Assembly: GCA_036172245.1 (NCBI GenBank)
Contig: JAYWIR010000043.1
Span: 1,054,001-1,118,000 of the forward strand
Direction: 5' to 3'
DNA: 64,000 nt
Source: Raillietiella orientalis
Lineage: Eukaryota
Shown: in pieces, positions 1 through 64,000 of the stretch
Layout of the letters: each line of letters opens with the position of its first letter
How positions within the stretch are numbered: position 1 is the first letter of the stretch
Notes under the pieces: generated by a model
What the model saw: the letters and a program-made list of their open reading frames with translations, nothing else
What the model was told of the DNA's origin: nothing
The model's database searches: none
Made by a program: the position numbers and the translations under genes

Positions 1-340
1 CAGCTCTCCCCAGCGCTGTCTTCCTCGTAGAAGGGCAATCGGGGTCGCAGCATCCGCCAGCTGCCCCATGATCCGTCCACTCAGGGTTCCCCCGAAGGGA
101 GCACTCTTCCAACAACCTGGAGAGGAACTCTCCAGGAGGAGGGGGGATGAACTCCATGTCATAACCGGAGGAGAATCCTGAAGCACTGTGATTCCTGGAA
201 GGACCCCTGAGATCCCAAGTCCCAATGTTGGGCTGGCCGACGGGAGCACCCGGTCAGCAACTCATGCGAGCGCCATTCCAGTGCCACACCTGAGCCAATG
301 TCCTGCGGGGAGACTCGAAACTCATGACGTATCGATTCTC
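1..340 (-). mobile_element. Decayed L1/Tx1-like non-LTR retrotransposon ORF2 fragment (post-RT region), cut by window edge
   Basis: Minus strand 1-90 translates GTLSGRIMGQLADAATPIALLRGRQRWGEL, matching LGSWTAD*LTDAATPIAPPKELWCWGELL at about 10810 and IGAWTTRQLADAATARTASKGLERWGEL at about 52930. It shares the 20-mer gtgattcctggaaggacccc with about 58475. Confidence 0.65.
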
Positions 341-351
341 TTGCCGATCCT

Positions 352-416
352 CCACGGCAGGATTCGAACCCACGACCTGCTCTTGATGCCGTGCGCGGCA
401 GCGTAGCCACGCGGCC
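352..416 (-). pseudogene. tRNA-derived fragment (pseudo-tRNA or SINE head)
   Basis: Minus strand has a perfect B-box/T-arm GGTCGTGGGTTCGAATCCTGCC and a degenerate A-box (GTGGCTACGCTG). It is too short for a full cloverleaf and has no credible D or anticodon arm. Confidence 0.4.
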
Positions 417-1149
417 GCCAACGAGAACCCTTATAACACGGATTCGCACAACGCGGAGGGCATTCTCCGCATTATATGGGGGCGAGGGGGGGGGGGGGAT
501 ACTGTCTGAAAAATGCAGTCGGAGACGCTACTGACTGGCAGCCTGGCATAGCAAAAGAAGACAGGCACGGTACGTGGGATGAAAGGAGAAAGGAAAAAAT
601 GAAAAAAAAAGAATAGGCACGTACACCTTTCGGAATCCTAAAAAAAAAAGAGGGTTCACCGGATGCACGCCCAACTGCAACACAGATCGGCGAAGGGTGT
701 GTGTGTGGAGGGGAGAAGGCCACAAGGAGAATGTTCCACGTGCAGGAACCACTCTGTGTTGTTATTATCCCTCAGGACTGAACGTACTGTCCGAGAGAGC
801 AGCGCCGCGCGGGCAGGGCGCGGACCGAATGCGCGGACGACGCACGGTTTGGGGAGGAGTAGGGGTCGCTTCCGAGCATTCTCGGTCGTTTCCTGGGGGA
901 GCTTGGACCCCGTCTCCAGAAGGCGTGAGGAACCTCGTGGGTCGAGTCAGGAGGGCCACGCGGCCGTAGCTGGAGCCAGTGACTTCCAGCAGGGCAATAT
1001 GAATGGGAAAAACTCCCGGCGGCGAGTCCTGGTGACTCCGAACGGTCCTGACCGGGAAGGGAGAGGTGCGGTCAGATCGGGCCGCAGGCGCGCTTCCGAC
1101 GGGCGACCCTCCTCCCCTGTTTCCAACTGCGGATTTTCCCCTTTGCTAT

Positions 1150-2291
1150 GCTCACATATGCCCCGTCCCTTGGCCAGCAGCGAAGGACTCTCCCTTCGCT
1201 GCTGCCGCGCTGCTGACAGGATGTCGGCATTCGGAGCTTCTCTGAGGATCCAGTCTCCCTCTCTCTACAAAAAGATCGCCGCGGCTGAGCGGGAATGCCC
1301 GAAGGCAGAAAAACACCTGGGCTGCAGCCCTGGAGCTCCCGTGTCCTGAGGAACTTCGTCCCCTGCGATCTCTCCCGATCCAGTCTCTAGGGGACGTCCA
1401 GCGGTAATGAGCGATGGTGATCCCGAGTGGACGCCACATTCCTTGCCCTGTGTGTCCCCTGGAGACTGCGGTTGCCGGCATCGCACCACTGCGGAAGCGA
1501 CCGAACTCCTCGGTAGCTGGAAGACGAGCGAGCTGTCGGACGAACGCCGCCACCCCACGTTGTCAAGACGACGGACTGCTTCGGCGGAGAGAACTCTTGA
1601 GATTGACACTCCGAAGGAACGTTGGTCCCTTCCCTGTATTTGGGCACTTTGGTGCTCCCTCTGGAATAGGAGCACGGAATGTGCTCTCTGTTCGCAGGGA
1701 GGGAGAACCCCAGCGCAGCGCGCGCTGGCGTCTCGTTTCCAGGGAGCCGCATCCCCACGCATTCTGAGGTGCGGGGAGGATCCTATCGTCCCACATCCCA
1801 GGAGGTTGCTGGACTTGAGTTCCCTCCCCCCCTTCGCAAACCGTGGCAGAGGCTGGCCCTCGGCGCTGCTGCGCCCGGAGGACACCACCGCCAAGGACTT
1901 GCCGCAGCGCGATTCTTCGCGCGTACGGCAGACCGTTGGCAAGCGCCGTGAACGCGAGATCGTGCTGCGCTCGCTCCCATCGTGACAGCCCGCCGCGTGC
2001 TGGAGTCCTCAGTGCAGCGATAAGAGGCCACCCGCGTGGCAGCCGCCCACACAAAAACGTAGGATTCTCCAGGGAGGTCCCAGAAGGAAGAGACGGTCCG
2101 AGACAAAGATCCCTGGCCTCCCTTCTTTTTTTTTTTTCTCGTTCATTTGCTATCCTCTCCCTCTTGTCCTGGACTTCCTGAATGAACCACCTGCATGTCG
2201 GCGATTCCTTCCCTGCAGGGCTCCTGTTGGTTTCCCTGGTAACCAGTATTTTTGATTTGCTCTTTCGTGGATGAAACGCTCCGGTGTGAAC
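1150..2291 (+). mobile_element. Decayed 3' portion of the same L1/Tx1-like element
   Basis: Frameshifted translation LGSWKTSELSD/NAATPRCQDDGLLRRRELL matches the family motif. A T-rich tail lies at about 2125 and a degenerate terminal motif atgaaa-cgctccggtgtgaac at 2271-2291. Confidence 0.55.
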
Positions 2292-4128
2292 GCTCAATTC
2301 TCCCCGGCGTGAAGTCGGACAGGATGACCCCGGGAGATCGTCCTACTCGACTCCTTCTGGCTCCTGGAAGACTACAGCAGCAGACTCGGAGGAGCGGTGG
2401 ATCGGGACTTACAGGATGACGAGCTCCCCGGCGTGCATCCAGTGGGGCTCACGAAGCAGGAAGCAGAGCCCTGCAGCAGCAGCATCCAGCATACACAAGG
2501 CACTTTCTGGGTGCAACGGTCGGATCGAACCAGTCAGCAGCCCCTGAGACGGCAAAAGACCCTGACTTTGGCCCCACAGACATCAGGATGGCTGGAAACA
2601 CTGAACGGAGCAGAGGAGATCGTCTGGAAAAGCTCCAGAGGGGAGGCAGAGGAGGAGGGAGACAGCCGCCCTCCGCCCGTCTTCCTGAGGAGTGCCCGCA
2701 GCAGCATGGAAGCCGGTTGCAGGATGCTGGGGGCTTCCGGGAGCGACGAGGCTGCGGGAACGCCTCAAGAGGGAGGTTCAATGCGTTCCAGCATCCAGCT
2801 GTCTCCTGAGGTCTACTGGAAGCTTCTTGAAGCCGTCGCGGACGTCAGCCTCGATCTGCTGGTGGAACGAGGATGGTGACCCTCGTCCCTGGCCGGAGCG
2901 AAGCTGGAGGGAGCTGTGCCGGCGGCGGTGCGTGGCCACTCTCACGTTCACCCCCGTGGGAGTTGCATGCGAGGCGAAGCGTGAGAGGGAGCTCTGCTTT
3001 CCAGTAGCCGCCCCCTCCGAGGTCTCTTTAAGCCCCTTCCCTCCCCTTCTTCGTCCTGCTCGCCGCCATCGTCATCGTGAAAATCACTGGGATGGCCGTC
3101 AACGTCACCGTCGTCGTCATCAACGACCGCAGTCTCCCTTCCCCTCAGCAACAGCCGCCACCACCACATGGATGGCCCCGGTCAGAAAGGCGGGGGAAGG
3201 ACGAGGAGAAGGCCGGAGTGATCTCGGTCTTCCGTTGGACTCCAATTAATTGAGAGGTCTGCTGTCGGCAAGCGCTCCCACGGGGCCGACGACCCACTTC
3301 GGCAAGCGCACACCGCGGGGTGACGGCGCCGGCTCTCGTCAGACACCATGAAAGGAGTCGGTTGCCACGGGCGGCAACCCGGGGACGCCAGAATCCTCAA
3401 GCGGCCGAGAGCGACTCGCCCTCCGAAGACGCCCAGATGCCGGCCGACGCAGCGAGCGAGCGAGTGGTCTGGAGGCGAGATCTTCTTGGAGACCTGGCGT
3501 GAAGGAGAGTTCCATGAGAACGGCCCCTGGTCTCGGTGGTCCAGTCGGTCCCGGCGGTGGGGAGTCATCCAGCCGAACCTGATCCAGACTCTTTTTGCGA
3601 GGCTCGCAACGACTGGAAGAGAAACGAAGAGAGAGGGGGGGAACGGAGGAGGGAGTGAAATGCTCCCCTACGACTACACGTAGGGCGTCACCCGCCTCCG
3701 CCCGGGAGCAGTGCGAAATCGAACCTGCTCTTCCCCCCACACCTGCATCGCGGGAGACGGCTGCCTGTCGCTTGCCTGCGGGGCGCAGTCTTGTTGTAGA
3801 GCGACAGTGCTCCCGGTGCAGACCCTCCCGCCGCGTCGCCGACCTGCGGAGGGGTTCTCCCCGTCCTGCCTTTCCTCCCGGCGGACCATGCGGGAATCGG
3901 CGGAGGGAGAGAAAGCGGCTGCCTCCCCGCAAGAGCGTCCGGAAAGGCGGCGCCGGGAGGCCGTCACGCGCGAGCGCTCGTCTCCGCCGCCGCCGCCATC
4001 CGATCCTCCGGAACGCTCACACATCCCGAGGGCTCCATCGGAGAGGCTCGACCGAGACGACGGTCGGGCCTCGCCGTCCTTCGGCAGGTCCTCCTCCTCC
4101 TCCGCCTTCACGGCACGAAAGCGAAAGT

Positions 4129-7038
4129 TCATCTCGAGATCGCTGGATGGAGACAAAGGAGAGAGCGGGAGAGCGCCTCTCGAACGCGCAGCCAGGGGGA
4201 GGACGGTGAGATCGTTGCGTGCTCCCTCTCAGGCGAAGAGCACTGCCCCCCCCCCTCTTCCCCCGGGAACCCGGCGAACACCAAGGAAGCGTTCCGCGGA
4301 CGAAGGAGCTGTTCGAACTCTTCCTCCCGGCGTGGATCACGCGGGAGGAGGAGCCTTGGGAAACTCCGCTGCCGGAGGCGGATAAAACAAAGAAGAAGAA
4401 AAAAATATTTTTCGGCGGCGCCATCGCCAAGAGGACCCAGAGGGAAGAGCGGGAGAAGTCGGGAAGCCCGGGAAGGGGAGCGCGCTGGCAGCGGCTGGCG
4501 GAAGCGACGTGGGCGTTCAGATGGGGCGATCCGCGAGCTCCCTGACTGGAGGACGCGTGCGAGGGAAGTCGCCTCTGGGCCAGACATGCCTCGGCCCATC
4601 GCCCGAGGTGAAGAAACAGGGCGGCGCTGTTGATCCAGCGCGCGCCGTACTCCAAGGCGCCTCCTCGGCGGAAGGATCCGCCACTCGCAGGGGTCGTCTC
4701 GTCGGCGTGCGTGGCTAAGCACTCCCCCACCTCCTTCCTCCCCCTTGGGAGCCGCCTACCTTCCTGCGCCGAAAACGGCGCGCGAGAGACGCGCGCAGAC
4801 CGAGCAAGTCGCCCCGTGTGCGTCGACGCCCACCTCGGTTGGGCGCCGAGAGATGTCAGCAATGAGCCTTGAAGGCTGTGCGGAAACACCGACGAAGAGG
4901 CTAGCAGGAGCGTCCGCAAGGGATCTGCTCCCGGGACCGGCTCCCGGCGGCGGCGGGAAACGCCTTCCGCCACGCTCCTCCCCATGCTGGTGCCGTGCCG
5001 GTCACGCACCTGCTTTTCCCCTCCCTTCCTCCTCCCACGCAAGTCCTCCTCCCTGCAGAGCTGCGGGGGAGGGAAGCTTCGGGAACGAGGAAGGAGCGAA
5101 GAAGTTTCGGCTACAGGGAAGCGGCAGTGGCCCCGAAGTCTCTCTTGTTGCCTCCCTGCGTAGGGAGCGCGGAAGGGGGAGGGAAGGGGGTCGCTGTCAC
5201 GCGCGCGCTAAAGGATCCGTCTGCCGCGTGGGGTGCGTCGGCAACTCGCGGCAGCCCCATACCGTGGAGAGATCGCTAGCGAAAGGCAAGGAAGAGCGGT
5301 CCGTTCCGATCCTCGTCCAGAAATCACTCTCCTCCCTCTTCCCTCCCTTTCCGCTGCTCTGGAGCGAGGACTCCTGGGATTCCTCACTCTCGGACGCGTC
5401 CCTCAGTGCTGAGTCTTCCCTTTGGGTGTTCGCCACCGTTCCGTTCCGTTTTTCTGGAACGTCAGGAGGAAGGAGGGGTTGCCAGGGAAACGACCTCCCG
5501 AGCTCGATCGCGAAGAGCGAACGGTTCCAGTCGCTTCATTTGCTCTGCAGCCCGCCGAAAAGCGGCTGCCCCCTTTGCAGTCTCCAGGCAGGGCTGCGCC
5601 CTCGACCTCCCTCTCTCGTGTGCGCTCTCCGCGGAGGAGGAGCTTCTTCGCACGCTCTCCATCCCCTCATCCCCCTTCCGCCACGAGGCGGAAGGGGGAT
5701 GAGGTAGGTAGGAAGCGCGTCTTCAGGTTCTCCCGTTCAAGCGGCGGCTTCCTACCGGAATCGCGCGAGCTTCGCGCCCGTCCCGCGCGAAGAGGTCAGG
5801 GCCGGCGTCCTTCCGCCAAGCGAAGCGATGAACGGGGATGACGACGCCATTCCTCGAAGAACCCTCCGGGCAAACGTGGCGGCATCGTCGCGAGCGTTCG
5901 CCCTCTTCCTCCGCGTCCCACCCGGGGACGGAATCGAAGAGACCCTCCCCCGCCACAGGAGCACGCGAGCAGCTTGGCAGCTTCCCCCTCGGAGTGCGCT
6001 CCCTGTTTGGGGGAGGGAGTGAGGAAGGGAAAAGGGAGAGGAGGGGGGGGGGGAGATTGGCAAGTGCCTTCTCCGCGAGCGTGCCCTCTTGCGAATTTCC
6101 AACTGCTGGAAGGAAAGCGGGGAGCGGTGCTGCCGCGATCCGTCTCAAGTGGTTGAGGCAGAGCCACGTCCTTCCTTTTCCTGGCGCCTGGGCGCCCACG
6201 GTGCCCGGAACGCCGCGGCGGAAGGGAAGCGGATGGGGGAAGATCACCAGAGCCAGCGTGTCGCGTGCCAAGAGCGTGCGGTCCCCTCCCCGCATGCTCC
6301 AAGGGAGCGCGATCGGCCGGGAAGGGGGGGATCCTTGCTCCGGGACGGCGGCTCTCTCGTGGAGGGTGCAGAGGGGTTCGCGGCATCAGCAAACCGCGAA
6401 CCTCCGGCAGCCCTCACGGCCGGAAGGACAGTTTGCAGGTCGTTCCAAACCAAAAAGCTTTCCTCCCTTTTCCCTGTGCCCGGAGCGCCCGTCATTCAGG
6501 CTCGAAGTATTACCGCGAGGGTCCGTGCGCCATTCAAATGCAAAGGGGGAGGAGGGAGGAGCGACGGGAAATCATCATCATCGTCATCGTCATCTGGAAT
6601 GCCGGGGCGCCATTCAAATTTGCCCTCGGGGGGAAGGGGGGCGGGGAACAGACCACGCGGAAAAACAGCAGGCGGCCGGCAGTAGGAAGGGTGGAAGAGC
6701 CGGTGGATGGCTCGCTCGTGTTCTTCGCTGCTCACCGCTGCGGTGGTCAGGACGCTGAGGAATCGCCTGAGGGTCAGGAGAAAGCGGGTGCTCCTCCCGG
6801 GACCGGAAAAAGTCCCTCTTTCTCCTCCGAGGAAGAACCCGGGAACCAGGAAGGGGTTTTCCCAGTCCTCCTTTTCCGAGGAGAACGACGCAGCTTTCAC
6901 GAAAATCCGCGGCGGCGGGCACCCTGGGATGGTCGACGACGGTCCCAACATCCCGTCCTCTGGATCCCACACGAGAAGATGCCCTCGGAGGAAGACGTCT
7001 CGCGCTGACGAGGAGAGGGCGGGGCTGCTTCTAGGCAT
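4129..7038 (-). CDS. Possible multi-exon GC-rich gene, tentatively a highly divergent STIL-like centriole protein; exon structure and 3' end unresolved
   Basis: ATG at 7038. Colinear peptide blocks in successive minus-strand ORFs resemble the vertebrate STIL N-terminal domain as I recall it: FLRGHLLVWDP / PRIFV / FFLG / LTLRRF (6496-7038), NDLQTVLPAVR (6244-6495), WLCLNHLRRIAAAPLP (5723-6295), and GAHSEGEAAKLL...PRVG after a pyrimidine-rich acceptor ending at 6003. Identity is low and the alignment is by eye. Confidence 0.35.
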
Positions 7039-7884
7039 CTTCCAGGCCTCGTACGAACCAAAGGAAAGTCTCCTCGGGAGCGCCGTTCCGCGAGAGCTTT
7101 CACGGTCGCTCGAAGCACCCGCATGCGGGGAGGAAGGGAAGGGTGGAAGAGGAGGAATAAGAAGATGGGCAACTTCCCGCTCCGCGTCGCGCGCCCTTGT
7201 GAATTCCCGATTGCGTGGACGCCAAGCGGGGGGCGAGCGACGCTGCGGTTCGCTACTTTGCTCCGCGTGGTCCGCCTTTCTTTTTTCCCCGAGCTCGCGC
7301 CGCCGTCCGAAGCCGCCCGCATCCGACGGGGCGTCCACTCGGCAAGCAGCGACACCTTCCTCGCTCGACCGCACCGTCTTGCAGAGTTCGCTGGTTGCCA
7401 CGCAACGGCGCCGAGCCCTCCCGAAGGGAAAGGAAGGACGAGAGAAAGAAAGGAAGGAAAGCAAAAGGGGGAAAGAGAGGAACGGGCGGAAGAAAGGAAC
7501 GGATTCCCATTGGAAAACCGCGGGAAGAGCGTCCTGCAAGTGCGCGCCAGCCGCGGAGCGCCGCGGAGCGCCGCGGTTCCGTCTCGGAAGACGAACCCGC
7601 GCGGAAGAAGTTGCGGCGGCGGCCGCTGCCACAGTCCCGCTGCGGCGGAGCCGGCGGACGACGGATAGTGCGACGAGAGGAGACAAATCGTTCGGGATGG
7701 AATCATTCGGAGGAACGTTGCGTGCACGAGGTCGGCGATGGCTGGTGAGGACTCCCGGCTGGGTCGCACGCACGCGCACGCGCACCAAAGAAGCACGCTG
7801 AAGACAAAAATAAAATAGCAGAAAACCCCAGCGAATTTTCATCGAGCAGCGGCGGCAACTCGTCGCGAGGTATGCGGGTTGATT

Positions 7885-7945
7885 GCTCGTGACGTCAGCC
7901 GGAAATCAGGATTCCCAGCTCGGAGGGGGAATTCCGGAAGCTTCC
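7885..7945. promoter_or_regulatory. Putative CpG-rich promoter with CRE and ETS-like sites
   Basis: TGACGTCA at 7890-7897 is immediately followed by CCGGAAAT, with TTCCGGAAG at about 7932. The cluster lies about 0.9 kb upstream of the candidate ATG at 7038. Confidence 0.35.
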
Positions 7946-10509
7946 CTGGATTCCTGGAGTCCCCGGGAAGCGCGCTCGGCTATTCCTGTTCGCGGGTGCG
8001 AGCTTTTCCGTCTTCGCGATCAGCGACCGCTGCCGGAGTTCGGGCGTGTCTGAGCGCGGTGGCCGGGTGGCCATGGGAAACGGGAAGGTCCCGGCTCGCC
8101 GCGTGTTGAATCCCCCCCGCGAGGGTGGCCCCTCAGAACCGCAGTCCGGAAGCGCGGTTCGTCCCCCCCGCCCCCGCGTTCCCCGGACTATCTTCGCCTC
8201 GCCTTGCGGGATCGGTCCGCCCCTCCCCCGTTCGTTTACTCACTCGCCCCGAGCATCCTAGCGTTCCCTCGTGCCTTCTTTGATCGGCAGACCTCTTCGC
8301 TTCGAGCCGAGGGAAATGCCTCGAGAGAAATTGCGTCTCCTTAAAATTCGATCTTCTAAGAAAGTGAAATTTCTCCGAAAGGATTTATTCACTCTTATTC
8401 TATCTGCTTATTTTGTTTATGCCTGCAACGGGCACCGCCCGGGACATCTGGGATGAAAAAAGGCGCCACCGTTGCCATGTTCCGCGAAAGCCCTCACTTT
8501 TACCGATCACACTGTGTCATCATCTTTCTCCCTGCCCTCCTTCTCTCTTCATTGCCGGGTGGAACAACGGAACGGCGTACCACGGCGATCCTGCAAGCAA
8601 CGCACCGGTGGCTCAACCCGAGAAGTCATTTGGTGGTCTCCTGCCTCGAGAAGAGTACGTCCTGTGCAGTGAGCATCTCCCGGATCCAACATTGCGGGCT
8701 GGACGGAGTCTGCTCCGCCGCTTCCGCGGATCGTGACGGGAGCGTTCTCTCTTTCTCTCCGCCCGGAAGCAGCATCACCAGCATCCGTCCCTGCACTCGC
8801 CGCCACCCCCATCTAGCGGAGATAACCGGAACCATGGAGGAAGATGCCTCCGAAATGCCGTGCGCTCCACCGGGGCTGAGGGGTTGCGGGGAGCGCGAGG
8901 TGAATCTGCGACCTCCTTGGAGGCCACCGTCCGCCGTGTTTGCGCGCTTCTTCGTACCGCGTGCCGAAATTGCACGTGAGCGAGCGTGAGCGAACGAGGA
9001 GAGCTTTTCCTGCGCTTACAAGTCCTACGCACGCGCGCACGCACACACGCGAGGAGCAGCTGCGGCCTGCGTGCGAGAATCGAAAGGCGGGGGGCGTCGG
9101 CTTACCCTCCCTCTCCCCCACCGTCCCCGATCTGTGGCCTCTAGCATCTTTTTCCATCACTTCCCCGCATCCAGCAAGATGGCATCTGCTGGACGCGAGC
9201 CAAAGAAAGGAAAAGAGAAAGTAGGCGGGGGAAGAAACTTTCCTCGGCGCGCTTTGGGCCCTTCCGTGCCCCACCGTAGGCATGGGTCTCCCCCGCGAGA
9301 GAAGCTCACACGTGCCGGCGTGCTCCTCGCGTGACGCCCGCCCGTTGGGACCGCGTGGCTGGGGAAAGGGGGCGCGGCGAGCGAGAAAAGGAGTGGAGGC
9401 GCCCTCCCCAAGGGGCGCGAAGCGGCCTCTCCCCGTCATCCCGGGGAAAGGAGGGCAGGTGTTTCCCTCTTTTGGGGGAGTCGCTCCGAAGGAAACCTCA
9501 GGTCTCTTCGCTCGTCCGGAGAGGAATCGTCTCCCTGGGGTCCGCCCTCCTCACTTCCTGATCTCGGCGCTACCCCCTCAGATCCCGCCCACCCACGCCT
9601 GCCCACACACAGACGGACGCCAACGCGCGCTGTCCCAATCACTCGAAGGCCGCGAGCCGCTTGTGGGGCGCGCGCGCCCACCTCCGCCTCCGTCCGCGTG
9701 GGACGACCGACCGGCACCGTCTTGCGCAGCGAGCCTCCTCCCTATCCCATTTCCGAGCATGGACGGGGGAAGGGGGGGAGGTGAATTACTCAGACACCGC
9801 ACGTGATCTGGGGAGGAAGGGGAGGTGACTCCTCCGCTTTGCGTACGAGGAACCGGCAGGCTGCTGCCGGACGCCCCATCGGTGAGCTCTTCGAAGGTCA
9901 CCTCCGCCTCATCTCGTCCTCGGAATCATCCGTGAGGGGCATGGGGGATCAGGGGAGAGAGAGCGTCGTCCGAGAGAGACGAGAAAGAGACGGGCGAGAC
10001 GCGTTGCACCTCCTACAAGATGACGCGACGGGCCGCCCCACGTCCTCGTGCTCGTCCAGGGCGAGAAGGGAAAAGGTGGTGCCTTCCAGGGGTGGCGGGA
10101 AGGGAGGGGAGGAAGACCACAGCTGTGCCTTCGAGGGTGGCCCGTCTCTGCTCCCGCGACGACGGTCCCACCTTTACCCCAGGCAAGGCTCCCGCCCTCC
10201 AGGCGCAAAGCGGGGCGAAAGGAGCGCAGGTGGGAAAGGAAAGGACTTCCCGCAGCCGATCGGACCCAATGGAAGGACGCGCATCTTCCCAGTAGTTCCT
10301 CCTGCTCTCCCACCCAGAGGTCGCCCGTCCGCGCCCCTGCACCTGCGGGTGAGGACGCCATTTTTAAAACCTGTGTGGCATCCACTGGTGGCGGCGCGTT
10401 GCTCCTCCTCTGTCCTCCCTTCCTCCCGCTCTCCTGGTCTGAAGGGACGCTCGCCCCAGTGGGGAAGAAGCCTTCGCATCCCAAAGAAAGGGCGGACTGC
10501 AGCTCCGGC

Positions 10510-11672
10510 GAGTGGCCAAGCTGACCAGGATGAACAACTGGATCTTCTGCCGGCCCGCGAACGGTAGCGCCTGGTTGCAGGAAACCGTTCGCACGTGGAC
10601 CAGGAACAAGGGAGCGAGCCTGAGGATGCGGCAGCGACTGGTGCACTCCTACAACAACTGCTCGCTGCAGGACGTCATCATGCAGCCCAACACGCGTGCG
10701 TGGGCTCGAAGAACTTCCCTAGCCGCGACAATGCCCTCTCTCAGGGAGCACCTGGGCAGTAGTCAGCCAAATGGGTGGTCCGATGTAAGATAAGTCTTCG
10801 GACTAAGGAGCTAGGTAGTTGGACTGCGGACTAGCTAACAGACGCTGCGACCCCAATTGCCCCACCGAAGGAACTGTGGTGCTGGGGTGAGCTGCTGGGA
10901 ATCCCGGAGGAAGTCCTCGAGTGTCCCCCAGCGCTGAAGAACAGCCAGACCCTCCCGTTCAAGTGTCAGGAGTCGGCACCCCTGCTGTTGCACTGGAGCC
11001 TCCCGTGCGACGCCCGCCGCTCTCACTGGACCCGAGGGGTTGTGGGCCCAAACTGCTGCAGGTGCGGGGCACGAGAATCGGAGCTTCCACACCTGCTCGT
11101 AGACTGCGTTGCCCTCCGGCCCCCATGGTTGCGTTATGCAACGGCTCTTGGCCCACCGACGGACAATCCCAGAGACGTTTTAAGAGCCTCTTTGTGAGCG
11201 ACGGCCCTTTGACTGCTGCATCCCTAGTAGCTCTTTGCTGCTGCCTACGCGGGATTGTGGCAGCCTGGAATTACGCGAGAGGAGGATGGAGCGAGAGGGA
11301 CGCCGTCTTCTTTGCCCTGCGCTTCCTGCGGACGGGAGGCAGCTAGATGGCCCCACCTGGGGCATGCACAGATGGAACTTGCCGGCATCCTGGAAAGAAT
11401 GCAGAGGGCGCCCTCCAGCGAACAGGAGCGCCATCCCTTCCCGTGCCCCCCTGAGTATTTTTTTTTTTTCTATTATTGATTTTAATTTTATTTTCATGTT
11501 TGATTTGTTTGCCCCCTCCCTCTCCCTCCGCCGCCGAGGAAAACCTCGCCGGCCGGCGTGCCGGTTACTCGGCAGATCCCGAGCATTTTCGGACAATATA
11601 GGGCCGACGGCCCTACACCTGAATGTTAATAATGTTTTATAATAAACCTTCCGGCGTGACTGGTTGATGAAC
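10510..11672 (+). mobile_element. 5'-truncated decayed L1/Tx1-like element: ORF2 C-terminus with CCHC finger, 3'UTR and terminus
   Basis: LHWSLP...NCCRCGARESELPHLLVDC (zf-RVT-type CX2C..H..C). AWLQETVRTWTRNKGASL matches AWRQETVQAWAKRNGTSL at about 56700 (minus). T-rich UTR, hairpin at 11533-11573, AATAAA at 11641 plus terminal motif. Confidence 0.8.
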
Positions 11673-13914
11673 CAAAGAAGGGGTGAGGGAGCGCTGGACT
11701 TCCTTGGGAGCTCCGGCGCTGCTGAGGCGGGGTCTCGCTCAGGGAGTGGAAACCGGGCAGAAGGAGGTGGGGCTGCTCCACTCTACGGAAGAGGTAGAGT
11801 TGAGACTGGGGTCTCGTAAGAGGCCCTGGCACGCCCGAGGACTGCTTTTCCCTCCGTCCTGCTGCTTCTTCTCGCCTCCAGCTTCCGGTCCGCCGGAGAA
11901 GATAGGCTCCTCCGGAACTGTGCCGGTGCTCCGGGCCGTCGCGGAGCTCCCTCGATGGCCTGAGGGGGATCTTGGCTCCGGCTTCCTATCCTTTGAGGGT
12001 GGGGGATAGGGAGCGGAGGCATCGATGGATAGGGAGACCCCTGATATTGACTCCTATCCCTCTTGGGAACGGGGTCATTCCCTTTGTTTCTTCCGCAGCT
12101 GCTCCCTAGCGCTCCGCAGCGCTGGCAGTCGTCCTGGCTTATATCGGTAGAGGAACGCCTGAAAGATGGGCAGCCTCAGCAGTCCTAATATGATGATGGC
12201 TGGGGACAGTGATCAGCGACGACACTCCTGCCGACCGTCTGTTTCCGACGCGTATCCTCCTCGGATGGGTTGCATGGATCGCCCAGGCGATTCGTGGGAT
12301 CCTTTCAGGTCCATGTGGACTCTGATGCGGGCTCTGTCAGGCAGCCTCGTCTAAGAGCCGGCGGCATCCCTGACCTTCGCGTGCACGAGTCCTGCCTGAA
12401 GAGACTTCCGCTGACCACCCGGGAGCTTCCTCCGGCGGGCAGGAGAGCCTCGAGGGAGAGCGGGAGGAAGACGGCGAGCCCGCAGCCTCCCTGCTCCTCC
12501 GCGCTCCTGCGACGCCCGAGGGGACTCGACGGAACTCCCGAATCGCCCGAGCGGGAAGTCCCCGCCGGGATTCACGTGGCGCGAGCGGGGGTCATCCGAG
12601 AAGGAACCCGGACGGGGTGATCTCCCTGGAGATCTCCGACGTGGGAGTGGAGGGGGCCGGAAAACACGGCCGCGTCAGCAGCCACGGGCAGGGGGAGGTC
12701 TCTGCCGCACTCGTCGTGAAAGGGCAGTCGGAGGATGGCACACATCCTCTCCCCTTGGAAGTGCTCCGGGAAAGCACTCCGCGCGAGCCGGCGGAGCTCC
12801 CCTAGAAGTCGCGACGAGGTTATCGTCGCTCCCTCACGTGAACCGGGGAAGTAGGTCGGTTCGAAATGTCCCGAGGTGCTGCCTCTCTTCTGCCGAAGAG
12901 CGGAGCCAGTGCAGTAGCATCAGTATCCCTGAGGGTGAGGCGTCTGAACTTCCCTTTTGTGAAGTGCTGCCACTTTTTCATCCCGTTCGCGCGGAACGGC
13001 GCGAGGTCAGCCGCGCTCCCAGAAAAGGTCATCCTCGTCTCGTTCTTCCCGGACGGATCGCGCGCCTTGTGATCCCGACCGAGGAAAACACCGTGGGGGC
13101 AGAAATCCCGAAAACCTTAGGGTGGGCATGGCACTTGGGAACCGCGGCGAGCTCCATGGTCCCTGGGCCTCGTGACCGAGGTTCAGCGCTCCGCCTACAA
13201 TCCAAGGCGCCTATCAGAATCGCTCCAAGAAATCATCGCGGATTTCAAGGGGGGCACCTTTCCACGTCCCCTTCGCACCAACCTCGCGCACGCTCCGTTC
13301 CCGCTCCGATCGTGGGGGCCTCTTTGCAGGCCGTAAGAAGAGGGGAAGGAGCTGCATCCCAACGGGTTTCCCTGGGAACTCGCTGAAGATGCTGTTTCTA
13401 ATAAGGAATGGCGATAGCATTTTTCATCTCGTAGGAGAGATCACTTTTATCTTGATCCGCTCCAGATTTCCCTTTCCCCCCTCCGCTCACTGGGATGTTG
13501 GTTTCTGGCGAGTTCTTTCATACCAACGGAGAGAGTAAGCTGGTCGCAGACCCACACGGAGCCACCATGAGGCGGAACCATCCCGACGCACTTGCGCTCG
13601 TCCGAAGGCCAGGAGCGATTGACTGGCGCATCTTTTGCTTCCCGTCGCCCCGATTCGATGTTCCTCCGCAGAGGGCGAACTCGTACCGATCACGGAAGTT
13701 CCAAATCCACGGTCGGCGCTGACTGGACGTGCGGCAGACCCTGAGCCAAATACAAAAGATCCTTCGACCTGTCCCTAACTCTGTTTCTTTCCTCTCCTGT
13801 GACGGTTGTGGCATGCTGCGAAGAAGCTTCGTGATGAGAAGCACACTGGGTTTCGTGCTTGTGTTTACAAAGGAAGTGCCGGGGAGAAAATGTGCAACTA
13901 ATGAGCAGTGGATC

Positions 13915-14510
13915 CATCTTGGCTGCGTCAGATGCGGCGAAAGAGTCCCTCCCTCACCTGCTCGTGGATTGTGTCGCCCTCCGCCACATGTGGGAAGACT
14001 TCGCTGCGTCCCTGCGGATCTCCGAGAGCAATTCCAGAGACGTTGTAAATCGCCTCTTCCTGCGCGACGCCCTCATGGCGGCCGCATCCCTTGTAGCAAT
14101 TTGCTGACTACGCGGGATCGTGGCTGCATGGAGCTACTCCAGAGGAGGCCAGATCGACAAGATCCCATGTATTTGCGTTCCCCTTCCTGAGGGCAGCGTC
14201 AAGATGGTCCCATCTGGGAATCTTGAAATAGGAACTTGCCGGCTCCTTACAAGGATGCAGAGGACCACACCCTCCAGCACACAGTAATCCCTTCCCGAAC
14301 CCCTTACTTTGTTTGTATTCTCTCCTTTTATTTTTCTTTTTGTTTGTCTCCCCTTCCCCTGTGCTGCCGAGGCGAACTTTGCCGGTCTTGCGCGCCGGTT
14401 CTCGGCAGGTTCCTTGCGAATATCCGTGGAATGTGGCAGGATCACGCATCCTGCCACTTCCCTGTATGTTCATTTTTTGAATAAACGCACCGACGTGACT
14501 GGGTGTCAAC
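13915..14510 (+). mobile_element. Decayed 3' fragment of the same element
   Basis: CVRCGE/ESLPHLLVDCVALRHMWEDFAASL (frameshifted CCHC finger), FLRAASRWSHLG C-terminus, hairpin at 14364-14408, AATAAA at 14480 plus terminal motif. Confidence 0.8.
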
Positions 14511-14578
14511 CATCTTGACTGCCTACTGTCCTTTCCATTTCCGCCTTCTCTTGAGGATGTGCTCTCACGAGCGTTGCT

Positions 14579-14790
14579 TCACCTCGAGCGCTGGCCCAAC
14601 CTGCGAACTCCATTTTCCTTCCAGGAACGTATGCTGAAGCATACCGTTTCCTTCCCGATATACTTCGCCCGTCGCTCCAGAATCTTGATTTCTCTAAGCA
14701 CGTCGTCGCACGCCTCAGGAGGTTCCGTGAACTCAGAGATCCCATGACGATCGCTCTGGAGGATTCTGCTACTTCTTGTTTCCGACAAGA
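14579..14790 (-). mobile_element. Possible decayed LINE ORF1-like remnant
   Basis: ETRSSRILQSDRHGISE...IKILERRAKYIG loosely resembles the E.RSRR.N..I.GI.E...IERAHRIG pattern of LINE ORF1 proteins. The match is weak. Confidence 0.25.
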
Positions 14791-17700
14791 AGTGTCAAGC
14801 CAATCATTTGTGCTTGTTCTCCTCTCTTCGTTCTGGATCCTCCAGTGCTTCAGAAAAGGATTAGTAGGGGAGGGTGGGCCTTCACTATTGTCGCTTTCTT
14901 GTCACGCTGGAGAGACAAATCAGCCAGTGTTCCCGACTCTGCGTCTGGAATGCTCCATCCGCTTTCCTGCTTGCGCAACCGGGACCACTGTTTCGTCGTG
15001 CGTCTTGACGATCGCTTTCCTGTCCCAAATCAGTGGTCGAGGGTGCGGTTAAAGAGTTCCCTTACCACATACCTCCTGCACATGAGATCGATGCCATCTT
15101 TGATCAGAGTCGCTCTTATCGAGTCCTCGTTACATGATTAAACTTTCATCTCTGAACAGGAAATGAGCCGACGCACGAAGACGTCTCTCTCAGAATGCGG
15201 TCTCTCCTTAGTCCAAGCCCTCATCGATGAGGGAAAACGATGTTTCCTTGCGCTGCACTGTACACAGAAGGAAGACGCTTTTTTTCCTTGACATTCAAGG
15301 GTGCCTTCGCTCTCAGAAGAAGAACGCTGGCGCCACCACACACTTGCCCACCCTCTCCCGGGAGGAACACCCGAGCGTCAGTTCGTGCATCCGTCGTCAC
15401 GGAGTCGTCGGGTCCCAGGAGAAGCGGTGATCCGCAAGAGCTACGGATCCCGCCGGCACAACCGGCCCTGATTCTCGAGTGAGCGGAGGGGGAAGATGAG
15501 GGGCGAACAGAATGAAGGGAGCCGGACCCGTGCCCTCCCAACCTTCTTCTTGTCCCGTCCGCATGCAGTTACGCTGTGATCTCCAGAAACCTTCCTCCTC
15601 CGTCCGCATCGGCTGGCATCGGTGCCTCCTGGACGGCCGAGGTACTAAACGTTTTCTCCGTCGGCAGGATGTCATAGTGCACGGGTGCGACGGACATCGC
15701 GGTTCCGGACGTCGAATGCTGGAGGCAAGCTGACTAGCCCGGCGCTGTGACCGTCACCGAACGCGACAAAGACCTTCATCTTTGTATCCGGTCTCCTGCG
15801 ACTCTCCTGGACTCGTCGGAGCTACTCTCGAAAGGGGAGGCAACTTCCAGGATGGCCTCCAGACCTTCCAGGTTCATCCCGGTTCCCAACTTCCAACACT
15901 CACAGGACATCTACTGAGCGCAACGCCTAGACACCTTGCCAGACCACGCACGGACACAATTGCCGAGTAGCCAGAAAGATAACCACCAGCCTTAAACTCC
16001 GCAACCCTTGCAAGCAGGCTTGGCACAATGGCCAACACCCCGGTGATGAATGAGAGGCTGAGAGTCCGAACCGTGGCGGCTCAGGAAGTCCTAGCATCAG
16101 CGGGAAACAGCTCCGGCTCACTCTTGAACGACCGTCAGGCACTATCCCTCCGCAATCTGCGGTGAATCCCTACGAATCAAGATCACTAGGTAAGGATCTC
16201 ACATGCAAAACTCTGGTGCACGAGTTTGGCGACCCTGATCCACGCTCTCCCCTTCGCTTCCTCTACGTGTCCTTTCCGAACTGGATCCCCATTCGTCGCA
16301 ACTTTTCTGCCTGGATTTTTTCCAAAGCAGCTCCAGGCACCTGAGCATGCTTTCGGTAAACGCCGAACACACATGGCGTAAACCAAATGGGGAGCATCAA
16401 GACTTGTAAAGCCCCACGGCGTTATACTCAAGAATCTTTTCGCGTTTCGCACACTCCCCTCCTAAGTCGGTCACGAGATATTAATCTTGCGTATCCAAAC
16501 TTAATAAGAGATCCCTCGTCAGTATGCCGAAGAAATGAGGAGAACATCAACACAGAAAACCCCTCGTAACCTCCGAGGAATTTGCGTGATTCCCAGCATA
16601 TCATGTTCGGAGCATTTTGAGATCTGTTTTCCCGTGGGGCCAGCGAAGAGTTTGATGTAACCATGAAAAGTTTCCGAGGAGCTTTCCGAGTGGTTCAAGA
16701 CCTTCACACGTGCCAGAAGAGCCTCCTGGACCTGCCCATTGGAAATCTTATGAGCTTAGAAGGCATCAGAACCTTTTTGTCCTCTGTGCAAAGCAATTGA
16801 ATTCTATACCTGCTACTATTTACCTACGTTGGGTTTCAAGCTTGTCTCGTGGAACCCTTTCCGTGAAAATTTACTCTCGGATGCTTCCATGGAAGACTGA
16901 CCTATTTGTGGAGACTAAGATGCAGCATGATGAAGTTGAATGTGCTCCAGCGTCATCTACTCCAAACAGCATCCAAAGCATGCAGACGTGGTTAAGACCT
17001 TGTGTTCCGCTGTAGAATATGAGGATGAGCACGAAAAGAGGGAACCGTTTTTTCACGCTGCCGTCATAGAATTGCTGACATGAGATCCTGCAATGTAAAG
17101 TGCTCCATAGAAAATAAAATCCTTCATTCTGCATGTATTTGTGCTATTTAGTGGAAGGATAGTGGGGAAGCATAAAGAGAGAGGGAATAATGCGAGGCCA
17201 GAACAACTTAATGTTACTCGTAATCGTTTCCATTTAAAGCTGAGAGCGACGAAATGTCTATCACAATTTCTGTCAAGACACGAGATGAGCTGAACTTGGG
17301 ACTAATGAAGTGGGATCTCTGGGCAGAAAATCTTTCGACCTTGACCTGTCAAGTGGGAACACGGAAGTAAAGTTTGCAACCGTCAGTCAATCTGCAAAAC
17401 TCTTGACGGGCTCGTAGCAAACTCGAGAGGAAAAAATAACTTATGGAAGGTGAAACGAAGAGTGCAACAGCACCATCACACAGTGATGTGCACACTGTGG
17501 CTCTCGTCGTTTCGTGTCGTCACGTCTGTAGCAGCAGCCTCGATCCGAATATCGGAATGCAGAAGAAAATTAACTTTTCTCGATAATCTTGCACACTTTT
17601 TCAGAACTGGAAAATTCACATCAGGTGACCGAATTTTCAGCTGTAGGCTTTTTTTTTAATCCTTTTCAGTAAGGTTCGGTAAATTCGAAATTCAGCAATC

Positions 17701-18010
17701 GAAGGCCGGAAAGAACTTTGCTCCCCACCGATTCGGAATTCGATTCGGTCCCGAATGACATAACAGATGTTGGTTGAGATGGCGATGCTTCAAAGAAAGG
17801 AATACGCCTGCAGTGGCGAAATGGACATCAGAACGAAAGTCAACTTTCTGCGCTCGTCGTCAAGTGTGCACTGCATCCATGGCCTTCCATCTTCCCGCAA
17901 CCCTCCCCGTCCTCGTGCTTCCATGCCCGATGGATTGAAATAAGGGGATCCCTTTCATGTTAGTGATGGAGCTTTGCGAGGGAGACTTTGTGAGCTTTGC
18001 TGCTGTCCAG

Positions 18011-18013
<3 letters not shown>

Positions 18014-18060
<47 letters not shown>
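18014..18060. repeat. (CT)n microsatellite
   Basis: Perfect CT dinucleotide run. Confidence 0.95.
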
Positions 18061-18062
<2 letters not shown>

Positions 18063-18533
18063 GAACTCTGCGTAATCACTGAGAGAGGAGTGCCGAGAAA
18101 GTTTTGCAAAAGGGAGCGGATTGGGGGAGGAAATGCTGCCCACGCTGCTGGAACCCCGTTGGCTACGGTAGCACCTGAAGACGTACGTTGGAAGTGTTTT
18201 GCGGGGTGAAACCGGGAAAGCTTAGCCTTCACCACGAGGCGAATCAATATGAGGCGGTGGCCAGGCAGGGATCGTCCCCAACTTCCAGGAATAAAAAAAG
18301 AGGTGTAGGTGTGAAATTTCGGGAACGCTTTTTTATACCTTTGGATCCAAGGCAAACAACGTCGCGGCTCCATTCCGGCTCGTGCCATTCTTACGGACAA
18401 TCCGACCACTTGGGTCAGGCTTTTTCGCTCGAGCACTCGACCCACGGACAAAACCTCGCAGGGCGTAGGCCAGCGGATGAAACGAAAGTAAATCTCCCGG
18501 TTGAATAAACAAGACGTGCTTGCTGGAGTTCCG

Positions 18534-18539
18534 TTTATT
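18534..18539 (-). terminator. Putative polyadenylation signal of MCM8
   Basis: AATAAA on the minus strand 5 nt after the MCM8 stop codon. Confidence 0.45.
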
Positions 18540-18544
18540 GAGCA

Positions 18545-21075
18545 TCAGAAGTCAACTACTTGCAGCTGAAAACGATTGGAACCTTTTTTCAAGAGGTAAC
18601 CCTGCGTGTTCAGAGAATCAACGAAGGCATAGAAATCGACGACGGTGATCTTGGCGATGGCGGCTATTTCTTTAAGCTCCTTGAGATCGAACACGGACTT
18701 CGTGAATCTTTCAGCGTGTGCTTTCAAGGCGGAAATGAACTGCTTGGCCTTTTTCCTACTGCTCATCCCCGATCCATTTTGAGATCTCGTAAAGTCGAGC
18801 ATACCACTTTCGTTGCAGAAAGTGTCGATCAGACTATATTTCACGATGTCGATGACATCCAGGCAATCTTGGGCAGTGACATTTTCCCTGAGCTCAACCC
18901 GTGCTCGGGCCTCGCTCAAACGTATGAGGGAACGCAACTGACGAGTGGTAATCGGCACTCCACCTGATAAGCGATGCCGATGCCGTAACTCCAGATAAAA
19001 TTCTTGCAGCAAGAGAGCAGCCTCGGAGCTTAGTTTGGGGAAAACATACTTTTGTGCATAGGCAACATACTTCCTTAAAAGTACATGAGGCAAGGGGTTG
19101 TCCTCCAATTGTCTTGAAGATTTGAGTTTGCCAACAAGATGGCTATCCTTTCTCAGTAGAGAAGCACCGGACTGCAAGTGGTGCAGTGGAACTTCAGAAC
19201 TACTTGTCGAAGAGGCACATCTGCTGCTTCCCAACATGGACATGACGTGTTCCGAAAGACGACTATCTAAATCTTCATCTGGTTGGTCCAGCAATACGAA
19301 CACCAGATCGAAACGAGAAAGAAGGGCCCCGGATATTTTCAGATTCTCGGAAACAGTTTTTGCGGTATTATAATGGCCACCCACTGGATTAGCCGCTGCC
19401 AAAACTGTAGCATGTGCAGGAAGGCAGCAAACCACACCAGCCTTTGCGATGCTTACTGTCTGCTGCTCCATTGTCTCTAGCAGAGCAGCATGCTGTGTTT
19501 TCATTTTATCAAACTCATCAATGCAGCAGCAACCGTGATCGGCAAGCACCAACGCTCCAGCTTCTAAAGTGTAGTCTCCACCTGGACCATCTCTGCCCAA
19601 AGTAACTGTTAAACCAGAAACGGAAGTCGTATTCCCACAGACATAGACTCCCCGTGGGGCAATATTGGCACAAGCTTGTAACATTTGACTTTTGCCAAGC
19701 CCAGGATCTCCAACCAATAGTACATGTGGGCTACCTCGGATGGGAAGCTGATTCCGATCATTAAGATACTTTGCAGGTGCCCCAAATAAACCAAGAAGAA
19801 GACCAGCTTTCACAATTTCATGGCCATAAATTGCAGGGCACAAGGAAGAAACCAAAAGTTGGAACACATGTGGGTGAGACTGAACCTCCTGAAGGCCTGT
19901 CAGAATGTTACAAGCATATCTTTGGTCTGGCTCACCTTAATGTCATACAAATCTTGCAAGGTGAAATCCATATTTGCACTTCCAATTGAAGATTTACCAT
20001 CACTAATGGAATTCACTTGAATATATAATAGAAACAAACATTTATCATGGCTCTTCCGCACAGGCACCTGGTCATTGTTGACCTTCACTATTCCGGTAAT
20101 TGTCACCAAATCACCGGGCATACAGCAATCAACCAGATCATGAGTCAGCTGACAATCCACTGTCCGTGGTACACGCCCCCCTTCTTGGGTGTCCTCTTGA
20201 GCTACCTCCTGTATGTGCAGACTCTGCCAGTCAGCTGTTACAGTTAAAGGTGAGTTACGCAAAACAGAAAATCCTCTGCTTTGACAGTCTACGCTGGTGC
20301 ACTGTATAGGATAAGTCAGCTTTCCATCTGGTTGAGAAACAGCCTGTTCCTGTCCACAGCTAATGCATGAAAATGCAAGTTGAGTACATATGGGGCGAAT
20401 GTTGCTTACTCTGACCACTGTGCCTTGAATTGCTACCAATTTACCTAGAAACAGCACGAGCGATAGATGGCATCACCAAGATTAGACATTCACCATAACA
20501 GTTTGCCTTCAAATTTTTCAAGGGAGTGATGGGTCCAAAATTACTGATACGTGCATGAATCTGTGGAATTTCTGGAAAATCTGGTTCTTTCACAGCTTCA
20601 TCACCTTCTAATTCTTTTTCTTTTTGATATAAAATAAGTATCTGCTCGTGAATTTTTTCAGTTACCAAAGAGTACATTGCTAATGACAGGCAAGAAAATA
20701 CAACATCTGGTTTCTCTGCAACAAAGCTGACTGCCCTCCTTAACATGTAGAACTGATTATGTTAGGAGTGTTACCCAATGGTGTATTCCATCCTCTTTTC
20801 AACTGTTCATCCTCAACAAAGGATGGGTAATCAACCTTAAAACAGTGCTTTTCAGCAACTTCCGTCCAATTCCACAAATCTGCATTAGAATGCAAATAAT
20901 GCTTCAGTAGTTGCACTAATGGTAGATAAGACATAAACTCTGAAAGTAAATAAGTTTGTTTAGAATAAGATCATTCTTCCAAATGGTCCTCATGCAACAT
21001 AAGTTTGGATATGATTTTGTGCTGACCTCTGTAGTCCGAAAAATAAAGGTTCCAGCCTTTGTATTGGTCAGACAT
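18545..21075 (-). CDS. MCM8: DNA helicase MCM8 (about 767 aa; start codon tentative)
   Basis: Exons 21075-21027, 20939-20775, 20730-20494, 20444-19936, 19888-18545; GT-AG introns of 87, 44, 49 and 47 nt; total 2304 nt in frame. MCM8-type YKGWNLYF and LKANCYGKLVAIQGTVVRV, zinc finger CISC..C..C, Walker A GDPGLGKS, Walker B CCCIDEFDKM, arginine finger SRFD, C-terminal RSQNGSGMS..LNTQGYLLKKG. Confidence 0.95.
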
Positions 21076-23154
21076 GGCAAGCTGATGCTGAGTAAGATCG
21101 TCCCCATTATTGCCCGACTGGTGCTTCCATGCTTGTTTTTCTAATTTTAGATGTGCACTTGTAGTAGTTATCAAGAATTTGGGTCAACAGGCGTTTTACA
21201 ATGATAGCAGAGCATGTAACATTTAGAATCGCCACATAGGGACATGCAATTCGGCATTTGGATCAACTTAAATTTATCACGGTTTCATCAAACGAAGGCG
21301 AAGTCAGTTAAAGTGTGCAAACCCTTAATAATAATAATCATCATCATCATACTCATACTCATTGTGTACCATTTGCTTTCTTGGCGTCATTGCGGAATCG
21401 GGGTGGCTGGCAATCCTTTTTGTTCCAGAACTTAGGTGGTACTCTGTTTTTTTTCTTCTTGTCACGCGAGTCTTTTGGCATGCTCGTACGAAACCTTCAA
21501 GCAGCTGACCACGGTCCAGAAAGAGAGGGGAAAACAGCGCTACCCACACCGTCCGGCAGCACCTGCAACCAAAGATTCGCGCTCCCCTTGGCTGCGTTTC
21601 CTTGGCAGTCTTGCAGGGTTACACGCGCGTTCTTCGAGCTTGCAAATAACGCTGCTGGTGTTTCTGTCCTCAAAACCGAATAAATTCCAGGAAATCGTCA
21701 CCTTCCACATGTAACCTGAAATTGATGGGAACAGGACTGTTCCCTTGAAAAGAAACATTTGGCAACCCGCCTACTGAGTATCATTTGACTGCTTTCTAAT
21801 AAAGAGTACTCGGAATTCTTCATCCCGTTTTTCGGGAATTGAGCAAGCCGAATTAATTCATACTCTAATTATGTTGAAGCTGTGTGTCTACGTCTAGGAA
21901 ACCGCTTTTCTGTACTGGAGAAAACTTGCCTCTCTATATTCACTTGTGTAGATAAATCGAAAATCAAAACATTGATATTCAGACTCATCCACTCTAGCAT
22001 TGCTGGAGATTTTCTCCTGAAACCAATCTGTCGATTCATCCCCAAAGGATTCCTCTCTGTTCCAATTCCTTGGATCAGAAGGAGAAAAAAGTTTCTGTTT
22101 AAGTTCTTTCCATGCAATTTTAATATCTCCTTGATCTTTCACTTTTCATTATTGTTTGAGAGCTTGCAAGAAACACGCTTAAAGGTTAGTGCGACAAGAA
22201 AATGGAAAACCAGGTTCTATTATGAACAGGACACTGCAAGCATTCTTGAAACTTGATTGAACAGCCTTTTCTTTTATCGATGAAAGAAGGAAAAAGTGAG
22301 CATCTATGATGCAATTTTTAAAAGGACAATAGGTTTTCTAAATGCTTATGATGTACGTTTATTTCAATTTAGTTCATGCTCTTGATTGAAAAATCCAAAC
22401 ACAGTAGTGTATCGAAATTTCTATGAGGCACAGAACAATGACAACAACAGTTGATGAAACAAGTTTGTCACATTTCAGACAGCGGAGATGCTGGTTCGGA
22501 CCATACGTAAAGTAGATGAAGAGATACCAAAGAATGTAAGGCGGAGGAGAATCGTCCATATCATCAAATGTTGCCAAAACGCACACGCGAAAGAGAACTT
22601 CGACGGGCGCGCTTTTCATGAAAGGTTGCATGAAAGTTTTGAAGAAAGTATCAGACCAAAAAACGTTTGTTGCCACTTGATTCCAATTTGAGAATCAAAA
22701 CTGGAATGGCAAAAATCTTTGTGATTACTGTACGAGGAATATTCTTTCACTTTCTCTTTAGTTTGTTTTTCTTCTTCTTTTTAAGGAAACCTCTTCGTAA
22801 AACTTCCCTTAGCCTTCTTATTCCTTTAGGATCCGCGTTGACGAAAGAAATTCTCGAAGCAGATGTTCATTAAAATTTGATGCTTTTTAACTCAAAAAAA
22901 AAAAAAAAAAAAATAGCAAACATTGTAACAGAACAATTCCACCAAAAAAAATCCTTTTTTTACGATTATTTCTATGAATTTCGTAAGGTCTCCAAAAAAC
23001 AAAAACAAAAGAACACACACTGGTTGTTGTAGCTTTCTATCCAAGGTTTCCGAATTATATGCACAATATTTGGTTCTTACACTCGGATAGGATGGCATCA
23101 CATCCTCTTCATATTGTAGCTGGCAGATTAGTAGTAGATGAGAGTTTTCTTTTC

Positions 23155-23190
<36 letters not shown>

Positions 23191-24293
23191 GAAACCTGTA
23201 CTCGGAGAGAGCACCTACTTTCATGTTCTATCATTCACAAAGCATGCAACTGATGCTGCGTCCGAAACATGGGCAGTTTTGCACACGCTTGCTGCAGTTG
23301 GATACATATTCCAACGTGTACGTCCTTTCACCCTCGCAACACACCTTGCTATGTGTTGGCATCAAGTGTGGAACATCCTTCCAAAACACCGTGCTTTGTG
23401 TGCTTTGCAGTGGTGGTTGTTTTCCTTTCCATACGTCACAGTCACGAATCAGTTTCAAGTCACAGTGACTCCCGCATTTGCAATGTTGGCAGTCTTGAAC
23501 GGAACAGGAAGAAAACTCCTGTTGTTAAAATGAAGTTTCTTAAGCAGATACATGCATTTTTCTTTTTTTTGTGAGTCTGCGAATGCTGGAAGCAAACTCA
23601 CTGATATAGAAGCTATTTTTATTTTTGGCACGATTCATCCAAAATTTAATTATTTTCTCTTTGGAGATGAAATTGGCATCGGTCGGACGCTCTCCCCTTG
23701 CAGAAATCTTACTGCTTGTGGAGGAGACATCTGAAGACGAAGATGCACTTTCAGGCGAGTAATGGGCAGAGACGATCCTACTTAGTCTCCTCGGGATGCT
23801 TTGACCACTTTGCGAAAACCTCCTCGCAAGTCCCCCAAGGTGGTACGCTGGCGGAACGCAGGCTGACCGTACGAAGCCGTACAACGCGACGGGTCGCTTC
23901 ACTTGAGTGAGCGCTGAACCCAAGTCTTCCAGCGACTGCCCATTCGTTTCCTTCTGTCCCTCCGACCGAAGAAATCGAATCGCAAGGGGAACGCGCGTCG
24001 CCTGTTGCTTCCTGGTATTCCTTCCTGCGATTGCACAGCGTAGTTTGCTGCTACGGCCTCAATCCGGAAAACTGAGCCAACAGCCCGAAGCCGTTTATGA
24101 ATCGAAGAAACGAGAAATTGCGATCCCGTGAGGTACGCAGAACGGAACTTTGCCTTTCCTCTCCTGCGGTGGCTGATGGAAGCTGAAAAGATCGAAGCAC
24201 CGAAATGTTTCCATCTCCACCTTTGCATAAGGCAAAGCTCTGAACGGGAAACCCAGAAAAACTTTACTTTTCCTGCTTGCGCCGTCAAGCGGT

Positions 24294-24342
24294 GCCATCT
24301 TCCCCGGAAGTTACGCGTACCAGCAACAGGCGCCGCCATCTT
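24294..24342 (-). promoter_or_regulatory. Promoter-like cluster: two YY1-type AAGATGGC motifs and an ETS site
   Basis: gccatctt at 24294-24301, ccggaagt at 24304-24311 and gccgccatctt at 24332-24342, in a CpG-rich patch just downstream of the numb 3' end. Confidence 0.45.
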
Positions 24343-25131
24343 TGCGCGAGCTCTTTGCGCACCACGCGCCCCGAAGAGTGTTGAACGCACCATAAGCATT
24401 GCATGGTGCCTGAAGAAGGGGCGGTGCGAGGCCTTCCTCTGAGAGAAACCTCCGCCTCGCGATGCTCCGCCTTCAGGGCCTATCCGCCTCATCCCTGGAA
24501 AGTTGGCCGGAGGCGCTGCCGCCATCGAGGAACCGCAAATCCCATCATCGACCTCTCCGCTCCTCTCCACGCCGAGCCGCCCCGGGACGAGAACGGCTCG
24601 GAAAGAAAAAAACAAACACACGGGGACGGTGGACAATTTCATCTATTCAAAATGAAGATTTTCTATCCGGATGACACTTGGAACACGGAGCATAAATTTT
24701 CTATTACGAAACTTCAGTATGTACATACATACATGATATTCATTATCATAACGATAAAAATATATAATCCTCTAATTCAGTGGAAAGAGATTTCATATGT
24801 AAAGGGAATAACGTGCAATGATATGTTGGATGCGACCTGAAGAGCAATATGGCATAGTAAACTGCAGGTGGAAGTACGAATTACATATTTCAAATGTAAG
24901 CAGTTTACCGTGAAGTCAACTGAACACATCGACTCGACCAAGGTGGGGGGTGGGGGTGAGTGGGGGAAGAGAAAAAAAAAAAAAAAAATCGATGAACGAG
25001 CATACAATGAAAGCAATCGTGGTGTAACCAAGTTATGTACATCGTGTACCCCAATGGTAGCTGCCATTTGCGTTTTACACTCTAATTGAATATCACAAAA
25101 CAGTCATATCACAGGACAAAATTTTCCAAGC

Positions 25132-26875
25132 TCAGAGGTGGACTTCGAAGGTTCGCACGGAGTTGCATGCAAATGGGTTGTTCGACGTCAAACTCGCATT
25201 GAACGGATTCGTGGAAAGAGAGGAGGCGCCGAAGGACTGCGACCGCGTCTGTAAGGGGATGTGGTGGTGGTTTCTTTGCTGCCGCTGCGGCAGAGACTGA
25301 ACGGAGCTCGCCAGCCACAGCTCCGCCCTCGACGGAACGGAAGAAGACGGCGCGGCAGACGGAGACGGAGGCCTTTCCCGGGACGCGCAGAGTTGCTGCT
25401 TCGCAGCATCCGCAGGCAGGCTGAACTCGTCTTTCGACGACAGAAGGGCGAGGCTGTGCGTCACCTGCTGCGCCAACTCGCTGAGGGCTTCGCCTTCCGC
25501 GGTGGAACGGTACTCTTCCTCCGACAGGTTCGCCGCGTCCCCGTTGATCTTGTGCCTGTCGCTGATGGCCTCGTCCAGGCTGTGGGACCGTCCCCGCTCG
25601 CCCAGGCGGAGCGACAACTGGCGCTTGAAGGGAGACTGATCGCTGAGAGTGGGGAAACCACGAAACGAGAGCTGACGCTGCAGCATGGATGGAGTGGCGT
25701 GGGGCCGTTCGATGGCATAGGGGTTGTTCACGGATCGGACCGGCGGAGTTTCTGAGGAGGAGAAAGACATTCGTCCTCGGTGCTCCATTCCCTCCCTCCC
25801 TCCCTCTCTCTCGTTTCTACCTGTGGGTCTGCACTCTTGTGGATCTGTCTTGCGTTCAGCGAGCGGGGCAGCTTTGAAACTTCCAAATCGACTGAACGTG
25901 GCTGTGGATAGATCGAAGGTGGCTGAAACTCCGGCTTCTTTGTCTCTCTTTTGTTTGCGCTCCAGGCAAACGGCAAACGCGCATCCGACCGCATGACTCA
26001 ACCTTTCTCCCTGTAGCAGAGGAAGGGGGGGGGGAGGGGGGAAAGAAAGAAAGAAAACGAAAGAAAGCGAGGAAGGAAGGAAGGAAGGAAAAAAAAAAAA
26101 GAAAAGAAATTCCATTCAAGGTAGCTCACGGAATCTCTAGTCGCAAGGAAGCCATGGCACATCCACCTTCGCGTTGCTCCATCACGGCAGATGTACGAGA
26201 ATCCACGTTCGTGGTAACGATCCGGTGCACAGAAGGACACTTTTTCGATGGTCTGATCGACTATCAATCCCTGCATCAGAGGAGAGAGAAAGTTCACTTT
26301 CCATTTCGAACGAAATACAACTTTGGTTTCGTCGTCAACTACTCGAAGTTCATCTCCGGAAACGTACAGCATCCCCTTTGTTTTTCGGCGGCGGCTGTTC
26401 TACAAATCATCATCTCGGTGTACATGAATGGAATCAAGATGCACCGAACCTTCAGGAGTTTCAAGGCCTCTTCGCAAACATTCATCCCTCGTGACTCAAA
26501 CACCTCAATGCAACCCAGGTACTGCGATTTTCCGGGAAAGGGAACGAAACGGTACAGCGCTCGCCATGCCCGGGAAGCTTACTTTCACGTGGAAGCTGCA
26601 GATCCCGCTCCTCACGGTTTGCTCGTCCTCCTGCCACTGGTGAGGTTTGGAACATTCCGGCAAATACTCCTTTCGGCGACGGAAGCTTTCCCTTAGACTT
26701 CGTTTCAGGCGGTCCATATTTGTGCTTTGGTGATGCTGAAACGATGGAGGCAACATCACTGTTAGGCAAGGAGCGAAGTGGGATTTCTTTCTGAAGGGAT
26801 CCACTGAGGGAAAAATACCTTTGAGCGAGAGACAACGGAATCGAGAGGTTCCGGGCGAGATTCACTTGTTCCCAT
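25132..26875 (-). CDS. numb: Protein numb (PTB-domain endocytic adaptor, about 436 aa)
   Basis: Exons 26875-26819, 26735-26583, 26521-26450, 26399-26322, 26270-26130, 26010-25821, 25751-25132; introns 83, 61, 50, 51, 119 and 69 nt; total 1311 nt in frame. [27 protein letters not shown] domain ([45 protein letters not shown]), NumbF region ([21 protein letters not shown]), two NPF motifs, C-terminal TFEVHL. The first exon is less certain; a core ATG lies at 26717. Confidence 0.95.
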
Positions 26876-27500
26876 AGTAATAATTGGTTCCTGCAATCCG
26901 AAATTACTGTCATGCGAATTCAGCTTGAATCATTACTAATCAAATTAGCAAAACAAGAGGACATATGACTGGTCAGTACATGACTGTTATGCTTTTCATT
27001 ATTATTTCAGTGTTTCACAGTGGCATGCAGTTCACTCTTTACAAATTGCACCCATCCAGTTACTTTTAACATGATTAGCTTTTAATGATTCAGAAAAGGA
27101 AAGAAAAAAAAAAAAAGAAAAAAAAAAAGAACAAATTTTTCTTTACTGGCATAGCAAGTGGTCACTCGCTCTGGAGGAATTTCCGCACGAATAAATCGCA
27201 ATAGCAATTCCGATCTCTGACCTTGGCGGAATATCCACGAGTCCTTCATGGTGCAAAAACCATTCATTAAAAAACTGTAATAGCACAAACGAGCAAATTG
27301 ACTGCAAAGATCATGGCAGCCTTAACATAAACGTAACACACATCTTAAGTCCCAATCGTTAAATTAACGGATGTCTACGAACACAGAACAATTCATTACA
27401 GATGTTTGGTCAACGCTGAATCATTTGAAATTCGCTGCAGGAGAAACTCACACTGACCTGAAGTATCAGAAGAGGAATTTATAGCAAAAAAAAAAAAAGG

Positions 27501-27525
<25 letters not shown>
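27501..27525. repeat. (GA)n microsatellite
   Basis: Perfect GA run flanked by poly(A) and GGGA repeats. Confidence 0.9.
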
Positions 27526-27531
<6 letters not shown>

Positions 27532-30500
27532 AGGGAGAGGAATAAAAAAGAGAAAACACTTCTGATATACACGACAACGGATACGCAATGAGTGTAAGCG
27601 AATGTACAGAGAATAACAGTTCGATTTCAGGAAACTGGAAATTCAAGTACAATAGCCCCCCCCCCCCCCTTCAATGACTATCCAATTCAGTCAAGTTGGA
27701 TTTCGACGACGAAATACAATGTATGCCCATACGAAGTCGGAAATGTTATCATCTCATCTCAATTTGCCACATCATTCATACACACACACACACACACACA
27801 CACGTACAAATGCATGTGGTTTTTGGTGGTGCGCCCGAGTGAACCGATAAAAGGGTGACGACCGTGAACTTGCCGAATTCGAAATCGGTCACAACAAACA
27901 AAGGACTGCAGGTACACTCTCTGCACTCTGCAACTGTACACAAAGTTTTCGGAACGGAACCAAACGAACTCGGACTGATGCGACCCCTTGACTTCCGTCG
28001 CAATGACACTGACGGCACGAACGGCAAAAGCATTTACTAATAGGTTACTGAGTGTCCTCTCCGTGGCCCTCGACGCATTTAGTGATCGCGAGACCGCTCC
28101 CTGCATCCCACGTAAAACGCAACCGGGAACGTTCGGAAACCTCCCCCCCCGGCAGCACGAGGGCTCCCACGGAAGAATCGACTCGTACGGTTTCCGAGGT
28201 CCCCCACTTTTCCCGACGGCCCCCTTCACGCCGGGGGCAGCGGCGATCCTTAGCGGATCCTGCGAGAACTGGTGCTCGTCCCGCGTCCGAATCGGATGCT
28301 GACCGTACAATCTCTCGCGTCTGCCTCTGCATTTTCTCTCTGAAGCGTTCCCTTTTTCCCTCGTGAAGTTCCTTGGATTCGAGTGCGAATTCGGATGAGC
28401 GGAGTGCGATGAAAAATCGAGAGCTGCGTGCAAGCTGCTTGCGCAATACCGGAATAATAAATTCGGAGAGAAGGAAAAGGGGGGGGGGGGGGGGAAAAAC
28501 ATCCACACAATGCATCTTTATGGTTCGGAGAAATCGGAGCAAAAAAAAAAAAAACCAGGCGAGAGAACGTTCCAGAATCTCAAAATTCCTTTTCGTGAGC
28601 TGCAGAAAACCCTGAAATTTGAGGAATCCGCCACTGCAAAACTGCAATTTATACAGCTCTCGGGTTCACGCGGAAACGAACGGATGCCGAACCGTTTCCG
28701 TACGGAAAACTGTGATGAACGCAACCTGCGCAACACTTTGGACGTTTGCCACGCCTCGACTACCAACGCGTGCGTTCTGTGTACTGTGCACTGGAACGCA
28801 CGTGTACGTCTCTGCCTTTTCGCAAGCGTCCACGCTGCACAGAAGAAACGTCTCACACGACCGTTCCTTCCGAGTTTAGAACCCGGCACGTGCCATCTGT
28901 ACACATCCTTGCGAATGCTTCTTGCGACGGTGGTCCGCTGGCAGCAACACAGTTGGGGAAAAAAGGGTCGATAAAGTTCACTTGCCTCGGGTGAATGAAA
29001 TGAGCAAACTTTTGGAGACGTACTGCATAAAGAGAATAACGCGCACATGGTACAGGAATTCAAGAGGAACCGACGAACTATTCGTAAAGGATCGATTGGG
29101 GGGTGGGGAGGGACCAGCAAGCTATTCATTCAGTCACGGCTCACGGAACACGAACGAAGAAGGTCTTCGCACAAGTGAATCCCCCCCACGCGCAATGGGC
29201 TGGTGCACCCCTACGATCGTCATCTCGGATCAGTACGGTGCACGACCGGCTGCTGGATAAAAGTCGATCTTCCAATAACCGATCCCACGTCCCGGCTGGC
29301 CGCCGAGTCGACCAAAGCGCCGTGTGACCGACGCACGCAAAAGACGACAAAACGACTCTGCACGGACGGACGTGGTGGGCCGCACGGGAAAAGAGTGTTC
29401 GTGAAACGGCAGCTATCCAACACGTGCGAATTTCCACGAAATTTTTTTTTTGCAAAGCTGGCTGCTGCCGTTGGACACGTGAAAATGATCACATAAACAC
29501 GGCCGAACGAGGCACAAAAAAAGAGAGGGGGGGGGGGGAGAGAGAGAGAGAAGGAAAACCACGGTGTGTGTGTGTGTGTGTTGCTTTACAAACGCAAACC
29601 GTGGAGTGAGTGCCCCTCGGGACGCGCCACACCCGCCGAAAAGGCCAACTTTTTTGACACGCACTTTTCTGGTGGCTCGCCATACACGGAAACGCGCCAC
29701 ACCGGCGAAGGACTCTTTTTCTTCGTCGCTAAGGATCGAAATCCCTGGAAACGAATGCAGCGGAGAGTTGAAAGGGAAGCAGACATGCAGCACTCGGCGT
29801 TTTTACCTTTTTCTTTTTTTTTTCCTTCTTATTCTATTCTTTTAGATACGGATATGCGAAAACGAGAAAAATCACATAAACCGTGCTATGTAGATAATGA
29901 AACACGAATGCCCCATGGATTCATGGAGTCTTTGGATCGTAACGAACGTACGCATACGCGCAGGCAAAAAAACGAAAGGAAAGGCTATTGGAAACGCTTA
30001 AGCACTTGAGGAAGTGTTACATGAGACAAGGGCATTTTTTTTTCACAACTGCTGCTCCCATGAACAGTGGAGATCGAACCGTCACCCCTCGAAGTGGGCA
30101 AGCATTACCCTTCTGCCACACCGAACCCAACGAACACAAAATCATCAAAACACAAAAAAAGACTGCGCCATGACACATCACTGATTTTCTCCATGTGCAT
30201 GTTTCAATGACGAGCCCTCAAACACCCGCTGGGGTCTCAAGAGGTCAGCGAGCAGCTTTCAGAAAGGTCATCCATCCATCCATCCTGCTGCGCTTCTCTT
30301 CCGACGCCAAGGGGGCGCGAAGCATCTTCTGGAAACTGTCCTTTGATTCTTCGAGTACCAAACTCATCTGCCTTTTCCACGCAAGGCAAAAAGCGCACGT
30401 GTTCTTCGAGTTTCGTTGTTTCGCCAGTCACAGCACAGTCTTCTGGAAGTTTCGAACGTCGGCTTTTCGAATTCAGGAAAAAAAAATTGTGCTTGTAAGA

Positions 30501-30687
30501 TGACAGTTGGACCTCGACTAAGGAACGAAAACGACTGAAGTGCAAACTTACTGAGCCTTCCGAAGGCATGCCAAAGAGAAAGCGTCGGTGCATTTCTCAA
30601 CTCTTTGGATGAGTTTCACCAACATCAATAACGGACACACTTGTTTGACCTATGAACTACATAGATCTGACCGGTTCCCGTTGGAAC

Positions 30688-30691
<4 letters not shown>

Positions 30692-30720
<29 letters not shown>
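30692..30720. repeat. Poly(A) tract
   Basis: 29 consecutive A. Confidence 0.9.
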
Positions 30721-30725
<5 letters not shown>

Positions 30726-33700
30726 ATCCTCAAATTCAATAAAGTATGAGCGAGTCACGCTGACACCTCGCTCTCAACCGACTTTTGCATGTTTTGGACT
30801 TTCGATCGGCCGATCTCAGAGAGCAAATGTAAAATCTGAATGCACCAGAGAGGCGTATCCACGCCGGTCATGGGGATTTTTCATCGCCCAGCCCCAGGGC
30901 ATCATCTGCTGTTCCGACGTATTCATAGATTAATACAAATTACTATATGATCGTATTTTCTATTTTCTCATTACACGCGTTCTCTTCAAACTCCCGCAGA
31001 CATAAGCTATCACCGCAGCTCCTTGGTGCTTCAGAAATGGGAAAAAAGTACGATACGACAGAGCACGCGCGGATCACGAAATTGCACTCTGTCGAAAAAG
31101 AAATTTTTTCTTTCGTGGGCGGATTTTTCGCCTGTCGGCACACCAGTCGAAGTGAATTCCATTTCCTCGATACTTTCCGGTATCCCCGGCTAAATGAAGT
31201 CCTTGGTCAGTTGACCTATTCGGGCAAACAAACTTCATGAGAGGAACAAACCTACAACTAGTGGGTCACGATTCGTTTCGTTTCGCATTAGTTATTTTGG
31301 AAAGTGTTCGTGCTCAAAGAGGCAAAAGTTATGAAACACAAGCAATTTCGATCCACAAGTGTAAAACACACACACAAATCACTCCAAGCTCAATATGAAG
31401 CATAAGCCGAATAATGAGTGCGCCCTAGTTGAACTTTGAAAATGGGAGAATTTCATGGAGCGATGAAAATCCACGGTAACTTCGACGGATCCCGCCTTCC
31501 GTTTTCAAGTAATTCACGGAGATGCCTTGCAGCTTCCCAAAGCAGAAGACTCGATGGAAGGTCAACGACAGACCCATGTGCCTGCCGTGAGGAACCGCAG
31601 AGGTGGACCACATTGCGGGCTGACTTCTACTCCTGGGTCGAGCAATCTATTTAAGCGGCGAACAACAACAAGTGCAAATCACACAAAAGGTCCAGAAGCT
31701 GAGGTAGCAACGATATGGGATCTTCGAATACCTTAGAATTTGCTTTCTGTATGTAACTGCGTCTGTTTTCCCACTCATCATACCACGAATTCTGCGACCA
31801 CCGCCATGCTTCCACGTTGAATGGTCTTCCTCAATCACAAAATTTTGCGACTGACGACAAAAAAGGTTTTTGTTTCAGAAGGTTTTCGCTGCAGGAACTC
31901 ATCTCCATGATCCATCCACGTTCCATTTCCTACTTTCTCGAAGAATCCGTTTTTCCCCAATACGTCGTCCGAGAGTCACCGAAACGAAAAAACTGGGAGC
32001 AACCTGTCGTTATTTACCCAATGCCAAACGCAGTCCCGTGTACATGTGAATACTTCTCTTTTGAGAAAACAAAGTACAACAGCACGACAGGATGTACACC
32101 CTGCACATGAAAAGTAAGGCACGGGCGGAGGCGTTTCAGGAAATTTAGGTGACGAAACGCGGGGTCTGAAGCAACTCACGAAATGCCGGCGTGGTACGGG
32201 CCTGGAGGCAGTCCGGTGTACAGAGTGAAGAGCAGCAGCAGCGAACGTACGTACGTAATAACGCGCGGGCTGCAGCAATTCGGTGAAAACTCCCATCCCG
32301 GTTCTCCCGCATCCCGGTTCTCCCAAGTTGCGGAAAATTCGGATTCGCTGCGTTTCGGCCGAGATCCGCCGCCCTACTGCGAGGCGCCTGACCGGTGGCC
32401 ACCGTACGGTCCGATTCCAGACGCTCGACTCGGACGTCGACCTGAGATCTCCTGGGACGCAACCACTTTCAGACCGGGCAACTACCTAGGCGACGCTCCA
32501 TCTTTCTGGGTTCTCGGGCTGGCAAGAGCAGAAGAAACACACACAGTGAAAGGGACGGCAAACAAGTGTGACGACCTTTTTTTCCCCGCGTAATTTTCCA
32601 AGGAAGAAAACCGCGCTATCAACAAATCTATTACGGCCACCGATGTTGCCACTAGTTGGGGGGGGGGGGGGAGAAGAAACCACACTGAACTTCCCCTGGT
32701 CTTCGACCGAATGAAGAAAGGGAAGAAGAAGAGGACGCTGTCCGAACGTCTTGGATTCTGAGAGATCCGTCCAACGGAGTTTGCCGGAAGTTGCCGTGCA
32801 CACAGTTTGCTGGAGGCACGCACAGATGGGGGGTCCTCGTGTGTGTGTGTGTGTGTCCCTTCTGTGCCGCGGTGTGCACACGGCGTCAGGCAAATGCCAC
32901 AAACCCGAAACACTCCCATCGCTCAAACTTGGAGGATTTCTGGATCCTCGAGCACTCCTGGGAGGACGATTTGCTCCCGAAACCTCGAAAATTCTCAAGA
33001 CGCGCTCCAAAATTGCAAGCAGAATAATTCTGCGATGCTGCCAGTAAATGAACTTTGGTATAAGCACATCAAGGAGGCAATTCTTGAAGATATTTGAAGA
33101 AGAAGAAAAAAAAAACGGAATGACGAGTAATTCATGCAGCGACTCCTTCGCTACCGCCTGCTATGATTGAAAAGATTTTCGGGCACATTTATTATTTTTT
33201 TTACAAATGGCGTTCGTTTTTAAACGACGAAAATGGAAAAAACCCAAATGCTTTGCATCCCTATGAATGCAAGAAGAGAATGAAAGCTCACACGGATAGC
33301 AACGATTCTTCTTACATTCCTATGCCTCTTCTATGGAAACGGAAAAACATAACCCCCTGAATCCTTCTGACTTACAGATGTGCATTTTTCATTTTTTCAA
33401 AAAAAAAAAAAAAAGAGGAAGGGGGGGGGGAGGAGTTCCCAGGCTCCTCGATATGAAAGCAGGGTGGGAAATCAATAGATTTCACCAAAATGATTCCACA
33501 AATGCGGAAAAACTTAACATCAATTAGATATGGATTTTATTGAAAAGCATAATCCCAGTTCTGATTTTTACTGGTGTAAGGAAAGGTGTAGTGGGGCATA
33601 AAATTGGTCTTCAAACACAAACCCAAAATCACATGATGTATGTGTACAATGCAAGCCCTAAACGATTCAGCTTACACTGCCACATTCAAAATGGTCAATT

Positions 33701-36250
33701 GGGAGCTGTGATTTAAAGCAAAGGGATTGAGTACATGAAACAAATACATAATCAGTACATTAAACAATACATAATTAGTTACCAGGAAAGAAACATGTTG
33801 CAATTCGACCAATCAACATGTTTAACCAAACAAGGAAATGTAATGACCCCCTTCCCCCCTCCCCTCTCTCTCTCTCTCTTTCGTAAATTGATCACTAAAA
33901 GGGGATCAAACACTTCTCCAAACTTGTTTAAGGCCCCCTAAAATGGGCAAGAGCTATCTCGACGATTGTAAATAATTTCACACAATGCAAAATTTCGGCA
34001 AACGTCAAGAATATTTACAATGTTTGAATTTGATACCTGATTTTCTATTAAAGCAAAAGGGGATGTACACACAAATTTTCAAAATAACATACATGAAATG
34101 ACACCTGCCTGTAATGAGGTTCTGTCCAAAAATTACAAGTTCGGTTACAAACCAAAAATCCAAAGTTCAATTTTAACAATCATTGCAGTCTGAGTGTTTT
34201 ACGAATTAAACAAACACTACAGCCAATTTAATTTCATTGGTTTCAATTTTCAAGTTATCTTGATCAACTTTTTTACATAGGATTAGCAAAAAACCAAAAT
34301 CACATGCTCAAATTGTCTGTAAATAGATAATTGTCAATAATTACTAATGCAACTAAATACCAAACTGTATTGAACCTTATAAACTAAAAAATAGAATACC
34401 ATGAATCAAATCCCCATTTTGATTTTCATTTACATCAACGGAAGCTCATATCAGACACAATGCTTTTAATAAAATGAAGTTGGAGGCAAATTACAATGAT
34501 GGTTTTCCACATAACTCATTTCACAAGTGAAATACAAAACAAAAATTTTTCAATATCATAATTGCCAAACCTTTCATCTCTGCAGGCCACAAAGTCTCAA
34601 CAATTGAGACACATAATACATGCACAGAGAGTGAGAGACACAGGCATGAATACAAATTATCCCTTCATGTCATGTCAAATGTAACAAAAATATCTACAAC
34701 TAAAAAAATCTCATACACGTATTTTAAGGCACATCTCATCATTCTAAACTTCATTAGAAACTATGATGATACTTCACCTTTGCTGGATGACTTTTGGACT
34801 ACAATGATGGGCGATCAAGTTTGAAGCTTGCACAAAACACACAAAATGATACATTTATAAATGATTACTGACCTTGGCTGCACATTTTTATAGAATACTT
34901 AAACGTACTTTATCTTAAATGCAAATGTAAACAGCAAGAACAAATATGAATGAAATTCCAGTGTTCACTTTTAATTCATACATAAGCATCATTGGTATAA
35001 TGGATGCTTGCATTACAAAGATGAAAGTGAAATGTTTCTGTCAAAGTCTGGAAGCCCAAAAGATAACGAAGACTTATTTCCAGGACAAAAACGGGTTAAA
35101 CAAAAGGTAGGAAAACAAGGGTTAAAAGTTCCATTGCTTTGCCATTGTAACCAGTGATACAATATTTCTTATTTGAAATTCTAAAAGTTATCAAGTCTCC
35201 CACTAAAAATAATGCTTCCCATACCTTTGCATCCAAAGTAACTAGGGGGAAAAATGAATACATAAATTAGGAAAGCCTTCTCTTTCGAACAGGGTAAAAA
35301 CGTTGCACAAATCAGATGATCCACAACAAGATAAATTTACTCTGCAAATAGCAAATGATTTCCAAAATTCATAACCCACACTGATTCCCATATTGGAAGA
35401 TTCCAAATTTTACAAGGTGAAAAGAGCAACATAATGTGCAGAGTTGACGCTACTTTCTTCCTTTTTCCCACTTTTGTCTACAGGAACTGCTCTCTAGCTC
35501 CTTTTTTTTTTTTTTTTGTTCCTTCATATGCAGGAAGCAAGTCTCTACACATATATATCCTAACTGTCCCGTGAGCCAGCTACTGTAATTTGAAGGACGA
35601 AATTATGGTTGGAATTGTGGTTTGCTGATTCCACAGGCTGGTGGAATCTTCAAGCTTTCCATGACACATTTGGCGTTGATCGATTGAACGAGTCGGCCGA
35701 TAACAGTCCCATCACAAAACACCCACGAAAAGAAATCCTTCAAACACGGAATGCTACAAAATATGGAAACGTGAAACCCAAGACAAGCCAAATGCTCAAA
35801 CTTTTAATTGGATGCAAAATCAATTTGGTCCTGAAATTTTGCACAGTTCCCCCGGAAATTCTACCCAGCACTCGTTTTCGTGCTTTGCCCTGGAAAACAA
35901 CTTGCACTTACACGGGAGCAAAATTACAGGCATGACCCTTGTCGACTTTGGCGGGCGAGTTCACCGACAAACCGCTCACTTGAACCACGGGCCGGACGTT
36001 TCGTCCGACAATTTTCCCTCTGCTGCTGCCCGCCGCTGTTCGGCCAGCGCGGATTCGAATACGTCCTCGGCGCGTTCCAAGGGGAAACCTCGGAGGGGGC
36101 ACGGAGGCATCCGCCGGGCTCGAAGGCGCACGCCCCCGGGTATGGGGGGGCCGGGCAGGTGCTGGGGGGACGTCGAGGGTCACCAAACGCAACTTGTCCC
36201 ACCCACGAGCCGCCGCTCGCAACTCGCGAGGGCGGGGGTGGGGGGAGAGG

Positions 36251-36254
<4 letters not shown>

Positions 36255-36284
<30 letters not shown>
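36255..36284. repeat. (GA)n microsatellite
   Basis: Perfect GA run. Confidence 0.9.
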
Positions 36285-36290
<6 letters not shown>

Positions 36291-36652
36291 CCGAACAAAA
36301 GGGGGGGGGGGATTCCTCTTTTTTTTTTTTTGTGCGTGTGTGTGTTTCTTCCTCCCATTCATGCATGGGTGGTGTGCTGCTGCACGCACGAGAGGTGGCC
36401 AACCCCGGGCACTTCATGAATTGCGTGATTACCGCGTTCACCCGTCACGAGCGACGGCGAGCGTTCCCGATCGAGAAATCAGCTGATCACTTGCAAAGGA
36501 TAATCAAACAGTACGAAAAATGGGAACACTCGCGGGCAGCTGCAACCGGGACGCTGGACAACAAACACCACGAAGTGCTGCCGCTGGGAGGACGGTGCAT
36601 TTGCGAGGACGGTGAGCAGGCAGCTTTTGCCCGGTGGCGTTCGGTGACACGG

Positions 36653-36680
36653 CGCCGCCGCCGCCGCCGCCGCCGCCGCC
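36653..36680. repeat. (CCG)n trinucleotide repeat
   Basis: About nine CCG units within a CpG-rich island. Confidence 0.9.
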
Positions 36681-39600
36681 CACCCCGAGAGAGAGCACGG
36701 GGCCGGGATGGAGCGGGAAACCGGGGCAAGCCCAGCGATTCCGACCGTGCGACGAGTCGGCTCTGTACGACAGGGCGATCCCTGCAGGGACGGAGGCTGC
36801 GGACTCGACGGAAAAACACGGAAGCAAATCAGCGTCGATGAAGGTACTGCTCGCGCTGTTACGACGGGCAAAGGACTGACAATTTGGAAACGCTGAAGAC
36901 CACCGACCCCAACTTCACTTTTGAGGGGTTCCAACGAAAAATCCAGTAACATCGGCACGCAAACTGGACATCCGACTCTTCCCTTTGAGATCAATGCTAC
37001 ATGCATGGGGCAGTAGGTACTCATTTTTTTTCTGTCATTAACTTACAAGCCTTATGGATTTCGGACCTGCAGGGGAAGCGACGTTTGTTTCCCCCTTCCC
37101 CCCCCCCACATGCGAAGGGCCCAATCGAACAGCTTTAAATACGAATTGTACACTTCCTGTTGCTGCATGGCAAAGCGTACTTCAGCCATGGCGCTCCTGG
37201 ATGGATCGGATGTTTTGCCACGAAAAGCACATATGGCGACCGCCGCAAGAACTTGCAAGCCGAACAGCTGACGAGTCGTGGAAGTCTCCTCAAAGGCTTT
37301 GCTCATCGACACCGCACCGACGATTTCCTCCCGGCGGACAGCACCACCAGCTCACGGGAATCATTCCTCCACGTGGAGAGAGGCGCTTCCTGCTTGCCAC
37401 TTTCACGACAACGACACGACCAGTAACCGACACACTTTTATTCAAAGGGGGGAGACACCCCCCCACCCCCCACCCGTACGAAACGAATAACCAACGTGGA
37501 ACATGCAAATCGCACTTTGGAGTGGAGCGGACTTGAAGAGTGCGGCGTCCTGGCGGAACATTTTCCACTCAAGTTGGACATATTCTACAAGGAGGAAGAC
37601 CGAGGAAGGCACACATCCATTCACCCCTCATCCGCGCTGCTCTTCGCCAGCGCCCTGGAAGCTCCGTCGTCGAAGACGCAGGTGATGGTGAGCGCTCGGC
37701 TCCCACGCGCGGCGGCGGCAACCTTTCGACGCAGCGCAGCCTCCGAATCCCCTCGTGGCGATGTACCGCTTCCACGTTCCTGCAAACTCCAAGGTGTCTA
37801 ACGCGGAGTCTTCCAGTCTCGATCCACCGCCCACGGTGCTCACTCGTACAGCAGAGAAGGGTTCGGAGAAGAACATCAGAAGCGCCGTCCTCCGACGTAC
37901 GCTGTTGAGGAACTCGGAGCTTTCGGGCTGAAACGAGCGCACTGTGCACGGAGTACCGTACAAGTTATGTATATTGAATTCCCAGTCATGAAACAGCCGA
38001 CGAGCGGAGAGGGACTGCTACATTGCTTTTACATGAATGAAAACAGCACACTACCACTACAGCTTGAATGTGTGCAACAACTTGTGTAGTATGGGGTATA
38101 TGGGGATAACTCGAACGCCGTAGTGATGAGCCACGGTGGTCTGCTTACATCCGGAGGCGTTCCAAATATGAAGGGGGGGGGGGTCTCAAGTGAGCATACG
38201 TGTGAGCTCTCGCAGGTTTTCGACTACTACAGCTGCTGCGGCAGATCCATCATTACCTCTGCGTTTCTCCTTTACCAAAATTCGAACGTCACCCACCTTC
38301 AGCGAGTTCAGGAAGGAGCTCTCAGGAGAAAAATGCAACACAGCCCCTCCATTACAAAGGGAAAGACCCGAGTCTTTCCCTTTGCTCCTGTAGGAAAAAC
38401 ATCTTGGCAGCAGTTGAGAAAAAAACATTCAGGTGGGGGTAGAGGGGGGGGGGGGGAGAGAAAAAGAGGAAGAAGAAGAAACTTAAATGATACGATAACG
38501 GAAGGCAGATCGGTTCCACTACTGTTCGTCGCGCTGCTTCTCTCATTTCCACCCCAAGGGTGGAATCGAAGCACCTTTTTGCCGAACAACACGGTGCTTC
38601 GATTCTTCGCTGTAATTCTCAAGCAATCGTCATTAAATTCACGAAAACAAAAGGATGAATAAAGGATGAATCACTTTTCTTAGAAATACTGCTGTGCAAG
38701 AAACCTTGCTTCTTGAAAAAAGTGCAAATTACGGACGTGATTTTTTTTTTTTTAGAAAAAAGAAAAACAAAATAAAAGAAAGAGTGGGAACGCGCACATG
38801 GGTTTCAGCATGAGCGGCGCAAACTGACCAATTTCGAGAGTTTTTTGCGCCGCCGCCGCCTTTAAGAGAAGACCAACCCATTCGATATTATCCGTAAACA
38901 CACTCTCACCACCCGAGGATCTCAGGAACAGAGCAAACATTGGTGAGAAGATGAGAACAATTATCAATTTGAAGAAGAGGAAGAAATCTCAAAAGGGTCC
39001 GAACTTTGGGGGGGTCAACCTTCTGTTTTCAGGAAGATCGCCGACTTTGTGCTGGAAAAAAAAAAAAAAAAAAAAAAAAAGACCGCGATGACCCTCGGTA
39101 CCCACCCTGTTGTCCGGAGGAATCGTTTCCACGCACACTCTTCCATGCCCAGCAGCGGCTGCAGTTTACAACCGGATGTGCGCTTCCTGCCGCTTGCAAA
39201 TGGGCACCGTGCAACGGCAAGGCGACGGTTGCTGCTGCATGCAGGGGTCGGATTTTCGAAAAGACACGTGAAAACGGTCGAAGTTCTTGCCGAAGGGAAA
39301 CGGCAAAGACAGACGGACGCGCGAGCCTGGGACTTGGCCTCCGGGAAAGCACCTCGCAGGAAACAGTAAGGGGTGCCACAACTTTCGTAAAGGGACGGAA
39401 CTTTCTCGTTCGTCCACCGAATCCATCCGATTCGGTGGTTTTTCAAACCGCTGATTAAATAGATCTCGTCTTCGCCGGATACTGATGGACCGGATCACGG
39501 AAAACGTGTGGTTCACTGATCGTTCGTTCTGAGGAAAAGTTTCTTCACCTTCTGTGGAGTGCGATTTCTAAAGCAATTTACCGACGAAGCCCCGGGAAGT

Positions 39601-42600
39601 TTCCACCTACTTGCAAGAACTCTGAAATAACTCCATGTACAGATCACATATTCTGCATAAAAGAAACACGTGTACACTTTGCCGAAAGGCGTTGGCAAAC
39701 GGTCGTGCAATGAGCAACTTTCACGCAACCTATTTACCTTTTTCAATCATCGAACGACACTTCTACCTATCAAAATACAAAAAACAGACGTTTAATCGCA
39801 ACATCCAGTAACGCGCCACGACTTCAAGATCAGACAGGCGAGGTGGCGCACTGCAAAGAAAAAATTGGTAACTTTGATGCTTCCAAGGGCCACGGAAGAA
39901 TATTTAAAGTACTATGTCCACGTTTGTGAATGGAAGGTTTTTTTTTTTTGGATTAATTATCGATGCCTCCACTTGTACTGTTTGATTACGTAGAATTACG
40001 ATTACGGCAATGGGGAGCCAAAGATGAAAAGTCTAGGACTTCCCCCCCCCTCCCCCATTCTGGAAACCTACGACTGACGTCGGTTGCATGATTCTCCAAG
40101 AAGCCACCGGCAACGTGATCCACACCCTCTCCTCAAAAACGCAAAAGTGTCATTTGAATCCACTCGAGGGTCGGTGGTGTCACTTGCCGAGGCCCTTGTA
40201 GTACTCAACGTGCAATACTATCGAGTTGATACATCCAGAATGTGTACAGAAAAGTACAACTGCTGCCCTCCGACATTCGATTCCTTCACTTTTCCACCTG
40301 CCAACAAGTGTGCTTTTCCGTCCTCTGTTCATCGCTTACTGTGCTCAAAACGATTCGATATGTATTGTGCATATTCGCAGACGTCTTTATCCGCTTGGAA
40401 TCGTAGAAACTTACAAAGTGAAACAGATGATCTGTATTAGTAATCAAATCCTGGCACAAAAAAGGGAAAACGCACAACTCTGGCTAATTGATTGGCGCGA
40501 AGGGAAGACAAAAACCCAAGTATGATTATCTTGATCTGCTAACCCTGCGTGGCAACGTGCCATGGCAACCGCTTACGGATAACTGGAAAGAAAATGCGCA
40601 GTCCGGGTAAAACCAGGCAACCTACAGTTGCACCGTGGGGGCACCATCTGGGAAACCGACCCACCCCACCCATTCCCAGGAAGGAAACGCCTGAAACGAA
40701 AGGCGGAAAACAAAATCACGGCCAATTCGGAGAGGGAATGCAAAGCCGTGGGTTACGGGAAAAAAAAAGAAAATCGGGGAATCTTGAGGTCCGGTTACAA
40801 GCGATCAAAGGTCGACTTCAGATCACGGGTCGAAATGCCACAAATCAAAAGAATTGAAATTCTTACTGGACCGCTAGCCACAAGAACTTTCTCATGAAGA
40901 GTGAGGTTGCAGCCACAAATTACTCGTCCATTTCGAAATAGTCAGGAAGGAGCACAACAACAAAACACAAGTCTGAACGTTCCGTGCATCGTACTACGCA
41001 ACTAATGCAATGTCCTTTTTTTTTTTTTTTTTTTTTGGAAATAATATCCATAAAGTTACATGGTGATCCAAGACTGTTACGCTCGGATCACATTGGTGCT
41101 TTTTCTTTTTGTCCTAATTAAACGCACAGTAAATTACGTATTACCATATCAGATCTCGACACTGCCATCTCACCGTAATATTCGAAAACACTGCCCGGTT
41201 CCATTGAAAAAACACACACACACACACACACACACATACACACACAAAAAAAAGGGTTGAGCTGGCATATTTTTGTCGCTAATAGCTCGTGTTCGGCAAT
41301 TGGTCAGGCACGATAAAACAGCCAACGTTCAAATCAATTCCGTTTTGCTTAATGCTGAGTACTTCACGATTGGATAAACACCAACACCAACACGATGACA
41401 AGTTCAGCTAAAATGTTCTGTACCGTACAACTGGGAACAGACTACCTCAGAAAATAATTTGCGAGGGAAAACACAAAAAAAATTACCCAAAGCCTTAAGC
41501 AAGCAGTCGATGACATAATTCGGTAAAATGAAACAAAAGTACACGAATACTAATGAATAGGGTGTTCCAAGGAAACAAATATTCCAACATAGGTATTACG
41601 AAATGAAAAGAAAACGACAAAAAAAAAAAAAAAAAAGGCATTTTTTGATTAAGGACGCAAGCAGAAACCAAAACGCATGATGAATTTACAGAGCTCCTGA
41701 GCATAACAGCAAACATTCAACATCAAAGAAAATAGCAACATGTCTTTTTGCAAGCCAAAAAAATCAGTTCTATTGATGGGAAACTACGTAGAGCAATTGT
41801 CAGAATTGGCATATGCCAACAGCATATGATTAATAAAAATGAATGTGGTTACATAAACTATGCACTTAAAAACGAAATCCAGTAATATGTTAGTGGCAAT
41901 TATGTAAACAACTATGGAATGATCGATTATCTACATATATTACATTACAGGTGTCATAAGCAGTATACACAAATCTTACAATCAAAACCCATTATCAGTT
42001 AAACACAAGAAAACATTTCTGAAAGTTCAACAGTTCAGTTACAACTTTCAAGTGTGGTGTCAAAAGACATGATTACAGTTGTTTGTCTTTAGCAACAAAA
42101 CCACAATGATGATGCAGCAGAAAACTCTAGGATGGTATCAAAATAAGCAATTTATGAACTGAAATCATCTAATAAATGCAGGCAAGAAGTCAGAAGGATG
42201 CATCAAATAAAACACAATGAAATGACATGAACGTGTTATTTCCTTTCCATCCAACACTACTACTCTACTAATCAGAACAAAACACTTACCAGGGAATAAA
42301 ACATTGCTGAAAACAGAAAACACATGTACACAAACAGATGTATTTTTTTTTTTTAAATTAGCATGACTAACCACTAATATAAATTAGTTTGATAAATTTA
42401 CAAGAATATTAGAACTCCACTTATATTTTGCTGCATATTTGACTGCAAGTTTAGTTAGTGCACTTGAACTCATTTTGAAGTTACTTCAAAAAACTGAACT
42501 GTCAACAGCAGTAATGTGCCACACAGTTTATCTTATACAAATCTTTTTTTTCTTTTTTTCTTTTTTTTCATTTTTATACCACCCAATATATTTGATACAT

Positions 42601-42751
42601 AATAAAATAGTTTCTGGATTCTCCCCTCTGTATACTTATTTGATATTTTTCTATTTCTGTAGCATTAACAGAAAGCTACTTGCTTTCATCACATTCTCGT
42701 CCCAAAATAGACACTTTTTTTGTAATTGTCAGTTCAAAGATCTCCAACAGT

Positions 42752-45700
42752 TCAATCTAAGTGGTCTTGGAAAATTAATTTTACGTATCCAGGAGCTGCT
42801 TCCAAGGGAACAGCACAGAATGGACATGTAGCATGAAAACCATTTGTACCATGGGGTATGGGCGTACCATCCCAATACCTAACACCAAATCACTGGCAAC
42901 ACAACTACTTATTTAAGACTTACTTGACTGTAGCCTCTGATGTTATGTGTCCACAAGGATGGAAACAGTGTGTAGGAGGACCATCATCTACCCAGAAAGC
43001 AGCTTCTGCTCCAAAGCAAAGCTTAACAATAGGTCCTACTTTAAAACATATAGGACACATATGATTTTCATTATCTTTTGTATGTCCCCAATCATGTAAA
43101 CCCTGGACGTGTCCACAATTCAGATACACATATGGCTGCTTTTCAGAAGACAATAGTGAGGAAGTCTGTGCTCGTGGAATGACTAAGGTATTCAGACCCA
43201 CAGGACACTGAGGACGTCCAGCATTAATCTGATCTATCATGCTTTCCAACTGTTCATGTGTCTACCAAAGACCTACAACTGCTGCACATACATGTGTTGT
43301 CCCTCACCATAGATTTTTCTAATCCTTCAGTGGAACGCCATAACAGTGTTGCTCCACATAAATCAATTAAAGTTCCATCTTGCAAAACGTTGGTATCAGT
43401 TTCACACTAAGACCATCAAAACGATCGATCAATCAACAATTTCTGCCATACCTTATTGCCACACTTCTGCAGAGACCGTGATTCTCTTAACGAAAAGATC
43501 TCACCACATACTGAAACTTCCTTCCAAATTCGATATGGTTCTTTTAAATTATTACCAACAAAAGGGCCATTAGGGTGACTGATCAATACACCATTAGTAG
43601 TTAATCCATCCATTGTTTTATCATTATTAAACCATTTAGTAGCCTTTTCCTGTTAATAAATTCATATAGAGGAGCACACGCTAATGATTTGCCTACCCCT
43701 AGAAAAATGTTGAGAGAGGAATCAAATCCTGCTGCATATATACGACACATTTTGGGATTGCTGCGTTCACAAAAAATGCGACAAGCAAATCGAGAAATTG
43801 TACTTTGCGTGGAAAGTGGGGTTAATTTATTCCGTTGGTTTCCTGGTACAATGTCTATAACCACAAAATCAATGGGCCCTTCAGATGAGCGACCAAGCTG
43901 GAACATATCAGTCTCTGGATCTGGGGTGTACTCAACAACAACAGCTGATGTACGATTCAGTGTATAAGATATAGAGTGCTGGTTAGCATCTAACACTGCC
44001 TGGGAACACTGTGGCTTTGCTACCAGGTAACCTCTGCTGCGACGAACTCCATTAGCTTTAGCACGCCGATATAAAACAAATCGGCTACGTCGCCGTCCTT
44101 TTTCTCCTTCTTCGAGAAAGCCATTGTGCCTGAACAATTGATAATGAGAGCTTAGAATTTCTAAATGAATCAAATGTGAAGAAATGAAAATAAATCAGAG
44201 ATTAAAAAATACTTTCGAAAAATCATGAAAAATGAATAGCATGGTTATTTTAATCAATCACTACCTCAAATTCTAACCAACTTATAAAGAAAAATTTTCC
44301 CAGGATTATCATTTAGCATAATGGATTGTGGTTTTGAAGAAATGAAGCAAATGAAATAACAATATTTTCCAGCATCTTACTTTAAAATGGCTTTAATAAG
44401 CACAGATTGCCATTTGAAAACATAGGTATCATGAATCATAAATATGATTACATTCATGCACTTGGTCTTTTTTAATGAAAATTCGTTGAATGTTCTATGA
44501 AAGACAGGACATCAACAAATGCATTACCATCTGAATCATTCATTATTGCTTTTTTGGTTCAATATAACTGATGTATTCACTTTAGAATACTCAATTAGTT
44601 AAAATGAAAATAGCATTACAATACGAACCATATACTTACTAACAAAGTCACATGATTTTTCATGGAGGAAAATACTGTTTATTCCCCAAATGTTGATCTA
44701 TTGGACCTAAACAAGTTGACACACACAAAATTTCCAATTTCTCTTTTTGTAACTGGATAAATTAACAATTTCACCTGATTTGCTAATGTAGAAACATCAC
44801 ACTCTAAGATAATGGCCAAAATTGCTTAGTTGTTAATAAGATTCAAGAAAATTACACTAATCATAAAAAGATTTTCCTCCTATGATTGCGAACTAATGTT
44901 CCAGATCAAAATGAGAAAATGAAAATTTAGAGAATAAAGACTCCATTCATACAAAAACAAATTAAAAAAATGATTCATAAAGGAAACTAGGTAAATTAGT
45001 TTCAGCTCTTTTTAAGTCAGAATGTTTTAAAGAAAGTCCAATCTTCAATGATAAAAGAATGATCCAAATTAAAAATTAAGATACATTGAAGATAAAAAAA
45101 AAAAAAAAAAAAAGTTTAATATCAAGAAGCTTATCTTTAATACCAATTTCAGCTTTTGTATATTTGTTCCTACTGTTAGTTGAATTTTCATTGTTACTTT
45201 TAACTGAATATTGAATGACTCCTTGCAATTCATTTTCCTATTAATTCTTTCATTATTCATCTAGACCCTACTGAAGTATCCATTTGCAAATTACATTTTG
45301 GTTTATGCAGAATCTTCACTGAAAAATATTCGTGGATACTCCGAAGCCCTTGAGAGTTCCATTTATCTCTTTAAAGCCAATGCACATTATCCTGACTTCA
45401 TGAATTCCATTCTTCTAAAATACATATTTGCATAGAATGCTAAGTAGACACTAAACTGAAAAAGCAGGAGAAGGGGAGCAAGATGATACAATTGCTATGA
45501 ACTGGAAAAACTTTTCAAACAGAACTAAACCACAATAACTGGAATCTCATGAAACTGTGATGACTATGATGCATCATTTCCCTCTATCTAAACTGATTTT
45601 ATTACACTTATCTTTTCATCTAATATCCATGCAGTCAATTATATCCACTTTGATTATCGTCTTAACTACTTTTTGTCAAGTGAAGCTCTACAAACCTTCA

Positions 45701-46522
45701 AAAACACTGAATGCATATGTCAGATGAACAAACTTTTTTCTCAAAATGAAAATCGGAAAAATTCCTTTCTCGCTATATAACAGAAAAAAATGAAAACGAC
45801 ACACATAGACCACTGGATTCCGAACTAACACATGCCCATAATGGTTCTGCACTAACATTTATTACCAATCCTTGATTTTCCATCCTAAACATGATGACAG
45901 GAACAAAAGTGTAATCAGTAGAAAAGAAAGCCATCAGAACAACGCCTAAAATAACCCAGTAACACCATCAGACATTACACTCTCTAAGTATTTCATGGTA
46001 ATTCCTAAACATAATAAGCATAATACTCACATACTGTTGGCAACATCGGAAGTATACATAAACCACCAACAAATCCAAACTTACTCAGCAATAAAATCAA
46101 ACACCTATTAAAAATACTAAAACATTGTATGTCCTTAAAAATCAAGTTGTAAGATCAAACTTATAGAGTTCTATCTAATTCAGATGTTTATTCCTGCCTA
46201 AAAAATCAGCCGAATATACACTGAAATAAGCACAAATGTACTAAGGATATGTGGTCTTTTCTCACTTGTGATGGATTCTGATTGTCTGCTTTGAAAAAAA
46301 GACTGACACATGGTTAAACACAAATAAAAATCTGCATGTTCACCAAAGAATACCTAAACAGAAGTCTTTTTTAACTATCAATGTCAAAAAATAAAAATAC
46401 AACAAATTTTCATAATAGTTTTTCAGAAATGAGTACATTTTTAAAATTATGATTTTCTCTTACCCTAGAATAATAAGTTCACCATACTTCACCAATCCTT
46501 TGGTTTCATTTTCATTTGGCAT
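42752..46522 (-). CDS. Pli: E3 ubiquitin ligase Pellino (about 417 aa)
   Basis: Exons 46522-46464, 44129-43697, 43649-43452, 43406-43308, 43261-42924, 42878-42752; introns 2334, 47, 45, 46 and 45 nt; total 1254 nt in frame. VKYGELIILG, TDMFQLGRSSE, STISRFACRI, MDGLTTNGVL, LQDGTLIDLCGATLLWR, RPQCPVGLNTL, RING-like CGH..CPIC..PCGH..CPFC, ending LIFQDHLD. Confidence 0.96.
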
Positions 46523-49500
46523 AGCTGTAATATCACAGATTAAACACTAGTATAATTTATTGAAGCTTTGGCATCTTGATGCATACTTATCCATTGATTT
46601 AATTTACAAATTTACTGCTAAAAATATACAAACAAAAATATGCAGTTGAAAATTTGGAACTTTAAATCAAATTAAAGGACATGATTCCCATACTAAACAT
46701 GCAGCACAGCAAACACTAACAGAATTGATACAACGGAATTTGATCAAAATAAAATTCAAAGAATACCTAAGGGTATACATTTCAAACAGGTTACATTTAG
46801 GTTAGCTTTGAGCATATCTCGATGGCAATAATTCTTTTTTCAAAGTATGTAAAAAGAATTCCGTAAATTTTGGCTCCACCGTGACGCCTGACTTAATAAC
46901 AAATCATCCAGTAACTTGACATTTACCAAATAATTTTGCAATAATTCAGATATACGCATTTTGGTTATCTGACACTAAAGTAAGTTAATTCAACGACGAT
47001 GCAACTGCATGCTTTTCAATGTAAGTGCACTTGTACTTTTGAAGCCTATTGTAATTTCTGTGCTCTTACTGCTCTGAATCGCTACAATGTATTAATTGTC
47101 ATTCACTTCTTGAAATTCGTAGTTTTAGTTACGTATGCAAACAAACGACAAGATAATAATAATAATAATAATAATTATAACAGACAGTTTTGTTTCCATA
47201 TTGTATTTCAATATCCAGATATGGGTACCAGGCAATCCAATTAATTTAAAATTTTAACAACTTTCAATTCCTCAATCCGTGCATGAAAAACAAGACGCTT
47301 CTCGCCACATTTACATGTGCAGTTGCTGACACTAGGCAACAAACACAACCGGATTTTTTTCTCGGGATTAATTAAAATTACTTTTTAACCATCCTGATAA
47401 GCACGATGCTCTGGGAATCAACAACATGGTTGCTGTGCCCGTTCTACATGCCTCACATCTTTTTTTAAACACATATTTTTTTTTCCAAACTCTCTTCTCC
47501 ATTGCCACACGTGCAAGATCACCCGTTTTTTTTTTTCCGTGTGTGTTTTCTCTCTCTTTTTTTCCTTTTCACCCAACATTTACGTGGTTCTCTGCGGCAG
47601 CCACCAACACGTCCCAACTTGCTGTTACGGTGGCTTAACGGGGACGGCCGCTGCTACGTGCGAGCGACCCGCCTTTGTCTGCCGCCGCCGCCGCCGCCGG
47701 CCCACGTCGACACAACACGAGTGATAAGGAATGCTTCCGACCGTGGGCAGCGCGAGTGTAGCCCCCCCCCCCCCCCCAGAATTGCACTGACCTACGGACA
47801 TGGGAACTCGCCACATGCCACACGTCTGTGCACATCCGAGTGTTCCAGGATGCCGGGAATTCTGCTCCCGCGAGAAGCATCCCGGGCCTCCAGGGAACGC
47901 GACCCTCGGCCTTCGACGACCACGTTTTCGCGTGAACTCGGTCCTAGGAATTTCACCGGGAACAACAACAACAACAACGGCCCGAAGATGTGGTGTCGAA
48001 TAATTTATTGGGCGTCAGTGAAAATGGATCTCCCTAGACGGTCACGAAAACGTGTTCGAAAACGGAGTGCAAAGTTTACTCGAGTCGTATAAAACCAAGA
48101 GCAGTCTCCGACTGGAAAAGACTTGGAAAGGCATTTTAATACACTGTTTGTTTTACAGTTCAAGTGAAAGATTACGGTTCTTGCACGCGACCTACGCTGA
48201 TGGGGCGATGAGGGAAGCCTGAATTCAGGACTCCCTACGTGTTTTTTGTTTGTCACTCCGCCACAGCATTGGACGAAAGTTCTTCGATTCAAACACTGCT
48301 TCCAAGCACTTCCCGAAATGGAAAAAAGGGCTGAAATCAAAAAGAGGAAGAAAAAAAAAAAAAAAAATCAAACGAAGAAACACGGAGGGCTATTGAGGAC
48401 AAGTACATTTGTGTAACAGCATTGGGACAGCTACGCCTCATTAATAGAGAGCATTGCTCAATTGCTTTTGTATGCATGTGGGAACAGTGCCTCGCAAACA
48501 AAAAAATCTTTTTACGAAACGTGCTCGACATATGATTTATGGCATCCAAGGTCGATTCTTTAGTTGTTTTTTTCCCCATTAAATTTGCTGGTTGGAATCG
48601 TTGTTTTGTGTACAATTCAGATGCATAACATTGAATAAAAAAAAAAAAAAAAAGGTCAACATTACATAGCATATCGCATTATTCGTATGTAACTTCAACG
48701 TATTAAAATGCAGAGAAGTATCAGTACTGTTTTATCTACTATGGAATATCACGACACCCAACTTTGGAATGGGGCCAATTCGTAGTCCATCAAAGCTGGC
48801 GAATTATTTATCCTTCCATTTGCATGCTTTTTGTCGCGCCCTTAGTGCGAGGCGAACATGCCCTGTTTTCATGGGGCAGATTTGGGATTCCTCTCTCATT
48901 GCTATAGGAAACAGCTGGCATGCTATAGGATAGAATGAATACACTTGGAATAATAAAACAAACTTGTTGAAATGCAAACAATCCGAAGGGGAAGCGCGAA
49001 ATTTTGTGAACAACCTACATGTCCGAGGGAAAAGAAACTGAATGCTGTAAGGCAAGATGACCTCTGCTCAGAGGACTGTACTGTAAGATACGGACGAAGG
49101 CAGACTGACGATGATCCCACGGCGGGGATCTCAACAGCTTCCATCTGTTGTTTTACTGGAACCACGTTTCCATCTGAGAGATGTCGGTCGTATAGACAAA
49201 ATCACAGTCGTGCCCACGGCGGGCGTGGGAAACGTGGAAATTCTAACGCTTCCCTTCGACTGTAATGGACGATAATTTTCTATACCGTAATAAAATTAAT
49301 GTCCTTATTTGCGTTGAATGTGATCATGAAATGATCTTACAGATTCTACCGCAACTCTTAATCTTAGGGATAAATCGTTTTTACATAGTATAGTTAAAAA
49401 ATCCGTGTATTTTTTCGTCACACATCCCTAATGAAGTAAAGCGTCTTTGGTGACTTTCCAAGTTCGTAGCCCTAAATGCAGCCTTTATGCAGCTATAGAG

Positions 49501-49549
49501 AGAAATAAATCGCTAGTTCTGTATACTCAGTCGTATACATGAGAAACAG

Positions 49550-50130
49550 CAGGTATGATTACCAGGTTTCCTTATAATGTGCCATAAGCTACTCTCGAAA
49601 CGTTAGGGCCTCCTCCTAGCGTAGACCCACGCTTGCGGTTTCCCTGCATCAGGAAACCCAGATCGGAAAGTCGTGAACTTTCCATCTGTCTCCAGCATCC
49701 TGTCACGGGGAACGGACTGTGACCTTTGCTCATTCAAAGGTCGACTATGTGAAAGGTTGTTCATGCAAAGTGGCTGCCGTTGCCAGAGTGTCGATATGTG
49801 AGTTTGAATATACTTTGTTTGCTTCTTACGTTATGGCTTTGAAGGCAATCGCGCCCGTTGTGTGTGAAAATTCCAAAATTAAATGGGCCATCTGCATCCC
49901 AACTTGGAAAAGTGGAACCTTGCCTAGGATTTCTTACATAGAAAAACATTGGCTATCTCTCTCCGAAAAAGCAGGGATGGGAACATGAAATGAAAATTCG
50001 ACCTAGACTCCTGATGTGTGAAAGTAGATGAAGCGTAGAGCGTATAGTCACAAAGGAGATTTCAGGCCAAGCCATCTGAATTTTCCGATTCGAGCCATTC
50101 TCCTACGAAGGTGGAGACCTTGTTTCAGAC
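49550..50130 (+). mobile_element. Possible very decayed APE-endonuclease remnant
   Basis: LAVSLHQETQ (compare LQETH) and FAHSK (compare VFFAHAH at about 54600); many stops. Confidence 0.25.
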
Positions 50131-50136
50131 TTCGGA

Positions 50137-50760
50137 GTTTACACCCGGTCACGCCTGGGCGTTTATTGTGAAATCATAATCACAAATAAACAGCCAAGGT
50201 AGGAATACATATAGAAAAAGTTTTATTCCTTTGTAATGCGATTACAAATCCTACTATTCCAGTACAATTTTCGGAGCGTTTCTTCTCGGAAACAGATTGA
50301 GGAGGGGGGGGGGGGAATGCAAAGCAAAAAATAAATCAAATAAATGAATCCAAAAGAGAGGATAATGTTTTTTAAAAGATTGCGTGCGGGAGGGAAGGGA
50401 ATGGATCACAGCACCCTCCTTGGAGTCCTCAGCGTGCTGTCCAGGACGCAGGCAACTTTTTCTTTTAGCCTAAGAGGTGTGGTCATCTCGTCGTCATCCT
50501 CAGGAAGGTCTCATCAAGGGGATGGCGTCCCAGTTGGTTTGACCCCCTGCGGCAAGGCAGCTTCCCGCGGCGTGGCAAGTGAAATCGCGCCACTCGTGAA
50601 GAGGCCGTCTCACCACCACGTCTTTCGGGTTGTCCGTTGGTGGTTGTAGGGTCGTAGCGAGACGTCCCTGTACACTCCGGAGGGCAACCCACTCATGATT
50701 CCGTTTCATCGCACCTGACACAGTTCGGGGTCACACACTTTCCTGGTCCAGTGGTGTCAG
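50137..50760 (-). mobile_element. Decayed 3' fragment of the L1/Tx1-like family
   Basis: LQPPTDNPKDVV matches LGPPTDNPRDVL at about 11150. T-rich UTR on minus; terminal AATAAA-cgcccaggcgtgaccgggtgtaaac at 50167-50137. Confidence 0.75.
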
Positions 50761-51399
50761 CGCACTTCAACTGTGCTCGCGTATTTTTTGCGTGCTCGCT
50801 CGGTTTGAATGAAGCGCGGATTGGTTGCTATAGTGGTTTGGCGCTTGTCTGGTGAGAGGAGTAGTAGCGGTGTTGCAAAGGCAAAATGGCAGCGAACACT
50901 GCTAACAAGGGAAGGGGTGAAGAGAGAACTTCACCGCTACACGTGAAAACGGAGGCTGCAGCGTACAAAGAATCATGTCCTCGAAACGAGAGGGTATGGA
51001 ACTAGGTGAATGGCCTTGGTGACTCCAGGCAGCCACTTCGGTTATCAGGAGGAAGCCAGAACCTACATGCCCAAGGATACCGGCTATCCTCTTGTACAAG
51101 GTGGGCCATCTAGAACTTGCTTCGGTTACATGCTCTTTGCGAAAGGGCTTCGCAGTTTAGCATGGACAAAGGAAAACGGCAAGGTCTCTCGGTGATCAGC
51201 GAAAGGCGAGCTGTGGAGCTTCTCTTGCAAGGATGCAAGACTTGAGCAACCTTTGCAGAATACCTCTCATCAGCGTGAAGAACACCAGACTCCCCCTAGT
51301 CAAGAGTGGCCGTTCGTTGGTAGTCGACCTAGCCGGACTAAAACTACGGATGAATAAGAAGCCCTTCGTCAGTTTTCCAAATTCGCAATTCGAATTGGG

Positions 51400-51690
51400 A
51401 AAACACTGACGAAGGACTTGCTTCGATGGTGCAGCGTTCTGGCCAAAGACCAACTTGTTCTCAGGATTCGAGAGACCCCTCAGTGGCCTGGAGGCAGCGC
51501 GCGTGATGTACGTGAAGGGAAACAGTTCCCCTATGGACTACGGGTAGATGCAGAGCGCGCCGACCTATGGTTTCCAAGGAAGGCTAAAGTATGGAGTTAT
51601 TGCAATAAAACGGAACACCTGAAGAGAGGGTGTTCTGAAATTCAATGTCGCTTTTGTGGGTAGTTGAGATAAACACCAATGGCGTACCCA
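51400..51690 (+). mobile_element. Decayed non-LTR ORF1 (gag-like) remnant with tandem zinc knuckles
   Basis: WFPRKAKVWSYCNKTEHLKRGCSEIQCRFCG fits the paired CX2CX4HX4C knuckles typical of Tx1/L1 ORF1, with mutations. Confidence 0.5.
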
Positions 51691-51982
51691 AAACAGAATA
51701 GCCGAGTTCTTTCTGCCAAGGGAATGAAAAGAAGGAAACATGCACGAAAAAGCCAGAGAGAACCGACGAATAAAAGGGCGACCCGCAAACTCCGCGAATC
51801 GCGCTTGCGACACCTCGGCTAGGGAAAACACGCTACACGCCGAGGACGCGGGATGGCACTGGCTTATCAACAAGGGTAAAAAGGAAGGAAAGTCCGCGCA
51901 CCATTACGGCGAAGGACAGAGGAAGGAGCGGATAAGATCGTGTCAAGTAACGCTCAAGCGCGTTATCGCGATCGGTAAAGCA

Positions 51983-52514
51983 GTTTATCACCCGGCCACC
52001 CCTGGGCATTTATTCAAAATAATTTAGGAACGCGGTTTCCAACGCAAAGCAAAAAGTTCAAAAGGAGGGTCCGCCGACACTCAGGTCGGACACTCCAAAA
52101 GTCCGGAACAGATGGGAGAGGACAATAAATAAATTAATAAAGGGAGGGCGAGGTCAAGAGTCCATGACATCGGCTGTTTCTTCTAGAACCGTCGCAGAAT
52201 GCCGAGAGTTCCGTCTTGACTTGTTCATTCAGGTGAGGACACCTAGCAGCCGTCCTCATATAGGCGGTTGACATGCGGGCGACCTCCCTTCGCTGCTTGA
52301 GTCCATAAGAGATTGCGGGCCGTGACGATGGCGCGGATTCAGCATATCGTTGCGACCACGGCGCCAGCCTTGTCGCGACGAGGTCTTGGACTCCTGACGT
52401 TGCAGCGCATGCAAGTTCAGTTGAACTTTCGAAGACTGGCCTTCGTGGTAATCGTACTTCTCGGAAACCTAATGGGAATGCCCTGCGACTGGGCCACCCG
52501 GCCACTGGGTGCAC
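51983..52514 (-). mobile_element. Decayed 3' fragment of the family
   Basis: YMRTAARCPHLNEQVKTELSAF matches the family C-terminus (FLRLATRWPPLG..KDLVGIL). Terminal AATAAA motif at 52014-51983. Confidence 0.65.
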
Positions 52515-52879
52515 CCCTGCACGTTTGCTCTCCCGGCTGGCGGTCGGTGGCGAAGGACTCGCAACCCTGTTTGCGTGTCACCACCGCCGGCTCCCATCCA
52601 GCGGCTTCCCTCTCCGGTGTGTCTCTGCTCTGGTGAGAGTGAACACGTGGATTCGCTGCCGCCCTGCAAATACTCCGGCCTGGCAGTAGGAGAAAGTGAG
52701 GAAGTGGACCCTGCTCACCCAGGCCCCGTCGGAAGTTACCCGCTGCCGAGACTTTCAGAAGAACAGCGGAAGAACACTGGAGGCGGTGGGTAGTGAGCTG
52801 ATCATGTTAGCCTACCCAGCAGCCACCCTCTTCGGTGCAGCGGTGTCCTCCGCTACCGAGGTACATGGCACCTGCCTAC

Positions 52880-53743
52880 CGGCTAAGTGGGAGGTTTCCT
52901 GCCAGATCTCGGCCCGCAGGAAGCCTATCGGTGCTTGGACTACGCGGCAGCTGGCTGACGCGGCAACAGCAAGAACCGCCTCCAAAGGACTGGAACGTTG
53001 GGGAGAGCTCTTCTCCATTCGGCCTGAAGAGTTGGAATTATCCCCTTTGTTTATGGACTGTAAGCTGCTTTCCCTCAAGTGGCAGAAATAGGCGCTGCTG
53101 GTGCTGCACTGGGGTCTCCCGCGCAATGCGCGCCGGCACCACAGGACGAGGGGAAGCGCATCGCCGAACTGTGCCAGGTGTGGGGAGAAGAAGACTTTCT
53201 CCCACCTCATAGTGCACTGCATCGCTCTCGGGGACTTGTGGGAACGCTTCTCCGTGTCCCTTCCTCAACCCGCGGACGATCCCAGAGACCTTCGAGGCCC
53301 CTCTTCTCGCGGGACGCCATGACGCCCGCAGCCGCGATCTCAGCGCTATGTCGCGGCGAAGTGCGACGCCGTGGGAGGACGAAGCGACGGGGGGGCTGTC
53401 CCGCACGCCATCGCTTCCTGCAGGTAGCTTTGGGATGGCACCACCTGGAAAGGGAGAAGGACAAGCTCTCAGGCATCCTTCAAGTGATTCAGAGGGCTCA
53501 CCCACCACGAAATGTGATCCCTTCCCTTCCCCCAGCTGATCTTCTTGTCAGTTTCTACTTTTTGCTGTAGTTTGTTTCCTTTTTCTTCCTATTTTTTCTT
53601 CATCCCACCTCCCCTTCGTGGGCATGATGGACCTTGCCGGATCCCCCTCTTTTTCCTAATGTAATAATTCGAATCAGCGAGCCTTTTGTCCCCATCGACC
53701 CCTGCTAAAGGAATAAACGTCCCGGCTGACCCGGGTGTGGAAT
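52880..53743 (+). mobile_element. 5'-truncated decayed element: ORF2 C-terminus with CCHC finger and terminus
   Basis: IGAWTTRQLADAA..LSLKWQK..LHWGLPRNARRHH..NCARCGEKKTFSHLIVHC..RFLQVALGWHHL..LSGILQ; T-rich UTR; AATAAA at 53712 plus terminal motif. Confidence 0.8.
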
Positions 53744-54459
53744 CACCGCGCCAGCCGAGAGTCCGCCGTGCGCAAAGAATCGTTGCAGCAGGTCATAGGC
53801 GGTATCCTCCCGGTCCAGGAGCTCTAAGGTCAACATCCGCCACAGTTCGTGGAGGCCACCGCAGTCCAAAAAAAAGAAGAAACCCAAAACAGTTCGAGGA
53901 TCTAACTCCTCCGGAGACGAGGTGCCAGCGCTGACTGCACGGAAATTCCCAACGCAAAAACAGCAGCACCTCGTGATCGGTAAAGTCGCGAACGTTACCA
54001 ACGCGACGACGTCCAGTACCGCGGAAGGCGGCAACCAAACGTTGCCTTCTCCAAGGTCACCCATGAGCAGGAGGCAGAGGAAAAGCTGGCCGGAAAGGTC
54101 AAAGTGAAAAAGAGACATTGCCAAGACCCGCAGGAGAATCCCTTCGACAGATCTCCGACTCCGAGCTGGAGCCGGGAAACCCCGTCGAGGGACCCCACGG
54201 CACGAGGGTTCGTGAAACCGAAGCCTGGATGCGGCACGCATCCCCTCGGGAGGGGCAAGTGCCGACACCCATTAGCGGAACAACCTGCATGGAGAGGGCG
54301 CTAAGATCCCAGCCATCCAGGGTCCGTGCAGGGAGACGGAGGAACGAAACCCCCAGGTTCCTTTCTCCCTACGGGAGCTTTCCGCTTCAGTGCGAAGTGG
54401 GGAACCACGGCAAAGACTTCCCAGCGGCAATGCGGGGAGGCGCCTCCTCGCGCCGATCG

Positions 54460-55100
54460 CGAATCGCCTTTGGGAATGCCGACGAAATTCTCAACGATGC
54501 AAAACGGTGAGCTGTGGTCGAAACCCTGAGCCACTTCGACCTCGTCTTCCTCCAGGAAGTTCACAAGAGTTCGGCTCCTCGTACCTATTCGCTCAGAGTC
54601 GTGTTTTTCGCGCACGCGCACCTCGCGAATGCCGTGCGCAGCGTCCGTTCCGACGACCTCGGTCGAGTATGCCGACCCGGGCTCGAGTGGTCCTACGCGA
54701 TCGATATCGTTGCGACGAATGTGTCGTCATAACGTGCTCGTGGAGAAAACTCGGTTCTCCGGAGCTCTCTCTGAAGCTGGATGGCGGGCCCCAACGTGGC
54801 GCATCTGATAGTAGGGGTCTTCAACCTGCTCCTGCTATCAGGCCAAGGAGAGGCCATCGTCGACAAGTCAGCGAGTTGTGCGCGTTGGTTCACGTGATCA
54901 ACTTGCTCACCGAACAAGCCTGGATTGCGGAACTGTGTGGACCACTTGAGCCGTCGACGACCAGCTGCGTTCACTGGTAAGCAGAAGAGGCATGGCGAGA
55001 CGGATCCGTCCGACCATTGGAGGATCGAGCTGCAGCTCCATCTTCCTGCGAATAGACCTGCGTTGAAGGCGTGGAGGGCACCGGAGGATTGACTCGGTCA
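54460..55100 (+). mobile_element. Decayed APE-type endonuclease domain (ORF2 N-terminus)
   Basis: RIAFGNADEILNDAKR*AVVETLSHFDLVFLQEVH (compare WNVRG...DIVFLQETH) and GPNVAHLIVGVFN (GDFN position), the latter matching GPRVAHLVAEEFN at about 61070. Confidence 0.7.
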
Positions 55101-55242
55101 CGCAGAGGCCGCCGAGCAGCTCCGCGGCTTCCTCGGTGGCTTTGCCATCACTAATCTGGAGGTCGGCAACCACTTTAAAGACTGGGGGCAGTCGCACGTT
55201 TGCGTCCGGTACCCAACACGTGTCCTTTCCCGAAACTTCAAG

Positions 55243-55490
55243 GATTTTTACCCGGTCACTCCGAAGCGCTGACTGTATGATAATTTACAGAAACTGTCGT
55301 GTTATTAAAGAAAAAAAAAAAACATGTCTTCCTTCTTAGTGGTTTCACAGCACCGCTACGATGGTGACGGAGACGCTTCTCCTCGTGAGCAGCTTGCCTG
55401 ACGAGGTAGGTCCGCACAGGAAAAGTGGGGGGGAAGGAGTAAACAAAAGGAAGAAAAACACACACACACAAAAAAAAAGCCAGTCTTAAC
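55243..55490 (-). mobile_element. Isolated 3'UTR/terminus of the family
   Basis: T-rich tract, UTR-like GC block and cgcttcggagtgaccgggtaaaaat terminal motif (55268-55243); AATAAA lost. Confidence 0.4.
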
Positions 55491-55849
55491 ATTTTTTTTT
55501 ACCGGAAGCCTATCAATATGCTTTTCGATGCTAAGGCTTATCGACTGAGCCTGTTATTGGACTTTTCGGTTGTCGAGATCTATCCGTTACACAAGGGTGA
55601 TCAAAGTGTGAGCGCTATCACACTTTAAAGAAATATTAAAATATTTGTTAATAATTTTAATAATTATATGCTATAATTTAATGTCATATAGCATATGATG
55701 TTATTGTCATATAATATATGACAATATTATTAAGGTATAGAGTTTTACAAATAGACACTTACGCCCTCGCCAAAACCGGACCGGTAGTGGCGACTCATCA
55801 GGCCCAGAAGAGTCGGCTGTTAATGAGTGGCGATAGATACAGTGTTAAA

Positions 55850-56900
55850 ACGTATTGCGAGAGGGGAGTAAGGAAGAGATTGCAGATGTCTTTCTGTAGT
55901 CCTCAGTGTCCTCTGGAGGATGCTGGCGACTTCCTCCTTTTTTTTTTTTTTCTTCTTTTTTTTGTTGGCAGAGGTGTGGTCATCTTGCCGCCTTCGTTTC
56001 GTGAAGGAGCAGACGATTGGTATGACCTCACTGTCCGACTGGCCTTTTTCGGCGCAGCTCCTCGCCGTCACAGTCCCATGAAGGCGGCACGGAGCTGCCA
56101 GGGAAGCCGCAGGCGACTTCGAGTCGCGCGTGAAGAGGCGCCCAAGAGCTCTCTGCCGTTGTCCATCGGGAGTGAGAGGGCGGCAGCGAAGCGTTCCCAG
56201 ACTCTCAGGAGGGAAATACGGTCCAGCAACGAGTGCGGGAAGGCTTCCCGTTTCCCGCACCCGGCACAGTCTGGGGCCGCACTCCCCTTCGTCAGGTGGT
56301 GGACTCGCGCGTTGCATGGCGTCGCCCAAGGCAACAACTGCAATGTCGAGTTCTGCCACTTCAGAGGAAGGGCGGAGCTGTCCACAAACGCTGGGGGTAC
56401 TTCTGCCTCTTCAGGAGGAATGTCCAGGAGTTCTACCGAGCGACAAATTCCTTTAGGGAGGGCGGTGTGGGTACATGCGTCAGCCAGTTGACGCGCCGTC
56501 CAGCATCCCAGCTGCTTCTTCTTTACCACGATCTCTCAGGACATTTCCCACCATGCAAGTGCATTGCTGTTTTCACTTTGTCACTGTTATGTTGAGCGTC
56601 GCTGCAAGTGGGGTGTTCTGTGCATAAAGGGTTTCCTTGGGCAGTCCATGATTTCCTGCAACGAGCAGCGACCGAAGTTCGAGAATCGCAGGTCTCGCTT
56701 TGGCTCCAAGCTCGTGCCATTTCTTTTCGCCCACGCCTGAACTGTTTCCTGTCTCCAGGCATCACAGTTGGAAATCCATCTGTTCTCTTGGGTCAAAGAA
56801 ATCATTTGTCGAAGTTGGCACCTGCATCGGGGCAATCTTCGGTGTCCATGCACGAGGAACGTACCGAGTCCCTCGGCTCCGGCCGCTCTCCAAGAGAGTA
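55850..56900 (-). mobile_element. Decayed ORF2 C-terminal half of the family
   Basis: AWRQETVQAW..CSLQEIM; LGCWTARQLADA..LPLKWQN..DCAGCGKREAFPHSLLD; EEVASILQR. Homologous to 10510-11400 and 52880-53500. Confidence 0.8.
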
Positions 56901-58309
56901 GCCAGCGCCGGGAACAAACGTCCTTCCTTACAGACGAGAACCTACTGCAGACGCCCCATGGTTCAAGCGACCTCAGCCATCCTCATCATGAGCGTCATAG
57001 TAAGGAGGCGGAAGCCCCTCCTAGGCAAGAGTGTGCCTACAAGGGAGATATTACAAGGACTGCTGATGAAAGAGATGGGGATTCGCAAACGTGGGAGGGT
57101 GCCAACCTGGACATTCAGGCACATTTTGTAAAAGCTGAAGATACAGTCTGACAAGTACAAAGCGATCCTACTACTTCCCCCTCCCCCACCTAAGGGAAGA
57201 CTCTCGGAAGTGAAAAGCTCGTAAGCCGAGAACCGGAATCCGCCCTCCCCCCCCACTAATGTGGACTTCAAGGAGAGTCTGTGGACGTTGTTCCGTGTCT
57301 TTCTTTGAATTTTGTCGTAACTATTTCGATTCGTCAATTCACCCAAACACTTGTCGGACTTCGGGAAAACTTCGTTGCCTCCCTGCGGTTTGGAAGAATC
57401 CACATGTCAGGTTTCCTCATGAACATATCGAGTGACCTGCTCGTGTCATTTGTTGACTGTTGCGGTAACTTCCGTGGACAAGTCGGGAATGTTCGTCGAG
57501 AGTGTAGAAGCGTTTGATATCAGATTCAGCTTGTTTCCATCTGCAGCTGCTTGCCATCTCTTCAACCACGTACAGTTGCCATTCGTATCGTGTCGCCACG
57601 GAGATGGAGCAAATTCGTTTGCAGGGGAAAGTAGCGGAAATGGAATCATGGGAAAATTCCCTCTGAAAGGAAAGTCCATGAAGCATCCGCCAGGCGAAGA
57701 AACAACGCGGTCTCGTATGATGTGGGTGAATGTCCTTCCTTCAAGGACGTCGCTTGTTCACCCACTTAATTTACGACAAACAAACAAAATCCGACGTTTC
57801 GACTGTGTGCATCCGTCGCCTACTTTGATCGACTGCAACTTTTCTCGGAAGAAAGTTCTACAAAGAACATCCCTGCCATGTTATTGATTGGGTAATTCAT
57901 CTGACCCCAGAAATATTCTAGAAGAGCCAAGAGTTTTATCGACGGTTTCTCGCCTGCGGGATGGATATCACTTGGAATTCTAACGCAGTTCAAAGCAAAG
58001 TCTTTTCCCATGTGTATATACACATGGTGGTTCATTTTGGTTTCCGAAGGAAAGGTCGCAATATGAGGTATGTTCGTACAGATGGCAAGTATCCTTTTTC
58101 TGAATAGCGCGAATTCTTTATTCGACTAACACGATGATCTGTACGGAGTTGTCACAGGGATTCATTCCTTGGTTCGCTAAGTACTCAAGAACCGTCGAGC
58201 GTCAGAGAGGCCTCGGCGATGCTGCCACATGGTGGCTTAGAAGACTCTTTAAACATCGTCACATCTCTACCCGAGGGTGCATGTAACTCAGAAGGAAACC
58301 CCGAAGTGA

Positions 58310-58560
58310 TCCTCCTAATAATCCAGGAAGATCTGTTTCTCTCTACTCTTGGAGGGAACTCCGAAAGAAACTTTTGCCGGTTGCCTCCGAAGGGAACCTC
58401 TTCCTTATTCTCTCCGAAGGGAGCAGAGCACGTTTCCAACAAACTGGAGAGGATCCCCAAAGAGAACCAGAGCCGTGATTCCTGGAAGGACCCCGGGAAG
58501 TCTATGCTCCCGATTCCGTCTAGTCAACGGGACACCAGGCTCCAACGCGGGCACTAAGAT
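58310..58560 (-). mobile_element. Short internal fragment of the family
   Basis: Nucleotide similarity to 90-260 (ccgaagggagca..ttccaacaa.ctggagagga; gtgattcctggaaggacccc). Confidence 0.45.
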
Positions 58561-60510
58561 TTATTCTTCTGGAACGCGGAGTGGGTCTCAGTATCTTCAG
58601 ATGTATGCATGCATCTGAAGATACTGAGACCCACTCCGCACTGAATAAGCGGCTTTTGCTTCTAGAAATATTTGTGGAAGGGGAGGACGATTGTGGAAAA
58701 CTGACACAGCTAAGAACTACTGGTTCTTTGTGTATATTCACTGTCAAGAACTCGTTTGTTTCTTCGTGCTTCGTTCCTACGATGTCCAGCTGGCAAAAGA
58801 CCCTGCAGTGAACACACACAGATCCCTTCCATCTTGCATGAAGAAAAATTGCAGCATCAATGCAAACAATCAACATAACACAGCTCGAGGGGAAATTGAA
58901 GAGAAAACAAAAGAAAAAAACGACATTCCTTTCGAGATGCCAACGAAAGTTATGTTATGACGAGCTAACTGAAGGGAGCTTTTCCAGGAAATCAGAACTA
59001 ACTTTGTAAACAACCGTTCAGAAGGTGCACTCATAGGCTGTAAACGATGCTGAGTAATCCAGATTACTAAAATCTTTTATTTGCGCAATACCTTATTTAT
59101 TTTTCGAAGTAGTGCCGCTGCAGTTTTCTCCCTGTCAGTTCGGCGATGGATAAGCAGCATATGCTGATAACAGAACTTACGGCTTTTTCTTTTCGTTCTC
59201 CATCTCTGAGGTCAGGAGCTCCATGCTGGGTTATTTTGTGGAGGTGCGGACACAACTTTGGCTCCGATCAAGATAACAAAAAAAAAAAGATCGATCTTGG
59301 AAGCTTATGCAAGCGCTTGTGGCGAATGCTTCCGCATAGAAGACGACTTAGAGGAAGGTACATTTATTTAGAGACCCCGAATCAACAGAACATATGTTCC
59401 CAGGATTCATCGACCAAGTTCATCTTGAGGTTTGCAAAGTTTATAGGAAGTAAAAGCATGTCCTCCTGGATGCTTACCAGGAATGAGTCGGCATATTTGA
59501 TTTTAATTCACCAACAGAGCTAGCGAGATCGACTTGGAATCTGGAATACGAAACACTTACATATCCTTGGTTTCAAGAAAACATTTTAAAGTCCATAAAG
59601 GATGATGCAAAAATGTTGCTTAAGTCGGTTCTTGATCCATCATGCAGGTTTCATGAATTACGAAATGCAAAGCCAGAAATTCAATTTCCTTCGGAGGAAC
59701 TTGCAGGGAGACAGCTCCGAGAAGTGGCCGGAAACGATACAGATGGCAAACCGCGATGGAAGCTCTCTCCTCCGACCCTTGTTTTCTGTTTTTATCCTCC
59801 CTCTTACTCGGGCAAGCTCGGACTTTTGAGGAACGCTCTGTGGGGAACTGAGAGGTCCAGGATCCACCTCAAGGACTCGGCGGCTCCTCATAGGGATACC
59901 GGCATGTCAGACCGACGCCGGAGAGAATCGGGCTGCAAGTGCAGTTCCGAATGCCGGCGCTCTGTACCACGCTGTGGAAGACCCTGTCTTCTTCTTCAGT
60001 GGAACTGGGATGCTCCAGGGGAAGATGTGAAAGCACGAGCCTACTGCCAGTAGCGGTTCCAGCTTCTCCTCGGAGTCCGAGGAAATGATCCTCGGTTCCG
60101 AGGTCTCGGAGGCGTACAGCATGGCGGAGGACGGGAGCAGTTCCCCTTCTCAATCTGCCGTGCTACCGGCTGAACCCTCGCCGGACGGGGCGAGGAACGC
60201 GCTGCCATGTCCGCAGCAGCAATGGTGGACTGGCGTCCACTCGCCGCATCAGCGGGTCCTTTTGGGATGTCAACGGGCTACGCGACGACGACAGGAGGCG
60301 GATGGTTGCCTAAGTCCTGCGACCGTCCGATTCGGCACTCTGCAGGAGACCCACTGTGTCTCCGAATAGGGGGTTGCCGAACTCGAAGAACTGCAATTGC
60401 CACTCGTATGTGGGAAACTACACTGGCGGAGAGGCTCGGCACGCTCGTGCGGAGTAGCATTCCTTGTCCGGGGCAGGATGGCGGGGGCGGTGCGGAAAGT
60501 TGGTTTCGAC

Positions 60511-60900
60511 GTTGTTACCCGGTCACGCCGGGGCGTTTATTAGAAACAAACAATTGCAGTATAAGGCCCCACTGTGGCCAACACAACAAGGACCTGCCGG
60601 GTCGTCGGTGCGCAGACCGACTTGACTCCACGGCAGCGGGGTGGGATGAGGAAAAAACAAAAAGAAAAAGAAAAGAAAATTAAAAAAAAAAGAATAGTTC
60701 TCTGGAGGGGATCATTGTCCGCTGTCCGCTTGGTGGAGGTTTCATCCTTTGCAGGATGCCGACGAGGTCCTTCTGCCTGTTTCCCAGGGGGGGCCATCGG
60801 GTTGCTAATCGCAGGAAGCGGGCTGCATATTCCATGGCATCCCTGTCGTTTGCATCTTCTACTTCGTCGGATCCACTCCAGGCCGCCACAATGCCGCGGA
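60511..60900 (-). mobile_element. 3' end of the family, antisense to the neighbouring ORF2
   Basis: DRDAMEYAARFLRLATRWPPLGNRQKDLVGILQR, T-rich UTR, hairpin at 60594-60636, AATAAA-cgccccggcgtgaccgggt at 60541-60511. Confidence 0.75.
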
Positions 60901-60949
60901 TGCAGCTGAGACGAGGAAGGTCGAGTGAGCCAACTTGTGCTCAAGTAGT

Positions 60950-61433
60950 CCGAATCCATCGACCTCGTCCACGAACGTATACGCTCCCAGCGTTGGTGCA
61001 CGGTACGCCAAGAGAATCCAATTCCTCGGTGGCCTGCAGAGCCGATGGCTTGCTGACTCCGGCCCCAGGGTGGCGCATCTCGTTGCAGAGGAGTTCAACG
61101 TCCACCTTCTTCCAGAGGAAAGATCCCGCCTGCAGGAAAAGCAGCTGGTAATCGAAGTATGCGCACCTACTCGGGCGCAAAACCTGCTCGCTGGAGAACC
61201 TGGGATGCTGGAAGCACCGGACGACGCATTCCTCGACGAACACCTGCTCCCCCGAGTGGGTAGAGGACATCGTGTGCTGTCCGCGCTCTCCGACCATCCC
61301 AGAATAAAGTTTGAGCTTCTCCCTCCCGAGGGTCCTCCGATCAACGTTTGGAGGAAGCCGGCAGACTGGCTTAGCAATCCTCAGGCGGAGGAGCACCGCC
61401 AATACGTCCGCGGCTTTGTCATCTGTGAGCTCA
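60950..61433 (+). mobile_element. APE endonuclease domain of L1/Tx1-like ORF2 (decayed)
   Basis: NVYAP, AEEFN (GDFN position), SDH, then the W-R motif (INVWRKPADWL) that typically follows the endonuclease in L1/Tx1 ORF2. Confidence 0.75.
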
Positions 61434-61890
61434 CTTCTCACCAGGGTGCTCCGGAGCGTTTATTCTTTCGAACAAAACAAATCGAGAGTCTGTGGCTTGA
61501 CCAGTGGTCCAGCCACGCGCGAACAACCAATAGCGAGCCTGCCGGGTCACAGGTTACCAGACCGGTACGGTCCACCACGACAGCAGAGGAGGTAAGGACA
61601 AAACAATAAGAAGAAACAAAAATTAAAAATAAATAAAAATAACATCTTAGGGGCACGGGAAGGGATCACAGTCTGCTGGGGAGCCGTTACATCCTTTCTA
61701 GGATGCCGGCAAGTTCTTCTTTGATTTGTGTGTCCAGGCGGGCCCATCCTGTCGTCATCCTCATGAATTCGTCGGCGCATTGGACGGCACCCTTATAGCG
61801 GGGTCCTCCCGTTGCCTTTCTCCATACGGTGACGATCCCGCGTAGGCAGCACAGGCGATGTACTTCGCATAGTCAGGCGCTATTACTCCT
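61434..61890 (-). mobile_element. 3' end of the family lying antisense between endonuclease and RT
   Basis: gaacttgccggcatcc also occurs at about 11376. T-rich UTR, hairpin at 61539-61586, AATAAA-cgctccggagcaccctggtg at 61464-61434. Confidence 0.7.
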
Positions 61891-61899
61891 TGCTGTATG

Positions 61900-63310
61900 C
61901 GGAGGCGCCAACCGAACACAGTTCCTCCGAGCTGCTTCTGCCAGAGGACTGATGCCCCTGCTGTAGACGAGGAGGAGCGCGCATGTCTCGACGAGCCCTT
62001 CATGGCGGAGGAAATCTCTTCAGCCATCGCGGGGCTCAAGAGACGGGAGGTGCTGGGCGATGATGGCCTGCCCGTGGAGTTCTTTCAGTGCGTCGCGGCG
62101 GAGCTCATCTCCCTGGTGCTCAGCCTCTCGTCGCTGAGGCGCGAGATGGACAATGTCCTTGCCTCGTTTCGCTCAGCGAAGGTGCGTCTCCAGACTTGTG
62201 CCACCTCAACTGGCATCCGATCACCTTGGTGAATTCGGACATGAAGTTCTCGAAGCTGTGGGTCGCGTGCCTAGGGAGGATCACGGAGACCTTGGTAAGT
62301 CCTGAGAAAACGTACGTCGTTCGCAGGATGTCCATGGATGAGAACCTCATTTTCGCGCGCACCTGGCTTCAGCTGCAGAGACGCATTGCGCAGGACGGTC
62401 AAGCAGCGGAGACAGCCACGTAAGACTGCAGGTGTAGGCACGGATGGAGGGAGAAGACTCCTTGGCGGATCGGTCAGCATGAAGCTTCCGTCTGCATCAA
62501 TCAAGAGCTTCTACTGGAGCTCTTGGAACTCCTCGGTCTTCCGTCACACCTGCTCTCCTACTTGCGCTCCTGCTGGCACCATACGTTATGCTGCATCTCT
62601 TTCAGTGTCCGCTACGTGTACGGCATACCGGGCGGGGCGTAAATCAGAAAGACAGCTAGCTCTTAAACCCTGTGCTCCTCAGCATCTTCTTCGAGTTGAT
62701 GCTTAAGGAATACAGACTGGCTCTCTCCAACCTGCCGAGCCCCTGTCCAGGTATGCCGACCGTGACCGCCTACGCGGGCAACCTGCTTTCTCTGTTGTCC
62801 AGTTCCATCCCAGCGGCTAGACTCGTAGACTTCTTCGAGATGCTCCTTCGGGGAGTGGGCATGAGCATCAACAGGTCGAAGTCCACAATTGTCCCAGTTG
62901 GCTCCACGTGGAAGTGGCAGTCCGACTGATCCTCCTGGAGATCCCCATGTTCAGGTATAAGTACTTCGGTATACAGTTGGACGACTTCTGCTCAGCAGAA
63001 GCGTGGTCGGACTGCGTTCAAAAGTTTTTTCACCCAGTTCCTCAGGCATTTAGCACCGGTTCTGAAAAGAAGGAATAGCCAATGCCAAAGACCCCATCCC
63101 TACCCTCCTTTTCGTCTGTTTTTCTATTTTTTTTTTATCCATTTATGGTTCCCTCCATTCCGTTCCGGACTTCCAGAGTGCCCGACCTGCGTATCGGGGA
63201 GACTTCCCCTTGAACTTCTTTTGTCTTTGTTTGGGAACTGAGTTCCCAGATAGTTTGTTCGGGCATTTTTGTGTGTGAATAAAGGCTCCGGCGTAACTGG
63301 GTGATAAATC
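61900..63310 (+). mobile_element. Decayed L1/Tx1-like reverse transcriptase domain joined (internal deletion) to the family 3' end
   Basis: LDEPFMAEEISSAIAGLK..GDDGLPVEFF, NWHPITLVNSDMK, AYAGN (YADD decayed), GMSINRSKS; frameshifts. Then T-rich UTR and AATAAA at 63278 plus terminal motif. Confidence 0.85.
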
Positions 63311-64000
63311 TAGTCTGTCTTTTCATTAACGAATTAGTGTGCTGTGTTGCGTACAACCTATAGAGCCTTGGTGTTCAAATAAAGCGAATTAATTTGAACT
63401 ACATGGGTCGGGGTTAAACGAGATTGTTACACAGCATCCATTCAATATCTGTATGTGTTAAGCAGACTTGTTCAACATTCTAAGACCTAATATTCCTTCC
63501 AAAAAAAGGCAAAGAAAGATGAAAGTAAAAGAAAATATGCACGTGCATCAGTCATAGAGTGTGAGGAATTGAATACACGAAAAAGCACAAATCTTATGAA
63601 AATTAGCGATGTGGATTTCTTTCATCTGAAGGCGAGCATTAATATACAGGTTGCTGATATGAAGGTCAACTTGAGTTGTTGTACATGTTAAGTTTTTGTA
63701 TTTTTTTTGTGGATCGCATGTTATCGCATTTAGGAGAGATAGAGGAAATAAGTAAAATGTCCAGAATTACATAAATTATCACAACATAGGAAGTAAAAAA
63801 CTCGCATACTTCTAAAAGAATATAGCAATCACAATGGCCAATTTAGCGGTTTTTCCGCTAAATCTATCGTTTTTTGGAAACACATCTAGCGTAAAATATT
63901 TTATCCTACTGAGTGGGAATTCTAGCAGTTTTTTAATCACTGGCCGCCAAATTTTACGGGTTTTTCATGGTTGCAAAGAAGAAACATCTCAATAGTGGAT

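Follow-up and report, generated by a model that had tools for sequence, protein, structure and literature searches.

A hairpin kept by base-pairing selection in the poly(A)-free 3' tail of an L1-like retrotransposon family of Raillietiella orientalis

The window, that is, the whole 64,000-nucleotide stretch of DNA analyzed here, taken from positions 1,054,001-1,118,000 of contig C43, contains at 14.4 kb a 5'-truncated LINE of the L1/Tx1 group that spans positions 13,927-14,509 and belongs to subfamily F3. Similarity between this copy and others begins at about 13,917-13,923, and the copy is flanked by a short target-site duplication that 6 of about 5,000 random 13-mers match equally well within 600 nt. 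The following features were identified in this copy.

13914..13926 (+), left target-site duplication, 13 bp with one mismatch to the right copy
13927..14287 (+), broken remnant of the ORF2 C terminus, from the CxxC zinc-binding region to the stop codon, identified by translation
14305..14361 (+), U/C-rich tract of the 3' untranslated region (UTR), seen in the sequence and also in the family consensuses
14364..14408 (+), hairpin A, with the outer stem 14364-14371/14401-14408, the inner stem 14381-14386/14394-14399, and the loop 14387-14393
14433..14457 (+), hairpin B, a perfect 10-bp stem with a 5-nt loop
14468..14486 (+), helix C, an A/U helix with AATAAA (14480-14485) inside its 3' arm
14489..14509 (+), terminal stem-loop T, decayed in this copy; the element ends in two A residues, without poly(A)
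14510..14522 (+), right target-site duplication

An AATAAA hexamer followed by a short GC stem-loop occurs at eight places in the window, and broken ORF2 C termini with the CxxC motif lie upstream of most of these ends. The other 3' ends examined are listed below.

11533..11573 (+), hairpin A of an F4-type copy, inner arms 11548-11553 and 11560-11565, AATAAA at 11641
60594..60636 (-), hairpin A of an F8 copy, with U-A in place of two pairs, AATAAA at 60541
61539..61586 (-), hairpin A of an F5a copy, one pair lost by private decay from a stem that is perfect in its subfamily, AATAAA at 61464
63180..63198 (+), inner stem of an F6-type copy, A-U replacing G-C, outer stem absent, AATAAA at 63278
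52074..52089 (-), inner stem of another F6-like copy, AATAAA at 52014
53610..53743 (+), 3' end of an F9 copy, in which hairpin A keeps its 5' arm and has lost the loop and the 3' arm; B and T are kept
50136..50317 (-), 3' end of a lone diverged copy, with the terminal motif and no recognizable hairpin A

The lone diverged copy has four other matches in the genome, all short. In family F9, hairpin B is long, about 14 bp, and near-identical copies of its locus in the window (53610-53743, +) are present elsewhere on the same contig, C43. Host genes in the window include MCM8, as two long exons (18545-20472, -), and an exon encoding a Pellino FHA domain (43601-44194, -); both point to an animal genome.

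Young, intact copies of the element exist, with an ORF2 of 1,201-1,208 amino acids. The intact ORF2 proteins of F1 and F7 contain an endonuclease (PF03372) and a reverse transcriptase (RT; PF00078) above cut-off, and the ORF1 of intact relatives has a CCHC zinc knuckle (PF00098, 21.6 bits against a cut-off of 20.8). A C-terminal CxxC...H...C motif is visible, with a below-cut-off match to zf-RVT (PF13966, E = 0.021) in one of the two proteins. A quick RT tree placed the element inside a 63-row group of plant, fungal, tick, frog, and fish L1-type RTs (SH-aLRT 98), separate from R2-like rows, and beside a tandem-array family also found in this genome (SH-aLRT 97); in this tree, built without a named Tx1 reference set, no supported joining with Tx1 elements was found, and the position within the L1 group is unsupported. 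Protein searches with the RT returned only distant relatives (best identity, 32%), the best named homolog being Danio BAC82621, which we take to be one of the sequence-specific elements of Kojima and Fujiwara. Target duplications of 11-22 bp were identified at 25 of 197 ends, many of the retrieved loci stopping short of the 5' junction. Family-specific target preferences of 3-6 nt follow the element end; no multicopy RNA-gene target was seen at element ends. The young family F1 inserts repeatedly at few targets (L251 (-), near 1162; L042:4380-4470), which include the 5' end of its own element, yielding tandem copies, and, in related LINEs, the region that encodes the endonuclease.

To compare the tails, 241 distinct 3' ends were collected by own-genome searches of the 210-Mb genome; because the ends were gathered via the terminal motif and similarity, the sample favors intact tails. 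The eight largest clusters, with 194 ends, were divided into 12 subfamilies, whereas the other 47 ends (pairs and singletons, some truncated or decayed) stand outside the counts. In all, 18 consensuses were built, from the 12 subfamilies, two supported sub-clades split off from them, and four further families of 20 copies each. When the tree was computed from the tails minus the hairpin, all but one of the 12 subfamily groups (11) came out monophyletic.

Hairpin A is a genuine RNA structure and one of up to four hairpins in the 3' UTR tail of an L1-like retrotransposon family. All six stems quoted in the earlier note on this DNA are present in the sequence as described there, and at 14364-14408 the hairpin is both the minimum-energy and the centroid fold, with a loop of 7 nt, one more than the 6-nt loop of the family. 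However, the four main window copies fold only slightly better than shuffled sequences (z = -1.36, -1.96, -1.50, and -0.89), and for the copies at 11,533 and 61,539 the minimum-energy fold differs from the quoted hairpin. A single window thus cannot establish the hairpin, and the case was built on comparison of copies. The folding energy of the hairpin A consensuses is likewise unremarkable (z from -0.4 to -2.6).

The inner stem covaries. In a sequence-only alignment of 42 copies, three per subfamily, chosen by identity outside the hairpin, 86.6% of the cells are paired, a level that none of 500 shuffles reached (75.3% paired) and that falls to 23-44% when the partner is slid, and changes on both sides were found at five of the six inner pairs. 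Across 17 subfamily consensuses, the five core pairs hold in 82 of 85 cells, with five different replacement Watson-Crick pairs; the three unpaired cells belong to F2c, F5b, and F7. Numbered from the loop, pair 1 is C-G, U-A, or G-C; pair 2 is G-C or A-U; pair 3 is G-C throughout; pair 4 is C-G or U-A, the latter seen in F1 and, as a separate case, in one F3 sub-clade; and pair 5 is C-G or U-A. The inner stem is common to F1 and F7, whose ORF2 proteins are 70% identical. When 25 substitutions were placed at random on the tree, equal pairing together with five new pair types arose in 0, 0, 0, and 1 of 10,000 runs under four settings, in a subfamily-level simulation with an assumed root state in which F9 was left out and F11, F15, and F48 were anchored by the 5' arm. 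Position-wise parsimony is a weaker test, with three clean double changes on inner branches and 22 of 720 partner permutations scoring as high; the simulation is preferred because position-wise parsimony splits double changes over adjacent branches.

The proposal of the earlier note that pairing is conserved while sequence varies is therefore borne out for the inner stem, in both the larger alignment and the tree simulation, but not for the outer stem. RNAalifold retained four inner pairs on the alignment and did not predict the outer stem, which is present in 9 of 12 subfamily consensuses and absent from F1, F6, and F7. Variation of the outer stem is one-sided, without a double change, and the both-side counts that it received in the 42-copy alignment stem from rows without the motif. 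The inner stem itself is present in 17 of the 18 consensuses. The exception, F9, retains the 5' arm and has lost the loop and the 3' arm, leaving 12 Watson-Crick cells of 100 (20 copies). Nevertheless, F9 amplified, with at least 40 matches in the genome search; hence, hairpin A, which lies about 100 nt from the element end, is not indispensable. What every sampled family shares is not hairpin A but the terminal stem-loop after AATAAA.

Two other readings were weighed against the substitution patterns. One, which the earlier note had itself raised, holds that the paired changes reflect CpG decay of a GC-rich palindrome or chance. The stem does contain a CCGG palindrome, one covarying pair is a CpG, and single copies score weakly against shuffles; yet CpG transitions are not elevated (0.0467 at 7,520 sites, versus 0.0468 at 22,987 other G/C sites), three of the four double-change core pairs lie outside CpG, and one is a transversion pair. 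Moreover, the two sides of the stem change together in F3 copies (13 with both sides changed, 2 and 0 with a single side, and 18 with neither), although largely through one event. Already refuted by the CpG rates and the tree simulation, this explanation is exceedingly improbable. The other reading, that inserted copies were taken over by the host, which preserves their hairpin in the genome, would gain from the slightly lower private substitution rate in the stem (0.023, 39/1,702) than outside it (0.029, 781/26,619); however, this difference falls short of significance (p = 0.14), and intact UTRs were favored by the way the copies were searched for. In addition, terminal-branch changes break pairs: of 113 changes away from a Watson-Crick pair, 67 produced a mismatch, 36 a G-U pair, 6 a new pair, and 4 a double mismatch. 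Host co-option is accordingly very unlikely. Inserted copies decay alike in the stem and its flanks, which indicates that selection acted on active lineages. Hairpin A is thus shown to be kept by base-pairing selection in actively copying lineages and not in dead genomic copies, and its decay after insertion is as expected for an RNA signal that belongs to the element. As a separate observation, these LINE copies from across the genome show no CpG hypermutability, suggesting little CpG methylation of repeats.

The earlier note placed hairpin A between the T-rich tract and the AATAAA; this order holds, but hairpin B also lies between hairpin A and the hexamer. Hairpin B, the A/U helix that often buries the AAUAAA, and the invariant terminal stem-loop were all absent from that account. 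The sequence of hairpin B varies among families, its consensus z-score is below -3 in 5 of 12 subfamilies (-5.0 in F3), and one pair covaries in the F2/F8 branch (C-G in 11 and U-A in 5, of 18). At the same place in F2 and F8 copies, for example, at 60560-60590 (-) in the window, an H-type pseudoknot is possible, with two 4-bp stems and linkers of 3-4, 0, and 5 nt; the pattern fits 34 of 40 copies, the first stem being paired in 31 and showing no double change, whereas the second covaries. In 10 of 16 consensuses, the pairing of the AAUAAA with sequence 5' to it in helix C outscores at least 97 of 100 shuffles, a level not reached in F2b, F2c, F2g, F8, F9, and F15. The 5-bp stem of stem-loop T is invariant and its loop variable in 12 of 12 consensuses; stem-loop T was found in all 16 consensuses built, the ends having been gathered by its own motif, and because the stem is invariant it yields no covariation evidence. 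At the Rfam gathering score, no match was found in the window, and the two sub-threshold matches at 14280-14530 are chance matches. SECIS, K-turn, and ribozyme identities for the tail, judged on consensus features, were dropped for want of Rfam support.

The 26-nt terminal motif has 330 exact copies in the genome, compared with none for the reversed control; a degenerate version had no matches in metagenome contigs. A host target sequence as the origin of this motif was ruled out because target duplications begin after it, starting 3-4 nt past the motif in 20 of 25 cases. The AATAAA is invariant and lies 22 nt before the element end, and the terminal A-run is 0-5 nt long in all 194 scored ends (of 241 collected), with no poly(A). 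Animal L1-type elements are taken to recognize poly(A). The element described here is an L1-group LINE that lacks the poly(A) end of the relaxed type, of which human L1 is an example.

The same end design recurs in the sister L1 lineage, the tandem-array family, whose ORF2 is 26-28% identical: at 23 junctions, this lineage ends with a hexamer resembling AATAAA, a GC stem-loop that is unrelated in sequence (fold z of -2.0 and -1.3 in two copies), and about three A residues. The hairpin A motif was absent from the one UTR of this lineage that was folded. The sister family forms tandem arrays with a period of about 5.6 kb, many of them on small contigs (L041:5092-5132 (+), L009:912-952 (+), and L043-L059). 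A CCCCAC-type motif was rejected as the insertion target of this family because the flanks diverge after the motif, which is therefore the family's own end. R2-like RT frames lie beside 28S rRNA sequence (L060:1-2136 and 5037-7811), U1 and U2 snRNA genes lie amid LINE arrays (L055:569-731 and 6479-6641; L059:8116-8293), and in L094 the 3' ends of two families meet head to head within about 300 nt, with a short rearranged junction in common.

Hairpin A consists of a 5-6-bp stem and usually a 6-nt loop, most commonly CUGCGU, in which U2 and G5 are fixed in all 16 consensuses with a six-nucleotide loop. In F11, the loop closes as a cUUCGg or cUGCGg tetraloop atop an 11-bp stem, and the loop is changed in several amplified subfamilies (F5b, F15, F48, and five copies of F2a). 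UNNG loops can form U- or Z-turns, according to the text compared (PMC5311481), so that a turn of either type in loop A is a fair inference.

Two further explanations were considered. It can be envisaged that four base pairs between loops A and T form a kissing contact that compacts the tail and brings hairpin A near the priming site, an arrangement compatible with recognition of the tail by the element's own proteins. In 10 of 15 subfamilies (F1, F2a, F2b, F2c, F2g, F3, F4, F5a, F6, and F7), three of which are represented by 1-3 copies, most copies could form all four pairs; U2 and G5 match fixed letters in loop T, and one F48 subfamily (6 of the 12 copies read) shows full Watson-Crick replacement in both loops. 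Against this, the middle pairs are lost with no compensating change in F5b (6/7), F11 (10/11), F15 (16/16), and the other F48 copies, as well as in 5 of 20 F2a copies and half of F8; the commonest form has G-U at two of the four pairs; and, as far as the compared text goes (PMC5311481), a UNNG turn accounts for U2 and G5 equally well, with F11 being a tetraloop. On this balance, the kissing contact appears quite unlikely. Alternatively, the hairpin could be selected because host factors act on it in RNA metabolism, be it the stability, export, or translation of the RNA or the choice of its 3' end, and not for recognition by an element protein. The hairpin lies upstream of an invariant AATAAA whose distance of 22 nt from the element end is a usual cleavage distance; the frequent burial of the AAUAAA in helix C suggests regulated 3'-end formation; a loop common to diverged families suits a single conserved host partner; and F9 manages without hairpin A. 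Conversely, a long A tail is found in none of the scored ends, and the tested LINE 3' stem-loops in the literature compared act via the element's protein. We therefore regard host RNA metabolism as an unlikely basis for the selection.

Tails of this kind have precedents in other LINEs. The closest is a monocot L1 lineage (the LINE1-1_ZM group, with ZmSINE2/3; Ohshima 2012) with a covarying 3' hairpin (PMC3472496; review, PMC3747384). Like the present element, it belongs to the L1 clade and combines compensatory stem changes with conserved loop letters, and stringent recognition was inferred there, in the portion of the paper compared (PMC3472496). The same text describes a single hairpin within the last 45-50 nt, shared with SINEs, whereas the present tail comes from an animal lineage, has as many as four helices spread across about 150 nt, carries one stem-loop 3' of the AATAAA, and lacks poly(A). 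In the main text compared, nothing was noted that the two tails share in sequence (PMC3472496). According to that text, poly(A) ends occur in 224 of 233 L1 families of flowering plants, and a SINE-shared tail occurs in the L1 clade of Chlamydomonas (PMC3472496). Structured L1-clade tails have so far been reported for one monocot lineage and a green alga.

In the stringent L2 LINEs of zebrafish (ZfL2-1 and ZfL2-2), the stem is exchangeable, the loop is specific, and ORF2 binds the stem-loop, as described in the sections compared (PMC4176376). These elements and eel UnaL2 resemble the present tail in their exchangeable stem and conserved loop and offer a model for ORF2 binding; they belong to another clade and carry one essential, family-specific stem-loop followed by short repeats (PMC4176376, same sections), whereas here different families have the loop in common and F9 is without the hairpin. 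Tx1-clade elements (Tx1L, Keno, Kibi, and Koshi) share with the present element two ORFs, a CCHC knuckle, an endonuclease with RT, and family-specific target preference, but are only 27% identical to it, and a comparable tail is not described in the Tx1 text compared (PMC4494074). For human L1, a predicted 3' UTR stem-loop was proposed as an RT recognition site; in the text compared, that proposal comes from predicted position and not from cross-family covariation, and human L1 uses poly(A) (PMC5135761). In our literature search, with most subscription journals and Repbase outside its coverage, no description of the present tail was found.

By analogy with these systems, the tail may work like that of a stringent-type LINE. 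We favor, with a probability of roughly 0.6, the reading that the element's ribonucleoprotein, probably ORF2, recognizes the tail, with T positioning priming and A contributing. The structured tail would be the cis signal by which the ribonucleoprotein, most likely through ORF2, picks its own RNA in a stringent-type recognition; stem-loop T would set the start of target-primed reverse transcription, replacing the poly(A) tail; and hairpin A would serve as an upstream binding or folding element, contributing but dispensable, that is read via its loop. A cis-acting role for hairpin A, as the earlier note suggested, fits the sequence comparisons, and the hairpin probably belongs to the handle that lets the enzyme of the element select its RNA. 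Several observations speak against this reading: F9 amplified despite losing the loop and the 3' arm, several amplified subfamilies have altered loops, hairpin A lies far from the element end and folds with unremarkable energy, and the loops are near-identical across diverged families and hence cannot provide family-specific recognition of the ZfL2 kind.

What is new is an animal L1 lineage with a tail that combines phylogenetically tested covariation, the absence of an A tail, and young intact copies; since other LINEs are known to carry this type of signal, the finding is only moderately surprising. A more far-reaching picture, which is speculative and on balance improbable, is that, in an animal, an L1-type lineage would copy itself without poly(A) from a 3' domain folded into four helices, in which helix C would hide the AAUAAA, loops A and T would touch, and ORF2 would measure the start from T. 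Given that a second lineage, with 26-28% ORF2 identity, has the same end design with unrelated sequence, such structure-guided, tail-less priming would be ancestral for this branch and, if true, folded-domain priming would be a natural model of stringent recognition in L1. The question of the transition from stringent to relaxed recognition becomes testable in an animal L1 lineage, in which natural variants with a lost hairpin or altered loops are ready-made controls.

Follow-up and report, generated by a model that had tools for sequence, protein, structure and literature searches.

Ten diverged copies of an L1-like LINE family end in a conserved 3′ block without a long A tail

The window, by which we mean the whole 64-kb stretch of DNA that forms the DNA evidence base of this analysis, is metazoan DNA with host-gene exons in an AT-rich centre and LINE repeats in GC-richer flanks (GC 0.31-0.53 in the host-gene centre and up to 0.57-0.66 in the LINE-rich flanks). 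A Pfam search of its 198 open reading frames of at least 110 aa returned only three host genes and one weak zf-RVT match. The host genes, identified by Pfam, are:

18548-20472, minus strand: exons of MCM8
25135-26399, minus strand: exons of Numb
42923-44194, minus strand: exons of Pellino

These host exons are unusually large (463 and 190 aa in MCM8, PID plus NumbF in Numb, FHA plus RING in Pellino). The first ~10 kb of the window (1-10400, GC 0.61-0.66) have long open frames in all six frames and no significant Pfam match; the sole match there, A9CJY8-like_N (E = 0.003), is at chance level and below its cut-off, and the only features accounted for are a LINE copy (copy K) and a fragment of the same family at 2-82. 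At 58571-58644 lies a near-perfect inverted repeat of about 70 nt that is matched on both strands by several generic miRNA-precursor models, all well under their gathering scores (best 42 bits vs 84).

The feature of interest is the 3′ end of one LINE copy, copy F, which comprises the following elements:

60511-60541, minus strand: focal terminal motif, which reads AATAAACGCCCCGGCGTGACCGGGTAACAAC
60541-60536, minus strand: AATAAA hexamer of the motif
60532-60518, minus strand: potential 5-bp hairpin CCCGG-CGTGA-CCGGG, followed by TAACAAC
60590-60625, minus strand: upstream hairpin HP1 (GTCGG-loop-CCGAC) with the conserved box CGGCAGGTCC, supported by a covariation test

The 16-mer core of the motif, CCGGCGTGACCGGGTG, has seven matches in the window at up to three mismatches, against a mean of 0.31 in 100 dinucleotide shuffles, none of which reached seven. 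All seven are sites listed in an earlier note on this DNA, which had proposed that about ten diverged copies end in AATAAA plus a conserved motif; the remaining listed sites (53712 and 2271 on the plus strand and 61464 on the minus strand) are more degenerate and still alignable. We built a DNA profile of the last ~1.3 kb of the family from seven copies, with copies I, J and K left out of training, and searched the window with nhmmer. Each of the ten motif sites lies at the 3′ end of a profile-matching stretch, with no orphans, and the three untrained copies were recovered (E = 7e-58, 5e-24 and 1e-13). The proposal therefore holds for every site: all ten are the 3′ ends of 5′-truncated copies of one non-LTR retrotransposon family, and motif occurrences unlinked to ORF2, which would have spoken against it, were not seen in the window. 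Copy starts vary over profile positions 1 to 967, whereas the 3′ end is common to all at about 1296-1309. The copies are mutually too diverged for repeat finding at the DNA level, self-BLAST having given only four weak pairs. They are listed here together with their target-site duplications (TSDs); P0002 is a reverse transcriptase (RT) described below.

2-82, minus strand: eleventh family fragment, which runs off the window edge with its 3′ end outside (nhmmer E = 5e-6)
1508-2302, plus strand: copy K, a degenerate tail with its motif (2271-2302) half lost; nhmmer match 1508-2289, E = 1e-13, untrained copy
10481-11683, plus strand: copy A (element 10493-11671, motif 11641-11671), with a 12-bp TSD, CCAAAGAA[A/G]GGG, at 10481-10492 and 11672-11683; supported by the TSD, P0002 homology and a CCHC remnant at 10835-11194
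13914-14522, plus strand: copy B (element 13927-14509, motif 14480-14509), with a 13-bp TSD, CCATCTTG[G/A]CTGC, at 13914-13926 and 14510-14522; supported by the TSD and DNA similarity to copy A
50130-50767, minus strand: copy I (tail 50138-50767, motif 50136-50167); nhmmer match 50767-50138, E = 7e-58, untrained copy; candidate 12-bp TSD, not validated, at 51159-51148 and 50141-50130
51966-52356, minus strand: 3′ part of copy J (element 51981-52356, motif 51983-52014); nhmmer match 52372-51983 to profile positions 862-1309, E = 5e-24, untrained copy
52357-53756, plus strand: copy C, inserted within copy J (element 52370-53743, motif 53712-53743), with a 13-bp TSD, CAC[G/C]GCGCCAGCC, at 52357-52369 and 53744-53756; supported by the TSD and P0002 homology
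53757-53985, minus strand: 5′ part of copy J (element 53970-53757); nhmmer match 53971-53840 to profile positions 631-782, E = 6e-4, starting at the TSD edge
53985-53971 and 51980-51966, minus strand: 5′ and 3′ copies of the 15-bp TSD of copy J, CTTTACCGATC[G/A]CGA
55235-57274, minus strand: copy E, with homology support over 55246-56982 and a degenerate motif at 55243-55274 in which AGTCAG replaces AATAAA; candidate 10-bp TSD TCCTTGAAGT, not validated, at 57274-57265 and 55244-55235
60512-60948, minus strand: copy F, a 5′-truncated tail (ORF2 end and 3′UTR); nhmmer E = 1e-90 (training copy), protein similarity to copy G
61435-61870, minus strand: copy G, a 5′-truncated tail with its motif at 61433-61464; profile match, protein similarity to copy F
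61848-63308, plus strand: copy H, the only copy to keep an RT (61854-63024), with its motif at 63278-63309; tblastn match with P0002, nhmmer match 62979-63308

All copies are 5′-truncated and the copies carry stops and frameshifts; in copy H an internal deletion has also taken the C-terminal ~1 kb of ORF2. Copy J was considered as a SINE-like partner and rejected because the LINE profile matches its two halves in collinear order, the 5′ half having been missed by a simple pairwise alignment. An isolated match to P0002 aa 445-489 at 59778-59906 on the plus strand (E = 1e-4) has no 3′ end of its own and may be a further copy that was disrupted by copies F and G.

Within the terminal 650 profile positions, mean pairwise identity across 42 windows peaks in the last 30 nt (0.684, compared with 0.31-0.37 in the adjacent upstream UTR and 0.46-0.66 in the coding DNA of ORF2). 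The AATAAA hexamer is intact in eight of the ten copies and is conserved as well as the rest of the terminal block. CpG decay was rejected as the main source of differences between motifs, since CpG transitions make up only 5 of 40 differences. Motif scans of public metagenome, prokaryote-genome and viral contigs gave no match in any of the three, and a literature string search with the 12-mer GGCGTGACCGGG returned a single paper (on mouse ACSF3) that is unrelated by title and abstract.

The copies share the C-terminus of ORF2, in which a CCHC knuckle (C-x2-C-x7/8-H-x4-C) is followed by LRGIVAAW and ELAGILERM. The CCHC remnant of copy A matches zf-RVT with an E value of 0.006, below the Pfam cut-off, and a profile of distant L1-like ORF2s matches copies A, B, C and E at its positions 982-1052 (E = 3e-7 to 0.03) and copy H at 61936-62908. 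When a profile of the ORF2 C-terminal fragments from the window was compared with 1.84 billion representative proteins, only three matched, namely P0003 and P0004, which are zf-RVT fragments, and P0002, a 619-aa RT (RVT_1, E = 5e-24). A word-based protein search with a 120-aa CCHC fragment and a Pfam search of the decayed window frames (stops read as X, 1.8 kb) gave no matches. The RT of copy H (61854-63024, plus strand) matches P0002 aa 13-412 (tblastn, E = 6e-52) and the C-terminus of P0002 matches copies A, C and E, which ties the RT that the earlier note had placed at 61900-62930 to the same family as these C-termini.

The solved RT closest to P0002 is human L1 ORF2p (E = 7e-40), compared with an E value of 7e-17 for R2. 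The next relatives of P0002, from ticks, frogs, lizards, fish and plants, are only ~30% identical to it; its nearest full-length relatives combine Exo_endo_phos (PF03372), RVT_1 and zf-RVT, and one plant relative carries the automatic name 'Transposon TX1'. Loci that match P0002 reach at most 61% identity over short best segments, with 22-35% in seven of eight loci. Two LINE-type RTs, P0048 and L008, are filed under bacterial MAG names (Mycoplasmoidaceae and Rickettsia), most simply because host DNA was carried into symbiont bins.

In a quick maximum-likelihood search on 51 RT rows, P0002 fell inside a clade of 38 rows with SH-aLRT support of 98, which includes eight plant L1-type rows, and outside eight of nine rows with a Jockey/CR1-type endonuclease, the ninth (gar) lying inside the same clade. 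The branch leading to P0002 is long (1.31) and its place within the clade is not resolved. Pfam found no APE domain (Exo_endo_phos) in the window, where all copies are 5′-truncated and the best profile match has an i-E of 0.58, and no ORF1 was found there either. The family has a LINE-type RT, variable 5′ truncation with a common 3′ end and, in four of ten copies, TSDs of variable sequence, all of which are hallmarks of LINEs. It also has the post-RT CCHC knuckle of the L1 superfamily and an RT that groups with the L1 type; a poly(A) or A-rich tail, which is typical of the superfamily but not universal, is absent. The suggestion that the copies are L1/Tx1-type LINEs agrees with these results. 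As judged from sequence, we assign the family to the L1 superfamily (in the broad, L1/Tx1 sense), probably as a deep branch, with L1 proper and Tx1 left undivided in a tree that had no labelled clade references.

We searched for TSDs by comparing the 34 nt after each motif with the 6.5 kb upstream. Candidates were found for six of the ten copies (A, B, C, J, E and I) and none for copies F, G, H and K. At 400 random sites, 12-mers, 13-mers and 15-mers with one mismatch occurred by chance at rates of 21%, 9% and 1.25%, respectively, and exact 10-mers at 15%; taken alone, the candidates of copies E and I are thus at chance level. The TSDs of copies A, B, C and J (12, 13, 13 and 15 bp, with one mismatch each) were validated by their 5′ copies, which lie 2, 23, 13 and 0 nt from independently mapped starts of homology. 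For copy A, the 5′ TSD copy runs up to 10492 and homology to P0002 begins at 10494. For copy B, the corresponding positions are 13926 and, for DNA similarity to copy A, 13949, although one protein HSP (13892-14050) passes the proposed 5′ boundary by 35 nt. They are 52369 and 52382 (P0002 homology) in copy C, and in copy J the profile match starts at 53971, at the edge of the TSD at 53985-53971. Copy J is split by copy C, and its halves are collinear on the profile (631-782 and 862-1309), with the TSD of copy C explaining the join. Because the halves of copy J are collinear across the insertion, the TSD calls of copies C and J are both confirmed. Four of the ten copies therefore have TSDs of 12-15 bp at boundaries mapped by other means.

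The four validated TSDs are mutually unrelated (CCAAAGAAGGGG, CCATCTTGACTGC, CACCGCGCCAGCC and CTTTACCGATCGCGA). They start 4-8 nt past GGGTG, or 24-28 nt past AATAAA, and similarity among copies ends at the same distance past GGGTG with no A run after it, as the earlier note had claimed in stating that similarity stops after the motif without an A-tail. Tandem repeats are absent from the 3′ terminus at all ten ends. Several ends carry short A runs, from AA to AAAAA, and where AA, AAA or AAAA stands at the terminus it may be a very short A tail and not templated sequence. Five of the six TSD candidates start with C, beside the consensus end ...ATAAA(C). The flanks beyond the motif are unrelated between copies, the insertion sites are all different, one of them lying inside another LINE copy, and no matching half-site was found at the 5′ junctions. 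Since the TSDs adjoin the motif within 4-8 nt, these copies never had a long A tail, a microsatellite or a common target at this end.

The two members of a TSD pair are 92-100% identical and differ at 4 of 63 positions (a count that includes the unvalidated 10/10 pair of copy E), compared with 35-50% between copies. TSD pairs being far less diverged than copies, most of the divergence must have arisen while the lineages were active, and every one of them kept the terminus. This suggests that many sublineages retaining it existed side by side, although the estimate is biased towards well-kept TSDs. The copies were inserted by target-primed reverse transcription, they have no tail and their terminus has been under strong selection.

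In each copy the 3′UTR begins, ~130-200 nt before the end, with a pyrimidine-rich (T/C) tract of ~50 nt followed by a C-rich box; the tract, exemplified by 60652-60694 on the minus strand, is common to all subfamilies. The 5-bp stem that the earlier note had drawn in CCCGG-CGTGA-CCGGG can form, and the terminal hairpin block is conserved at the sequence level. The stem is paired in 41 of 50 cells (82%), compared with 83.6% in column shuffles, no pair has changed on both sides, and the covariation score is 0.182 vs 0.207 in shuffles. The G-U pairs that had been read as support for the stem come from single C-to-T changes and are therefore not evidence for a kept structure. A further suggestion, that the motif resembles a tRNA A-box, was not upheld, as neither a tRNA-like gene (ARAGORN) nor an Rfam match was found at the motif sites.

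The upstream hairpin HP1 lies ~95 nt from the end, with homologous positions in copies A, B, G, H, I, J and K. Its bases are paired in 34 of 40 cells, and three of its five pairs have substitutions in both partners (G-C to A-U and C-G to U-A, among others). Across these eight related rows its covariation score is 0.471, compared with 0.229 ± 0.063 in shuffles, 0 of 500 of which were as high, and with at most 0.229 in slid controls. Between HP1 and the hexamer many copies have an unrelated palindrome (the HP2 region), with folding z-scores below −2 in 3 of 10 copies (−2.3, −5.8 and −2.7). For the last 130 nt the folding z-scores are mixed (−3.1 to +1.6, below −2 in five of ten copies), and z-scores of hairpins in fixed windows are uninformative because hairpin positions shift between copies.

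The best explanation of these results, and one that we consider probable, is that the motif represents the true 3′ end of an L1-superfamily, APE-type LINE in a metazoan, the terminal block of which is recognised by ORF2p. The element RNA would have a 3′UTR of ~200 nt in which the pyrimidine-rich tract is followed by HP1 and the box CGGCAGGTCC and then by the variable second hairpin region, and it would end in AAUAAA-CGCY-CCGG-CGUGA-CCGG-GUG(A)UAAA(C). AAUAAA would direct Pol II 3′ processing to a cut ~25 nt downstream, which is where the DNA copies end; the fit of the copy ends to this cleavage distance suggests that the terminal block also sits at the RNA processing site. ORF2p might then recognise the terminal block by its sequence, and possibly also the small hairpin and HP1. 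Target-primed reverse transcription would begin at the last few nucleotides of the UTR and not within a poly(A) tail, and new copies would join a TSD of 10-15 bp with at most two to four terminal A's. In the 64-kb window we saw no non-autonomous element, SINE or otherwise, with the same tail. Put more generally, and more tentatively, a deeply branching animal lineage in the L1 superfamily may possess a sequence-specific ~30-nt module between poly(A) signal and cleavage site that, together with HP1, causes ORF2p to start at a fixed nucleotide and to ignore the poly(A).

Alternatively, the terminal block might be conserved as a polyadenylation or 3′-processing module, consisting of AAUAAA and a downstream hairpin that fixes cleavage, without being read by the RT, which would prime at the junction of UTR and poly(A) via microhomology with the target. 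We regard this as unlikely, although the conservation of AATAAA to the same degree as the rest of the block and the lack of covariation in the terminal hairpin would both be expected from such a module. The copies end 24-28 nt after AATAAA, which is within the canonical range of cleavage distances, and the C with which five of six TSD candidates start, beside ...ATAAA(C), hints at microhomology of 1-2 nt. Nevertheless, a processing module leaves unexplained why reverse transcription never starts in the poly(A). Known relaxed L1s copy their tail (PMC3472496), and both the covariation of HP1 and the conservation of hexamer-proximal sequence above that of coding DNA fit an RNA recognised by a protein better. 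Processing and recognition are, moreover, not mutually exclusive roles.

It is highly improbable that these L1-like elements had ordinary poly(A) tails and that decay or deletion has since removed the tails from the old copies seen here. The stops, frameshifts and 5′ truncations of the copies and the short A runs at several ends are compatible with such decay, but in the four validated copies and two candidates the TSD starts so close to GGGTG that there is no room for a tail, and where TSDs are still 92-100% identical a tail would remain visible. This genome does retain long A runs: perfect A25-A29 runs at 23160-23188, 30692-30720 and 39056-39080, with unrelated sequences upstream, represent homopolymer microsatellites or else the tails of other retroposed sequences.

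That a site-specific, Tx1-like element has the motif as its fixed target, or that the motif derives from a tRNA/SINE promoter (A-box), has almost no likelihood, because, even though many Tx1-clade families are target-specific (PMC4494074) and no other DNA block is strongly conserved, the flanks of the motif are unrelated, the six TSD candidates all differ, one insertion lies inside another LINE copy, the 5′ junctions have no matching half-site, and ARAGORN and Rfam found no tRNA or RNA family at the motif sites. The earlier note had left a recognised terminus and a fixed target side by side; the former, a specifically recognised terminus, is the best reading, and the latter fails on TSDs that differ and adjoin the motif.

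L1-type elements are the textbook example of relaxed, poly(A)-dependent template choice, which gives rise to processed pseudogenes and to the mobilisation of Alu-like SINEs. A conserved end without a tail is unusual but not unprecedented among L1-like elements, and our best and likely reading is that this animal L1-like LINE has a 3′ end of the stringent type, with precedents in plant and algal L1s and in Dictyostelium TRE5-A. Mammalian L1s are similar to the present family in having 5′-truncated copies, TSDs of similar length and an AATAAA near the end, but they differ in their relaxed, poly(A)-dependent recognition and long A tails (PMC3472496).

On the basis of plant and algal L1s, Ohshima (2012, PMC3472496) argued that stringent recognition was the original state of the L1 clade. 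In the stringent-type monocot 1a lineage (LINE1-1_ZM), divergence is 0.144 in the last ~45 nt and 0.570 elsewhere (PMC3472496). Like the family described here, in which identity is 0.68 at the end vs 0.31-0.66 elsewhere and HP1 covaries, this lineage has a conserved end and a 3′UTR hairpin with compensatory changes; unlike it, the lineage is from plants and shares its tail with the SINEs ZmSINE2/3, and the two motif sequences are unrelated. According to the same paper, almost all surveyed flowering-plant L1s end in (A)n. Its table 1 lists 15 green-algal L1-clade families, of which five have no 3′ repeat and eight have other repeats, with L1-1_CR rated as stringent. These algal LINEs thus also include families that do not end in poly(A), but L1-1_CR itself ends in poly(A), and the main text describes no terminus of AATAAA plus a hairpin.

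Slime-mould elements are reported to belong to the L1 clade (PMC3747384). In TRE5-A of Dictyostelium, secondary structure of the 3′UTR in the last ~87 nt (the C-module) is indispensable for retrotransposition and recognition by ORF2p has been proposed (PMC3159450). TRE5-A differs from our family in that it targets tRNA genes, has been tested experimentally and has a structure and sequence unrelated to the motif here. Members of the Tx1 clade (Tx1, Keno, Kibi, Koshi and Tx1-Mar) are, like the present family, animal elements of the L1 superfamily, and their architecture is APE, RT and CCHC; many are target-specific, and the SINEs they mobilise have poly(A) tails (PMC4494074). In our family, by contrast, the insertion sites differ, the six TSD candidates and the flanks are unrelated and there is no tail. 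In the L2/CR1-type stringent LINEs (eel UnaL2 and zebrafish ZfL2-1 and ZfL2-2), ORF2p recognises a 3′ stem-loop without poly(A) (PMC4176376, PMC3747384). These elements belong to another clade and terminate in short tandem repeats, for instance (TGTAA)n, none of which follows the motif here, whereas the present family clusters with L1-type RTs and has a CCHC of the zf-RVT type.

Our literature searches, the scope of which excluded Repbase/Dfam entries and subscription journals, found no published animal LINE of the L1 clade with a conserved end that lacks a tail. A lineage of this kind in the animal L1 superfamily would be an independent data point for the argument that stringency is ancestral. 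If the proposed recognition is correct, stringent recognition would occur in L1-type elements of animals as well as in those of plants, algae and amoebae. This would favour a scenario in which the L1 clade was stringent to begin with and relaxation took place separately in mammals and in flowering plants. At ~30 nt, the terminal block is a compact candidate recognition element for ORF2p, and the motif (search string AATAAACGCYCCGGCGTGACCGGGTG) is a good practical anchor for annotating the family.
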